Assembly (NCBI GenBank): GCA_001244265.2 | Contig: CDLV01000009.1 | Location: forward strand, 1 to 64,000 | Reading direction: 5' to 3' | From: Microbotryum violaceum | Lineage: Eukaryota | Length of the DNA stretch: 64,000 nt | Shown here: piece after piece, positions 1 to 64,000 of the stretch | How positions within the stretch are numbered: position 1 is the first letter of the stretch | Layout: the number at the start of each line of letters is the position of its first letter | Notes under the pieces: model-generated | Database searches by the model: none | The model's input: only the letters and a program-made list of their open reading frames with translations | What the model was told of the DNA's origin: nothing | Position numbers and translations under genes: made by a program

Positions 1-1596
1 GTGCCGAGCTGAGTGCGCCGACACAGATCAAGGCGAGGTGAGGTGAAGCGTGTCGATAGAGAACTTGGCAGATGGGTCGAGAGTCGGTTCGGTCGGTCGA
101 CCGATGGATCGGACCAAAGGTCGATGGTGCGGATGGGCGTCGATTGAATGTTCGCCGAGTCGAGCAACAGTTTCCGACAGACTCCGAGTTTTCCACGTCG
201 ATGAGAGTCGTCGATGAGAGTCGTCGATGAGACCCGTCGATTTGATCAAGAGAGATGCGAGCGGTCGCTCGACGACGCGAGTGAACGATGTGGGGAGGCG
301 GAGGTGATCCTCGAGTGAAGCGACAAAGATCGAGTGAGGTGTGCATCGATGCCAGACCACAGGAAAGTTGCGCATCTTTTTGGCGGTGCTGATGTGGGTT
401 GCGCACTGTGATCGCAGAGTAGGGTCGAACAAGTCACAGAGCGGTTCGGTGCGAAGCTCGGATGCCAGCGAGTCGGCCAACGCGCGATCTGAACTAGAGT
501 GATAAGTAGCAAAGACAGACATGAGGTGAGCGAAGAAGGTGAGAGCTTGGTACGATCTGAATGAAGAGCTCACCACATTCATCGGTCGAGCAGCGAGAGG
601 GCGACCGGGGTGAACGAGGCGATGCGCTGACCGGGCACGTGTACGACCGAGAACGCTCGAGCGAAGCATCGACGTGTGCTTGGACGCTGCTGAAAGTGAC
701 CACGCCCTCTCAGGGTGCAGTTTCAGTTGTACGGTGTTGATGATGGCAATGTTGGACATGTCATTAACCGTGTTGTGCGACGTCGCACCGTGCGCGCATC
801 AGAGTCGGGTCCAGGTGACACGTCGAGCTGCAGTTGGGAGAGATCGAGTTGCATCTCGCAGATTGCATGGCGCATGTGAACGATGTGAAAGCATGTGACG
901 TGGACATCCGAGGTAGTCATCGCAGTCAGAGACGTAACCGGTCGAGGCGTCTGAAGGCGAACGCGAGCACAAGTAGAGGTCCGGGCGCGGGTCAGGATCC
1001 GAGTTCGGTTCCGGGCCAAGTAAATGTCACCGTCATCGTCATTGTTCGTGATGGCTAGGCCGTCTATGTTTTCCCCCACGACGACATCAAGGCTGGGAAC
1101 GTGGGCCTGGAACATGGACCTGAAACATGGGCCAACTTCACAGACCCTCACCACGTCGCTTTCGAGCCATTCTTGGGTGCTGAACATGTTGTTTGTGTAC
1201 TCAAGTATATGGTTCTCTTGGTGGTGACCAAATGTGCGTGTGAGCTTGTGAGATGCGATTGAAGACACGATTCCTCGTGGTTTTGACGGGGTATCCCGTC
1301 AAAACTTTGGCTGGTGAGCTTGGACCCATTACCGAAACACATTGTCAATTAGTGGAATGTAAGGTCTAAGCCAGTGAAAGAGCTAATGTAATGTAATTAC
1401 CCGCTCGCGCTCCAAAAACCATGCGCCGTGGTCTCGCGCGTCTTTCCCACACTCACGCCAGTGGTCGCGCGACCGCGGCGTTGTTGGCGGCAACCTCACT
1501 CATTGTCCGTCCCGCAGACCGCCGTGTCCGCACCCGCGACCGACAAGTGGACGGACATGGGGTTGCGGTACGCACATGACAATTTCGAATGAACAT

Positions 1597-2896
1597 AAGC
1601 ACAATGCCTACTAGCACAAATCAAGCATGTACACACCAGTTGGGATCGGGACAGGATTACAACAAACTTATCTACGTCTACAAGTCCTCAAGTCTGCCGT
1701 GCCTCAGCTCCAGCGGCACACCGAAGCCCGAAATGGGTTTCCCATTTCGGGGATCGCGAGCGCCGGTGGCCGAAGGCTGCGAGTGCGGCTGCTCCCACCC
1801 CTCTCTCAAACACCACAGGGTGCTCGCGCGAGCTTCTTTGCAAGGGGCTCTCAGGAGTCTGTGCCATGTGGTATTTGGCAATTGCCCATATATACAGTGG
1901 ATTTCAGCAGTGCACGAGCAATTGACCGTGCACCTCGATTTGGCGGTTTTTGGCTTGTGCCGCCCTTCAACGTCGAAAAAGTGGATTTCAGCAGTGCACG
2001 AGCAATCGACCGTGCACCTCGATTTGACGGTTTTTGGCTTGTGCCGCCCTTCAGAGTCGAAAAAGTGGATTTTAGCAGTGCACGAGCAATTGACCGTGCA
2101 CCTCGATTTGACGGTTTTTGGCTTGTGCCGCCCTTCAGAGTCGAAAAAGTGGATTTTAGCAGTGCACGAGCAATTGACCGTGCACTGTCAATTTTCATTT
2201 TCACTGGGAATTTGGGGTTCTATTCCAAAACGTATCCGGAATTGGCCTGTACCCCACCTATGATACGTATATACTAGTGTCCTTGAGTATACTCAAAGCA
2301 CAATGCATAATAGCACAAATTAAGCATGTACACATCAGTTGGGATTGGGACAGATTTACAATAAACTTATTTACGTCTACAAGTCCTCAAGTCTGCCGTG
2401 CCTCAGCTCCAGCGATATACCGAAGCCCGAAATGGGTTTCCCATTTCGGAAATCGCGAGCGCCGGTGGCCGAAGGCTGAGAGTGCGGCTGGCCCCACCCC
2501 TCTCTCCAACTTAATACCACAGAATCCTCGCGCGAGCTTCTTTGCAAGCGCCTCGCGGAAGTCTGTGCCATGTGATATTTGGCAATGGCCCATATATACA
2601 GTGGATTTCAGCAGTGCGCGAGCAATTGACCGTGCACCTCGATTTGACGATTTTCGGCTTGTGCCGCCCTTCAGAGTCGAAAAAGTGGATTTTAGCAGTG
2701 CACGAGCAATCGACCGTGCACCTCGATTTGACGGTTTTTGACTTGTGCCGCCCTTCAGAGTCGAAAAAGTGGATTTCAGCAGTGCACGAGCAATTGACCG
2801 TGCACTGTCAATTTTCATTTTCACTGGGAATTTGGGGTTCTATTCCAAAACGTATCCCGGAATTGGCCTGTACCCCACCTATGATACGTATATACT
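1597..2896. repeat. Tandem duplication of a ~600-680 bp unit (1597-2275 and 2296-2896), each containing an internal array of 84-bp repeats
   Basis: Both units begin aagcacaatgc and end ccccacctatgatacgtatatact. The 84-bp repeat (gtggatttcagcagtgcacgagcaattgaccgtgcac...) starts at 1897/1981/2065/2149 in unit 1 and at 2601/2685/2769 in unit 2. Confidence 0.95.
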
Positions 2897-3230
2897 TGCA
2901 TCAACACGACCTGATGTTACTGAGTCAAAAATATTTTAATATTCAAAAAACTCATTTGTTTTTCCAAGTGGAGGTATTACAACTTCCACCACTAGACCTA
3001 GTAATGTCTATTAATCTGCTGGAGGTCAGAGCACCCCTGGAACAGGGGTACTTACTCAGCTGTCCAGCTCTTGAGCTCGCACAGACCACCTGACCTCCAC
3101 TTATTAGTCATGGCTGGCCTCTGAGAAATTCCTTCTACGTCTGAAATTCGGATTAGAATCTATTCTCTCATTAGCCTTCTCACTAATAGAATTTAGCAGC
3201 TAGTAGTGAATTCTTTCTGGTGAAAGGCCT

Positions 3231-3299
3231 TAGAAGCGCAAGCGCCTGATGAGTTTGTCCTTTGACAACGAAACAACTGCATTGTCGTGCAGCGCTCTA
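3231..3299 (+). ncRNA. Type I hammerhead ribozyme, predicted cleavage after C3286 (GUC triplet)
   Basis: Core CTGATGA 3246-3252. Stem II GTTTGTC/GACAAC (one bulged T, loop CTTT) closed by G3253-C3269. GAAA 3270-3273. Stem III (A)CAA/TTG(T) with loop CTGCA. GTC 3284-3286. Stem I GCGC/GTGC, extended by AGCGC/GCGCT and TAG/CTA across a small internal loop. Confidence 0.85.
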
Positions 3300-3544
3300 C
3301 TCACCAAGTCCAACTCTTCATTCGTCAAGACGACTACCTACTTCAAGTTTCTAACCCTAGATGAAAGAAGAAAGCAAGATATCTAGTGTACAGTTCGACG
3401 AGACCTATACTCGATCGAGAGGGTCCAAGCAAGTAATTAAATGAGCGAGCTTCGCCAAAAAGAAGAATACTGCAATTGCAAATTACCACCGCTCCTCATC
3501 TACCTCTCGCCCTCGTCCAAACACCAACTCAGCCCCTCAACCCC

Positions 3545-6500
3545 TCATGTCCGAGCTCTCTCGCGACTCATCCTCGTTCTCCTCAATAGCCAAGTGAACG
3601 ACTCCTTGACAGCATTCGGATTGGTGCTCGACACAGAGCTGCAAGCAAAATGCAAAAGGTCAATCAGTGAATACGCTTGAACGACCGACCAACTTCAGAC
3701 AATCGTCAACTCACGCCTCGAACCTGCCCAAGAATTCCTTCTTCTCCTCCTCCGAAGCGATCCTCGTGGGTAAATGCCCGACCGCGGTGGGAACGTTCTG
3801 CACCAATTCGTTCGCGAACTGGATCGAAAGCAGTCGCAGCACGGTCAACACGTTCCCTGTGATATCCTCGTCACCTTCTACCAGCGCGTCGATGAGCAAG
3901 GAGACGAGTTGTTGAGCCGTTGACGAGATCGTCGTTTTGATCGTCGTTGAAAAGGCCGAAGGACCGGGCGACCGAAGTGCATCGTGACCCACCACCGAAC
4001 GGACGGCATCGAGAGCGGCGAGGACAGTGTGAGGCGAGTACAATGTCAAGGTCGAGAGCACAGCTTGGAAAGCTGCGGGGAAAGCAGGTGAAGGGAGGAT
4101 CACGTCGGGACTTTGCTCTACGAGGTTGAGGAATAGGTGCATAAAGTCATCAAGTACTGCGAGCGAACGAAACAAAGCCCTGATCAGCATGGGAAACACC
4201 CAGTTTGACGTCATGTTATCAGCTTGCGCAACCCCTCACCATCCCCAATCTGCGCCGGTGGTCGCGACTGCAAGGCCTCGACAATCTTGGCCGTCTGTCG
4301 CTCAAACGCCTTCTTCACTGCCGCATCAAAACTCGCATCCTTTTTCCAAGCGAACGCATCGACCATCTTGGCCGTGATCCACAAATAGCTCGAAGCCGGA
4401 TGCCGCTCGAATTCGGTCGTCAACCTCTCCAACACCGGGGTCGAGAGAGGGAAGACGAGCTCGTCGAAAAAGTACAATCCTCTTCGGACCACGACGCTCG
4501 TCTTCTCCGCCACCATCGGATCCGTTCCATACCGAGCGAGGAAAGCATCGAGCACATGCCAAGCCTGTTCGGCCGTCGAGACGCACGAGGGAGGAGGTCC
4601 GTCGGGGAACCTATCGACGATCGCGAGCAAGCAGTCGAGTCGCTCGAGTGCGTCGCACGCCGACCTGAGTTCATCCTTGGTCGCATTCGCCGTCGCCTGC
4701 GTGAGTTGATGGACGACCTCGACGTTGGGCATACAAAAAGTCGAAAGAGCCTGAGGTGCCGTCGCCGGATCCATCGCGGCGATGATGTGCGCAATCGCGG
4801 CGGAAAGGTCGAGCAAATCTTCGGGTGCGATCTTGTTCGCGATCCCTTGCACGAACGCGTGCAAGTCGGGCAAAAAAGGTACGAGATGTTGACTACAGTC
4901 CTTACAGAGGTACTTCATCGCCTGCGCCGCCGCAGCCGAGACCTCGCCTTCTCCTTGCTCGAATCCACTCGAGATGAACGGCAAGAGTTGCTGAATGTGG
5001 TCGGGGTGGTAGTTGACCCATTCGGTGTACCGTCCGATCACAAGAATGGCGGCATAGCGAATCTTGGGGTGCGCTGGTAGACTCGTGACGAGCTTCAGGA
5101 TGGCGGGCATGATCTCGCTGTCGTGGACGTCGACTTGGGCGCCCATCGAGCGCATTGAAAACAGCGGCGCTTCAAGGTCCTGCCATTTGACGGGGCTCGG
5201 CGTCGTCGGTCGTGTCGCAGGTGTCGTCGAAGCCGACCCAGTGACGAGTCCCGGCGTCGAAGGCAAACTCGCGGCCGAGAGAGCGGACGTGATCTGTTCG
5301 TACGATTGGCGGAGACAGGCGATCGCGCCGAGGACGGAACAGCAGTCTTTGAGCGTGTCGCCGATGTCGTGACGGAATGCGCGGAACTGATCCCTCTCCT
5401 CTCCTACGAGCGCGGCGTCGTCGTCGGGGTAGTGTAGATGTCGGATGATGGTACCGACGAGTTGGGAAAAGACGCTCAAAATCGTCTGTGAGGTCGTGGC
5501 CGAAGTCCCTCTTCCCGATGCTCCGTTCGGTGTCGATGAACCCGAGGCGTCGCCCTTTGACCGCCCGAGCCCTTGTGAGAGTCGATACCAGAATCGAAGG
5601 GTGATGCCGACAACCTCGAGATTGTCGTAAGCGGCACATTCGGCAATCGCTTCGACAAGTGGTGCGAACGAGTCTTGGTGCTCGACGATCAATCGGGTGT
5701 AGGTCTCGCCCGCTTCGACGAGGATCCGACAGTAACCTCGCATGCGGTCCTCGTCGTCCCTCGTCACAGGATCGGAAAGCATCGGTTTAAGCGCCGTCAG
5801 CCGCGGTACGAGCTCCTGGATGATCTGGACGTTGTCTTCGAGCTCTTGGGTTTCATGAATGATGTCGACGAGAAGGTCGACGGCGGTGTCGAAGCATTCG
5901 TCCGAGGCGAGCGAGGCAAAGGCGGCAGAGAGGATGGCAGATCCGGCTAATGATCTTGAAGTGGACTGTCCTGTCCGAAGCCATGATCCGAGACAGGCGT
6001 AGCACTGGTTCTGGAGTGCCGGCGTGATGCCTGTGAAGGTGGGGCGACGGGCGGAAGTCAGTTCAGGCGCTGTTGAATTGCACCACCACGACCGAAACGA
6101 GAAATTGAGCACTCACCTGGTGCCTGAACATACATTGACAGTAAATTGACAACCTGTTCGCCTTTACTGGGCCCTTTGCCGTTGGCCTGCCCCCTCCCAA
6201 AGTCATTCTTGACCTCAATCTTGAGGTTCGAGGCATACTCCTCCGCAAGCACCTGCAAGAATTCGAGCAACGCGGCAGCCATAGCGGGGTCCTGGCCCAG
6301 CAGTTCGATCATAGAGCTAGTCGGGTCGGCCCATTGTTGCGAGGTGAGTTGTAGAGCAAGGTCGGCGAGGGCGATGCAGATCTGGGTGAGGATGACGCGT
6401 GGACCGGAGACGGCGAACGAGCGCAACGCCGAGAGCAACGAGTCGCGCAGGGGGACCATTTGGGGTTCGGGTAGTTGGTCGAGGTCAAAGCTGATCTACA

Positions 6501-6852
6501 GTGTAATAAGATGAGCTTACGGTCAGCCAAGGCTTAGCAGGGGCGTCGAGCTCGGACGGACTTTGGTGCGAAAGGTCTGAGCGGCAAACAGCTTGGGCTC
6601 GATCGGTGCATCGGGCGCGATCAAGATCAGATGCGACGTAGCCCAAGCTTCGTTCTGTACGACCAAGAGAACGATGATCAGCAGTCAACACTCGTCTCCT
6701 GCCTCAACACGAGCTCATGCACGCAGGCGAGGACGAACACTCTTTTGAAAGTTGCTGAGCCAGGCGTTGGCGGTCTCCTTGGCGTCCGAGCTTGGGTCGC
6801 TGTAGAGCACATTCAGAGCTTGGATCACCTGCTGTGTGGTTGCGTCGCTCAT
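3545..6852 (-). CDS. MTR10: Importin-beta family nuclear import receptor (Mtr10/transportin-SR), multi-exon
   Basis: N-terminal ALNVLYSDP...ANAWLSNFQK, then LFAAQTFR, ILTQICIALADLALQ, FRAFRHDIGDTLKDCCSVLG, WQDLEAPLFSMRSMG and IRYAAILVIGRYTEW, matching Mtr10/TNPO3 motifs. GT-AG introns link the ORF-track segments. Confidence 0.9.
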
Positions 6853-7649
6853 GAGGAAGACTTGTGGAGTGCTACGACGAGCGGGGAGGGAGGGTGGACG
6901 GTTGGGGTGGACGGTGTGGAGTAGATCGATGAGCGCAGTGGGTGGTACGGGGGAGCCAAGGATGGAGGGAGCCGCGCAATCACCGCCTGATAGTCAAAGC
7001 TGGTCAACAGACTGAGCGAAAAGGAATGTGCGATGAGGAGGCGGGCAGAGCGTCGTACGCGTGAGCAGGAGCGAAGCGGCGGGAACGAGAGCCGGCGCCA
7101 CGATCACCGCGTCAGAATCGAGCACGAGTAGTGAGCGCTACTAAGCACTAAATAGTAAATAGTAAGCACTGTCGAGCCGCCGAGCAACTTGAGGCCGGCG
7201 ATTATTGACCGCCGACGAGTGGGTGTAACACCTCTGAGCAAACCGTGGTCGATCTCATATTGTACAATCACACCAGTCTGCAAACAAATTCCAGCCTGCA
7301 CTCTTTCGACAACCAAATCTTGGGCTTTTTCCATCCCCAGCTGAGATTTCGAAGCGCCGTCAAGTCGGTAATACTAAAGATCGGTACGAGTCGGATCGAA
7401 TCCCTCGAGCGAATCATGACTTCGAACCCAAGAAATTCGCTTTCCCTCGTCACCTTAAACAAGTTCCGCATCTTCACACAGATCACTCCGACCGTTCGAC
7501 ATTCCAGTACGGTTAATCCTCGGACTTTGTTCTACCCGAACAATGAGAAAACAAAGAAGAGGACACCAGTCTTGAAGCAAGAGGTTGACGGTGCAATGAA
7601 GGCTGTTGGAATCAACGCTGCCGACTTCCACCACCTACCGCCTCGGTGC

Positions 7650-7849
7650 CGCGTCGATGCGCTATTAGTCGGTTACGGCCCAGTGGTGGCTCCTCCACCG
7701 CTAATACTAATAACTCCTCCACCGCTAATAAAAAACTCCTCCACCGCTAATAACTTTATTAGCAGTGGAGGAGTTATTAGCAGTGGAGGAGTTATTAGCG
7801 GTGGAGGAGCCACCACTGGGCCGTAACCGACTAATAGCGCATCGACGCG
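7650..7849. repeat. 200-bp foldback (near-perfect palindrome) with three ctcctccacYgctaat repeats per arm; MITE/foldback-like
   Basis: cgcgtcgatgcgctattagtcggttacggcccagtggtggctcctccaccgctaata at the left end is the exact reverse complement of the right end. Spacers between the internal repeats differ between the arms. Confidence 0.9.
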
Positions 7850-8358
7850 AGAGGTACTCATCAACGAAGAAGAAGAAAGAAGAGAGAGAGGTGAGAGGTG
7901 GGGGGCGCTTTTATACTCGCCCTGAGGCCAGGCTTGGCGCTTATCAAGCGACTCGAGGTGAAACTCTTCGCCCTTGCCATTGACGCTAGCCCGCGCCGCC
8001 GCCGCCCGGCATCGTAGCTCCCTCGGCGCTGCGATCTTCCGAAAGGAGATCCCTCAGTCACCCAAGGTCACCAAGTCGACCTGAGTTGTAGCAGCAACAA
8101 TGAAAAAAGCAGTGCTCTTGATCGTTGAAAAATGACAGTCGTATTTTGACGCATCTGCTCGTACTGCTCTGAGTCCGAACGACCCATTACTTGTGTTGCT
8201 CCTCCATGGCTCGGAGTCATTTTGAGGGGTCAGAAGATCGAGCTGATGAGCCAGGAGCGCGCCGGTCCCCGTCACGCGCAACTTGTTCACGTCTGACGCG
8301 ACGAACATCTCAGGTACTACCCTCTCACTGCCTCATATTTCGGTCTCTCCCCGACCCT

Positions 8359-8360
<2 letters not shown>

Positions 8361-8446
<86 letters not shown>
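8361..8446. repeat. (CA)43 microsatellite
   Basis: Uninterrupted CA dinucleotide run. Confidence 0.98.
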
Positions 8447-8451
<5 letters not shown>

Positions 8452-8484
8452 GGCTCTCTACTAGTCGTGATTCTCGACGGCTCG

Positions 8485-8577
8485 ACGCTGTTCTCCTCCG
8501 AGTGGCCGATAATTCTCCTCCGAGTGGCCGATAATTCTCCTCCGAGTGGTTATCGGCCACTCGGAGGAGAACAGCGT
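8485..8577. repeat. 93-bp mini-foldback: tandem 22-bp repeats followed by an inverted copy
   Basis: acgctgttctcctccgagtggccgataa ... ttatcggccactcggaggagaacagcgt, with ttctcctccgagtggccgataa repeated about 2.7 times. Confidence 0.9.
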
Positions 8578-8619
8578 TTAGGGTTAGAGTCTCTCCCGAC
8601 AATTTTCAAAGGAGAAGCT

Positions 8620-9050
8620 CCGACCAGAACACCGAGCCCAAGACCGAATGGCCCACCGACTTCGGCAGTCAAGGCGAGCCGACCTCAGCGGGACACGTCT
8701 TCGACATGTCCTTGACGAAATTCGATCGTTTGAGAGAGCGCGTCCGGTGAAAACAACTCCTTCCCAAGAATTGTTCGGTATGGGGGCCATAGATGCGTGC
8801 TTGAAGATCATCGCTCGGCTTCGAGTCCGTGATCGGCTTGTCGTCCGCCTCAAGACCAAGACCGTATCGAGCAATGTGACAAGCGAGAGCAGCCCTCTCA
8901 AGCCCAGCAAATGCTCGATCGACGATCGTGGTGTCTTGGACGGCGCACCTCAGTCCTCGCAGCTTATCCGTGCCGTCGATGTCGACGTCAAAGTCAGGGG
9001 CTGTAGCTCCTGAATCCTGAGCGCGATCCTCAGTCAGTCAGAAAGTCCAT
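8620..9050 (-). pseudogene. Orphan tandem family, copy 1 (degenerate)
   Basis: Translates to PDFDVD...LRGLRCAVQDTTIVDRAFAGLE, matching the family motif. Frameshifts present; no downstream exons found. Confidence 0.7.
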
Positions 9051-9699
9051 GCTAGGGGCGTGGGGAGCCACATGGTGTTCGTTTTTGCTGCTGTTGGGCG
9101 GTGTGATTGACTGCATGACACCCATGGGCGAGGTGAGCGGTGCGTGGCAAAGGTGCGAAGCGATCTCCCCGATCATCACGCTCATCACTCGCCAAAGCCC
9201 CTCCAAGCCCGCGCTTGTGAGTAATCCCCCTGTGCTCCGTATGCTCAGCCTGGAAATTTCTGGCGGATGAACGAGTTTAAACTAATCAATATTGAACATT
9301 GAATTGTAAATTCTCATCGCTGAAAATATGATTTCTCCGGTCATATGAAACAGTCAACGCTCGAGATTTTCACGTCGACTAGTAATCACGCCCAGGAGAG
9401 GGGTTTCCCCGCCACGTGATATTACCGGAGAGCTCGCCAGACACCGCTTCGACGTAGAGTCGTCAAAAGGGCGGGCAACAAGTAGTGAAAAGTTGAGCAT
9501 GTTTTCGAGCTCGAATAAACTGTGTATGTGCACTAGTGACCGTTGGTAGAACCAAATAATATCATTGCAATGCAAATGCCTTGCATAAATGTAGATGTAT
9601 CGAGCATACACCTAAGGCGTGAGGAACACTCAACCGATGGACCACTAGGGATGACAAGACAAGTGAGATATATTTTTTCTTGAAAAAGACACCAAACGT

Positions 9700-9920
9700 T
9701 GCTACGAGCTTGAAAGTATGCATCACCTCGGAAGCTGAGATCAGAGCAGCAAGCCCACGAGCGACGATCGTCGTGTCTTGGACTGCGCATGTCAGGCTAG
9801 GAATCGGGTCGGGATTGCTGGCAACGTCCAAAAGTCGACATTGGGGATGACTTGACATGAGGTGATTTTCGGGGTTCTCGAGTCGACCAAAATACACCGC
9901 CGAGCAAAGGGGCTTGATCT
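9700..9920 (-). pseudogene. Orphan tandem family, copy 2 (fragment)
   Basis: SLTCAVQDTTIVARGLAAL motif; similarity stops after it. Confidence 0.65.
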
Positions 9921-10365
9921 CCACCCCAACATGATCTCACCCCACGCGATGGGGTCCTCCTAAGCAGAATGCCCCGCTGGATTTCGCCTCGAGTTGAAGC
10001 GGCGCGATACGTCACCATCGAGCATAACATAATCCAAGCAGCGTCTATCTCATGTAACTTAGTCGCTGAGATCTTCAATCACAAAAACCGATATGATCTT
10101 GCAATGCAGAGAATGGAAGCAGCTTTCAAAGGTGGATCAAGTGAGAAACTGAAGGCAAGGCCGCGACCGCAGTGTGCCGAGAACGTCAATGATGCGAGGT
10201 TTGTGCATATGACCAAGGAAACAGAGTGCTGTAGCCAAATTCGGAGTCTCATCCGAGAAGCTTGCACGAGAGGACACTTCGTCTTTGGTGATCGATCGAC
10301 TTCCTCGGACAGCGCTGAGAGCGATGTATAGAGTGAGCCGGGGCGAACGAGCACGAGCACGAGAG

Positions 10366-11661
10366 CTACAACGCGCCAGAGATTATGGGCAAGCCATCGA
10401 AATCGTACTTGGGAAGCGAATACATCTTGTCGCGGACCTTGTTCTTGACGTCTTCGCTGGGAGCTTCTATCTCAAAGCTCGGATGATGGGTCATAAACAG
10501 CGAGATCAAAACAGATATACCAGGACGATGGGGGGCGTCCGAATTGGTGCTCGGATTTTCGACCACTGCCGAGTAGCCGTGATCGAGGAGATGCAACCTT
10601 CCGTCGACCTTGACTGTGCATGAGAAAGCAGGATCCTCCTTTGTTCAGCACTTTTCACGACTGTTAACAGCGGATTCGCGGACTCGCCAAGCTCGACCAG
10701 TATGAAGTAAGGAGATGCAATGAGGAGTGCCAAACGGGCATTCTCGCAATCGATAAGACTGATAGCGGCCTGAAAATGAAATCGCAAGCGCAGAGAAACT
10801 GTCAGATACAAAGACACGTATCAGATCTGTGGCGGTATTCTCTCCACCCAACTTCCCTGTGTCAACACATTCTCGTAATCCCGCCCCTCAAAGCCTTCGA
10901 AAAGCACCTCCAGGAAACGACGATCGACCCCTTTTTTGCGACATGACTTGCAAGCCCGCCAAGCCGTCTGTGTAAATTCGCAAGCCCTCTTTGTTGTACT
11001 TGAGCTCGAAATCTTCGAATTCGATCGCTACAACCGTCGCTAAAGTTTGCGGAGCCGCAATCGAGGACGAAATCTGACTTTTACCGCACTCGCGGACGAG
11101 GGAAAAGTGGCGACGGAAATCCGTAGGTCCCGACTTGGTCAACTTGAGGTCCGGATTGTCCCACAGCAATTTCACCGCATCTAGGATAGAAGTTGACATC
11201 AAAAGTGGTAGATTTTCCATCGTCATCAAATCCCTGAATAGCTTTTCCTTCAGGTCCGGTCCGAACAGCTGCTCCCGAATCCCGAGCTTCGGCACGGACG
11301 GATCGTCGGCCACCGCGGCTTGATCACCCCCACTTCGAGCGTCGCGAGCGAACGGCTTCTCGAGCGCCGCAAGCGCACGAGCGACGATGGTCATATCTTG
11401 GACCGCACACGTCAGTCCTTGCAACCAGTCGGTGAGGTCGTCGACGTCGAGCTTGGGCGATTGGAGGTGACGACCAACCTTCACCATCTCGACCCGCTGC
11501 AAGGGGGAGGCATCGCGGAATCGGGGGCATAGCAGGGGATTCTCGGCGGCGGTGGGTGCCGACCTCGAAGTTGCCGCCGTGTGCGTCTTCAAACAAATGG
11601 GCGTGAAGCGAGGACGAAACAAAGAGGAAAATCCAAGCGAGCCTATCATTCGAGTCGACAT
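10366..11661 (-). CDS. Orphan tandem family, copy 3 (three exons; possible mitochondrial presequence)
   Basis: GLTCAVQDMTIVARALAALEK, VVAIEFED, NARLALLIASPYFILVEL and HLLDHGYSAV...LISLFMTHHPSFEI, shared with copies 4-6. Apparent frameshift near 10.9 kb. Confidence 0.7.
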
Positions 11662-12410
11662 CAGTGGTAGGCATGAGTCGTAGGACGAAGAGGTCTTGAG
11701 TCGGCGAGCCCGAGTCGACGCGCGGGAGCTCTTGCGCAGCTCCTCCAAGTCCCGAGCTGCTAAGCGTGCGTGTGGCCGGACTGACCCCCTTGTGCTCGAT
11801 CTCGAATTTCGTGGAGTTTACAGCCGATTGAAGATAGCTCATGTACAAGTGACTTCACCTTCTTGGTATAGAAAACTTTGAACTCTAACGTAATACCACA
11901 AGCTGAAAAGAGTTCGCCGGATTGCTTTTTTTCCGAGCTTCGCTTCGATCATCTCCACAAAACAACCCCACACGCTCCGATCGCCTTAGCTGACCTAGAA
12001 TCCCAGCTTGCTACGATGCCGAAGAATACGATAGTCATTCATGTGCTAGAATGCGCCAAAGTATTTTCTTGCCATGCGAACGAACACGTAGGGTAGGTTC
12101 GAAGACGAGTCAGCCTGGAGATATCAGGTGTCTTTTCTTTTGGTGGGACAGAAGCCGATCAATGAAGCGATCGATCGGTAATTCTCTGTACTGTCGCATG
12201 ATATTAGAATTTGGACTCAAAGATTTACCTAAGAATCGTTGTCGCAGAATATGCGATCGGAGAAATAGTAAGTTGTTTTTCATAGTTAGTTTAAATATAT
12301 ATATTGTTTAAAGTGCATTACACTGCTAGGCGCTCTTTTAACGGGGGAAATTTTTAGCGGAGAAGTAAAGAAAGCAACGTGGAGAACACGAACAAGCGCC
12401 GGCACGCAGG

Positions 12411-13738
12411 CTAGTACAACTTCACCACTGTGGGTTGCACGCCACTGAAGTCATACTTGGGCAGCATGCTCGTCCTTTCACGAATTTTGCGCTTGACCTC
12501 TTCTCCTGGGCCTGGGATCTTGAAGCTCGGAGGATGATCCATGAACAGCGAGATCAAACGCGCGAGGCAGGGACGATGGGCGACTCTGGAGGTGCTATCG
12601 GAGCCTTTGTCAGTGGCCGAGTAGGCACGATCGAGAAGTAAGTGCATCCTTCCATCAATCTTGGCTGGGTTTTTTGATGAGAACGTTTCAGCTCAGTGAC
12701 ATTCCTTACAGGATCACCAACTGAGCCAAGGCCCACTCACCGAACTCGGCTAACATAAAGTAAGGATTTGCGATGAGGAGAGCGAAGCGGGCATTCTCCT
12801 TGCACAAGATGGTGATGATCTGTTGGACAGAGAGTCGGGCTGTGTTCTCAGCCCGAGAGGAGTGTACGCTTCATTGGCACTCCTCATCACAATCGAGCCT
12901 GACTGACTCACATTCAACAAACCGTTCTCGACAGATCCGTTCTCTACATCCTCGACCAGAAACTTCACGCAGCGCATGTCTACGCCTCCACGAGTGGTCG
13001 CTTCAAATTCATCCAAGGCAGCTTTGTTGCTTCCGTCACCCACGACTAGTGTCGTGAGTTTCTGGGGTGTGGGTGTGGACGACCATGAAGCTTAGGGATC
13101 TTCGGCGTTTCGGCGGACGAGCGAGTAGCCACGAAGGTATCTCGGCGGCGAAGGATCGGAGCGACCGACAGGTTCCAATCGCTGCTAAATGTCCGCACGG
13201 GACCCATGATGGCGCAACGCAGCAACAATTCAAAATCCTTTGCCGAAAAAATCTCCTCGTCAAGATAGCACTTCGCTCGAGTTCCGTAAACCCATTTCTG
13301 AATCTCGCCCGGCTTCATCGTCTCGAACTCGTCAACTGCAGCGATTTGACCGCGTCCGAGTCCACATTGAGCGTCGCGAGTTACCCCGTTCTCAAGCGCC
13401 GCGATCGCACGATCGACGATGGTCGTGTCTTGCATGGCGGTGGTCAATCCGAGAAAGTCTGTGTTCTCAATAGCTTTGGTTTTTCCGAACACCTTGTGCG
13501 TGTACGTGTCCACGTCGAATTCAGGCGATTGCACGATTTGAGCCATGAACGCGATCGTGATCCTGGACACGGGGGAGAGGTCGCGGAAATGGGGCGACAG
13601 CAGTGGATCTATGCCGTCGAGAACTCGGGGCGTCGCGTCGGCGTGGGTTGCGAGTGAACGAGTAGAAATGACGCGAGGCAGAACTTGGCTGCGGAATGAG
13701 GGGAAGGATCGAAGGGTCCACATCGTTCGAGCTGACAT
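12411..13738 (-). CDS. Orphan tandem family, copy 4 (three exons; likely mitochondrial presequence; frameshifts)
   Basis: GLTTAMQDTTIVDRAIAALE, ENARFA and HLLLDRAYSA...LISLFMDHPPSFKI motifs; same intron positions as the other copies. Confidence 0.7.
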
Positions 13739-14281
13739 GTTTGCTGAACGGATTGAAGGGAGAAGAGGATGTGACTCGTACGCGGCGGGGGCGGAGAAAG
13801 TTTAAGGAAGGAGTGTGGGTCCGACTAAAGTTTACGACTCCGCGCCTGCTGCCCCCTGTGCTCGCTAAACTTTAATCCGATGCACCGGGTGCATAGCTCG
13901 TCGAACAAGAGATTATATGTGGTGAAAAGTCTAAGATACTTGTGAATCAAAATTTATGTGGCGTTTTCATAACTTTCGGGACTCGAATTATATTCCTTCT
14001 GTTGGTCGATCGAAGAACACCGAAGAGATCCCCACATGCCCCCCACCCCACACAGCATCCGTCGCCGAGCTCCTCGGGCCTTTCAAGCCTCGTGCTCTCG
14101 AATGACTCCTCGCCGTGAAGTGGCACAAACAATTTGAAGAGCAGACACACAGGAATCAATATCCACTGAAACACAGACTCGAAGGCAGCACAAGACCTAA
14201 ACCCCGATCACGAAGCCTCAGTGACTCCGGACCACCATTCGAGCGATCAAGCGATTGACGGAGCAGGGCCGAGTAGGAGAC

Positions 14282-15470
14282 CTACTCCCCCGGAATCGAC
14301 GGCAACAACCCAGTCATGTCGTAAGCCGAACCAAGTTCCGTTGTCTTCTCTCGAACCTTGTACTTCACATTTTCTCCCGGACGGTCGATCTTGAATTCGG
14401 GGAAATGATTCATGAAGAGGGCGAGCAAGACAGCAAGAACGGGGCGATAGGGGGCCGACGATCCAGAGTCGGGACCTTCATCGACGGCGGAGTAGATGCG
14501 GTCGAGGAGGAGGTGAGTTTTGCCTTCGACGTGAACTGCTCGAGTCAAGATTGAGACGAGCCAGTTGAAGCTACACCGCTCAGGGAGCTGTTCGTACTCC
14601 GCTCACCAAGCTCAGCCAGCAAGAAATAAGGGGTCGCGATGAGAAGAGCGAAGCGAGCGTTCTTGGCTTCAGTCATGCGCAGGATCATCTTTTGAAAAGT
14701 ATGAAGATGGACGTTACTCAGTTCTTCGTGGGCAGTTGTCATCTCCCTCAATCCACAACTGGCAAAGCTGGGTACTTCACCTTGGTGAGCACACTCTCGG
14801 CATCTCGTCCCTCGAGTTTGTCCACCTGATGGATTAAGGTCTTCATGAAAAGCAGATTTACACCTCGGCGCGAGAAGGCTTCCAGCTGCGCTAGCGCTCG
14901 CGAATGTATCAGGAGACCATTCTCATCTAGTTCTTGATTCAAGTCTTCGTACTCGACTACGACAAAGGTCGTCAAAGGTCGATTTGTCGCCGACGAAGAG
15001 GAAGCTTGACCATCACCGGGTCCTTTGACGAGTACAAAGTTGTACATCTCGTCCTCTTCAGAGGTGACGAGGTTGAGGTCTTGATCACGAGCGAGGATTC
15101 GAGCGATGGGGAGGATGGCACGTTTGATCAGGCGAGGCAGGTTGTCGATCGCGATGATGGTACGATGGGACATGTGCTTCGGTTGGGCCCCCCACAGGTG
15201 GTCCTGCAGATCCTCGCCGTGCTTCAAGTCCTCCAGCTTGACACCATCCGCCATGCAGCCAGCGAGAAGTCCCTTTTCGACAGCAGCGACCGCACGATCG
15301 ACGACGGTGGTGTCCTGCACGGCCGACGTGAGCGCCATCATCGGATGCTTGGTGAGGTCAAGTCTCGGCGCTTGAAGCGACAGCGCCACAAGCACACGCA
15401 CGAAGTCCCCCATGTTCTCTGGCATGCTGAAGCCAGAAGAATCCTCCGTTCCGTCATTCGCAGTAGGCAT
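14282..15470 (-). CDS. Orphan tandem family, copy 5 (three exons, apparently intact)
   Basis: ALTSAVQDTTVVDRAVAAVEK, FVVVEYED, NARFALLIATPYFLLAEL and HLLLDRIYSAV...LLALFMNHFPEFKI; GT-AG introns. Confidence 0.8.
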
Positions 15471-16030
15471 GTTCGATGATGATGAAGATGACGTGCTGAG
15501 TTGAGTCAGAGTACTCGGAGCGTGGCGAGGATGCTTGTAGTGAGTAGGCCGCGACGAGCGTGGGAAGAGTAAGAGTGATCTCCGCTCAACTCAGGGCCGA
15601 TCCGATGACCCCGAAAATGCTCCTCCGCAGCACGTCTGGCCAAGCGGGCGCGGGGGGGCACTGACCTCCTGAGCTTAATCACCGATCTCAGATTTCCTCA
15701 TGCTGGCCCGAATAGATGGTTCTTCACCAGCGGTGTTTTATCCCACTGAAAATCTCAAAACTTCTGAACTAAGCATGGCACAGACCATGCGCAAAGCAGA
15801 GCGAGTTAGAAATCAACTCTGGGGCTTCATCGCGATCACCCGACCGGTCACACCGGCCTTTGCGGTTCCACGCTCGGAGCTCGGCTAGAATCGCCGGCCA
15901 CAGGCATGCAGCACAGCTGGACTGCTGAGTCGTATTACAATGATGGCAAACAGAATGCTGGAAATGCGTGAGGGTACGACGTAACACAAATTTGCTGGAG
16001 TGGATCTGTGGTTAAAGAGAGCTCCCGATC

Positions 16031-17299
16031 CTAGTCCCCTTGCGACTCCAAGGGTCGAATGGAAAACTTGCTCGGATCATACGCTCCTCCAAGCTCCTTG
16101 ACTTTCGTCCTGACCTTATCCTTGATCACCTCACTCGGGCCATCGATCTTGAAGCCTTGTTTGTGATCCATGAATAACGCGAGGAGAAGTGCAAGGAAGG
16201 GACGGTACTCGAGGTCCGAGTCGGCCGATTCGGTCGGATCCTCGCGTACGGCGGTGTAGACTTGGTCGAGGAGGAGGTGCCATTTGCCGTCGATTGTGAC
16301 TGGTAGATCCGGGTGTTAATCAAACGATCTTAATTGAAACTACCGACTGCAGGATCGACCATGGCCAAGTACTCACCGAGTTCGGCGAGCATGTAGTACG
16401 GCGTCGCAAAGAAGATGAGGAACCTTCCATTCTTCGCCTCCTGCACGCTCCAAGCCGCCTGCCGAATCGACCGTTCGGCGTAAGTATCGAAGAAAGACTT
16501 GATTCGGTTTCGATCCTGAAACAGCGATCGGCCTCACCTGCATCACCAGGTTCTCCAAATACCTCCCTTCGGACCCCTCAAGCATGAGCTTGACGAAACG
16601 GATGTCAATCCCATCGTACGAACTTGCTTCGAACGACGCCAAGAACTCGGAATGCACGCGGAGGCCGTCGGAGAAAACGGGCTCCCCTCCATCCTCGATG
16701 TTGTTGGCGACAAAAGTGACGAGGGTTTCGTTGGTCGCGGTCGATGACGACGCTTGGTTGCCCGGTCCTTTGACGAGCGAGTAGTTCCTACAGCAATCGA
16801 GCCCCTCCGTCGCAAGGTTCGATCCTTGATCCTCAGAGAGAAGCTGAACAGTAGGTAAAATGATCTCTTGGACGCAACGATGAAATCTGTCGATCAGCAT
16901 CATCTCGCGATGCTCTGCCTCTCTCGCCTCCTTGCCCCACAACCAGTCCTGCAGATCGACCAACTTGAAATCCTGATCTTGCATCTCGCTCTTCAGCTCG
17001 GGGCTCAACTTGCTCCTACTAGGCTGTTCGAGCACACCCTTCTTCAACGCCGCCAAAGCACGATCAACGATACTTGTATCACGAACAGCGCAAGTCAAGC
17101 CCATCAACGGGTGTTGAGAGGGATCGAAATCAGGCGATTGTAACGACAAAGCGACCATGCACTCTGCGACCTCAACCATCTTCTCTTGGGTCCGAAACGC
17201 GAAGGAGACGTTCTGCGGACCATGAATTATTGGTGTAGACGGGGATGAGATAGACTTGGGTGACTTGTTCCTCGGTTTGAGGCTACGACAAGGAGGCAT
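16031..17299 (-). CDS. Orphan tandem family, copy 6 (three exons)
   Basis: GLTCAVRDTSIVDRALAALKK, NGRFLIFFATPYYMLAEL and HLLLDQVYTAV...LLALFMDH; one short frameshift in a C-run of the last exon. Confidence 0.75.
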
Positions 17300-17773
17300 G
17301 GCGTGCGTGTTGGGGTGGGGAGAGGTCGATGCAAGCGAGTGAGGTGCGGAGGCAGAGGAGCAATTCGAGTGAGGGGCGAAGCGAGCGCCAAGCTCCACCC
17401 CCGCCCCACCCCCGCATTCTCTCAACGTGCATGAGCCTCCTGAAATCGGGGGGCGGGGGCGCACTCGGAATTGAGCCACGACGAGATTTTCAGTCAGAAG
17501 AGATCATTCTGGTCCATCCAAGCTGTCCTTCACGATAATCTGTCGTACATCAACTGCTTGAAAGAATGCTTGAGGTTGGCCACGCCGTCTTGCGCAGCTA
17601 GAACGAACCTCCTCTCACCGTCGCCCTCGGCCATGAACGTGATATCATACGCAATGATTAGGCTAACATTTCCACGACATCATACCGCCCTCCTGAATCC
17701 TCCTATAGTCGTACAACAAATCAAAAGACTGCTCTTCCAAGAAATCCCCCTAAGCTTCCTCTATTTTCCCAGC

Positions 17774-20554
17774 TCAAGCTTCTCCCCAAGGTTCCTCGAT
17801 TAATTCCCTCCTGCTCATTTCGAGCACCAACTTCGTCCTCAGGTAAGGCATATGCGACTGTTCAAAGTCAAAGAAATCGGCATCGCGGGAAAGGGTTTCC
17901 ATGTACATGCACTGCTCGATCATTCGCAGCAACGATCAGCTTCTCACCGTGACGAGTATTACTTCCGCCCCTCGCCACGACGACCCCCGAAAGCAACTCG
18001 AACTGACCGTAAACACTCCACAATCAGACCCATTCCCCTGCAGCGGCACTTCCCCCCCTGTCCAACCCTGTTCCCATCCACTCAAATCTATCTCCTCGCC
18101 ACCATGTCGTGTCTTGTACTCCTCCTCAACCCACATCCTCAACAACTTGTACACCTTCTTGGACCCGTTGCCCAACGAATCAAAGTACTCAAAGCGCTTG
18201 TCACGCAAGTTAACGGCGGCGCATACCCAATGGTTACCGCCTTGGTTAATGGGAACGATGATGCGGTCCTTTTTGAATGGGTCGAACTAGGCGTCGTACC
18301 GTGGGAGGTAAAGAAGCCCGTCAGCCTCCACCTCGAACGCACGTTTTTTCTCTGGATACCTTGCAACTCACCCTCCTGGACCACCTCTTGACGGCCGAAT
18401 AACCGAGGTCCCTCAACTTTTCAAAGAAGTTATGATTGAACGCATGTACATCCAACACCCTCCTCTCCTTCTCCTCGGGTTGCTTCAAAGGTGGATTCTT
18501 CTTCGGATCAAGCGGATGATACAAAGCTGACCTGAGGTTGATCAACGCGCCGTAAAAAGTGATAGTTTCATCGTTGAGCCATCCTAAACCTTGGAGGAAG
18601 GATACGTCCCTGTGTCTGACTTCGCCGCCGTTGATGCTGGAGATGAAGGAACGGTTGGCGTAGATCGCTTTGACGGTCGCGAGGTCCGAGGGTGTGAGCG
18701 TGCGAGGGAACTGGTGTGAGGGATGCAAAATCAATCAGAACCCTCTTTCGCGGGATCAACTCTCACGTCTATCACTCACCATTCGCCGTTTGGGAGGTTT
18801 GACCGAAAGCAACTCGAGCTGACGCTGGGTCTCGAGGTACTCGTCATACTTGAACGTCCTACTCTCTGGTCGAGGGCTGCGAGTATGCAATCAGCACCAA
18901 CACGGTCAGTTGCAGTCTCAGAAGGTCCTTCACGAACAGGTAACCGTGCGCGTCCCGTGTTCATCCAGCGCGGAACTTACGTCTCCATCGTCGCCTTGGC
19001 CTTGCTCAAAACGGAATCGACATCGCGCGAGTACTTGAATGACGCCTTGCGCGCGATCTGCGAAGGCTTCCTCGCTCTTGACGTGACTGTGATCGCGAAA
19101 AGATAACAATTCGCCTTTTTTTTTGTTGAGTTGCTGGACATGGGTAGAAAAAAGGTGCGTTGCATTCTCTTGCAACTCACTCGTCTGCGCGGTTTCCATA
19201 TCTTCATTCGCCTGCATCACGCGCTGGCGATACGCATCGACTGCAGCAATACGAGCAAGCCCAGCCGTTCAGTAACGTCATCACTTTGACCACATGCACA
19301 CCCCATACGATCAAAGTCCCCGAAGAACTCACGATCATTGGCCCTAGCCAAATCCTCCTCCTCCTGACTAAGCGCGATCGTCGCCAACTCGTGCACCGTC
19401 TCGGCCCGCTGTCGATGGTTCAATTCCGAGTGCTGTCTCCCATGGGATCGAGAAGGCTCACATAAGCAGGCTGATCAAAAAACACACGCTGTAGTGTCAA
19501 CATTCGAAACCCACGGACCTTGTTCGCGCCCATCGGTTTCTTCTTCCTCCAACTCGACAAGACCTGTCCACCTTCCCCAGCGCGTCGATTGTTCCCCGCG
19601 ACGAACGAAGTCGAGGTCGAACTCTGCGGCAAGTACTGAGGCGGTGGTGGTCTTTTCAACAAGGTCGGTTTCTCAGGTTCGGGTATACCCTTGGCGCGTG
19701 CGATCGTACAATCGAAGCGATAGGCCTTGCGCGCTTCTTCGTACGCGATGAAGGCTGGGTCGAGGACAGGACCGCTGCCGGACCCGATGGCGGCGGCGGA
19801 GGAGGAGGAGGATGGGGATGCTAGTGCAACAGCTGTTTTGGAGGATGGTGGGAAAGCCATCTTGGAGGAGAACTGCTTGATCGTCTTGGACGACGAGCGG
19901 GGTTGCGAATTCGTCGTCGTTTTCATTGTGATCGCGGGTGGGAAAGCGGGTGTCGTATAGAGCGATTGCCGTTTCGAGTTGGACGGGGGTGGAGGTATTC
20001 GTTTGGAAGGGGTGTCATCATTCATGTCGCAATCTAGCTGTGAGGCATCATCGATGACAGAGGGAGGTGTCGCATGGGCCGGGGGTTCGGCTTCTCGAGC
20101 TGTTGTTTATTCAGTAAGACTGAACCATCAGCACCAGGATTCGGACACGCATACGAAAGCGCACCAACTTACCGAACGGTGGTTTGGGGAACCACATGCG
20201 ATTCCACAACTTGGCAAACACGTTCTTGCCGGCGCTACTGCGCTCGCTATTCGCACTGATCGTACTCGTGCTCGTGCTCTGGTCGTTCTCCTGCGACCGA
20301 TGAAGCCTAGGACTGATCCCGGTCGTCGACACTCTCCTGGTCTTCTTATTCGGAAAAGACAAGGGTTGGAACCTTAACGACGACGAGGAAGTGGCCGAAG
20401 AATGACGTTTTGAGTTGGTCGAATCGTCCAAAGTCGAACGCGTACGTTTGGACGGGGACAGCTGATGAGGTCGTTGGTGGTGGTGGTGGTGGTGGTTCTC
20501 TCTAGATGTGTGGGTGTAGGATGTGGAGGGTGTGCTGGGTCGGAAGCCGGGCAT
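17774..20554 (-). CDS. ULP1: Ulp1-family SUMO protease (peptidase C48) with long low-complexity N-terminus, multi-exon
   Basis: WLNDETITFY, NHWVCAAVN (His), EYFDSLG (Asp), QGNGSDCGVF (Cys) and FEQSHMPYLR. Confidence 0.88.
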
Positions 20555-21159
20555 GGTGCGAGGAGGGGGGGGGGCGGGGCGGACAGGGGCCTGGGCGTTG
20601 ACTGAGAGGAGAGAAGCAGAGCTGTTTGCTCCGTCACCAGATAAAATGAATTGGCTACTAATCTCATTTGATCGGTTGAGCGCGAGGTGCAATAATCTAC
20701 CTTTCGCGCGCGGCGTGAGCTGTTTGCTCCCTCACCTTATTAAAACCGAAAACCGTGCTTCCGAGATGAATTGAATTGGCTACTAATCCTCATTTGACCG
20801 GTTGAGCGCGAGGTGTAAATAGCGCGCCGGCCGAGGTGAGACACTTGGCAGGCGTGCGATGATCGGCGACCGCCAGCTGTTGTTGCTCAATATGCTTACA
20901 CCCTGGTCGTCGACCGAGCCGATCTCAAGCATCTTCAACGTCGTCCGCAGCCACGCACCCGCTCTCTTCCTCTGACCTAGCCCTGACCCCCCCTATTCAC
21001 ACTTATCTGCCACCGCACCCCGTCGCGAGTGGCCAAGTCACGCGGTTCACCGACGGCGACTGTGCCCGTTGCTGGCTGCTGCGTAGCTCTGGCCACCCCT
21101 CGAAAGCGACTCCCCAAGGTTGTCCTCGACCCTGACTTTTTACGTCATCAACCGACGAT

Positions 21160-22207
21160 ATGTAAGCTCTCCCCTTGCTGTGTTGTTCGTGTGTTGGGCC
21201 GGGCTGATGCGTCGATTCCGCTCGCCGTCGTTCTCACGCTTTCGTCCCTCTCGCGCACTGACTCACTTGCCCGACTGGCCGATGCCGATCCCCTCCGATC
21301 GATCGAATTCGCACTACACCGAACCCGACACCGACCCTAACTGCCCGCCAAAAAGGGGTCTGCAACACCGGGAATACCTCACTTCGGACGTCAAGGTGTT
21401 TGGCTGCCGCACGTGCAAGACCCATTTGAGCATACACGAGCACATCGAATCAAAGGTAAAACTCCCGCCCCCGCGATCATGAAACACGTCCCCATCCCAC
21501 ATCACACGAGTGAACACGCGCAAACTGAAGAACCACATTCTCGGAACTTATACAGAACTTTAATGGACAGCATGGAAGGGCGTATTTGTTCACGACCGTG
21601 TGAGTTCCCCCGAGTCGGTTTTCCGAGCAAGTGGGGCCCAAGAAGTGCGCCGGGGAGGGGGGGGGGGACTCTCCGCTCCCCATCTTCCCCCCTCTGCGAT
21701 TTCACGTCCCTGATCAGTCCCCAAGATCCTCTTTTCCTCCAGATACAACATCAACGCCGGACCACCCGAGGACCGACCGATGACGACGGGGTTGCATACC
21801 GTGAGGGACATCAGCTGCGCCAAATGGTAGGTCCTTGCTTGGCAGGAATTTACAGCAAGAATGGAGCGGCCGAGCGAAATTTTCTTCGAGCGCATCGTAG
21901 ATCAGCACGGCTAACACTTGTGTGTGCATTCCTGTCACTCAGTGGGGATGTTTTGGGGTGGAAATACGGCACGTTCTCACTCCCTCTCTTCTCACCCCTA
22001 CTTGCGACCGAGCCCAAACTCACCTCCCCTTTCTCTGCCTCGTCCCGTAGACAAAGCCTACGATGCCTCGCAAAAGTACAAGGAAGGTAAATTCATTCTC
22101 GAGCGAACACTGACCGGTGAGTTAGCACGTCCTTCACAAAAAAAGGAACAATTCAACCCGATCAGATCTGACGATCCCGAACAAATATTACAGTTGACGT
22201 CAGTTAA
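21160..22207 (+). CDS. MOH1: Yippee/Moh1 zinc-binding protein, multi-exon
   Basis: MGLQHREYL...[11 protein letters not shown]...[14 protein letters not shown]...[18 protein letters not shown]...[23 protein letters not shown]. Confidence 0.9.
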
Positions 22208-23009
22208 GACTCGACTCTTCTCTCCATCCATTTTCTGCATCCTTTCGCATCTCATTTCTCCGTCTTCGTCCCGCGCATTCACTTTGGTCGTCTTTCCATC
22301 CAACCCAAGCTTTTCGTTCCTTCTCTGCTCTGGTCCTCCTCCGTCATGTTTTACCCAAGACTCTTTCACCTGTTTTTTACCGTTGTGCTGAATAGAGTTT
22401 TTTTAGTTTTAGTTTTAGTTTTTTTTGCTTTCCCCCCTCCCGTTCCATCATTTTCCTTATCGTGTATTATTTTTTGATATACTTTCGACACCTTCGTTTC
22501 GCTCCAAATGTAAACGTATCGAAAACCCTCTCCGATCGTTCCAACGAGTGCTCTCAAAAATCTCTCACTGACGACCCAATCGGGTGGGCAGAGGGAACAA
22601 ACCGCCGCCCAAAGAAAGAACGACAAGACATGATGTTATTACAAAACCAACCGGAAAGACCACATACATGTACCCAACGCGCCTCACGCCTCAATGAAGG
22701 CTTGGTCCTCGTACCCCTCACCACCACCCGCTTGAAGGACGACGACCTTGCGCAGAGAGAGAGACAGAGAAAAACTCTACCTTCCTCCCCAAGCCAGCAC
22801 TCCACTCAAAAAAACCCAATCACTTTGCGCACCCCAAACCCCGAATCCCAACTCCTCACAACTGTCCTCAAAAAAACAGCGGCTCAAAGATTTTGCCTGA
22901 AAAAAGTGTCGGGGTTTTTATTTATTTAAGAGTAATGATAGGATCATGCATGACCAGGTTGTCGAAGAATGAGTTTTGAGGGTTTCGCAATCCCGACTTT
23001 ATTGATTGA

Positions 23010-24073
23010 TTACTCGGCTTTGGACCCGACGATCGATCCATCATGAACGTTGACGCCTAATCTCGGTACGATTTGGAACTAATCGAACCAAAGAGGTAGT
23101 CACCCGAAGAAGAAAATAAAAAAATAAAAAAATAAATCAGTATCGCAAGTCGAACCAAAGAAAGGAATTGCCTTCAAATCCCCCTTCTTCAAGTAATTGC
23201 ACCCCGAACTCACTGTCGCCAAACACCTCCCAAACAACTTCAAAAGATTGACCTGATTCGCATTCAAAGCATCGCCCCTTTTGCACACGACATGTTCGTT
23301 CGCCAAGGTGGGTACACCCCTATTGAGCGTGGTTGAAAGACCTAGTTTACGAAGTTGGGGTTCCAAGGAATGCGCGAGGGGTTGATCGTCGATCTTGAGG
23401 GGTCCTGAGGAAGGAGGGAAGGAAGAGAAAAAAAGCACTCAGTCCGAAAAGTTCACCGTGTGAATGGGGGTGCATGGTCAACGGACCAGCAGGTAATGTG
23501 AAGCTTTCGTCGACGACGTTGCCCGAACGAGCAAAATCCTGCTTCTTGAACGACTCGAACCATTCCTCCACCACGTCGGCCGGTTCGTTGGTGAACAAAA
23601 GTCCGCGCGAACCTTCGAGGAGCTGCGAGGTGAACAAGGGAGCAAACCAGGATGAGCAGGGGTTTGGAAGGGAGCCAGGAGGTAACCGTACGTTGGCTAC
23701 TTTGGATACGCCGAGACGGCACTCGTCTTCGGGTGTCGCACCGAGCGCTTTCCTCATCACCGCGTTACGACCCAAGAATATCCTGTCCCAACCGAACGCA
23801 CACTCGAATGATCAGTTCTGCACCCCCTGTACCCCAACTCTGGTCATCCTTTCCCTTCACACCAGCCCGCGTTCCCACTCACCTCGACCCCTTCCAAGCA
23901 GTCCTAACCTCCTGTAACAAGTTATTCCTCATATGCTCGACATCAAACACCCAAACGTATTGAAACTCCTCGCAACAGTCGCGGATGGTCTGGATCAATT
24001 GACCCTTGTGCGCCTTGTCCTTTTTGTTCGTTTGCGTGAGCGCAACGGTCGTGTTGCGTTTGGAACGGGGCAT
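23010..24073 (-). CDS. MRT4: Ribosome assembly factor Mrt4 (uL10-like), multi-exon
   Basis: MPRSKRNTTVALTQTNKKDK...MRNNLLQEVRTAWKGS|RIFLGRNAVMRKALG...GLLFTNE...DFARSG...HSLEPQLRKLGL...QVNLLKLFG. Confidence 0.93.
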
Positions 24074-24532
24074 GGTTGAAGCGGGAGGAGCAGCAGGGGT
24101 AGGAAGCGAGGGGTGGTCTGTTGGGTTTGTATGTGGATACGAGTGGAGCAGAGAGTGAAGCTCCCGCGCGGGTGGAATCTCGTCTGCGGTTCGGCTGCGA
24201 AGTTTGACTGCTCCGCGCACGCTCGGCTGATAGCGCTGAGGATAAATACCAATTTCTGAATTTGTAATTGAGCCGGGCTGAGCCGAGATTCGCAGCGAAA
24301 CGCCAAGTCCAAAGCTTCCCTGTAGGGAACCAATCTCTCTCTCTATCCACACACAAAGCACGCATACCCACACGCACGCACACGGTAGTACGGTAGCCCT
24401 CACACCTCGACTTTGGAACACTGCTCATTCACTCAGGATCTCAGCCCTCCTCGCCGCCCCCTGTCTTGTCTTGCACTGCCCGCTCTCGTACCCGGACCCC
24501 TAACCACGAGGATCACCACCCCATCCCCATCC

Positions 24533-25200
24533 ATGTCCACCTCAGCTTCCACCTCCACCAGCTCTTCCGACCTCTTTGACGAGCTAGACGCCCAGCTCAA
24601 CTCGTCGTCGACGCCGCTGGCGCAACGTTTTCGCGCGCTATTTACACTCAAGTCCCTCGGCGGACATCGTGCCATCGACGTGATCGGCAAAGGTGCGCAC
24701 ATCTTGGCACGTCCAGCGCTATTTTCATTCGGGAGCTAAATGGCTTCTCAGGAACCCCCGCCCAGGTTTCGATGGTCAATCGGCTTTGCTCGGTCATGAA
24801 TTGGCGTATTGTCTCGGGCAAATCAACGATCCTTACGCTTTGCCGATCCTGCGAAAAGTGCTGGAAGATGAAGACGAACACCCCATGGTTCGACACGAGG
24901 TACTTCACTATTCAGAGCTTTCTTTTCGAACTGGCTTCCAAGCGCAGAGAGCGATTCCTCCTCCTCCTCCGAACTAAACCCTCCTTCCCTCCCTCCCCCC
25001 CGAATAGGCAGCCGAAGCCATGGGAGCCATCTCGGACCTTTCCTCTCTCCCCGTATTGAAGAAATACCTCACCCACCCAATCGCCGCAATTCGAGAAACA
25101 GCGGAGATCGCTCTCGCCAAGATTGAATGGGATAATTCCGAGGAGGGCAAGAAGGAAAAGAGGCCAAAGTCAGTCACTCAAGAGAGTCTACCTGCTGAAG

Positions 25201-25231
<31 letters not shown>

Positions 25232-25955
25232 TCTTTCGAAAGCTAAAACCCATATGTTCATGTGTTGTTGACAGCGAATTCAATACCATCGACCCCGCCC
25301 CTGCCTCCCACCACTCCCCTCTCGCCTCTGGATCCAAAACCTCGACCACTACAACGCCCATCCCTGAACTTCAAGCGACCCTCAACGACAAAACTAAATC
25401 CTTATTCGAACGCTATCGAGCCATGTTCGCTTTGCGAAATGATGGAAGTAAAAAAGCTGTTTTGGCTTTAGCGACAGGTTTCGAAGATGAGAGTGCTCTT
25501 TTCCGGTACGTCGTACTTTCTTTCCTTTTCCACTCTTCTTCATGAACTGACAATCTTCTCCCTAACCACTCCCACCCCCAGCCATGAAATCGCCTACGTA
25601 TTCGGCCAATTGTCCTCCCCATACTCCGTACCTTCCCTCATCAAAGTTCTCAGCCACACAAACGAAGAAGATATGGTCCGCCACGAAGCGGCCGAAGCGT
25701 TGGGGGTATCGCGACCGAAGAATGTTTACCTATCCTCGAACAGTTCGCAAAGGATGAGAACGTACCGAGGGTCGTTAGGGAGAGTTGTGAGGTGGCTTTG
25801 GATATGGTCAGTCTTTCTTTTTTTTCGCGGGACTACCTGAAGCGGCGTTTCGAGTTCTTTCCGAGTGCTGATTTGGTCATCTTGTTTCCGGATAGTACGA
25901 GTACGAGAATTCGAACGAGTTCGTTCCCTTGCCGACGTTGGTGCAAGCTTCATAA
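24533..25955 (+). CDS. LIA1: Deoxyhypusine hydroxylase (DOHH), multi-exon
   Basis: [66 protein letters not shown] and [11 protein letters not shown] (four HE motifs). One missing G in a G-run at about 25702 is probably an assembly error. Confidence 0.93.
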
Positions 25956-26761
25956 GTCATACCCACCATTCACCCTTTCCTTAGTGTTCTTCCATTTCTT
26001 TCCCCTTAGTGTCTTGATTTCCACGTATTGCAATTTCACTTCTTCAGAACCCAAACACACAACCTTCAACCTTAATTCGCGTCACCTTTCCCGCAGCGAG
26101 AGCCGATCCCGAGAAAAAGAACCGCTCGCCACGTTCGACCCCTTCAGTCACCACACCTCTCAAGCCGGACTTGACTTTCCTCGATGTCCTTCGCGGCGAC
26201 GCTTTCCACCTCCTCAGCGAAAATGGCGTCGTGCACGATGATGAGGACTTCGAACATGTTCTGATTCATGAGAGGGTGCGTGTGCACCCACCATGTCAGA
26301 TAAGCCATACTCAACTTTGATCCCGACACCATGCGCGACCGCGTTTGAAGGAACGGCTTCCCCATCCACAGCTGCAAGTAGGGGTTCAACGGCTCCGATT
26401 CCTTCTTCCACTTCATGCAATGAATCCGATCATGTTTGTATTTCAAAGGAGAAATAAAGCTTACGTGAAGATACAAATTGCTCTTGTCCATACTTTGGTG
26501 TCAACCAAGCGATGTCAATACGGCTTGCGAGTGGAACAGCGCGGGTCCGACGGGAGGCAAACTCTGCACCACGCTCGCACGCAGTTGAACCGACCATACA
26601 AATGCGGGCCGATATGAGCCAGATGATGCCATGTACAAGAAGGAAATGATCATCCATATGTTTACGAATGCCATGAGCTGATTACACAATAATATACAGT
26701 GAAAAAGAAAAAAGAAAAACTCTGCTGATTGTTGCCACTCCTGCGATTCGAGAAGGGCATC

Positions 26762-28754
26762 TCATCGAACCGGATCACGCAAATATTTCGGATCAAAGTC
26801 GAGCCTAGCATGATTCCAATCAATGAGGCACACCGATTCGTCGTCGCAAATCAACGCGTTTCTCGTGTCCTCATCACCGTGTTGGATTCCTAGTTTCGAG
26901 AATAGCGCAAAGGCCGCACTAGGAAGAGAGAGCGAAGCGAAATCAGTCTTGGAAGAGGAAGGAGCGGATGAAGGACTCACTTGATCTTGTCACAAATCTC
27001 CTCCGCCTCATCCGGCCCAAAGATCCTCCTCCCGCCGTACCCAAGAACAAGCATCATCGCTACCCCATCTCTAGATCGATACGTGCCGTAATATCGAGGT
27101 AGCAAAGCACGAGCTTTCGAAAGCAAGAGGGGAAGACGTGCTCATAGAAAAGCGATTCGATGATGCACGACTCCAGATCCTCATTTTCATATAGCACAAC
27201 GGGTTCCTCGTAATCAATCACGCCGCTTTTCGTACGTGTCCGTCGGTGCGTTGAAGCTTTGGGCTCAGTTTGCTCAGCTCGAGCAGTGGGCACGTTCGAT
27301 TCAGTTCCCAGCTTGCGGCGCTTTCCATCGGCGAGCCTGGAGCGGTCGGACTCTTCTCGCCTCAGCGAAGCCAGATTCGACTTCTTGAGCTCTGATCGTC
27401 TCGACGGCGCCTTGGACAAAACACCGCCAAACACGCTACAAGCTCCGCCGTACGCGATCAACTGGGGGTAGTACATGACGGGTAGTCTCTTGGCATCCTT
27501 GAAGTTGCTCGCTGATAAACGTTCGTAGGTCATTCTTTTCGGCTTCATTGGGGTGTTGGTCAACCCGCAATCGAGGTAGGCGATCAATTCTGGCGGTAGA
27601 GCGCCGAAGCGACGGCTTGGCTTGTGCTTTGGCCTCCACTCTAGCTCGGGTGGGCTTGGTTTGAAAACAGGCTTGAATTTGGCCGCTTCGAACACATTGG
27701 TCCCGTCATAGGGGAGATCCCACATGCGCCCACGAGGCCGACGAAAGAATCGCAGCTTCGAAGTTGGGGGCAAACACAAGCCGATTACGTCAGGAGCCCG
27801 GAGAAAAAATAAACTGCACACGCCGTCACTGGGTAGGCAAGCTCACGGGTTTTTGGGTATGGGCCAGCTGTGCGCGTACAGAAAAGTACTCTCCTTCCCA
27901 CACTTGAACGGTCAAAGGGATCTGCGCATCCAACTCGGGGTCGTGGTCCTGGGTCCATCCCTGCTCGAATACTTCCCGCCAATCTTGCGCGTCGATGATA
28001 TTTGGCGGGCCGAATAAGCGTGCGACCATTTCGGGAGAGGGCGTCGGTGGCTGAGTAAGGCTGTCGGCTATAGCAGCAAGTGCGAGGTCGGTCATGGACT
28101 TCTTTCCGAAGATGAAAGGGAGGTCGCCCGTTGTGCGCTCAAAGTCCCGATGGACGAGTTGGATAGAGGAAAGAAGGTATCCGACCTCTTGGGTATTGTT
28201 CGGGTTTTGGACTTGTGGTAACCAGGGTAAGCAAACAACATCAGGAGTGGGCCCAGAGACCGTGACGAATATAGTGTTGGATCTTACCAGCTTCTGCAAG
28301 AACACTCATGCGCGTACCGACAATCAAACCAAACCGCGGCTGCTGCCCCGATCGCGTCCCTGTCAAGGGATCGCACTCAGGGACGCCTGATTTCATCAGC
28401 ACAGCGAGCTGTGGGGGAAGACCATGAATGTGATCAGTAAAGTAGACTCGATCCGCATGTTTGAGGTTCCAAGTGCCATCGATCGAGCGCCACTTGTCGG
28501 ATTGGCCTCTCCGAACCTGCGATCTCGATTGAACGGCGCCGCTGCCTACTAGTGACTTTAGCCATTGGACCTCCAATCCCCGTGAGTTGTTTGCTCAGAT
28601 TATGTGTCTTGCAATACAAAGAGTCTTTTTTGTAAACCACACCTTCAAAGCCTGCTTTTTCATTCCGCTGACCGAGCCAACCTTTCGAAAAGGCATGAGG
28701 CGAGGCCGCTGCAAACGAGATCGCCGGCCTGTTTCTCAAGCTTAGGCATTCCAT
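26762..28754 (-). pseudogene. Atypical fungal protein-kinase-like gene with long N-terminal region; multiple frameshifts
   Basis: IAYGGACSVFGG (Gly-loop-like), ESLFYEHVF, GIQHGDEDTRNALI (HGD...N catalytic loop) and VCLIDWNHA (DFG-equivalent) in successive minus-strand frames. The 5' boundary is uncertain. Confidence 0.6.
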
Positions 28755-29094
28755 ATCTACTACATGTACCCGGTGTAAGTGTACTCACTACCGACTTGGG
28801 TTTGCAAGTTATGAAACAAGAAAGCGCTATGGCCTGCATCATGTGTTCGTCTTTCCTTCTGTCCTGCTTAGTTCTCTTCTTGATTCTTTCCTTTCTTTTT
28901 TTTTTTTTTTTTTTTTTTCTTTCCTTCTTCTTTCATTTTTCTTCCTTCCCTTTTTTTTTTTCTTTTTTTTTTCCGCTTCGCCGGCAACTCCCTGGACATG
29001 TTGGCTGCCCAGAAAAGTCGAGCAAGGCGTAGGCTCGATCAGGCTCGATTAGGTTCTAGTTAGGCTCCCAAGCTCAAGCTAGCACAAGTACTAA

Positions 29095-30450
29095 GCTCAA
29101 GTCACAGCTCACCCCGACGCGCTAGAAGCGACCTCTTTCTTCCTTTGCTCACTCACTCGTTCGACTCGAGTCGAACAAGCTCACTCAACACCTTTATCTG
29201 TTCATCTCGTTCGCGTCACGCCTTCCACCCATCATGTCGACTTATCCTCACCTACCATACTGCGATAACCAAGCGAAAGCTCACGAGCTCCTCCGAGTCG
29301 GGGAACCGCTGAAAGCTTAATTCAACGAAGCAACTAGAACAAAAGGAGGCGGACATCACCAATTTTCTGGGGTTCATACGCTAAGCAGACTGTTCGCACG
29401 CCATTAGCCAAAAGTCGTCCTCGCCCAAATCCTCAAAAACCGGAATGACCCTCTCCCAAGACACCTCGACCTATCCCAATCGATGTCGAGCCGGTGAGCC
29501 CTGAGCTCCCTGAGCCCGACCTCTGGTCAAAGCGGCTAGATGTGGACATCCTCCTACGCTCGGGGCAACTGGCACATATGCAAGGCGTTTTTTTCGGTGG
29601 AAATCAAAATTGCTTCCGAGCTACACGCAGTGAAATATCTAACGCGCCTTTGAACTAAGACCAACTCTGCAGGACCGTTCAACGGTCTTGGTTCAAAGGC
29701 GCGTTGGATATCCCGTTGCGTGCAGTGAGGAATCAACCTTGATTTCCACCGAAAAAAGCCGACCATATGTGCTCGCCCGAGCGTAGGAGAATGTCTATAT
29801 CGCCGCTTTGACCAGAGGTCGGTCTCAGGGCTCACCGGCTCGACATCGATCGGGTACGTCGAGGTGTCTTGAAGAGGGTCGTTCCGGTTTCTGAGGATTT
29901 GGGCGAGGACGACCTCGGCTAACGGCGTAAACAGTTTGCTTATCGTTTGCACCCAGAGAATAGGTGGTGTCCGCCTTCTTTTGTTCTAGTTGCTTCGCAA
30001 CTTGTGCTTCAGCGGTTCCCCCGAGGAGCTCGTGAGCTTTCGCTCGGTTAGACGGTCTTTGCTGCGCCTGATGCGCATCTACCAAGTCGAGTATCCCTTC
30101 GAGCAGATCTTGCGAGACTGATTCACAGAGTACCACTTGGCATCATGCAGGGCATGGAACCGGGTACCCGTATGATTGCTGCGCTGACGTCTGCCATGAG
30201 AAGCTGTTCAAGGACTTGACTTGGTAGTCGGCTCCGATGCACTGCAGTGAAAGATTGGGTACCTGGATCATATCGAGGCCTAACGCCGGTAGGTGGTCGG
30301 TGAGGATAAGTCGACATTATTCGCGGAAGGCGTGACGCCAATGAAATGAACGAATAATGGTGCTGAGTGAGCTTGTTCGAGCTTGTTCGAGTCGAACGAG
30401 AGTGAGGAGATCATTGAAAGAAGGGGCTTCCAGCGCGCTGTGACTGGAGC
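29095..30450. repeat. Tail-to-tail inverted duplication of a small unknown gene (arms about 29095-29565 and 29775-30450)
   Basis: atgtcgacttatcctcacc, gaagcaactagaacaaaa, gtcgtcctcgcccaaatcctca and gacctctggtcaaagcggc on the + strand recur as reverse complements in the right arm. The left arm lacks about 240 bp present in the right. Confidence 0.88.
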
Positions 30451-30918
30451 CGGGCGCTTATGCCCTCCGATGTCGATCAGTGGTTTCCCGATCCCCACAG
30501 ATATCTTTTGTCTGAGGCCTTTAGCATCGGCTGTACACTAGGATTTAGCTTTCGAGAGAGTTGTTTCTTCCCAACATGTAAACATTAGTCTTGATTAGCA
30601 AAGAAACCCCTTACTTCCGTTCAACTCCTCACCGTGCGAAGCCTTGAACTCGGGTGAAAAAAGCGAAAAGCGAGCTTTGTTCGAGGTCGACATCTTTGCT
30701 CTCTTCGTCTACGCAAAAAAACTCGCCACACGAGGTGTTTTCCTTTCTGGAGTGTCTCTCGCTGCCATCCCGATCTCAACGAATCCGACTCGACTTGTGT
30801 AACAATAGCCGACTTTTCAAAATTTAACAAAAGGGCTTGCCCGTGCTGCGTTAAAACTAAAAAACATCGACGACCGAGTGATTTTCATCCCGACATCGCG
30901 TCTTTTCAAAATTACAAT

Positions 30919-31890
30919 TCAGTGCTTCTCCCAGAATACTGCAAAACGAGAAATTGACCAGAGGATTAGCACTAGCGCTGATTCGGCTCTCGCCCCCACT
31001 TCGATCGCGACCAAAAGGGCCCAGAAAGTGTCCCAGGCTCCTCCCCTCCCCTCCCTGGAGACGTGTCCATCGCTGTGAAACTTACCCGGTAACTTGTCCC
31101 CCGGTACAAAGATCCTCTCGACTCCCCCTTCTGTGATGACAGCCATACGGATCGTGCCTCCCGAACTTCCATCCCGAGCCATCGCCAGTGCCAGAGCTGA
31201 GAATCGAGATAGGTAGACGAGCCCCCGTCAGCTCATCATGCTCTTTTAGATTGATCAAAGTATGCCTAACGTTTTTGCATTGTGACCTACCGTTCCTGAC
31301 AAACTCGACAGTCTGTTCCTTATCCCAGTCCTCGCGATAAGTCGCATCGCAATACCCATAGATGTACGCCGAGCCGGAACCTGTTTCGTCGCGACTTTCA
31401 CCAATCAGTTCCGCTGAAAAGAGTTCCGGATTCTTTAAAGAGACAATAACGCACCTCCGATCGCCCAAGGTCCTTTAAACAATCCTCCACCGAGAGGGAT
31501 GTTGTACACTGAGCCTCCTGTCAACTTGTCCCATCCAGCGACGATGATACCAGCCGAAAGCGAGTCCCTACGTGAAGCCGAAAAAAACGGGCATTCAACT
31601 TTTTTGTTAGGTTATTTCCCTCCAAGCTGTGTGGGGACTGGACTCACTTGTTGGAATAACAAATCGATTCTAGCATCGCGCCAGCTACGGCGGTCGTAGG
31701 TCGTTTCTCGTGTTGCATCGCGTATTGACTCAGTTGCGCGGTGACGATATCCGCAACGGCCTGGTCCCCGAATTGGGCGTATTGGCGATGATCAGTTCCG
31801 AGTTCAAGTTCCGAGTTCAAGTTCCGAGTTCATAAAGGATCTGTTTAGGATCCTTTCGGGAAAGGAGGTGGGGGCTCCCCAAAACGCCCG

Positions 31891-31921
<31 letters not shown>

Positions 31922-32235
31922 CGCGCACCTGTGTATCGGCTGCCGATCCTGATCGACAACAATAAATCCTTTCGTGCAAATAGGTCAATTTGTCGGTCAC
32001 TCGATTGGCGATGTAGGATCCGGTGGTCGTTCTTGAATCGGCACCGATGACGACGCCTCCGGGGAAAACGCAGGCCATGATGGAGGTCTATGCGGGTGTG
32101 AGTGTGATTAGATTCAGGTGTGAGATGTACGGGGTAATGTGATGATCAAAGTGTACTTACTCCCAAGTTGACCTCGCCCGATTTGAGATGGCTCACGTCC
32201 GGCACGAGCGTCGTCGTCATCGAGGTGTGCGCCAT
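30919..32235 (-). CDS. PRE3: 20S proteasome subunit beta-1, multi-exon
   Basis: GEVNLG|TSIMAC...[25 protein letters not shown]...[11 protein letters not shown]...[12 protein letters not shown]...[16 protein letters not shown]. Confidence 0.96.
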
Positions 32236-32755
32236 GTTCTGGCAGCGATGGGAGGAAGAGGTCGGGCTGCGAGGTGGGTGGTGAGGAGTGTGTGGACGAG
32301 TGGATATGGTCGGAGGGTGGTCGGAGGTGGTGGGGTGGTGTGCAGAGCAGGGCCTAGCTGGGGGCGAGCACACGCGTCACCCGCTCATGAGTAATTGGCG
32401 ATTAGGAATTGCGGTGCTAATGAACTCGGATTAGTAATGGACCACGTCAGGCGCGTCGTCAGCGTCAATCCTCACGGCCTCACGCTCCACGCTCCACGCT
32501 CCACGCTCAGCTCATCCCACCATCCAACTCTACACACGCCGTCACCACCGACCTGCATTCAAGCTGGCTCCCCCTACGCAGGACCCGCTCCCGACCTCGA
32601 CCCACAAGCGTCCTCGTCCTTCTTCTCCGCTGAGCGCAGCAACCAGCACACCCTCCTCCTCCCTCCAACGTCCGCTCAGCAAACGCACCGCCACGACCCC
32701 GACTCCCGACTTGGCCCATCTGCACATCACTCCACCTTCTTCCTCGCGACCCAAG

Positions 32756-33810
32756 ATGGTCTTGACGAGCCAGGCCAAGAGCTTGTACGCCGAGTTGCAG
32801 CGTCACAAGCTCAACGCGGACCGAGTCGATACGGCACAGCTCAACAACTTGTTCAATCAGCTCAAGGTGAGTGCAGTCGATTCAGCTGGCTCTTTTGTCT
32901 GGCTGACATGAAAAGGTCGTCTCAGATTCACCTCGCCGAATCCGGGTTACTGTTCCCCACCGCGTCACCCTCGACCGAGCAACAGAAAGCCGACCTCGTC
33001 ATCGCGCGTGAGTCGCAGCAACACAGTCAACAGTCGGTCCATCTCTAACCAATCTCGACCATCTTTTCACAGGCGATGTGCTCGAGTTTGGCGCGCTCTT
33101 TTCGATCAAGACCGAGGACGTTCCCTCGTTCGAACGCTACATGTCCCTCCTCTCGGCCTTTTACGCAGAGCCATCGCAAGTCTCCCCGTCGCAGAATCGA
33201 GCTGCATTGTCAGCCTTGTCCCTCTTGCGCCTCTTGTCGCAGAACCGCATCGCCGAATTCCACACCACCCTCGAAACGCTCTCCTCGGACCTCATCCTCT
33301 CCCGAGAAATAACCTGGGTACTCGAGGTCAGTTGCCGCGTCTTTCCCAACCTCAACTCGTGCCCCCCCGCCGAAGCAAGCTAATCGATTCCGGTCCACCC
33401 AGCTCGAACGTTCCCTGATGGAAGGTTCCTACTCGAAAGTGTATTCACTCTGTTCGAACCCATCGAATCTACCGCGCGTCGAATTCAAATACTTTATCTC
33501 GACGCTCCTCTCGACCGTGCGTTCGGAAATCGCTTCGTGCGATGAAAGAGCCTACGCTACTTTACCCCTTCGCGACGCGCAGACTTTGTTGTTCTTTTCG
33601 AACGAAACCGAGGTTCGAGAGTTCGCGAAGGAACGTGGGTGGACTGTCGATGAAGGGAAAGCGATCATCCGATTTGGGGTACAGAGTGGGCCGTTGAAGG
33701 GTAAATCGACGGATGCTGGGTGGGGTTTGGGAGGTGATAAGGAGATGAATAAGGAGAGGATCGTAGCGAGCGTGGTCGGGTATGCCAAGGAGTTGGAGAG
33801 TATCGTCTGA
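32756..33810 (+). CDS. RPN12: 26S proteasome lid subunit Rpn12, multi-exon
   Basis: DVLEFGALFSIKTEDVPSFERY, LLRLLSQNRIAEFHTTLE, LERSLMEGSYSKV, TVRSEIASCDERAY and GYAKELESIV*. Confidence 0.95.
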
Positions 33811-34212
33811 GAGACCTGTGCAACGATGGGGAGTGTCTTTGGTTCTTGCTTTTGCGAGGGTGTGAGGAGGCGACCTCGAGATTGCTGCGAAGCAGTTGAT
33901 GCTATCGGTATAAATGAAGCTTACGTTACCTCGTTCGGGATCGACCACTTCAACGTGACTGTCTGTACCTCCTCCAGTGCACTCTTCCCACAGCCACTCC
34001 CAGCTCCCCACCTCCACCCTCTCCTCGCGTGCTCACGTGACCTTTCGGGTCCCGCGCACCGGCTATACGGGTCACGTGCCGTCCTTGGAAAGTGTTTCCT
34101 GACCTGGGCGAGCATTCGCCTGATGGCTGGTGACACGACGGCTCGCTCTTTCTCCCTCCCACGCACTTCCCACCTCCACCGCCTTTCTATTTCCTCCACC
34201 ATCCCTCTCTCT

Positions 34213-35999
34213 ATGTCCCTCACCACTCCCACCCCTCCACCGCTCTTAGAATTCCACCTGCTAGGAACGGGCACCTCCTCCTCCGTACCGTCGATCCACT
34301 GCCTCACCTCCCCTACCGAAGGCTGTCACTGCTGCAGATCGACTCTGAACGCCAAGGAAGGAACTGACGAGGCAAGGAACGTGAGGAGGAATACGAGTGG
34401 TCTTTTGAGGGTCCCTCCGAGGGTCGGGCAGGAACTTTGGAAGACTGTGTTGATTGATGCAAGTCTTTTGAGGTAGTCTCTTTCCGTCGACCGAGTTGAA
34501 AGACTTACGCGAACCTCATCCCCCCCCCCCCTCCCCATCTCCCCCATTCCGCCGCATACCTACACCTCACCTCATTATCATCCTACCCCTCTACTCTCAT
34601 CCGCCATCTTTCCAGTGCGGCAAAACCTTCTACGCCGCCGCGTTAGAACACTGGCCCAAACACCGCCTCCGACAAATAAACGCTTTACTAATCACCCATG
34701 CTCATGCCGTACGTCCGCACCAAAAAAACGTCCCCCTGTATTCCATCTCGAAAGATCCAGAATTGACTTCTTTTTTTCTCTCCCGCTTTTCTAACCCTTT
34801 CAGGACGCCTTTTTAGGCCTTGACGATCTTCGAGGTTGGACACTACATGGCTCGATCCAAAAATCGATCCCTATTTATGCGACACAGGATACCTACGATG
34901 AGATTGCGAGGGTGAGTCGGAAAGACGAGGGAGAACGTCGGTCTTTCGTGGTCGAGGAAGGGTTTTTCATTCGCGACAGACAGATTTCTTGGAAGGACTT
35001 TGGATAAGAATAATGGAACTTTCTGAGGATTTTGACTGAAACTTTCATACAAACGCAGTGCTTCCCCTACCTAGCCGACCGCTCCAAAGCGACCGGAGGA
35101 GGCGACGTACCCGCGTAAGCCCCGATCCCCTCATCCCTCACCCCTTCGGACCCCATCACTAACCCCCCCTCCTTCTGCTTCCCAGTTTCGAATGGCACAT
35201 CATCACCCCCCTCGTCCCGCTGCACCTCTTCGGCATCGAAATTTTGCCCCTCCCCGTCCACCATGGTAAAATCTTCTCCGATCCTCCGAGACCTTATCTT
35301 TCCTTGGGGTTCATGTTCGATCGCGAGATCGTATACATTTCTGACGTATCATACATCCCCGAAGAGACGTGGCAAGTTCTAGAAGGACGTTCTACCATTC
35401 AGAATTCTGACGCCCCTCTCGGGAAGAAAGAGAAAGGACTCGCCTCGGAGTCACTCTCCCTCCCTTCCCAAACCCCCCGACCGTCCCTCTTGATCCTCGA
35501 TACGCTCCGTTCCACAACCTTCACCTCCCACTTTGGTATCGGCGAATCCATCTCAACCATACGTCGATTAAACCCCCTCCGTACCTACCTCACCGGCTTC
35601 GCCCACGGTACCTCTCATTCAACCTGGCTTCAAACCTGCCTAAACATTTCCTCCGGTTCAACCGCTCCTTTCCCTTCCGAACCCTCACTCCTCAAACCCT
35701 CCGAAATAACGCCACAAAATCTTCCCTGTCCACCCCCAATAGGACCCAACCCAACCTCAACCCATCTCCTACCCCCTCCCTCCCAATCCTGGTTAGCCAT
35801 CTCCGGAACCCTTCAAAAAGGACAAGAAAACCCCCTCGTTCATTCCGAATGGGCATTAAAGATCATCGACGCTTTTGAACCTTTGAAAAAAGGGGTTAAA
35901 TGTTGGGTTCGACCGGCTGTGGATGGTTTAGTTCTAAAAGTGTTCGGGGAAGAAGGTGTTCGAGAAAGGAGGGTTTGGGATGGGTTGTACGATGCTTAG
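34213..35999 (+). CDS. Metallo-beta-lactamase-fold hydrolase (PhnP-like), multi-exon
   Basis: LLGTGTSSSVP, RRNTS, LID|CGKTF, LLITHAHA|DAFLGLDDLRGW (HxHxD motif), PVHHG, YISDVSYIPEE and SHFGI. Confidence 0.88.
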
Positions 36000-36296
36000 C
36001 TTAGGAGAGAGCAAGTGGTGGAATCACTCTGATTTAGATATTGGGGAAAGTCGATAGATGCGAATCAAAGATGCTCAAAAGAGTTTTTTTGTCCCACCTA
36101 CACCTAGACTTGAGACTTGAGAAAGATACAATGCGTACGTAGATACAACACGCACAAAAAAATGCTCCAATTCCACCTCCAGAAGATAGATCCTCACGAA
36201 AAGAATAAGAAATAAGAAAAATAAAATAAACAGCGGTGGGAAACGACCTCCTAAAAACTTTCCTCCTTCGCATAACCCTGACTAACGCCCTCCACT

Positions 36297-39161
36297 TCAT
36301 TCCTCTTGCAACAAATCCTTCAAAAATCGTTCGTCATCCTCCCTCAACTTACCTACCCCAACACTACCCGAACTACTACCCTGACTAGTTTTAGGATCCC
36401 AACTCATTCCCCTCTGTTGAGCCGAAGGAGGTGGAAGATGATCTCCCCCAAAATCAGAGGCCGTAGCGGATGAAGCCATGGAACTTTTCGAAACGAGTCG
36501 ATTGGAAGGTAATCTCGATTTAGGGGAACCGATATCGAAGGAAGGGAAAGGTAATCTTGATTTACTACGTACTTTCGGCATCGTTTGCGATAGCGATAAC
36601 CCCGAAGAGGAACTCGTTCCCTCGTTCGTGTTCGTGTTCGTGTTCGTCGGCGGATCGATCACGCCGCCCAAACCGTACAACGAAGTAACCTGACTCGAAT
36701 GACCCCATGACCTTGATTTGAGCGGCGTGCCAACGAATGAACCGAAAGAGGATTTAGGTCCAAAGCTCGCGCGTTGTTCCATCAGCGGACTTGAGCCTTG
36801 TCCACCTAGCATCGTCACCGTCGCATCGACGAGACCTTCTGAATCGTCCGATCCGTTGCCACTTGACGCGGCCGATGAAGCTCGGATGCGATACGCTTGC
36901 GCGAACAAGGCAGCGGGTGTCGAAGGTGCGGCGGGTAGACCGAGAGAAGACATCTTGATTGGACTCGGAGATGATCTAGGACCGCCGAGGGATTGCGAGT
37001 CGTTGGTCGACACGCGACGAGGAGGACGTGGCGGGGCGGCTCCACCACCCAGGCCAATCGACCCCGCACGCGGACTTCCGATGCGTGGACTCCCCACCCG
37101 AGGACTCGTTCCATTCGAACCAGACCTTCGAGCCAAACTCGTCACCCCAGCAGCAAGCGTGACCTGCGTCGCTTCCATCGCCGAGACCTTCTCCTCGAGC
37201 GCAAGCACTTCACGTTCGAGCGTGTCTTCCCTCTCGCGCGAGTCCATAATCTCCTGCCGCGCCGCCGAAACCTCTTGCTTAGCTCGTTCGAGCTCTTCGG
37301 CCGCGTCGAGCGCATGTGCTTCCCAGTTCGCTCGCATTTGTTCGAGCTGAGCCAGAGCAGAGTCGGAAGAGGTGGCCTAGTCAACACCGCATAGGAATGG
37401 TCAGCATTTACGATCCAGGAAATTTTATACCCGCGCTACGAGCTTACATCATTCTGTTCTCCCCTCCTGGCTTTCTCGACCTTGAGCTCGTCCAACAACG
37501 CATCTCTCTGCGACCTCACATCCATCAACGTCGCCCTCGTCTCCGCCAACGCATCGAGCAACGCATCCCTCTCCGTCGCGGCCTTATCCAACTCGGCCTT
37601 GACGGACGTATAACGGAAAAAGATCTCAAGTTTATCCATCGCCCGCACGCTCGTCATCGTCAAATCGGACGAATCAACAAGCGTGCGCTGCGTATCATTT
37701 AGCGAATCGCGTTCATCGGCGCTTGAAAAGCTCTCCTCACGGTAATGAACGTGACGATTCGGAGTATGCGGGTACCACGTCCCCGTCGAAGTTTTCGGTT
37801 CAGAGGCCACGGAAGAGGGTCGTTCTCGTTTTTGTGGGGCGATTTGTATCGCTCGTCGTTTGGGTGTCGTCTCGTTCGTTGAGGTGCGAACGTGCGCCGC
37901 AGCACGAGGACCCAATTCGCCCATCGAACGTTGTTGGAGCGAGCTCCTCGCGGGACTCGATAGCGCATGAGACACACCAGTAGAGCGAGGCGATACACTC
38001 GATTGAGCGAACCTCAACGAACTCATCGGGGTCGCCCATCCGCCATCCTCGCTCGTCCCCGTGCCTGTGCTGCCGATCGTCGCAGGTCGAATGGAAGCGG
38101 TCGAAGCGGCCAGTCTGGACGTATCACTACCACGCTTGCCGCTTCGCCTTTCGGGAGTGTTGCGATTAACCTCAAACACGTCCCCGTTGGACCTATACGA
38201 CAACGACGATTCGTGAACAGTGTGACGGCGCGAGGAACGATCGTCGAGGGCCGCATCGTCGAGCGAGCCTCCTGTGGACGAAGAGTTTGTGCGCACCGTG
38301 CGTCGTATACCTCCTGCGCCATCCGGACTGACAACCAGCGAGCCTGGTCGAGCAACGCTCTCACACAAAGCCTTGGCCGAGGGTGAGCTGATTTTCAGAC
38401 CTCGAACTCCGTTGTGGCGATGCGTCGGTGTCGTTTGTTCACTCGAGAAAGCCCGAGTCCTCGCAGGGGGTGGGCTGTGCACCGAACCAATACCCCAGGT
38501 CAGAGCTGGCACGACCATCGAGAATTCCAGAGGACCCAACTCACGTAAGTAAGAGCTCTTCTCGATCATCGTCGTCTTCCGAGCTGCCCAAAACGGCCTT
38601 GACGGGGTTCTGCTTAGCCCTCGCCCTTGCGAGCGTCGTCTCGAACGCATCCTCCACCGCAACATCGCCGAGCTCCGAAGCGGATTCATTGATCGTCCCA
38701 CTATCGGACATCGCCGTAATGGATTTTGAGCTCGCAGAAGCGAGGATCCTCTTCATCCTCTCGTACGCCCGCTCAACTTCGACGATCGACCATCTACGAG
38801 CCGTACGTGGTGTGATATCGCTCGAAAGGTTCGATGACGTTTGCGAGGGATTACGTTTCATTTCGGACGATGACGTAAGCGGTGGTGCTACCCAATTGAG
38901 TGGACTCGTCGTTGAATTGCCGAGCACGCCAGCGAGCTCGATCGATTTCCCGACGCCGCCTCGAGGAGGGGTCGCGGCGTCCATCGGGCCTAGCATCGAG
39001 TCGTCGAGACCCAATGTGGCGAACCGCTTGGACCGAGCACCTCCTCCCGTCAGCGCTAACTCGGCCTCCATGCGATCAATTTCGCGCTCCATTTGATCCA
39101 GAGTTAAAGGTCCGTCTGAAAAATTGAGCACTTAATGCGGTCAGTAAGGTTGCCCCCCCCC

Positions 39162-39193
<32 letters not shown>

Positions 39194-41345
39194 GGTAGAA
39201 TGCTCAAAGCCAGTACTGACCGGGATCAGGGAAGCTCGCCAGCACCGCTGCGTCATCCCCACTGAGCCAATGTCCTCCAGACGACGAAGACGCAGAACGA
39301 GCAATCGAGATCGACGGCGAAGTTCCCCCGACGACAGCTTGCGCAGGAACCCGAATCGATGGCGTAATCGAGGTGACCGTGGGGCCCATTAGGGACCCCC
39401 CATCGGAAGAAAGTCGTCGTCCGCCTAGTTGAAACACGAGGTCTTCGAGGGGTGAAGCCATATGCGATCGACCCGACAGTCGTTTGCCACGCGAATTTTC
39501 AGGGTCAACCCCTTCCGTCGGGGACCGTGACTTCATTTCGACGAACTGCGGCGCGTCCCCTTCCTCTTCCTCCTCGTGGCTGGCAACCTGCGCTCGGAGA
39601 CCAACCCCCGGCCCTCGACTCGATTTCGGCAACTCGGAGAATTCATCTTCGGGTTTGACCAAGACCGGAGAACCCCTCTCGACACTTCGCATCGCCGCAG
39701 CGGGGTTCCTCCTCACAGCCTCGATCGCAGAGAATCGTTTCGAGAGACCTGCTTGGTCCAAGAGCAGCGACGAGCGAAGGCCGTCGGGGATCGAGGAGGG
39801 CAAGACGGACTGCGCGCGCGGTTCCCCAAACGTGTCCATCGACGAACGCGATTCCATGACTGTGCTTTGACTGTGCGGCCGTTGCTGTGTCGATTCGAAA
39901 GATACGAGTGGCGGGAGGTCTGAGCTGTCATCAGCGGCTTTCTCCGAAGAGCCCGTTGTTTGATGATCCTCTCTTGCCCCGGCCTCCGTGTCCTCAGCAG
40001 CAGCAGGTTCCGAGGCGCCGACGGGACCAGCCATCTCGTCAAGCAGAGGACTGGTCTCGCGCGACCTCGACCACGACTGTGCGCCCGTCGAACGCGTCTC
40101 GAAGCTCCTCCGCGAGGAGTGCGGAAACGTAAAATTGCCCAACACGGGCGAGATCGAGTGCCTCCGATAAGCGAGGTCGTCCTTGTTGGGTGCGAGCGAG
40201 TCCTTGTGGATCGCAAGACCCTCGGGTGGGCTTTGTTTCATGAGACTCGACGTGCTCGACTGCGGTCGCTCCACTTCCAACAGTGACGAAACGCGCGAGG
40301 AAGGCGGGCGTTGGCGAGGCGTTTCGATGGATTGCTCAGCATTCACCCATTCGTCGACGTTGGAGGCTTCCGAACGACCCCTCTTGACCGGCGTAAGATG
40401 CAGAGGCACAGGTGAAGAACTTGCGAGTCTGAGGCTCGAGTCTCGCTTCGAAGGGGAGAATGTCTGTGGATCGGCTGTAACGTGGGAACGAGTGGAGTTT
40501 CGCGAGGAGGCGGGCGGAGTGGCATCGCGCGTGTGCTTGTCGTCGTGAGAAAGTGCCGACGACAGCCGTGTCGAAGCGCTGATCGAAGCGACCTTGGCCG
40601 GCGACGTTCGCGTATTGGCGAGACTAGTCGCCGACTTGCTCTCTTTGTCGATCGACTTTCTCGAAACTTGCTTCTGGAACCTTGAGGAGCCGTGTGGATG
40701 CGCGATGGGAAGCGAAATGGACTCGGCGGGCATGCTCGTTCTGCGACGAAAGCCGAACATGCCCTTTTTGCGCCCCACACTGTTGCCGCTGATGCTCGTT
40801 GGACGAGTGGTCTGCTGAGCGCCATTCGAGGTCTTGGCGGGAGCAAAATCCGAATTCTGGGGTGACAATAGAGGCACATCCTTGATTGAGTCGTCGCCAA
40901 AAATGTGGGTCGAGATGGCCGTGACGAGTGGTGGTGGTTTAGCAGCCTGGATCACGACTTTGGGTCCGGCCGGCGCGGCGATCTTGCTGCCCCTTCTGAT
41001 CGAACCGCCAAGGAAACGACTTCTGAACGTTCTAATCCCAGGCATGGTCGATGCAGCAGCCGGGGTCGACGCCGCCTCGGTAGTAGTGGTGCCGATCTGC
41101 TTCGCACTGGCCGAACGAGGCAGGCTCAACGAGCCATTCCAACCCTTCCCATTAGCGCCGGCGCCAGCGATGGTCCCCGAATTAGCAAAGACTGAGCCGT
41201 TGGCGGTATGCTTGAAGCCATATTTGGTGGCATACGATGTGTCCGAGACGGAACGGGGTATCGGAGATGCCGAAGGGGATGTCGCGGGTAGAGTCGGCAG
41301 CTTGGAAGGCGCTACGACGCCCTGCGAGATCGGATTGCCGCCCAT
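36297..41345 (-). CDS. Large Ser/Pro/Arg-rich hypothetical protein with C-terminal coiled coil, multi-exon
   Basis: Successive long minus-strand ORFs (713, 196, 421 and 346 aa) separated by GT-AG introns. Heptad-like segment MDKLEIFFRY...KAELDKAATERDALLDAL. Start codon uncertain. Confidence 0.65.
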
Positions 41346-42019
41346 CTCGTCGCTAGCTGCAGGGTGGTGTTTGGCTCAACCAAGGCCCACTGCTGAAATA
41401 AATAAACAAACAGAAATGACGTTCGCCGCCAGTAATATACCGCAAGAAAGCACAAGACGAAACCACTCACGCTGCAGCTCAGCGAGGCTCGTGTACGGTG
41501 TGGTGGTCGGTGCCGCCGGCGACTATCTCGCCTCGTGATGTGTACAATGTGCCGAGAGCGTATCCGAGTACCACTTGATCTTGAAGTAAACGAGTGATGG
41601 AGTGGATGTCGCGGTGACAAGACGTACGACGTAGTGGCTCGTGCAAGCTGAAAGCCACATACAAGTGTCCAACTCGGAAGGCGCGCCCAAAGCTGCGCTC
41701 GGTCGCCCTTGCACCTCCTTCGCGCACGGCGCGCCGGAACCCCCCACCCGCCAGGCGCTAGCGCACCGTCTTCAAGTCGGTGACGTGGATGTCTCAGAGC
41801 GGAAAACGCGCCCCGCCCCTTTCCGGCCAAATCAGGCGTCTATTTCCGAGCGAACCGCTTGTTAGTACGAGGGCGACTCCTATTACTCTCAACCGGGAGC
41901 CACGTCGGCAGTTATAGTGTCCAATCGCTTGGGGTTACAACAATATCAACAGGTCCCTACAAGACACGCTTGCCCACTCCCACACTCTGGTCCCGCCCAA
42001 GCTTCACCGGCCTCACGTT

Positions 42020-44578
42020 TCACGCCGCCTCATCCAAAGTCCAACTCCACTCCTCTTGCTCAAACCTCGGCCCCATCCTCGCATCCAACACCGCCCCCGT
42101 CCTCCGACTCACCCTACACCCTATGAAATAGTCACTACTCGCCATGACCTCCTGTTCAACAAGCTTCAACAAATCTCCAAACATCGCTCTCCATCCCAAA
42201 ATCTTGAGTTCGATTTCGGAGAGCAAGTCCTTGAGAAGGACTGCGCGACGACGTTGATACGTCACGAGTGTCGCGGGGTCGGTTTCATCCGTCGCTAGGA
42301 AGTATCTGATGACGGGATGAAGATTTCGTCAGTTGATGGTCCTTCAGAGACTTGATGCGGCTGAGAACTTGCAAGTGCTCCTTCGAGGGTAAGTTCTTGG
42401 CCTTGTGAGCCGAAAGTTCAGCGAGCCCCTTTTCAAGCAAGCCGAGCTGGTTGAGGATCTTCGCTTCGGCCGAACTTGATCTGCCATTTCGATGAAGGGC
42501 ATATAATCAGCATCAACATCGATCAAGAGCTCAACCACATGCGGTGTCTCAATGTACCCTTGCATATGCACCGCCGCAACCGAAGTCATCTCCGTCGCCA
42601 ACCACTTCCTCCCCTCATTCACCTTGACCATATTCTCCGCGACCATTTTCCCCGCTTCGATATACGCCTTCGGCGGCCTAATGGCTTCCAGTATCATATT
42701 GACGAACTGATCCCGAGTCTCTTGAGAAGCAAAGTGAACACCGCCGAGTCGGCCTTCGTTCCAGATTGGTCCGGAGACGTAGAGGAGCGAAGCGTCACGA
42801 TGTCGAGGTTGAGTTAGGAACTCGTCAGTGAAGGAGAAGGAGCGTGATCGATCTGCCATTAGGACGACGGGCTGTGCGACGATCTTGATTTGATCCGTTC
42901 TGTCCAATATAGCGCAGTATGAGTATCAGGGGTCGGCCTCCGAAGCAGAGCTTTTCACTAACCTTTCATCGAACGAGTACACTCTCGACTGCTCGACCTT
43001 TCTTAGGGCTTCTTCAAGCCAGTGATTATCCCCATCAACCTTGAACCCGGTCTTCGTCAACAGTTCCCTCGCCCTCTCCAACGACCAAACGCGTCCTGCA
43101 TTGTCGACTTGTATCTCCCGAACTCGTGCCGTATCAAGTCCGACAATCACCGCATCACTCTCCGGCTCAGTCCACGAGGGGAGGTTTGTATCCAGTCGAA
43201 CGAACTGGGCGTCGTTGAACCATTCGTTGGAGGTGATCTCAGATGTGGAAAGCCCATCGAGTGCAGTCGACTCCATGTTCCAAATCCCCGCTTGGGACCA
43301 GAGCGTCATCTCGGGCGTGACATTAAACAAGGTCGAGAACTCGGATTGGGTCAGTACCAGGCCGTAGATCTTGCGAAGGTGAGGAATGTCGATGAGGTGC
43401 TGTGGTTTGCCGTTGGGGTCAGTGTTCGATGTCCAGCAGCCACCTGAAACTAGTCGAGATAGTCACCTCTATCCCAATCTTCCATCCTTCGGGTCCCCTC
43501 CACGACTCTTCCCGGTGATCAAGAGAATTTTGGGTACAGTCCTTGCTGTTTCGTGGGGCAAGAGGAGGTGATCAGTAAGATCCTCATCTCGCACTGTAGA
43601 CGTTACCCCACTCACCTTTTGACGCGGCAAGAGCGCATCCATACATGCCCAGGAATCACTGGTATCCGACTCGAGATGGTTGCGAGGTTGAGTACGGTCT
43701 CGATGATCACCCGCAGATCGTAGAAGCTGGGGCGTAGGCAAAGAGCTCTCTAAGTTTCGGAGCCTGGTTCTTCGAGCCTGCTTCAGATAGACTCACTTTC
43801 TGGCATCGTCTCCGTCCATCACCAAAAACTTCGGTTCCGTTCCCACTGCCTCTTGAAGCTTGGGGCCCGAGGGTGCAATGTATTCGCCTTCCGGATCCGA
43901 GTCGAGCTTCACCTTCGTGCCCAGGGCCGGTCGTGGCGGACCGAGTTCCGCCGAGTCGACTACTTTCGATCCTTCCCTTCCCTCAATCTTCTCCCTAATA
44001 TACGTTTCATCCATGACCTTCATCGACGTCAATAAGAGCAACAAAATGAGCACGACCAAACCCGCCACCGCCGGGGCGGCGCCTCTCCACCGTCTCCCAC
44101 CGACGATCCACCCATCCTCGGGCCGTGTGCGACTCTCTCTCGATTCGATGCGCCATGGTCCCTCCCTCGAGTTCCTCCTTTCACTTTTCACTATTCTTCC
44201 TTTGTTATTGATCGGGAACAGTTCCGATCGATCGTTGACTCCATCTTCATCATCTTCGTCCGAATCGTCGTCGACCGAGCTCACGTGATCGCCGTCGAAC
44301 TGGCTCTGCATCGATACGCTCCATACACTATCCTTGCGCTGCACCTCTCTCCCATCGAAGCTGATAACACACTCTCCATCGCGAGTAGGTGGATATGTGA
44401 CTGAGCCGGTCATAGTTGTTGTCCGTGACGATGCCAGTGGAGGTCGAGCGTCATCGTCTCCCGCCTCCTCCGCGCCGCCCCAAGCCCCGTTCGAGCGACT
44501 TGGAGCAGCCGCCGAAATTGGCCCCTCGATCGAGACAGAGCGTTGGTACCGAGGTGATTCTCCACGAGGTTTCGACAT
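42020..44578 (-). CDS. Type II membrane protein, O-fucosyltransferase-like (GT-B) glycosyltransferase; several frame breaks
   Basis: Single hydrophobic anchor AVAGLVVLILLLLLT. RVIIETVLNLATISSRIPVIP, AAVHM and LVEQEVMASSDYFIG resemble O-FucT family motifs. Confidence 0.55.
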
Positions 44579-45790
44579 GATGAGTGCAAACGCTACCCAA
44601 AAGGAGCTGACGATAGGCGGTCAACGTAGGTTGGGGACAGGGAGAGGTGATGAGGGCTCGAAGCTCGCTGTCGCCGTCGGAGCTTCGGAGGCCGCGCACC
44701 TCCCAGTCACCTCCCCGCACCTCCCCGAGCAGGGACGCAGCAAAAGCTCCGACTACGAGCGGCGCCATGTGGGGTTTAGTGATTTTCATTAGAGACCCGG
44801 CACATTGCTTTGATTCACTGATCTCTTCTCATTACCCTGTATCTGTAAACGTGGTCTAACCCGAAATTTGTTCACCGTACATTGGCGCTGGAAGGAGGGT
44901 GTGCCAGTGAGGAAAGGGAAGGGCGCCGAGGGAATGGATTGTTTCATGGCTGCTGCTGATCTACTTGTGGGCTTGGGAAAGTAGATAATCGACCATCAAA
45001 CATTCTATCCTCTTCGAAACGTCGACGGTAAGGTGTAGCGAAGGGGCTTGTTACCTATGACTTACCAGACGACCACTCTAGTACAATCTCACTGTCCTTC
45101 ACCGTCTCCCGTTTTTCGGACTGTTCCGCGGAGCTGCCCCATAGAATGCAGTATAAAGAGTTGGAAGGAGCGACGAGCGGTCGAGGAGGTCTGTGCGGCG
45201 TACACGCGAGTGCAAGAGGGCCTGAATAGAATTTGATAGGCCTGATCCCGCGCGTGACAAACTGGGTCTTTTCCTCACGTTTGGCTCTGCATCAAATCAG
45301 GTGTGTACTTCGCGTATTCATGCCTCAATGTGTTAAATGATTAACTCTGACGTTTGGCTCTGCATTTTGGGCTGTATCAAAGGTTGCATCACATTGCAAC
45401 AACTTTTTGCAACAGGATTGGGAGGCTTTGTTGCACATCCTCCGATACCTCAAGGGAACCCGAGACGTCAACCTTCTGTTCCGCAAGGCGGAGGGTGCTC
45501 CTCTCCTCAAGGGCTTTGTTGACGCTGATCACGGAGCGGACCCGGAGACTCGTCGAAGTGTCACAGGTTTTGTGTTCCTTTGCGCGGGTGGCGCGGTCTC
45601 GTGGATGTCCAAGCGACAGGTGCTCGTCACCGTATCCAGCACCGAGGCCGAGTACGTTGCTATTATTAGAATCTAAAGCCGAGGCACGAGATACGTTTAG
45701 TACAAGAGCCGAGGATGATAGTAAAGACAGTTAGAGAAAGAAGAGAAGCACAGAGTAGGAGCGCGCGAGGGGACTAATATCAACAACTAG

Positions 45791-46155
<365 letters not shown>

Positions 46156-49142
46156 CTAGTAACTAATTGTGTTTGGTAATAGAAGTGGGATGAAACAGCA
46201 ATATACACTCTGACACCCCCCCGTGCTGTCATACCACTGCACCTCGTAAGCCTAAATTCGTCCGATGGAAGATGAACGGCTTGGGAACCAAGGCCTTGGT
46301 GAAGATGTCGGCAAACATGTCGCCAGTGGCGATGTAGCGGACCTCAATCTCTTTCTCAGCAACCCTCTTGCAGACATAGTGTTTTGAGATGCGAACGTGA
46401 CGAGATCCCTGATGGTTGGTCGGGTGTTGTGCCAGAGCAAGCGAACCTTGGTTGTCACCATAGAGCACAACTGGACCGGGAACCGGAGCGCCGAGTTTGC
46501 TTAGGAGTTTGCTCAGGTGAATGGTGTCCCCGCTAGCGTACAAAAGAGAGAGGTATTCCGCGTTGGTAGTAGACTTGGCGACCCTGTGCTCCCGTTTGGA
46601 ACACCAAGCAATGGCAGCTCCGGACAAGATGAATGCGTAGCCCATGGTCGATTGCAAGGTTGTCAGGCAGGCTCCCCAGTTTGCATCCGAGTAGCCATGG
46701 AGCGGTTGGTTGGTGTTGCGGTAGGTGAGCCCCAAGTCCAGCGTGCCTTTGATGTAGCGGAGGACGTGCTTGATGGCTGTCCAATGCTCCGGGCCGGGTT
46801 GCTGCGAGAAGCGCGCGAGGTAGCTGACCACAAAAGCAAGGTCCGGACAAGTGCCAACTGCGGCGTACATCAACGAACCAATGGCCTGCAAGTAGCGAGT
46901 GCAATCCTCAGGGGTAGCAAACAAGTTCTCGAAATTGAGGACGACACCGGGTTGCATGGGGACGCCTGCCGGCTTGGCATTGGCAAATTGGAACCTGGCC
47001 AAGATATCTTGAAGGTAGTGTTCTTGGGAAAGTGTGATGGACCTGTTGTGCCCGCGTTTGACTTGGATGCTGAGGATGTATTTGGCAGGCCCGAGACCTT
47101 TGATACCATATGCAAGTTCCAACATGTCAAGAACCCTGTCGATCTCGGCAGTAGAGAGCCCAACCAACAGCAAGTTGTCAACATACAAGGCAATGTAATG
47201 AGAGTGCCCGTTGTGTTCGCAGCGGTAGATGCAGATGTCTGATCAGGTGGGCACGTATCCGAGGGAGCGCAAAGTCAAGTCAATCTCCGCATTCCAGATG
47301 GTGCCCGCTTGGCAAAGTCCGTAGATGGATTTGGACAGCCTGAGGATCTTGCCAGGCATGTCGATGCCTTGTGGAATGCGCATGTAGAGAGGCTTGTCAA
47401 GTTTGCCGTGGAGGTACCCCTTGTTGACGTCGGCTTGATGGACATGGTAGCCGTTGGCCGTGGCAAGGGCGATGACAGCCCAAATGGACATGAACTTGAC
47501 GATGGGGGCATAGTTCTGCTCGAAGTTGATGCCAGGGCGTTGGGCACAACCGTGGGCAACGAGACGAGCCTTGTGATCGATGATGTCCCCGTGCTGGTTG
47601 CGTTTAGTTTGGAACACCCAGCCCGGCCGTAAGAGGATCTCACCCGCAGGGAGCTCACAGGAGTCAATGACTTCAAACACCTTGTATTTGTTGAGAAGTG
47701 AATCAAATTTGTTGTGTGCCGGGCGGGCCACCCCATGTGTCCTGTTGTCCCAATCGGATGACATTGCCCCAATGGCTAGATCTCGGACAACGGATAAGTC
47801 ATGCTCCGCAAAGCCGGCTTTGGTGGACGCAAAGGCACGGAGCATGCCCTGGAAGGCGAAAATGGGTCCATCTGTAATACTCTGTAGTTACTCAAAGGCC
47901 CGATGCGCGTCTGGCCTTAGGCATTGCCGGAAAGTAGGGCCTCTCTTCCTTTCCGACCAGTTTATTCTTTGGAATACATACTCGTATCCTGTCACCTGCA
48001 AGGCCCGACGCTGGGGCCTTACATATTTTTTTTGACATCCGATACAAGAATTCGCCAAGAACACTCCGTCACCGCTTCAAACCGGCTCGACGTACACACG
48101 ACGCAGGTCGTTTGCCGCACACCCCGCACGACACTTGTCGTTTGTCATACAGAGCCGTCTCTGTTCGCCGTCCACATTACACGTCGCAAGACGTTCGCCG
48201 CACCCCGCACGACTCGCGTCGTTTGTCATACAGAGCCATCTCTGTTCGCCGTCCACATCATACGTCGCAAGACGTTCGCCGCATTGCTTACACGACTTGA
48301 TCGTTCGCCGTCACACACAACTGCTGAGGTTGTTCGCCGTTTACGCGACCGTCGTCGCTCGTCCGCCCTTTTTCTTTTCACTTCGCACGCGACCGCCACC
48401 GTCGCTCGCCGAACGCGCCCCTCCGTCGCTCGCCCGCACGGTTTCGTTTCTTTTTTTGCTTCGCACGCAATTGCCGCCACCCGCCCGCGCCCATCCGTCG
48501 CCGACGCCCCGCTTTCCAATCTGGCCCCACAAACCAGAAACAGCAAGGATCAGGGACCCCCACCAAACAAGGACGCTCCGCCGCATCTCGTACCAAAGTC
48601 GATGCCGAAGATGTCGGACCGAGCGCCCACACGACTCCACATGCCAGAGCTCAAGGCACCGTTTACGGCGGAGGACGTCATCCTCTGGCTAGGCGACTGC
48701 GAGGACGCAATCGAGGCATTCGGGATCTCAAGCGTTCCGATGAGACGTTGACGGTCGTTCAACAAATCAGGGAAGCTGGCATGAAAATGCAGGGCGAAGG
48801 GAAAATTTGGTGGAATCAGCACAGGGATGAACTGAAGGCATTGACAACATGGGATGCCTTTGCGGCTGAGGTGAGGGAACGGTTCCTGGACTCGGGCTTT
48901 GTGCTCACCGCCGAGCACGACTTCTACCGTACGCGACAAGGGTCGGATTCTTTCACTACGTACGCTGCGAAGCTAGCGAGTCGGCGCGCAACCTTGGGTA
49001 TTGGCAAGGACGGGGGAAAGTTCATCAATGACGACCAATTCAAACGACACTTGCTACATCACGCCAACGACCTACTGTATGCGCGTACCACCTCAACTGC
49101 CGGCTTTACACTCTCAACATTCACAGTGAACTTGCTCATTGG

Positions 49143-51065
49143 TGTAAGGCCCCAGCGTCGGGCCTTGCAGGTGACAGGATACGAGTATGTATTCCAAAGA
49201 ATAAACTGGTCGGAAAGGAAGAGAGGCCCTACTTTCCGGCAATGCCTAAGGCCAGACGCGCATCGGGCCTTTGAGTAACTACAGAGTATTACACTCTCCA
49301 CCACCTGAACCAAACCCTGCCTCCCTTATCTACTTCTTCTCTTCTTCATCCTCCTCTTCTTTCTCAGATCCTCCCAGCCATTCATTCTCAAATGCCTCGT
49401 CCAATTCCGAGTCACTTGAGTCGGAACCCCACGGTTGACGGTATGCCTGGTTGCCCATGAAGTTGAGTTGATCCGGGTGGTCCCCAATTGTCCCGCCTGT
49501 CGTCTTTGGGCACTCGCAAATACTATGCCCCATTTCCCGGCAGTTGAAGCAGCGACCCTCATCAATGCACTGTTGTCGGACCTCAGCTGTCAATGGTGTG
49601 CGCCTTGCCATGTTTGATTTGAGATCCCGTGGCGAGCGAGTGATACGGGAGTTGGTGACGGACACTTGACCTTTCCACTCGAGTCCCAGCGAGGAAGCGA
49701 CCGCCGTCATGTGTCCAATGAGCGAGTTCACTGTGAATGTTGAGAGTGTAAAGCCGACAGTTGAGGTGGTACGCGCATACAGTAGGTCGTTGGCGTGATG
49801 TAGCAAGTGTCGTTTGAATTGGTCGTCATTGATGAACTTTCCCCCGTCCTTGCCAATACCCAAGGTTGCGCGCCGACTCGCTAGCTTCGCAGCGTACGTA
49901 GTGAAAGAATCCGACCCTTGTCGCGTACGGTAGAAGTCGTGCTCGGCGGTGAGCACAAAGCCCGAGTCCAGGAACCGTTCCCTCACCTCAGCCGCAAAGG
50001 CATCCCATGTCGTCAATGCCTTCAGTTCATCCCTGTGCTGATTCCACCAAATTTTCCCTTCGCCCTGCATTTTCATGCCAGCTTCCCTGATTTGTTGAAC
50101 GACCGTCAACGTCTCATCGGAACGCTTGAGATCCCCGAATGCCTCGATTGCGTCCTCGCAGTCGCCTAGCCAGAGGATGACGTCCTCCGCCGTAAACGGT
50201 GCCTTGAGCTCTGGCATGTGGAGTCGTGTGGGCGCTCGGTCCGACATCTTCGGCATCGACTTTGGTACGAGATGCGGCGGAGCGTCCTTGTTTGGTGGGG
50301 TCCCTGATCCTTGCTGTTTCTGGTTTGTGGGGCCAGATTGGAAAGCGGGGCGTCGGCGACGGATGGGCGCGGGTGGGTGGCGGCGATTGCGTGCGAAGCA
50401 AAAAAAGAAACGAAACCGTGCGGGCGAGCGACGGAGGGGCGCGTTCGGCGAGCGACGGTGGCGGTCGCGTGCGAAGTGAAAAGAAAAAGGGCGGACGAGC
50501 GACGACGGTCGCGTAAACGGCGAACAACCTCAGCAGTTGTGTGTGACGGCAAACGACCAAGTCGTGTAAGCAATGCGGCGAACGTCTTGTGACGTATGAT
50601 GTGGACGGCGAACAGAGACGGCTCTGTATGACAAACGACGCGAGTCGTGCGGGGGTGGGCGAACGTCTTGCGACGTATGATGTGGACGGCGAACAGAGAT
50701 GGCTCTGTATGACAAACGACGCGAGTCGTGCGGGGGTGCGGCGAACGTCTTGCGACGTGTAATGTGGACGGCGAACAGAGACGGCTCTGTATGACAAACG
50801 ACAAGTGTCGTGCGGGGTGTGCGGCAAACGACCTGCGTCGTGTGTACGTCGAGCCGGTTTGAAGCGGTGACGGAGTGTTCTTGGCGAATTCTTGTATCGG
50901 ATGTCAAAAAAAAATGTAAGGCCCCAGCGTCGGGCCTTGCAGGTGACAGGATACGAGTATGTATTCCAAAGAATAAACTGGTCGGAAAGGAAGAGAGGCC
51001 CTACTTTCCGGCAATGCCTAAGGCCAGACGCGCATCGGGCCATTGAGTAACTACAGAGTATTACA
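49143..51065 (-). mobile_element. Gag-only non-autonomous LTR element D2 (1923 bp), inserted in inverted orientation into the gag of D1, TSD ATTGG
   Basis: LTRs 50915-51065 and 49143-49293 differ at 1 nt. ATTGG at 49138-49142 and 51066-51070. Three ~81-bp repeats in the leader. Purine-rich PPT before the 3' LTR. Confidence 0.95.
49330..50256 (-). CDS. gag: Ty3/Gypsy-type Gag (capsid-like region, CCHC knuckle, acidic tail), 308 aa
   Basis: GEGKIWW...TWDAFAAEVRERF...RQGSDSFTTY, CFNCREMGHSICEC and C-terminal DSSDSELDEAFENEWLGGSEKEEEDEEEKK*. Confidence 0.88.
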   Translation of the reverse strand: MPKMSDRAPTRLHMPELKAPFTAEDVILWLGDCEDAIEAFGDLKRSDETLTVVQQIREAGMKMQGEGKIWWNQHRDELKALTTWDAFAAEVRERFLDSGFVLTAEHDFYRTRQGSDSFTTYAAKLASRRATLGIGKDGGKFINDDQFKRHLLHHANDLLYARTTSTVGFTLSTFTVNSLIGHMTAVASSLGLEWKGQVSVTNSRITRSPRDLKSNMARRTPLTAEVRQQCIDEGRCFNCREMGHSICECPKTTGGTIGDHPDQLNFMGNQAYRQPWGSDSSDSELDEAFENEWLGGSEKEEEDEEEKK

Positions 51066-51647
51066 ATTGGACACATGACGGCGGTCGCTTCCTCGCTGGG
51101 ACTCGAGTGGAAAGGTCAAGTGTCCGTCACCAACTCCCGTATCACTCGCTCGCCACGGGATCTCAAATCAAACATGGCAAGGCGCACACCATTGACAGCT
51201 GAGGCCCGACAACAGTGCATTGATGAGGGTTGCTGCTTCAACTGCCGGGAAATGGGGCATAGTATTCGCGAGTGCCCAAAGACAACAGGCGGGACAATTG
51301 GGGACCACCCGGATCAACTCAACTTCATGGGCGACCAGGCATACCGTCAACCGTGGGGTTCCGACTCAAGTGACTCGGAATTGGATGAGGCGTTTGAGAA
51401 TGAATGGCTGGGAGGATCTGAGAAAGAAGAGGAGGATGAAGAAGAGAAGAAGTAGATAAGGGAGGCAGGGTTTGGTTCAGGTGGTGGAGAGTGTAATACT
51501 CTGTAGTTACTCAAAGGCCCAATGCGCGTCTGGCCTTAGGCATTGCCGGAAAGTAGGGCCTCTCTTCCTTTCCGACCAGTTTATTCTTTGGAATACATAC
51601 TCGTATCCTGTCACCTGCAAGGCCCGACGCTGAGGACACGGACACGC

Positions 51648-53066
51648 ATGAACAACCACAACAACAACGACACCAGCAATGCCACCCCCGGTGCTATAGC
51701 ACCTAATCGCCCTCCCGACCCCACCGGCGTCACCGTCACCGCCCAAACCAAGTCGTACTCCGCGGCCGTCTCCGCCCGTTCCCATGCGAAGACCAACGCC
51801 ACCCCGCCACCGCCACGACTGTTGCCTCCCACCCGATGATTCACAACATCGCCAACTGTGTAATCATCAAAACCCCTCCCGCGACCACCTCCGAGAAAGT
51901 GCTCTCAGCACTCGATCACCACTACCCGGCCCTTGCAGGCGCCATGCCCTGCGTCATCAAGGGACAACACGGCATCCGATTCCCTAAGGACGCCGACATC
52001 GCCGACCTGGTCGCGAATGGTCTGACCGTTGGAAAGACCTTGTGCCAAGTCGAGAAACTATTCTCAGCCACTACTGGTCTAATTCAATGCACCCTTTCTG
52101 GCTTCTTCTCCGATGTAGAGGGCCTCCGCCTCTTTGATGAGCAGATTGCCGAGTACGGCAAGGTCCTCCTTCGCCGCACTCATTACATTGGCAAGACTAG
52201 GCACATCTCTGGGGTGTATGACTTTGTTCTTGCCCTCGGGGACCCAAACAAATTGCCTCCTGCATCCATCTCCATTGAACGCGACGGCGTGACCGAGCGT
52301 ATCCCGCTCAGGATCACCGGTGGCATGCGCCACTGTGTTTTCTGCCGTTCCGCGGCCCATGTCCGTAAGGACTGCCCCGTCGCCCCGGCGTGCAAGTCGT
52401 GCGCAAGCACCTCGCACGCCAGCCAGCATTGCCCGGGCCGCCGCTTCGCGTCGAGACCCCAGGGCACTCCCGAGTCACGTGCCGCGCAAGCCTCCACCAT
52501 GACCAAAGCCCCCCGGCCTCCAAGTCGATCCCTGCGCCACCCGCGCCCGACCGCTCGTTGAAGACCAAAAAACGTCGAGTGAACCCAGACCAGGACCTGG
52601 CTGCCCAGCCCCAAGATCCATCTAACAGGGCTCAGCCTGAACCCCTGTCGGAGACTCCTCGCCCCGGTTTCTCCTTCAATTTCCCTCCCAACTCCGCCCC
52701 CCTGCCCGCCTCCAACCAGTCAACTGCCCCTCCCCTCGTTGAAAAATCCTCCGAGTCCCCCAGCTCGGAGACGACCCCTTCGCCCCAAGCCCTGCTCCGG
52801 CCACACCAACGCCAAAGACGATCATCACTCGTTCCCAGTCAATTGCTGCCCTCTCCACACCAGCCACTCGTGAAGACCCGCCCACTCCGCCTGCCCCCGA
52901 AGCCTCCGAGCCGAACCCCCGGCCCTCCTCGCCGTTGCCCTCAGCGATCAAAGCCCGACCCGATGCCACCGACGCCGACGAAGATGCCGAAGAAGAAGGC
53001 AAAGACCAAGAAGCACCCCCCGAGGACGTGGACGACGTTATGGAGCAAGACGATGAGCACAATTAA
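51648..53066 (+). CDS. LINE ORF1 (two CCHC zinc knuckles), with 1-nt frame breaks in C-runs
   Basis: MNNHNNND...KSYSAAV, CVFCRSAAHVRKDC and CKSCASTSHASQHC. The acidic end DVMEQDDEHN* overlaps the ORF2 start by 14 nt. Confidence 0.75.
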
Positions 53067-56000
53067 GATCCCAAACGTGTCTTTTGTTGCTGCCAACGTG
53101 CAGTCAATCAATGAAGATCGTAAGCGTGCCTCTCTTTTCTCCAATCTCCGCTCCCATAACGCCGATGTCTTTCTCCTGAGCGAAACGGGCCGACCTTCCC
53201 CGGAAAGGGTTGCCCAGTGGACTCAGGAGTGCCAAGACTTAAAGCTCTCCGCTCTTTTCACTCCTCTCAACAACACCGCTATACTCTGGAAGAGCGACTC
53301 CGTGGTCATCACTATTGATCCCGAGTCACCTCCCAACACTCTTCGTGCCTCTTTCGCTTTCCCCGACCGAGTCACCGACGCCACCTTTCGCGTGGGAGAC
53401 TCAAAAATCCGGGTTGTATCAATATACGCGCCTTCCTCCGACAAGCCAGACAAAAAGCGTTTCCTCTCACATCTCAGCACAGCCCTCCGACAAGTCGTGC
53501 GCGACGAGCCCTCGCCGCCTGCGCTCTTAGTCGGGGGGGACTGGAATTGTGTTGAGTCCCAACCCCTCGATTCGGAGAACCAAAACGGGACGAATTATGG
53601 GGGCCAGGAGATGCGCGACCTTGCCACGGCCAACAACCTCTTTGATGTCTATCGGCTTCACCATCCCAAAGGACGAGCCACGACGAATCGCTCAGCGCCC
53701 GGCACGTGCCGTCGCCTTGACCGCATCTATGTCTCGCCTGATTGGGTCGACCTCTTCCACGACCACAAAATCTGGGCTCCTGTCCTCAAATCGACGCACT
53801 CGATGGTGGCGGCGCGGTTCCAAGTGCCGGGCGCAATCGACATCGGTCCGGGTAAATTCAAGTTGGGTTTGCACGTGATCGAGGGCGACGCGACCTGCGA
53901 ATACCTCACTTCCACTGTCCAGGCCCTCTACAATGAAGCCCTCCTCCAGACGCCCGACGACCCATCAGCAGCTTGGACGTCCACCAAACAACACTTGCTG
54001 CCCGAGCTTCAGGCTCTGGCTCGCACACTTGCCCGCTTCCGACGTGGAGGATCGGAGGAGGCGAAGGCAGATCACTCGCGCTACGGCGCGGCGCTGCGGT
54101 CCCGCATTGATCCTTCCCTCGCGGGCCCATCTTCCATCTTCATCCGCCTACGCAAAGTGCGCGCATCCGACCTCATCCCTTCCCTCTCGGTCGACGATGT
54201 CGTCCACTCCGACCCCGACTCGATGCTTGGAGCCGCTAGCAAGTACTTCGAAGGGGTCTACGAGGATCGCGCTATCGATGACGCCGCCTTGGAGAAGATT
54301 ATCGACGGTCTCGCCTCGACTCGCCTATCCCCTGCCGATTCGGACAAGCTCGAAGGAGCGTACCCCCTAGAGGAGATAACAAAGGCACAAGAGGCGTGTA
54401 AGTCGAACTCCTCGCCTGGACCCGACGGTCTCCCGGTCGAGTTTTACCGCGCAACGTGGACAGCCACAGGCCCCATCCTCCGCGACGTCATCAACTCGAT
54501 CCCCACCGACGACGCCAGTTCTCGAACGTCGGCCCGCCACACTGCCCACATCCACCTCATCCACAAGCGCGGCGAGAGGGATCGGCTGGTGAACAAACGC
54601 CCCATATCACTCATCAACGCTGATGAACGCATCATCTCCCAAGCCCACAACCAGCGCCTTGCCCCTCTGCTCGAGACCCTGATCGGCTCGACCCAGCGCG
54701 GTTTCGTTCCGAACCGCTGGATTGGCACGAACATCGCCGAGGTGCAGTGTCTCATGGATCCTGGGCTCCCGGGTTCAGAGCCGGTGTCCGGTCTGCTCGC
54801 AGTGATGGACTTCGAGAAGGCTTACGACCGTCTTTCCCACACCTACATCGATGCAGTCCTCAGCGCCGTTGGCCTTGGCCCGAAAGCCTGCCAATGGTAC
54901 CGAGCGACCTATACAAACCAATCCGCCTCAATCTACCTCAACGGATGGCTCTCGGCCGCGTTCGATATCCTCTCGGGAGTTCGACAAGGCGACCCGCTGG
55001 CTCCGTCGCTCTTCGTTCTCGCAATTGAGGGCTTCGCCGTACAGTTGCGGTCACAAGTCAAGGGCATCGCGAGCCCGGGACTCCCAACCATACGAGAACT
55101 TCTCTTTGCCGACGATGCCTGCTGTGCTCTCCACGACACCTCGGACCTCGACCACCTCAATCGGGCGATCGAGCTGTACGAGCGGGCAAGTGCCAGCAAG
55201 CTCAGCAACGCCAAATCTTTCCTCTACCCCCTCGGGTCATTCAGGGACCGTCCGATCCCTTCACACCTCGGGTCCTGGCGTCTCAGCGACTCGCAGTTTC
55301 GTTACCTGGGAGTGCAGGTTGGGGTGGACATCGCCGAGGATGCGGGCTGGGAGGAGGTCAAGTCCGCGACCGTCGCCCGGATACGATCCATCCCAATGTA
55401 CGACCTTCCGTACGCAGCGAAATGTTCGATAATCAATATCTACTGCTACACGAAGATTCTCTACCATAATCGTTTCATCCCAGCTTCCAAGAGCGTCGTC
55501 AAGGAGATCGAGGACGCGGTCATGATCGCTATCCACGGTCGAGCCTCGGACGGATCTCAGAAACCCCCGAAGGTCTCTCGGCTGCGCCTCTGCACCCCTC
55601 TCGACCACGGCGGCTTTGGCTTGATTGACTTACCTCGGCGCCTCGCGGTCGATCACGCCAAGTGGGTCTTTCATCTTCGGGACCCGGACGGCTGCTTCAT
55701 TCGGCACCTCTTCGACATCCGCACTCGCCTTCAGGCGGCGAACGAACGCACCCCCTTTACCTTGCCCAAATCAGGCCCCAACCCACATCGTCGCTCGTGG
55801 GTCTGGATCTGGTGGGCCTACTTTTGCCACCCTCCTCCACAGTGGGAACGCGCAGTGAGGAAGACGAAGGCCCTGCTCCCTCCACGATGGATCCGCTATT
55901 TCGAAGCCTGGGATTTGGTGACAACGCTGAACCCCCCCGAACTTTCCAAGAGCCCGGATCTGGAGCGGTGGGCAACACACGTCCTCTACTTCCCAGCAGG

Positions 56001-56625
56001 CCACGGAATCCGACTCTCGGTGAACCCGACGCTTTTCCGAGGACCCGATGGCGAGGTGATGACTCCGTCTTCGTTTGTGAACGCGTCCAAACGCCACCAA
56101 GCCTTCCTCTACCCTCCTATCCTCCCTCTCGGTCATCAGAGGGTTTTCTGTCTCCCCGAGCAACGCTGGAATGCCTGGTGGAAGGCGCTACGCAAGATTC
56201 GCAGGGTTCATTCGGACGCCGAAGACACGGCCCACCTCCTCTCCCTAGGTTCACTTCATCCAGGTAGCCAAATCGCTTCTCCAAATAGCCGTTCTCTCCA
56301 CAATCGATCTACCGCATGTGTCATGTGCCTGTCGGAGGCTCCGGAGACCCTGGCACACCTTGCGGTCGGTTGCCCGTTTGCCCGCCGCCTCTGGTCTGCG
56401 CTCACTCCTATCCCACACCCCGACTTTGTTCAGTTCGTGTGCCCGGTCGTTTCTCGCTCGGAACGCCGACCCGTCGAGCTGCGTCTACTCTTCTTCCACG
56501 CGATCTGGAAGCTCTCTCGTCGCCGTCGATTTTCGTCGGATCCTCTGGAGCCGATCGCCGAAACGGCATTTGAGGAGCTCCGCGCGTCCATCCAGGAGTC
56601 CAAGGGACGACTGGTTTCGCTGTAA
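53053..56625 (+). CDS. LINE ORF2: APE endonuclease, reverse transcriptase and C-terminal zinc finger (about 1190 aa, uninterrupted)
   Basis: AANVQSIN, LSET, VGGDWN, RRLDRIYVS, SPGPDGL, RPISLIN, QRGFVPNR, DFEKAYDR, GVRQGDPLAP, LFADD and CVMC...ETLAHLAVGC. Confidence 0.95.
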   Translation: MSTIKIPNVSFVAANVQSINEDRKRASLFSNLRSHNADVFLLSETGRPSPERVAQWTQECQDLKLSALFTPLNNTAILWKSDSVVITIDPESPPNTLRASFAFPDRVTDATFRVGDSKIRVVSIYAPSSDKPDKKRFLSHLSTALRQVVRDEPSPPALLVGGDWNCVESQPLDSENQNGTNYGGQEMRDLATANNLFDVYRLHHPKGRATTNRSAPGTCRRLDRIYVSPDWVDLFHDHKIWAPVLKSTHSMVAARFQVPGAIDIGPGKFKLGLHVIEGDATCEYLTSTVQALYNEALLQTPDDPSAAWTSTKQHLLPELQALARTLARFRRGGSEEAKADHSRYGAALRSRIDPSLAGPSSIFIRLRKVRASDLIPSLSVDDVVHSDPDSMLGAASKYFEGVYEDRAIDDAALEKIIDGLASTRLSPADSDKLEGAYPLEEITKAQEACKSNSSPGPDGLPVEFYRATWTATGPILRDVINSIPTDDASSRTSARHTAHIHLIHKRGERDRLVNKRPISLINADERIISQAHNQRLAPLLETLIGSTQRGFVPNRWIGTNIAEVQCLMDPGLPGSEPVSGLLAVMDFEKAYDRLSHTYIDAVLSAVGLGPKACQWYRATYTNQSASIYLNGWLSAAFDILSGVRQGDPLAPSLFVLAIEGFAVQLRSQVKGIASPGLPTIRELLFADDACCALHDTSDLDHLNRAIELYERASASKLSNAKSFLYPLGSFRDRPIPSHLGSWRLSDSQFRYLGVQVGVDIAEDAGWEEVKSATVARIRSIPMYDLPYAAKCSIINIYCYTKILYHNRFIPASKSVVKEIEDAVMIAIHGRASDGSQKPPKVSRLRLCTPLDHGGFGLIDLPRRLAVDHAKWVFHLRDPDGCFIRHLFDIRTRLQAANERTPFTLPKSGPNPHRRSWVWIWWAYFCHPPPQWERAVRKTKALLPPRWIRYFEAWDLVTTLNPPELSKSPDLERWATHVLYFPAGHGIRLSVNPTLFRGPDGEVMTPSSFVNASKRHQAFLYPPILPLGHQRVFCLPEQRWNAWWKALRKIRRVHSDAEDTAHLLSLGSLHPGSQIASPNSRSLHNRSTACVMCLSEAPETLAHLAVGCPFARRLWSALTPIPHPDFVQFVCPVVSRSERRPVELRLLFFHAIWKLSRRRRFSSDPLEPIAETAFEELRASIQESKGRLVSL

Positions 56626-57394
56626 CCGCCTAAGGGGGTTTTAGTGGGTATGGTTGATTTTGTTCCAAGGTCAACGAGTCCCACACTACTGGCCTCGCCA
56701 GTGTGCTTAACTGCATTCCCTCCGTCTTTTCCGAGGATTTTTAGGCATTAATATAGATATGCTGTTAATGAAATCTATTAGATAAAAAAAAGGGGCCTTA
56801 CACCATCAGGTCCGCCAACAAGGTCTTCCCGCGTGATGAGGGTGGGAACGAGTTGGCGGCAAGTCCGGGGGCCAGCAATGATGTTCCGAGCGTCGATTTC
56901 ACCGTACTTCCCTGGATTGGGACCAACCTTGGCAACATCGCCGTACTCCCAAGTGGGTTTGACTTTGGCGAGTGGAGTTGGTTCTGGTGGTGCTGGTTCC
57001 GAAGGACGCTGCGGCAGGTGGATCAAAGAAGTGGCATCGTCGTTGAGCAAAGGCGGCTGGGTGGGTTTGACGAGCACGGGAGGTAACGGTGTTGCCGGAG
57101 CGTCGGCAGGTGGAGGACGGGGATAGAAACCCGGAACGGAAGGCGGTGTGACGCGGGCGGGGACGGCAACAAAGGGGAACTCGGTTTCAAGGAACGTCAC
57201 ATTCCGGCTCAAACTCACGTGCATTGAGGAGGGATCGAGAAGGCGCCAGGCTTTTGCGTGTCAATTGTAACCCACAAAGACCAGCGGAATCCCTTTTGGG
57301 TCAAGTTTGTCCCAACAATGAGCCGGCACAGTGGCCCAGGCGTGACAACCAAATGCTCGAAGCGCTCCCACGGTCGGGGGGGCGCCTGACCAGC

Positions 57395-57511
57395 TGTAAG
57401 GCTCGGTTGCCTTACGCTATTTAACTACCCTTCTGATTTCAATATGCATCTATTGAAATTGTCAGTCTTTTGGACTGTGTAACCTAGTCGTGAAGGGCCT
57501 GGGGTATTACA
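57395..57511 (-). mobile_element. 117-bp solo LTR inserted into the integrase of element B, TSD CCAGC; termini related to the D-element LTR
   Basis: Minus-strand termini TGTAATAC...GCCTTACA. CCAGC at 57390-57394 and 57512-57516. Confidence 0.88.
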
Positions 57512-59672
57512 CCAGCGGCAATTTGGTACTCCTCCCTTGAGAGCCGCATGAGGCAAAAGGTTCTTGGTGTGGATGTAACACATGGCAGCCTCGTCCCAGC
57601 ATGTACGTGGGAGTCCCAAGTTGATCAGTAAAGCCAGGGTGCCCTCCACAATAGATTGGTTGAGCCACTCGGCTTGACCGTTTTGCTCGGGCATGTACGG
57701 TATGGTCAATTCACGACGGATCCCATGAGCCACGCAAAAACCATTGAAAGTGGTAGAGACATATTCACCCCCGTTGTCTGAGCGGAGCATTTTGACCCTG
57801 CAACCTGTCTCGTTTTCGATCTCCATAAGCCAGTCCTTAAACGTCGGAAGGACCTCGCTCTTGTGCCCAATGGGGTAGACCCAAGTTTTCCTCGAGAAGT
57901 CGTTGACAAATGTGACGAGGTACCATTTGTGGCTGAACAACTCCTCTGGAAAAGACAAGACATCCGAGTGGACCAGTGCTAGCAGCTCCAAGGCGTGGAA
58001 CGACGAAGGGGGGAATGGCAAACAATGGGCTTTGGATGCAAGGCACGTGTTGCAGGTGAAGTCTACACACTCGAGGTCACTATAGGTTCAATCCAAACCC
58101 TCCACCTGGCCAGAGGCCGCCAGTTTTTTAAGTGTCTGAACAGAGGCATGACCGTAGCGATGGTGAAGGGTAAGTAAAGGGATCCCATGGGACTTGGTGG
58201 TGACAAGCGTTTGAATTGCACCTGGGCTGGGAGTTTGGACCAAAGTGTTGGGCTTGTAAACGCGTGATGCGATGGCAGAGGCTGTGGCTATGTGCCCTTG
58301 CTGCGTGCGGAGCTCGGCTTGTCCGCGTTCGAAGGTGATGCGGACCCCTTTGCGGTCGAAGGCTCGGACGGAGACGAGGTTTGCAGGGCTCTCGGGAGCG
58401 TAAATCACGTCATTGAGGGTGAACTTGGTGCCAATGTCCGAGACGAGTTTGACCGAGCCGACTCCCGAGGCCTTCACCGTCCCCCCAAGACCCTGCAGTA
58501 TGTGCGAGGTAGGCGCTAGGGGGCCATTGAAGAAGGAAGCATTGTTGACGATGTGGCAGGCAGACACCGAGTCAAGCAGGAAGACATTTGGCGCTCCAAA
58601 GCTGACAAATGTGGGGGACGAGAAGAAGGACATGTCGAGATCCTTGGATGCCTCCTCGGTGGCCACAAACGCGGGTGCCTGTGATGATGATGTGCCTTGA
58701 AGTTCCTTCATTGTGTTCCTAAGCTCAAAGTACTTGGCGCGCTTGCGCATGTCCGGGCACTTGTCCACCCAGTGTTTGCCTTGACCACAGGCCGGACAGT
58801 TGCTCGGAGCCGGGCCTGAACAATCCCATCTACCCTTTTTGCCGGAAGCCGAGGGTTTGGTCGTGGCGACCGGCTTTGCAGCAAGAGCTGGGGTTGGGTC
58901 ATGGCAAAGCGTATGGGTGACTGTTTCCATGGACGCGAAGATCTGTTTGACACGGGGCAGTTTGTTGTCCTGGACCTTGACCGCGTAGAAGGTTGTCAGC
59001 CAGCTGTCAAAAACAGGAGGCAGGTCGTTGAGTGCCCGCGCCGCGATAGCCTGTTCCAGGTCGAGCTGGGCCATTCGCAAGTGGTTTACCAGCACCATGG
59101 CTCGATTCGTCCAGACATGGAATCCGGACCAACTGGGTGTGCACGGAGGCATGCTGAAGTAGTCTTTGATCAGCGTTGAGTAGGCCTGGGCATCGCTAGG
59201 CGCGTAGCGTGCGCCGAGCCACCCGTTTGAATGAGTGGCCCGATGGTGGCTTTGGTCGTGACCGTGAGCGAGGACGCAAGCGCTCGGGCCGCGTAATCCT
59301 CCCAGCGCGTGTGGAAGGCGGGTGGCCAAGAAGGGTCGTGCTGGCCCTTGCGAAGGTAGGCGCAGACCTCGCGAGCGTAGGTAGTCGACATTGCAAGGTC
59401 CCAGTCAACGTAGTTATCCTCGGTGAGCTTCGAGTCATCGGGGAAGGCTGGAGGGTTGACGGGGGGGAGAAGGTGACGCATGGAGATCGCGTCGTCTTCC
59501 TGCGCTTGTGCGGGGCGTTGGTTCTTTACGAGAGCGTCGTGTTGCTCCTTGGTGAGCGTGACGACGGTGGCGGGGGCGACATCGAAGGGCTGGTTCGACG
59601 TTGATGACGATGGTGGAGGAGGAGGCGTGGATGCCATGCCACCGATATCGTCGGAGTCGCCCCAAGCAGGTT

Positions 59673-59683
59673 GGCTCATAACC
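59673..59683 (-). promoter_or_regulatory. Primer-binding site of Copia B (GGTTATGAGCC, Ty5/copia-type half-tRNA-iMet PBS) containing the gag ATG
   Basis: Directly abuts the 5' LTR end. The ATG at 59679 opens MSQPAWGD. Confidence 0.85.
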
Positions 59684-60995
59684 TATTAGAACCTAAAGCC
59701 GAGGCACGAGATACGTTTAGTACGAGAGCCGAGGATGATAGTAAAGACAGTTGGAGAAAGAAGAGAAGCGCAGAGTAGGAGCGCGCGAGGCAAGCAATAG
59801 CCGCGCGAGGCGACTAATATCAACAACTAGTAACTAATCGTGATCGGTAATAGAAGTGGGATGAAACAGCAATATACACTCTGACATGCTATGTCGTTTG
59901 CTGCGCGCGAGGGCATCTGGCTTCGTCGCCTCCTTGCCGAGCTCGGCTTTGCCCAGAGCGAACCGACAAAGCTTCATGGCGACAACCAGTCGGCAATCCA
60001 GCTCGCCAAACACCCAGCCTTCCATGCTCATACTAAGCACATCGGCATCCACTTTCACTTCATCCGAGACCACATTGCCGAGGGTACGATCGAGATGGTC
60101 TGGATTCCCACGAACACGATGGCGGCGGATGTCTTGACCAAAGGACTCGGGTCGCGGAAGCACTGGGATTTTGTACACGCGATGGGTTTGGTAGATGCAT
60201 CGCGTGAAGGGGCGAGTTGGAAGGAGCGACGAGCGGTCGAGGAGGTCTGTGCGGCGTACACGCGAGTGCAAGAGGGCCTGAATAGAATTTGATAGGCCTG
60301 ATCCCGCGCGTGACAAACTGGGTCTTTTCCTCACGTTTGGCTCTGCATCAAATCAGGTGTGTGCTTCGCGTATTCATGCCTCAATGTGTTAAATGATTAA
60401 CTCTGACGTTTGGCTCTGCATCGGATCAGTCCATTGTTCAACTTAAAGGACACTCGACTACGGCACTCTTGATCGCTCATTGTCACCTCAATAAAGCAAT
60501 GCCGCCCTCATCCATGCTTGCAATTGTTGCTGCCGTTGCGCTTGAGTAGGATATGGATGGATGAACGGCGTAAAAAGGCTAGTTGGGAAAACTCTGCCGA
60601 GCCAGACAATGATCCTACTGACCACCTCTCTATCTACGCAACAAAGTACTCGAAACTCACTCAAAAACACTCAAACACAGGGAAGAGTTGTGGAGGGGAC
60701 CCGCGGGGTGGAAGGTTGGGATCGAAGGCTCGACTGGAACGCCGACGGCTTGGCTAGCGAATCGCAGACGGACCGAAAGGGGGCAAGGGAGGGGGCGAGA
60801 CTGCTGAGCGAGAGCGTAGACCGACACTACTCACGTCGATCAGGTGGACTGCGGAGTAGGGAGTGTCCTATCTTGATTCGGCCGGGCAAGCAAAGGTCGT
60901 TGTTCAACCAAGACAGAGTGAGACGAGCGGGACAGCAGGAACTGTTTGGTGTGAGCTGCGGCTTGCTTAGTACCGCAGCTGCGACTGCGCGATAC

Positions 60996-62177
60996 TTACT
61001 CTGGAATGGCGATTGAGCGGAGATGCATCAAACGCACTGGTTGTAATGCCATCTGAGACACTCGACCTTTGGCAATCGTTCATCTGGGCAGCGAAAGTGC
61101 GAGCGATGGATGCGCTTGCCGTGGCACCAGTTCTCCTCTTCACTACTTGGCTGAAAATAGTGGATTATGTACTCCCCGTTCTGCCGCGAGACGAAGGGAC
61201 CCAGAGCCAATCAGTACAGCTCGTAGGGGTGTTCAGCACGGCGTTCAAGGATGAATGTGATGACTGACTCCCAGTGGGTAGAGTGACCATCCATAGCAAG
61301 CGAAGTGTCTGTGCGGCATAATACCCAGCAAGATGCCGCAAGAGGCGTTGTACACGTCAACTACCCCCAAGCGGTCCCAGATCTGCAGAGCGAAATCGTA
61401 TCAGCAAAGTTTTAAGCCAACAAGAAGATGGGTGGGGGAAGAGGGACCCACGTCTTGACGGGTGATGGGAATGATGTGAACAGCACCGATCCAACCTTGG
61501 GTATCTTTATTAGTGATCAAACAAGTGCCATCGCGAGCTAGAAGACTTCTGCGGAAGGAGGTCTGTGACACGCGGGCCACATCATTTCAGCCGAAGCGAT
61601 CTGTGCAAAGTTGCGCGATGTTGTATCAACACATGTCGACAGACGATGAATTGCCTACCCTACCATCACTTGACGACCCGCTCGAGTCGCTGTCTGTATT
61701 GTTCGATCTTGGCGATGGTGGCGTGGGACTTGGAATTTCAAAGCGATTCTTGCCGATGGGGCCATCCGCCAGATTGAACGGTTGACCGTCTCCCGGCCAG
61801 CGCGAAGAACACCTTGTGCGTCAATTAAGTGCATTGAATGGGGAAGATCATAGGTCACCTGGGCCTGTACGAGCTTGTCACTCACCTGTTGACACGAGCG
61901 TGTAGGCTTCTACGGTTGGTGCAACGGGACCTTGCACGTCGACTTGGGCGCCGTGCTCGTCAAAGAGACGTCCCTCGGGCGGCCTGTCAAGACATATTTG
62001 CAGACAGTCGACGAGATAAGCCCATGTCATGGTGCCAGAGTCAGCGAGCCAACTGAGAGGAATACGTAAGATTTGTGTCGGTTTGCCGGGCGCTTGCGCG
62101 ACCTCGGCCATAACAGTGAGTAGGGGGCTATTATCACCGGGCCAGCGCCCGCGGAGTGCGGAGCCGGTGTGCTCCAT
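60996..62177 (-). CDS. Fungal HNH_2-type nuclease-domain protein with N-terminal extension, multi-exon
   Basis: Spliced translation: ILRIPLSWL...TWAYLVDCL; SFRRSLLARDGTCLIT...AVHIIP|...YNASCGILLGIMPHRHF..YGWSLYP|...YIIHYF...HGKRI...LP..ECLRWHYNQCV. A probable 1-nt T-run deletion precedes the last codons. Confidence 0.75.
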
Positions 62178-63206
62178 TCTTGGTCAGCTTCGTGGGGTGT
62201 AGTCAGTCGACAGTCGATGTCAACGGGAGATTACTGATGCACTGAGGAAGGAGCTGCTGACACGAAGAGAGGTATGCGCTCGCGTGCAAGGAGTTCGCCC
62301 GTCAACAGTGACAGAAAAGAGATCAGGTAAGACAACGTGAGACAGTCCGATGAGAGTGTCCGGTCTGTGACATCAGAGCTTGGTGCGTCGTCTGGCTTGC
62401 CGAACGCCACGGTGCATTTCCTCTCAGCTTCAAGCACCGTGCAGTGAGCTGGGTACCGCCTGTTGCTCTGCAGTGTTGCCGACTCGGAGGTGCCAGTATT
62501 TGACCTCAGCTGCCTGCTCGTCGCAAAGCCCTACTGCGTCTGCTGGCCCTTCATGGTACGACCTTTTTCGGGACGGGGTTCGCGACGGCGACGGCGATGG
62601 CAACAGCCTCAGCGTACTCAACAGACTACAGACGACCAGATGGTACTCCGATTGCATCGTGGCGTAGATCGATCATTCGTACCCTCGTTCCGTTCCGATG
62701 CAAGTCGTGCACTTTCGTTGAACCTTCTCTACATCTCTGCCCTGTTCAACTCTGGCAAGCGGCTCCGTCGCAATGACACGATCTCTTGTGCAGATGCTGG
62801 CATCTCCGAGTCGGAGCGGCGGACTTCATTCTCTATGGCTTCCTGTCTGAGACTACTATCAAACAATGCCCTTGCCAAGGCGTGCAACGCCGGCTGGTAT
62901 AATTTCCGCACATTCCCAGGGGGTTGAACGCCTTGGCAAGGTCTTTGTGCAATAGTAGGAAGCCAACGAGGATGGAGTCCACTCGATGCTAGCACCTGCA
63001 CAAGAGGTCGTCTCATTGCGACGCTCGCCCACCAGAGACTAGTAGGGCAGGACGCATCGGAGAAGGTTGAATGATAATGATAATTGGAAAGCGCACGAGC
63101 TACATTGGTTCAGAATCCAACCCGGAGGCAAGTAATTATACTTGTAGTCGTGGACGGGAGTCGGTCCTTCCTTCCTCGAAGAAAGCAGAAGAGACTACGA
63201 GCACTG

Positions 63207-63575
63207 CAGCTTCATCCTTATCCAGCTGATCCATCCTTGTGCAACTCTGATCAGAGGTGAGCAAGGGGAAACCACCTTCCTTTTCGAGGCTACCCACGAC
63301 AAGAATATCGAACGACGTGTTTGAGTTCCGGGCATCCCAGGGTTCAGCGGTACTGGGTCAAGAACGGGACCTCGTATCGTCAGCGCCGAACGTCGTCTTT
63401 CTCCCATCTGAGGTCGTTGACATGAACCGGCCGCCGTTAGAGCCTGACCCAGTCGCCGTACCCTCGGATGCCCGGAACTCAGACATATCGTCCGATATTC
63501 CGGTCGTGGTCAGCCTCGAAAAGGAAGGTAATGTTCCCTTGTTCACCTTTGATGAGCTGGACAAGGCTGAAGCTG
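63207..63575. repeat. Head-to-head inverted duplication (arms about 63207-63367 and 63434-63575)
   Basis: accttccttttcgaggct, tgagttccgggcatcc and actgggtca in the left arm recur as reverse complements in the right arm, with scattered substitutions and one ~21-nt indel. Confidence 0.85.
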
Positions 63576-64000
63576 GTTTGGAACGTTGTCTTTCCCGAAC
63601 GCAAACAGTCCACGACAAATATGCTCTTTAGTGAATACACCGTACCGACTCTAGATAGTCTGTTCGGCGATCCATTCACTGTGACTTACGTTGACTCGCA
63701 TCTCAGAATGCCACTGCGGAGACCACCTCACTGGATTCCACACGATCGCGCGATTCAGCACTCGTTGTCTACTTTTAGGGGCTCGGGCTCGCGATTTTCG
63801 GTCCTTATACGGGCTGAGATTGAGCAAAGCACACCTAGACAGCGATTATACCAGTTAGAATAAGTCATCAGAGGTTTTAACGTTCGCGCGCGTCTGCTGT
63901 AGCACCGATATAAGATGCTTCTCGCACAATGCCCACCCCTCAGCACCCGCTCCTGCACAGATTGGCCGGCCGCGGGTTACCTCTGTTGTACCGCACGCAT

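Follow-up and report, generated by a model that had tools for sequence, protein, structure and literature searches.

The window analysed here is a 64,000-nt stretch of the Microbotryum violaceum genome (contig CDLV01000009.1), and close to its start a type I hammerhead ribozyme motif (3231–3299, plus strand) lies within a non-coding repeat (2897–3357) next to the 3' end of MTR10, a gene on the minus strand. The region 2300–4300 was compared with contigs of four public runs (X16, X17, X18 and X20). X16, X17 and X18 behave as DNA of very close relatives; X16 shows 1 difference from the window in 972 nt (3329–4300), and one X18 contig crosses the intron at 3637–3712 unspliced. X20 is spliced and RNA-like, and comes from a relative that is ~7% diverged in the MTR10 exons. 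The last exon of MTR10 (3545–3636, minus strand, stop codon at 3545–3547) was assigned from its domains and from a spliced X20 contig. The gene displays Transportin-3/Importin-13 domains, and the encoded fragment is 57–58% identical to Sporobolomyces and Rhodotorula proteins in a search of longer proteins only, the organism being a member of the Microbotryomycetes. Its introns at 3637–3712 (76 nt) and 4157–4239 (83 nt) correspond to the joints 3636/3713 and 4156/4240 of the spliced contig, the alignment of which stops at 3547, the last base of the MTR10 stop codon counted on the plus strand. The hammerhead ends 246 nt from this stop codon, on the opposite strand, in agreement with the distance of about 250 bp and the antisense orientation given in the initial annotation, which was also right in stating that the window has no Penelope reverse transcriptase (RT). 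The RTs present are those of a Copia element (RVT_2) and of a LINE (APE plus RVT_1), and no Penelope-type RT was detected among the 55 longest of 151 ORFs of 120 aa or more.

Several other repeats share the window. Positions 1597–2896 hold two tandem copies of a ~690-nt unit, each with 2.5–3.5 copies of an 84-nt tandem repeat, and the 84-nt repeat part reaches a summed depth of 11258 in the DNA-like run X16, when compared to ~21 in the single-copy flank. Other copies end at 2895/2896 with differing flanks; the sequence at 1597–2896 is distinct from the hammerhead element, which it adjoins, and represents a high-copy element or a satellite. X20 contigs also cover the first part of the 690-nt unit (2300–2600) at a depth of ~245 versus 215 for the MTR10 mRNA contig, and a repeat related to this unit may be transcribed in the ~7% diverged relative. 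The Copia-type retrotransposon (45158–60421) is bounded by 208-nt LTRs at 45158–45365 and 60214–60421 and has two interruptions. One is the LINE, which is apparently intact (ORF 52369–56622, carrying APE and RVT_1, and a poly(A) stretch near 56785); the other, at 47862–51635, is a near-palindrome that bears gag and has arms of up to 570 nt that are 97–100% complementary. Finally, six paralogous segments of a repeat family (D3) occupy 8900–17500 at distances of 0.8–2 kb, with minus-strand ORFs of 120–376 aa and without Pfam match, and form a tandem gene family without assigned function.

The motif at 3231–3299 is complete, with the conserved core and three helices, as established by reading of the sequence and by a script check. 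The core elements CUGAUGA, GAAA and GUC follow each other in the expected order. Nucleotides C3 to A9 (CUGAUGA) lie at 3246–3252, with G5 at G3248 and G8 at 3251; G12, A13, A14 and A15.1 (GAAA) lie at 3270–3273, with G12 at G3270; U16.1 is 3285 and C17 is 3286, so that the core reads GAAAC...GUC and the predicted cut falls between 3286 and 3287. Helix II (3253–3269) consists of the closing pair G3253–C3269, a bulged U3254 and five pairs (UUGUC/GACAA, 3255–3259 with 3264–3268) capped by the loop CUUU, an arrangement recovered by reading, folding and the descriptor used below. Helix III (3273–3285) has 4 bp (A3273–U3285, C3274–G3284, A3275–U3283 and A3276–U3282) and the loop CUGCA. Helix I amounts to 12 bp in three blocks, 3242–3245/3287–3290 (4 bp), 3235–3239/3292–3296 (5 bp) and 3231–3233/3297–3299 (3 bp). 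Read from its outer end, its 5' strand (3231–3245) gives 3 bp, the bulged A3234, 5 bp, the AA of an AA/A internal loop placed 4 bp from the core, and 4 bp, and its 3' strand spans 3287–3299. Much of helix I is made of GCGC-rich self-complementary words. Helices II and III are closed by loops and helix I is open, which is the type I topology. In the fold of 3190–3357 a possible, weakly indicated outer extension of helix I pairs UGGUGA (3218–3223) with 3301–3306, and the A3306G variant seen in other copies would preserve a U–G pair there. The initial annotation had the core, its order and the numbering of G5, G12 and the cut right, and it correctly described three pairing helices with a G–C closed stem II and a short stem III, although it made no mention of the bulged U3254. 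By analogy with its ribozyme family, an RNA of this sequence would be a hammerhead cleaving at 3286/3287.

Folding calculations gave an energy of −14.7 kcal/mol for the three-helix hammerhead, and when the core was forced to be unpaired the minimum-energy fold was exactly this structure, at −15.1 kcal/mol. The unconstrained minimum is a competing structure of −19.1 kcal/mol, 4.4 kcal/mol more stable than the hammerhead fold, with a z-score of −1.0 against shuffles. These energies neither prove nor exclude ribozyme activity. We then considered how often the motif would be met by chance. The window contains nine CTGATGA sites on both strands, and only the one in this hammerhead passes a three-helix type I descriptor, provided that one bulge is allowed in helix II. 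No descriptor match was obtained in 40 Mb of second-order Markov-random sequence; with the core planted into 3.6 million random contexts (the total of nine of ten batches), 48 pass the lax descriptor, 22 pass it without a bulge and 3 reach the helix lengths of the candidate. With 37 CTGANGA cores per 128 kb, the chance matches expected per window range from ~5e-4 (lax) to 3e-5 (candidate level), which would amount over a scan of ~250,000 windows to roughly 120 and 8, respectively. With 8–120 matches anticipated by chance in such a scan, the motif by itself is no proof, and its context has to be taken into account.

The hammerhead belongs to a repeat copy of 461 nt (2897–3357), delimited by contig ends and depth and devoid of coding capacity, each of the six frames being interrupted by stop codons. 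The summed contig depth of X16, which is not copy number, is 43.9 over 2903–3237, 125.2 at 3286 and 222.8 at 3306, where five contigs overlap, when compared to a flank value of 21.3 from 3372 onwards. If 3305–3357, the greater part of the tail between the hammerhead and the repeat end (3300–3357), is given a depth of 222.8 and the sequence beyond the repeat one of 21.3, the bin mean of 180.6 is reproduced, and by the same bin-mean arithmetic the depth step could fall anywhere from ~3287 to 3300. Run X18 shows a summed depth of ~7 over the body and 16.2 in the bin 3305–3371 versus 3–4 in the flank, and X17 has a 118-nt contig (3233–3350) at a depth of 25.6 versus 3–5. X20, from the ~7% diverged relative, gives no cover over 2903–3505, which is uninformative on expression. 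Among the contig ends listed, those that run loose past 3357 enter differing sequences in X16, X17 and X18, and the 5' boundaries of other copies fall at 2894 (X16, X17 and X18) and 2991 (X18); the foreign flank before 2894 is identical in X16 and X18 and was not found in the window. The several variant contigs, the divergent flanks and the common end together identify a dispersed repeat, the copies of which all stop at 3357 but vary at their opposite side. The hammerhead had initially been taken as a single copy, and this holds for the window, where neither a second copy of the unit nor a tandem arrangement was found, but not outside it, where several variant contigs cover the motif.

Target-primed retroelements are usually recognised by copies that have one 3' end in common and 5' ends that are nested. 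As the common end at 3357 with differing 5' sides is the pattern left by retroelements copied from the 3' end, the sense strand would be the plus strand, which is the strand of the hammerhead, and the predicted cut lies 71 nt before the common 3' end. Rfam recognised no known RNA family in 2897–3357. Two possibilities were rejected: a tRNA-derived SINE, as a tRNA scan of 1–8000 found none, and an origin of the tail from the LINE of the window, which has a poly(A) end and no sequence in common with the element. These boundaries also bear on the proposal that the host has retained a self-cleaving site by which antisense or read-through transcripts that run into the MTR10 3' end are trimmed. The position of the motif, 246 nt past the MTR10 stop on the opposite strand, is what speaks for it; the motif, however, sits in a dispersed repeat whose other copies have flanks unrelated to this locus, its boundaries track the repeat and not the gene, and nothing ties it to MTR10. 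We consider this proposal, one of the two put forward in the initial annotation, to be unsupported and very improbable.

Variation between copies was then followed across the element. At position 17 of the core (H17) the variant C3286A accounts for 38.2 of the 125.2 depth in X16 (one contig) and for all of the depth in X17 (25.6 of 25.6). The hammerhead consensus allows A at H17. Among the differences listed, this change from C to A is the only one by which other copies deviate in the hammerhead region. Besides 3 small gaps, an X16 contig over 2894–3285 carries 16 substitutions, each of them located upstream of 3231. For a stretch of 69 nt the expectation is ~3 changes; relative to the rest of the element the conservation is not significant (~P = 0.16), and the low variation over the hammerhead is suggestive only. 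As the copies are young, their agreement over this stretch does not show selection.

The extreme end of the repeat reads CTAACCC (3351–3357, plus strand), with the boundary at 3357. In reverse complement this word gives the telomeric G strand, (TTAGGG)n, and TTAGGG is given as the Microbotryum telomere repeat in published work on the genus (PMC4469406; bioRxiv 10.1101/2022.08.03.502670). The word has 5 occurrences on both strands of the window (128 kb) versus 4.09 expected, and the probability that it lands by chance on the repeat boundary is ~1e-3 or less, when all six registers and a small boundary error are allowed. The telomere complement measures 7 nt, one unit plus one base, and follows 51 nt after the hammerhead fold. 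The three listed flanks of other copies start with A, so the telomere register is not continued beyond it. No telomere array was found in the window or at its start; a single place in the window, 8578, comes near to two repeat units, from which it deviates by one mismatch. The copy is internal, beside MTR10 and not on a telomere array, with the end of the repeat 188 nt from the MTR10 stop.

The same layout was searched for in metagenomes. A first scan with a degenerate form of the window hammerhead returned no loci. A second scan, with the pattern CTGATGA, 8–30 nt, GAAAC, 60–90 nt and TAACCCTAACCC, returned 39 matches distributed over 37 loci. Of these loci, 9 hold a full type I hammerhead, with the cut 48–76 nt ahead of CCCTAA repeats; in the window the cut lies 65 nt ahead of the same telomere register and 71 nt before the end of the element. 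Several further loci resemble hammerheads with one mismatch when inspected by eye. Upstream of the metagenome motifs we scanned 9 of the 15 ORFs of at least 150 aa, from seven loci. An RVT_1 ORF lies just upstream on the same strand in four of them (L008, L011, L021 and L034), the match in L021 being slightly under the Pfam cutoff, and none of the 9 scanned ORFs matches an endonuclease family. Similarity between the window element and the 37 loci is confined in blastn to the level of the core and helix II, and to loci L004 and L017. Helix III spans 6–34 nt among 11 metagenome hammerheads, and MAFFT did not align their 3' halves.

Two types of metagenome hammerhead can be set beside that of the window. 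Five loci (L004, L008, L017, L021 and L026) carry minimal type I hammerheads without a real helix III (GAAACUAGUY); those of L004, L008, L017 and L021 lie 69–76 nt ahead of CCCTAA repeats, an RVT_1 ORF is upstream in two of the five (L008 and L021), and helix II of L004, L017 and L021 resembles helix II of the window hammerhead. Locus L032 is like the window in its type I topology, its helix III of 4–5 bp, its helix II of 4 bp and its cut 71 nt ahead of CCCTAA repeats; just past the ribozyme it also matches GCTCTNCTCACCA at 12 of 13 positions, which may be chance in CT-rich sequence. Unlike the window copy, L032 ends in 13 telomere repeats, and it has no other sequence similarity to it. No RT match was found in two ORFs scanned from the 2.1 kb upstream of the L032 hammerhead.

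The metagenome loci also served as controls for the covariance models. A check with the Rfam hammerhead models had been proposed along with the initial annotation, and it returned no hammerhead family, neither over the whole window at gathering score nor in stretches of 271 nt, 89 nt and 1.9 kb at E up to 5–10, where only sub-threshold miRNA and lncRNA noise appeared. The same models (release 15) were run on seven metagenome hammerheads vouched for by their telomere-repeat context (L003, L018, L019, L030, L032, L008 and L021). None of these reaches gathering score; two have sub-threshold matches of 23–28 bits, to a type III model of the wrong topology or to RAGATH-1, and the remaining five yield no hammerhead family at E up to 10. 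Since Rfam misses all seven control hammerheads at gathering score, its negative result at 3231–3299 carries little weight, and covariance-model screens probably under-count the telomere-adjacent type I hammerheads which these models miss.

In the light of these results we evaluated whether 3231–3299 could be a chance look-alike, never active, within an unrelated repeat. Such a view would be in keeping with the missing Rfam match, the bulged helix II and the more stable competing fold, the 8 to 120 matches expected over ~250,000 windows, and the GCGC-rich self-complementary words that make up much of helix I. It would, however, require three independent features to coincide, namely the motif, its sense-strand place 71 nt from a common 3' end, and the telomere-complement tail. 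It also leaves aside that the same layout is found beside RT genes in metagenome loci, and the Rfam negative on which it draws is of little weight. We therefore judge a chance look-alike to be quite unlikely.

The explanation we prefer, and hold to be probable though well short of certain, is that the hammerhead is the 3' module of an endonuclease-less Penelope-like element of the Coprina type, present here as a truncated copy or as a non-coding, non-autonomous derivative. Gladyshev and Arkhipova reportedly described, in 2007, endonuclease-deficient, telomere-associated Penelope-like elements including a Coprina clade. In endonuclease-deficient Penelope-like elements and Terminons, a 3'-terminal hammerhead fold is followed by short reverse-complement telomeric repeats, which pair with G-rich overhangs (PMC6431247, PMC8557442). 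For fungal Penelope-like elements that lack an endonuclease, hammerheads have been on record since 2014; they are of type I and active as monomers (Cervera and De la Pena 2014, PMC4209133). For Microbotryum violaceum itself, there is a mention of Coprina elements (PMC8557442). The literature search returned no paper pairing Microbotryum with hammerhead ribozymes, no fungal name matched in the searchable one of the two supplementary files of PMC4209133, and for Coprina the supplement of PMC8557442 holds protein alignments only.

The window copy shares with fungal Coprina-clade elements the type I topology, the canonical core, the position in a non-coding 3' region on the sense strand (cut 71 nt from 3357), the adjacent reverse-complement telomeric word and a basidiomycete host, the mention of Coprina for Microbotryum included (PMC8557442). 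Published fungal hammerhead variants are described as having a large helix III, in contrast to the 4 bp found here (PMC4209133). Coprina-clade elements sit on telomere arrays, whereas this copy is internal beside MTR10, away from the telomeric repeats of a chromosome end, carries a telomere complement of 7 nt and has no RT nearby; no Penelope/telomerase-like RT ORF without endonuclease is present among the 55 longest ORFs of the window. The Athena elements and Terminons of bdelloid rotifers also resemble it, in that at the 3' end of the RNA a hammerhead fold precedes a short stretch complementary to the telomere repeat, and in that copies are 5'-truncated (Arkhipova and Yushenova 2019, PMC6431247). 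They differ in that their repeats follow immediately after the fold and in several units, when compared to a 51-nt spacer and one unit in the window, and in having minimal hammerhead variants in a different host kingdom (PMC6431247). Against a Penelope-like origin stand the lack of an Rfam hammerhead match, the bulged helix II, the competing fold that is 4.4 kcal/mol more stable, the lack of a Penelope-type RT in the window, the internal site beside a housekeeping gene, the 4-bp helix III and a telomere-like tail of only 7 nt placed 51 nt past the fold. We conclude that the element probably works like, and is derived from, a Coprina-type element, which is less than demonstrated membership of that clade.

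If so, the element would be transcribed on the plus strand, and nucleotides 3231–3299 of the transcript would fold as the three-helix hammerhead and could cut between C3286 and G3287, as members of the ribozyme family do. The terminal CUAACCC, 51 nt past the fold, might then anneal to the telomeric G strand, or else to some other DNA 3' end that is exposed or broken, and a Penelope-like RT supplied in trans would start the cDNA at this tail, by analogy with the published endonuclease-deficient elements. The expected outcome would be copies with a shared 3' end that are shortened at the 5' side. The role of the hammerhead in Penelope-like elements is itself called unknown in the literature (PMC7761336, PMC8557442).

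A retrozyme-like element lacking an RT could leave a similar locus, with the non-coding unit of ~125–460 nt being whole, and not a truncated coding element, and being cleaved by its own ribozyme, possibly turned into a circle, and then copied back by an RT of Penelope-like or LINE type; we regard this as unlikely. It would account for the lack of any ORF in 461 nt, for a depth that peaks over the last 50–120 nt, and for L032, the locus with the hammerhead most like that of the window, where neither of two upstream ORFs scanned matched an RT. Two copies with a common 5' boundary at 2894–2897, as in a discrete short element, also suit it, although this boundary could be one paralogue seen in several runs. 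Animal non-LTR retrozymes are likewise small non-coding elements with a canonical type I hammerhead and a presumed Penelope-like RT acting in trans (Cervera and De la Pena 2020, cited in PMC7761336). Animal retrozymes, however, are built of tandem type I hammerhead repeats (PMC7761336), whereas each copy here has a single hammerhead and the window holds neither paired ribozymes nor units with at least two hammerheads in tandem. No retrozyme encoded in a fungal genome is described in the titles and abstract beginnings among the literature matches listed. The other proposal of the initial annotation, an orphan retrozyme or pLTR, thus came near the retroelement origin that we favour, but the hammerhead is not an orphan, being part of a mobile-element family.

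A further possibility, doubtful but worth stating, is that the element represents a fungal non-autonomous hammerhead retroelement, 125–460 nt long and RT-less, which borrows a Coprina-type RT and lands at internal breaks as well as at telomeres, its shortest copies starting at or near the ribozyme cut. The depth step in X16, from 125.2 at 3286 to 222.8 at 3306, is compatible with short copies that start at the cut, without being proof of it. Should the short copies prove to begin at the cut, nature itself would have recorded in them that the ribozyme works in vivo.

Returning to a Penelope-like origin, which we consider the best account of the locus, fungal nuclear genomes offer few hammerheads, and most descriptions of them concern Penelope-like elements that lack an endonuclease and are attached to telomeres. 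The window copy adds a Microbotryum example, with a canonical ribozyme of short helix III at an internal site, and it suggests that small tail-only or non-coding derivatives of Penelope-like elements spread within the genome.

Follow-up and report, generated by a model that had tools for sequence, protein, structure and literature searches.

Two nested copies of a small gag-only LTR element, D1 and D2, were found in the window (the whole 64-kb stretch of DNA analysed here), and both carry an oligo-T tract directly after the 5' LTR, TA plus T8 in D1 and T9 in D2. The location of this tract at the site of a tRNA primer suggests that DNA copying starts from a poly(A) tail, probably that of the element itself. 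We regard it as quite possible, if somewhat short of an even chance, that an oligo(A) or poly(A) 3' end primes minus-strand synthesis on the U-tract of the RNA. The start of minus-strand synthesis is a defining trait of every retroelement lineage. To our knowledge, only tRNA-based priming and self-priming of the Tf1 type are established for LTR elements, and a search of open-access papers found no proposal of a poly(A) primer for such an element.

D2 is a complete gag-only LTR element of 1923 bp (49143-51065, minus strand) with TG..CA LTRs of 151 bp and a polypurine tract. It consists of the following parts:

50915-51065, minus strand: 5' LTR, 151 bp (blastn and repeat search)
50914-50906, minus strand: oligo-T tract T9, preceded by ccttaca and followed by gacatcc (read directly)
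minus strand, following the tract: leader, which contains three 81-nt repeats
49333-50256, minus strand: intact gag (Pfam Retrotrans_gag, PF03732 / pfam03732, E 4.2e-06)
49306-49294, minus strand: polypurine tract aggtggtggagag, adjoining the 3' LTR
49143-49293, minus strand: 3' LTR, 151 bp

The element is flanked by a 5-bp target duplication, ATTGG (49138-42 and 51066-70), and its own two LTRs differ at 1 of 151 positions. A zinc knuckle (CX2CX4HX4C) is visible in the gag translation, and 210 relatives of gag were found at E up to 0.001. A pol region (protease, reverse transcriptase, RNase H, integrase) is absent from the 1923 bp of D2, which leave no room for it, and D2 is therefore non-autonomous. 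Gag is the sole gypsy-type domain found in the 64-kb window. Features of the Ty3/gypsy type are nevertheless present, namely direct TG..CA LTRs (TGTAA..TTACA), 5-bp duplications, the polypurine tract and gag with its zinc knuckle.

D1 is an older copy, which was split by the insertion of D2 and additionally by a LINE. Its parts are as follows:

47873-48023, plus strand: 5' LTR, 151 bp, TGTAA...TTACA, its last letters being ggggccttaca, one of four LTR copies (blastn and repeat search)
48024-48033, plus strand: oligo-T tract, with ta at 48024-25 and T8 at 48026-33, followed by gacatccgatac
48602-49142, plus strand: N-terminal part of gag, broken by a 1-nt deletion near 48722 and truncated at 49142 by D2 (open reading frames)
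51071-51491, plus strand: C-terminal part of gag with the zinc knuckle, ending in the polypurine tract aggtggtggagag at 51479-51491
51492-51632, plus strand: first 141 nt of the 3' LTR, interrupted within the hairpin loop by the LINE
51633-56791, plus strand: LINE-type non-LTR retrotransposon inside the 3' LTR, with a terminal A8 at 56784-91
56792-56802, plus strand: last 11 nt of the 3' LTR, ggggccttaca, after the A8 of the LINE

The deletion in gag is supported by breaks in the repeat arms at 48722-24, and the LINE has an open reading frame (52369-56625) that encodes Exo_endo_phos and RVT_1. The target duplication of D1 is CCATC (47868-72 and 56803-07). The 5' LTR of D1 and the 3' LTR of D2 show 0 differences over 151 positions. 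The LTR end next to the T-tract was fixed independently of the tract, by the four 151-nt LTR copies and by the duplications ATTGG and CCATC. Judged from these sequences, both copies are young gag-only derivatives of an LTR retrotransposon of the chromovirus type (Ty3/gypsy) that were mobilised in trans, the lineage of these pol-less elements being placed via a gag relative. This protein, P0012, carries gag fused to a Tf2-1-type SH3 domain and a chromodomain, and the lineage is therefore taken as chromoviral. Non-autonomous LTR elements such as TRIM, LARD and gag-only elements are described as having LTRs, a polypurine tract and a target duplication, lacking pol and being mobilised in trans (PMC10886601). 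Unlike D1 and D2, the elements presented there have tRNA-type sites that match those of their autonomous partners.

The primer site is functional, as the LTR pairs are near-identical (0-1 of 151 differences) and D2 entered D1 with a 5-bp duplication. A dead site, with copies that multiplied through DNA duplication or are relics in decay, and with a T-run that arose as a mutational accident, is hardly credible. D1 is disrupted by the frameshift and by the D2 and LINE insertions, as this explanation would have it, but the separate 5-bp target duplication of each copy and the similarity of the LTR pairs contradict it, and the gag of D2 is intact. Moreover, the element was found in 20 of the 24 listed sequencing runs, which come from 8 studies, and in run X1 the leader with T9 reaches a depth of about 700 against about 760-1020 for gag. 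The T-tract is therefore the norm of the family.

Both tracts, TA-T8 at 48024-48033 and T9 at 50906-50914 on the minus strand, had been pointed out in the first-pass annotation and were read directly. Runs of at least 8 A or T occur 12 times on both strands of the 64-kb window; a T-run 0-2 nt from a given LTR end is therefore expected by chance in about 3 of 10,000 cases. As had been claimed, a tRNA-type site is absent, with no TGG within 48024-48075. A search of both strands of 47800-48650 against Rfam at E up to 10 gave no tRNA-like match, and the tRNA scan of the 64-kb window found 0 tRNA genes. In the same Rfam search, only two matches were obtained, sR33 and RsmY, both at chance level, and none pointed to an LTR derived from a small RNA. 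Priming by a half-tRNA or an anticodon loop, as in copia, Ty5 and fungal Helenus elements, would need 8-9 A's at the end of the primer, and no canonical tRNA segment would be expected to offer these. An A-run able to pair with the T-tract is also absent from the element, the longest being 3 in the LTR and never above 4 on the element strand, which bears out the earlier remark that the LTR has no self-priming A-run. In LTR elements the first templated base adjoins the primer. The U8-9 sits exactly at the position of the minus-strand primer, and the likeliest primer is therefore the 3'-OH of an oligo(A) or poly(A) end. Two other roles of the tract were considered and rejected. A U-rich element 3' of the poly(A) site would have to recur in the context of the 3' LTR, where the run is absent, and a fragment of the U-tract that itself primes on the tail would not allow the LTRs to be rebuilt.

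The tract could also be something other than a primer site, serving as a spacer or being bound by a host or Gag factor with a liking for oligo(U), while the true primer, a host RNA or an internal fragment of a tRNA, pairs further downstream. We consider this rather unlikely, at roughly one chance in four. The tRNA check covered only the 64-kb window with its 0 tRNA genes, anticodon-loop primers have been reported for fungal LTR elements (PMC10886601), and the stable length of T9 would fit such a role. However, a primer further downstream would put the T-run into U5 and so require trimming of the right end, the region 47800-48650 lacks any tRNA-like match, and the 5 nt that follow the tract change together with the LTR and not with an outside RNA.

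The T-tract is framed by the following pairing segments, given for D1:

47997-48023, plus strand: hairpin at the LTR end, arms 47997-48006 and 48014-48023, 9 of 10 pairs, core AAGGCCC/GGGCCTT
47990-47994, plus strand: TGTCA, LTR positions 118-122, pairing with leader TGACA at 48033-48037 and also the candidate poly(A) site
48033-48061, plus strand: leader segments pairing with the LTR, TGACA 48033-37, GATAC 48041-45 and CCAAGAA 48055-61, with marginal statistics

The minimum-energy fold reproduces the hairpin, which had been described before, as well as the three LTR-leader stems. For these stems the earlier description was right as to their presence, with tgtca at 47990-47994, while their statistical standing is marginal: the fold has a z-score of -2.09, and 8 of 200 shuffles fold equally well. 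The duplex between LTR positions 81-122 and the leader was matched by 29 of 1000 shuffles and that between the whole LTR and the leader by 321 of 500. Without covariation, the stems alone are thus only marginally better than chance, or not above it.

Covariation was seen in one diverged relative, a copy from another organism in run X18, which differs at 6 of 195 and 3 of 65 positions on two unlinked contigs. T9/A9 is unchanged in this copy, and the helix adjoining the tract, TGTCA (LTR) with TGACA (leader), has become CGTTA with TAACG, a change of two compensatory pairs. The tract and the covarying stem, which the first-pass annotation had proposed to look for in autonomous relatives, are found in this one diverged copy. 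In run X1, contig 8 is identical through T9. An internal loop between LTR and leader is present in both lineages, 1x3 in the window copies and 1x2 in X18. This comparison of the tract covers four runs, all as contigs and none of them certainly RNA, and two lineages of one family.

The stem next to the tract allows the poly(A) idea to be sharpened: if polyadenylation follows TGTCA, the site would be complementary to the element's own 3' end. Self-priming from the 3' end is the most economical version of the proposal. The transcript would be polyadenylated after UGUCA (LTR positions 118-122), and its 3' end, ...GUAUCCUGUCA-A(n), would pair with U8-UGACA-UCC-GAUAC, located at the 5' end of either the same or a co-packaged RNA. 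The tail would be used at the end of the duplex or trimmed to it, the reverse transcriptase would copy the 29-nt U5 and then R, and the usual two strand transfers would rebuild the LTRs. TGTCA ends in CA (47993-94), 16 nt 3' of AATACA (47973-78), and a CT-rich block lies upstream of it at 47940-54. We take AATACA/TACATA to be a candidate poly(A) signal before this CA and the CT-rich block to be a possible region of transcription start.

The duplex of the R-end plus A9 with the site has 13 contiguous pairs and a predicted energy of -21.9 kcal/mol, in contrast to -4.0 kcal/mol for the A-tail alone (A15; A9:U9). What speaks for poly(A) priming is that no other primer matches (no TGG, an LTR-leader complement of 6 nt at most, no A-run above 4, no tRNA-like Rfam match). 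Against it, A9:U9 alone is predicted to be a weak duplex. With the R-end as anchor, a tail of normal length would end in an unpaired 3' flap, so that trimming or a short tail must be assumed. The presence of T9 in both lineages also fits a faithfully copied template no less well than a copied tail of variable length. Of the reading put forward in the first-pass annotation, the anatomy and the absence of alternative matches held up; the poly(A) priming itself we infer from the sequence, as we do which molecule is the primer, where the RNA is polyadenylated, whether the tail is trimmed and whether priming acts in cis or in trans.

Another alternative is a Tf1-like mechanism with the 5' part of the RNA as its own primer, in which GUAUCCUGUCA (47984-47994, 11 nt) anneals to UGACAUCCGAUAC just 3' of the U-tract. 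A putative RNase H cleavage after UGUCA would make the primer, the U-tract would be copied first and hence formally be the end of U5, and the right end of the cDNA would lose its T-run before or during integration. The earlier statement that priming here is unlike tRNA and Tf1 priming was correct in that a tRNA-type site and a Tf1-type complement of at least 10 nt are both absent, but it overlooked this variant, with its T-run copied and then trimmed. We judge it improbable, at about one chance in five. Several observations agree with it. The lineage is chromoviral, judging from the SH3 domain and chromodomain of P0012, and self-priming is given as a common feature of Tf1/sushi elements (PMC10085805) and as predicted for most plant elements of the Tcn1 clade (PMC6317226). 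The hairpin lies between two pairing segments like the U5-IR of Tf1, the segment of 11 nt equals that of Tf1 in length, and the constant length of T9 suits templated copying. In addition, about half of the Tf1 cDNA is described as having a single-stranded PBS at the 3' end, so that extra 3' bases occur there (PMC11042837).

However, the complementarity amounts to only 5+5 bp around an internal loop. No LTR-leader complement of at least 7 nt exists; the longest exact one has 6 nt, a length reached or exceeded in 717 of 1000 shuffles, and matches of 5-6 nt are thus at chance level. The working criterion in the methods of PMC6317226 asks for a complement of 10 bp or more whose start lies 0-5 bp from the LTR, and the 6-nt complement falls short of it. 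The internal loop is kept in both lineages (1x3 and 1x2), although copying of the primer into the plus strand would be expected to erase it. Tf1-like priming also leaves the pure T homopolymer unexplained and places the outer stem upstream of its proposed 5' end.

The proposed poly(A) priming shares several traits with the Tf1/sushi group (Tf1, Tf2, Tj1, Tosmo). Like D1 and D2, as placed via P0012, these elements belong to the chromovirus lineage and lack a tRNA site, they have a hairpin at the LTR end and pairing of LTR and leader around the primer position, and their primer is, as proposed here, a part of the element's own RNA. In Tf1 the first 11 nt pair perfectly with a site abutting the LTR, and three duplexes form a 'pretzel' (PMC10085805). 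In D1 and D2, in contrast, the site is a T-run, the LTR offers a nested complement of 5+5 bp, and priming is proposed from the 3' and not the 5' end. In a comparison with the 'pretzel', the hairpin is present and the remaining stems are nested and not pretzel-like (fold z-score -2.09).

In target-primed reverse transcription of LINEs and SINEs, pairing of an A-tail with oligo-T starts the cDNA. The poly(A) proposal for D1 and D2 resembles it in this pairing, but the roles are reversed: in target-primed reverse transcription a T-run in the DNA gives the 3'-OH and the tail is the template, and there are neither LTRs nor strand transfers. For Ty3, the 3' end of the genomic RNA is reported to take part in the initiation complex of the minus strand (PMC5371799). 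Unlike in the present proposal, the primer there is tRNAiMet and the 3' partner is U3 and not a tail. SM-Tcn1 is described as having neither a tRNA site nor a self-primer, with a mechanism called 'unclear', and as having a conserved thymine-rich sequence between 5' LTR and gag (Novikova et al. 2010, PMC2864245). Compared by this description, it is like D1 and D2 in the T-rich stretch after the 5' LTR, the lack of a recognisable primer site and the gag of pfam03732, whereas it is an autonomous plant element of 5.7 kb with 440-bp LTRs. Priming by the element's own poly(A) 3' end may be common to the Tcn1 clade of fungi and non-seed plants.

In its general form the proposal is that a chromovirus-type LTR lineage has swapped the tRNA primer for its own polyadenylated 3' end, the PBS being complementary to the 3'-terminal bases of R together with the poly(A) tail, so that the genome closes on itself or on a partner RNA. 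We put this forward tentatively, with about one chance in three or slightly better. If true, it would be a fourth mode of LTR-retroelement priming beside tRNA 3' ends, tRNA fragments and Tf1-type 5' self-priming, self-priming could shift from the 5' to the 3' end of the RNA, and detection of PBS by tRNA matching would miss such elements. The model of priming by the element's own tail predicts that polyadenylation occurs at LTR positions 121-122, that oligo(A) is attached to strong-stop cDNA, and that the bases preceding the poly(A) site covary with those following the T-run. The small, very young and high-copy element is a concrete model in which such sharp predictions can be tested cheaply.

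An autonomous partner was not found in the window, which holds one copia element and the LINE besides host genes, for example an importin, and gag had no match among longer proteins at E up to 0.001. Three long, gag-containing proteins (P0013, P0014, P0152) were rejected as chimeric gene models with copia or LINE parts and not gag-pol of the D1/D2 family. Metagenome scans gave 599 pattern matches with the gag alignment and 66 with the integrase part of P0012, and the search for DNA of relatives gave 284 matches in genome contigs and 22 in viral contigs; in each case 0 were confirmed. Contig 24 of run X20, guessed to be RNA, ends at 49173, which is LTR position 121 and one base before the proposed poly(A) site; it has no A-tail, the copies differ among themselves at this place, and no weight was given to it. 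The pattern GGCCTTACANNTTTTTTT occurs at 11 loci in viral contigs, which we guess to be terminator-like hairpins in phage DNA.

Two copies of one gag-only LTR element family, D1 and D2, the second nested in the first, carry an oligo(T) tract (the T-tract) where a primer-binding site would be expected. The features concerned are:

49143-51065, minus strand: D2, complete LTR element of 1923 bp
47873-48023, plus strand: 5' LTR of D1
51492-51632 and 56792-56802, plus strand: 3' LTR of D1, in two pieces, with a LINE-type element inserted in its hairpin loop
51633-56791: the LINE-type element that splits this hairpin loop, 3' end A8

The D2 LTRs (151 bp, starting with TGTAA and ending with TTACA) differ at 1 of 151 positions. 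The polypurine tract aggtggtggagag adjoins the 3' LTR, the gag of 308 codons is intact with a zinc knuckle, and the 5-bp duplication ATTGG lies on either side. D2 is inserted in the gag of D1, an older copy of its family, which also has a 1-nt deletion in this gene. D1 itself is bordered on both sides by CCATC and lies in pol of a copia element. Its 5' LTR is identical to the 3' LTR of D2, therefore both insertions are very recent. The target duplications and the LTR identity contradict the view that the T-tract marks a dead site.

Directly after the 5' LTR, D1 contains TA and T8 (48024-48033) and D2 contains T9 (50914-50906, minus strand), followed in both copies by GACATCCGATACAAGAATTCGCCAAGAA. 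TGG is absent from the 50 nt after the 5' LTR. Since the window contains just 12 A or T runs of at least 8 nt, a T-run at exactly the LTR end is not chance. The terminal hairpin and the three stems that the first-pass annotation had described between LTR and leader (the segment before gag) are present and were reproduced by the minimum-energy fold, in which the T-tract is unpaired. The fold has a z-score of -2.09, and 8 of 200 shuffles fold equally well. For the duplex of the leader with the R-end, the LTR segment ending in TGTCA, 29 of 1000 shuffles were equally good; for the leader with the whole LTR it was 321 of 500. Taken alone, the stems are weak evidence.

In LTR reverse transcription the primer must anneal beside the terminal base of U5. 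Here the missing TGG rules out a tRNA 3' end. Tf1-type self-primers are recognized by a published working criterion, an LTR complement of 10 bp or more that begins 0-5 bp downstream of the LTR (accessible text of PMC6317226); here the longest exact complement between LTR and leader is 6 nt, too short for such a primer, and 717 of 1000 shuffles attain this length. A-runs do not exceed 4 nt on the element strand and 3 nt in the LTR, and a poly(A) tail is therefore the sole A-tract that the RNA can carry. TGTCA ends in CA, lies 16 nt downstream of AATACA/TACATA and has a CT-rich block upstream; we take these to be a candidate poly(A) site and a possible start site, respectively. A15 alone pairs weakly with the T-tract (-4.0 kcal/mol). 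A hypothetical RNA end of GUAUCCUGUCA plus A's would form 13 contiguous pairs with U8-UGACA and, including further stems, reach -21.9 kcal/mol.

The oligo(T) observation of the first-pass annotation is confirmed, and its proposal of poly(A)-primed reverse transcription is partly supported: TGG, a Tf1-type complement and an internal A-run are all missing, which leaves poly(A) as the candidate primer. The present analysis narrows the proposal to 3' self-priming, a model open to testing, in which an RNA ending in GUAUCCUGUCA and oligo/poly(A) would pair with U8-UGACA and prime reverse transcription. U3 would then comprise about 84 nt, R about 38 nt and U5 29 nt, and a short tail, or one trimmed at the duplex end, would be required. 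Tf1 RNase H reportedly cuts an RNA duplex, making the primer. We regard oligo/poly(A) priming as a serious possibility that falls somewhat short of probable; if it is correct, these elements would use a new form of self-primed reverse transcription. In a less probable, Tf1-like variant, the 11 nt of GUAUCCUGUCA would anneal downstream of the T-run, which would be copied and later removed; this variant is conceivable since a single-stranded PBS is present at the 3' end of about half of Tf1 cDNA (accessible text of PMC11042837). However, its pairing amounts to just 5+5 bp with an internal loop kept in both lineages, and it leaves the pure T homopolymer unexplained. Alternatively, the T-tract could bind a factor, with some other primer being used.

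The element was found in 20 of 24 listed public sequencing runs (8 studies). Four runs (X1, X17, X18 and X20) were compared with D2, and the T-tract was covered in X1 and X18. A contig of X1 spanning LTR end, T9 and leader is identical to D2. Its T9-leader depth of about 700 compares with about 760-1020 for gag and about 4000 for the LTR end, therefore T9 is the family norm. In X18, from another organism, a contig shows 6 differences in 195 positions with the nine A/T unchanged. The leader reads T9-AACG-CC-GATAC and, on a second contig that has no physical link to the first, the LTR has CGTTA in place of TGTCA. Across these two contigs, the 5-bp helix adjoining the T-run therefore differs by two compensatory changes, U-A to C-G and C-G to U-A. 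X1 also has these LTR variants, at 5-10% of LTR depth, but lacks the leader variant.

A similar arrangement was described for SM-Tcn1, a chromovirus of the Tcn1 clade. In the accessible text of Novikova et al. (PMC2864245), no tRNA site or self-primer was identified, a conserved thymine-rich stretch follows the 5' LTR like T8/T9 here, and the priming mechanism is called unclear. For most plant Tcn1-clade elements self-priming was predicted by Neumann et al., and Ty3 uses a 5'-3' bipartite site (accessible portions of PMC6317226 and PMC5371799, respectively). In the open-access literature searched, no paper was found to propose that poly(A) primes an LTR element.

Relatives of gag numbered 210 at E up to 0.001, the closest named ones in Microbotryum silenes-dioicae and M. 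lychnidis-dioicae and remoter ones in Coprinopsis and short metagenome contigs. One protein (P0012) joins gag to a Tf2-1-type SH3 and a chromodomain, and the lineage is therefore chromoviral. Other long matches are chimeric gene models that include parts of copia or LINE elements, and were rejected as gag-pol of the family. Scans of metagenome, genome and viral contigs confirmed no DNA of more distant or autonomous relatives. M. silenes-dioicae has eight or more nearly identical copies of a second gag-only family (P0009, P0153-P0159; 312 aa, with 36-38% identity to D2 gag), so gag-only derivatives seem common in these genomes. A gag-only element of the D1/D2 protein family lies beside a copia SH3-to-RT stretch in three independent cases, the M. 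silenes-dioicae gene models P0013 and P0152 and the window (47243-47887 / 56781-57260), which may reflect the density of the nest alone or an insertion preference.

The leader contains tandem 81-nt units, two in D1 (48120-48281) and three in D2 (50577-50820). Some copies in run X17 skip 163-188 nt there, so the repeat number varies among element copies. The main ORF of the LINE-type element (endonuclease and RVT_1) is open over 1418 codons, from one stop codon to the next; a second, upstream ORF (51707-52558) is without Pfam match, and about 1 nt (G) is duplicated at the insertion junction. In the host copia element (minus strand), the terminal repeats are 208 nt long (45158-45365 and 60214-60421) and lack a plain CA end beside an obvious tRNA site; their outer 5-nt flanks differ, giving no matching target duplication. 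A or T homopolymers of 23-29 nt occur at 25204-25232, 28896-28972, 31895-31921 and 39162-39190, in that half of the window which bears genes.
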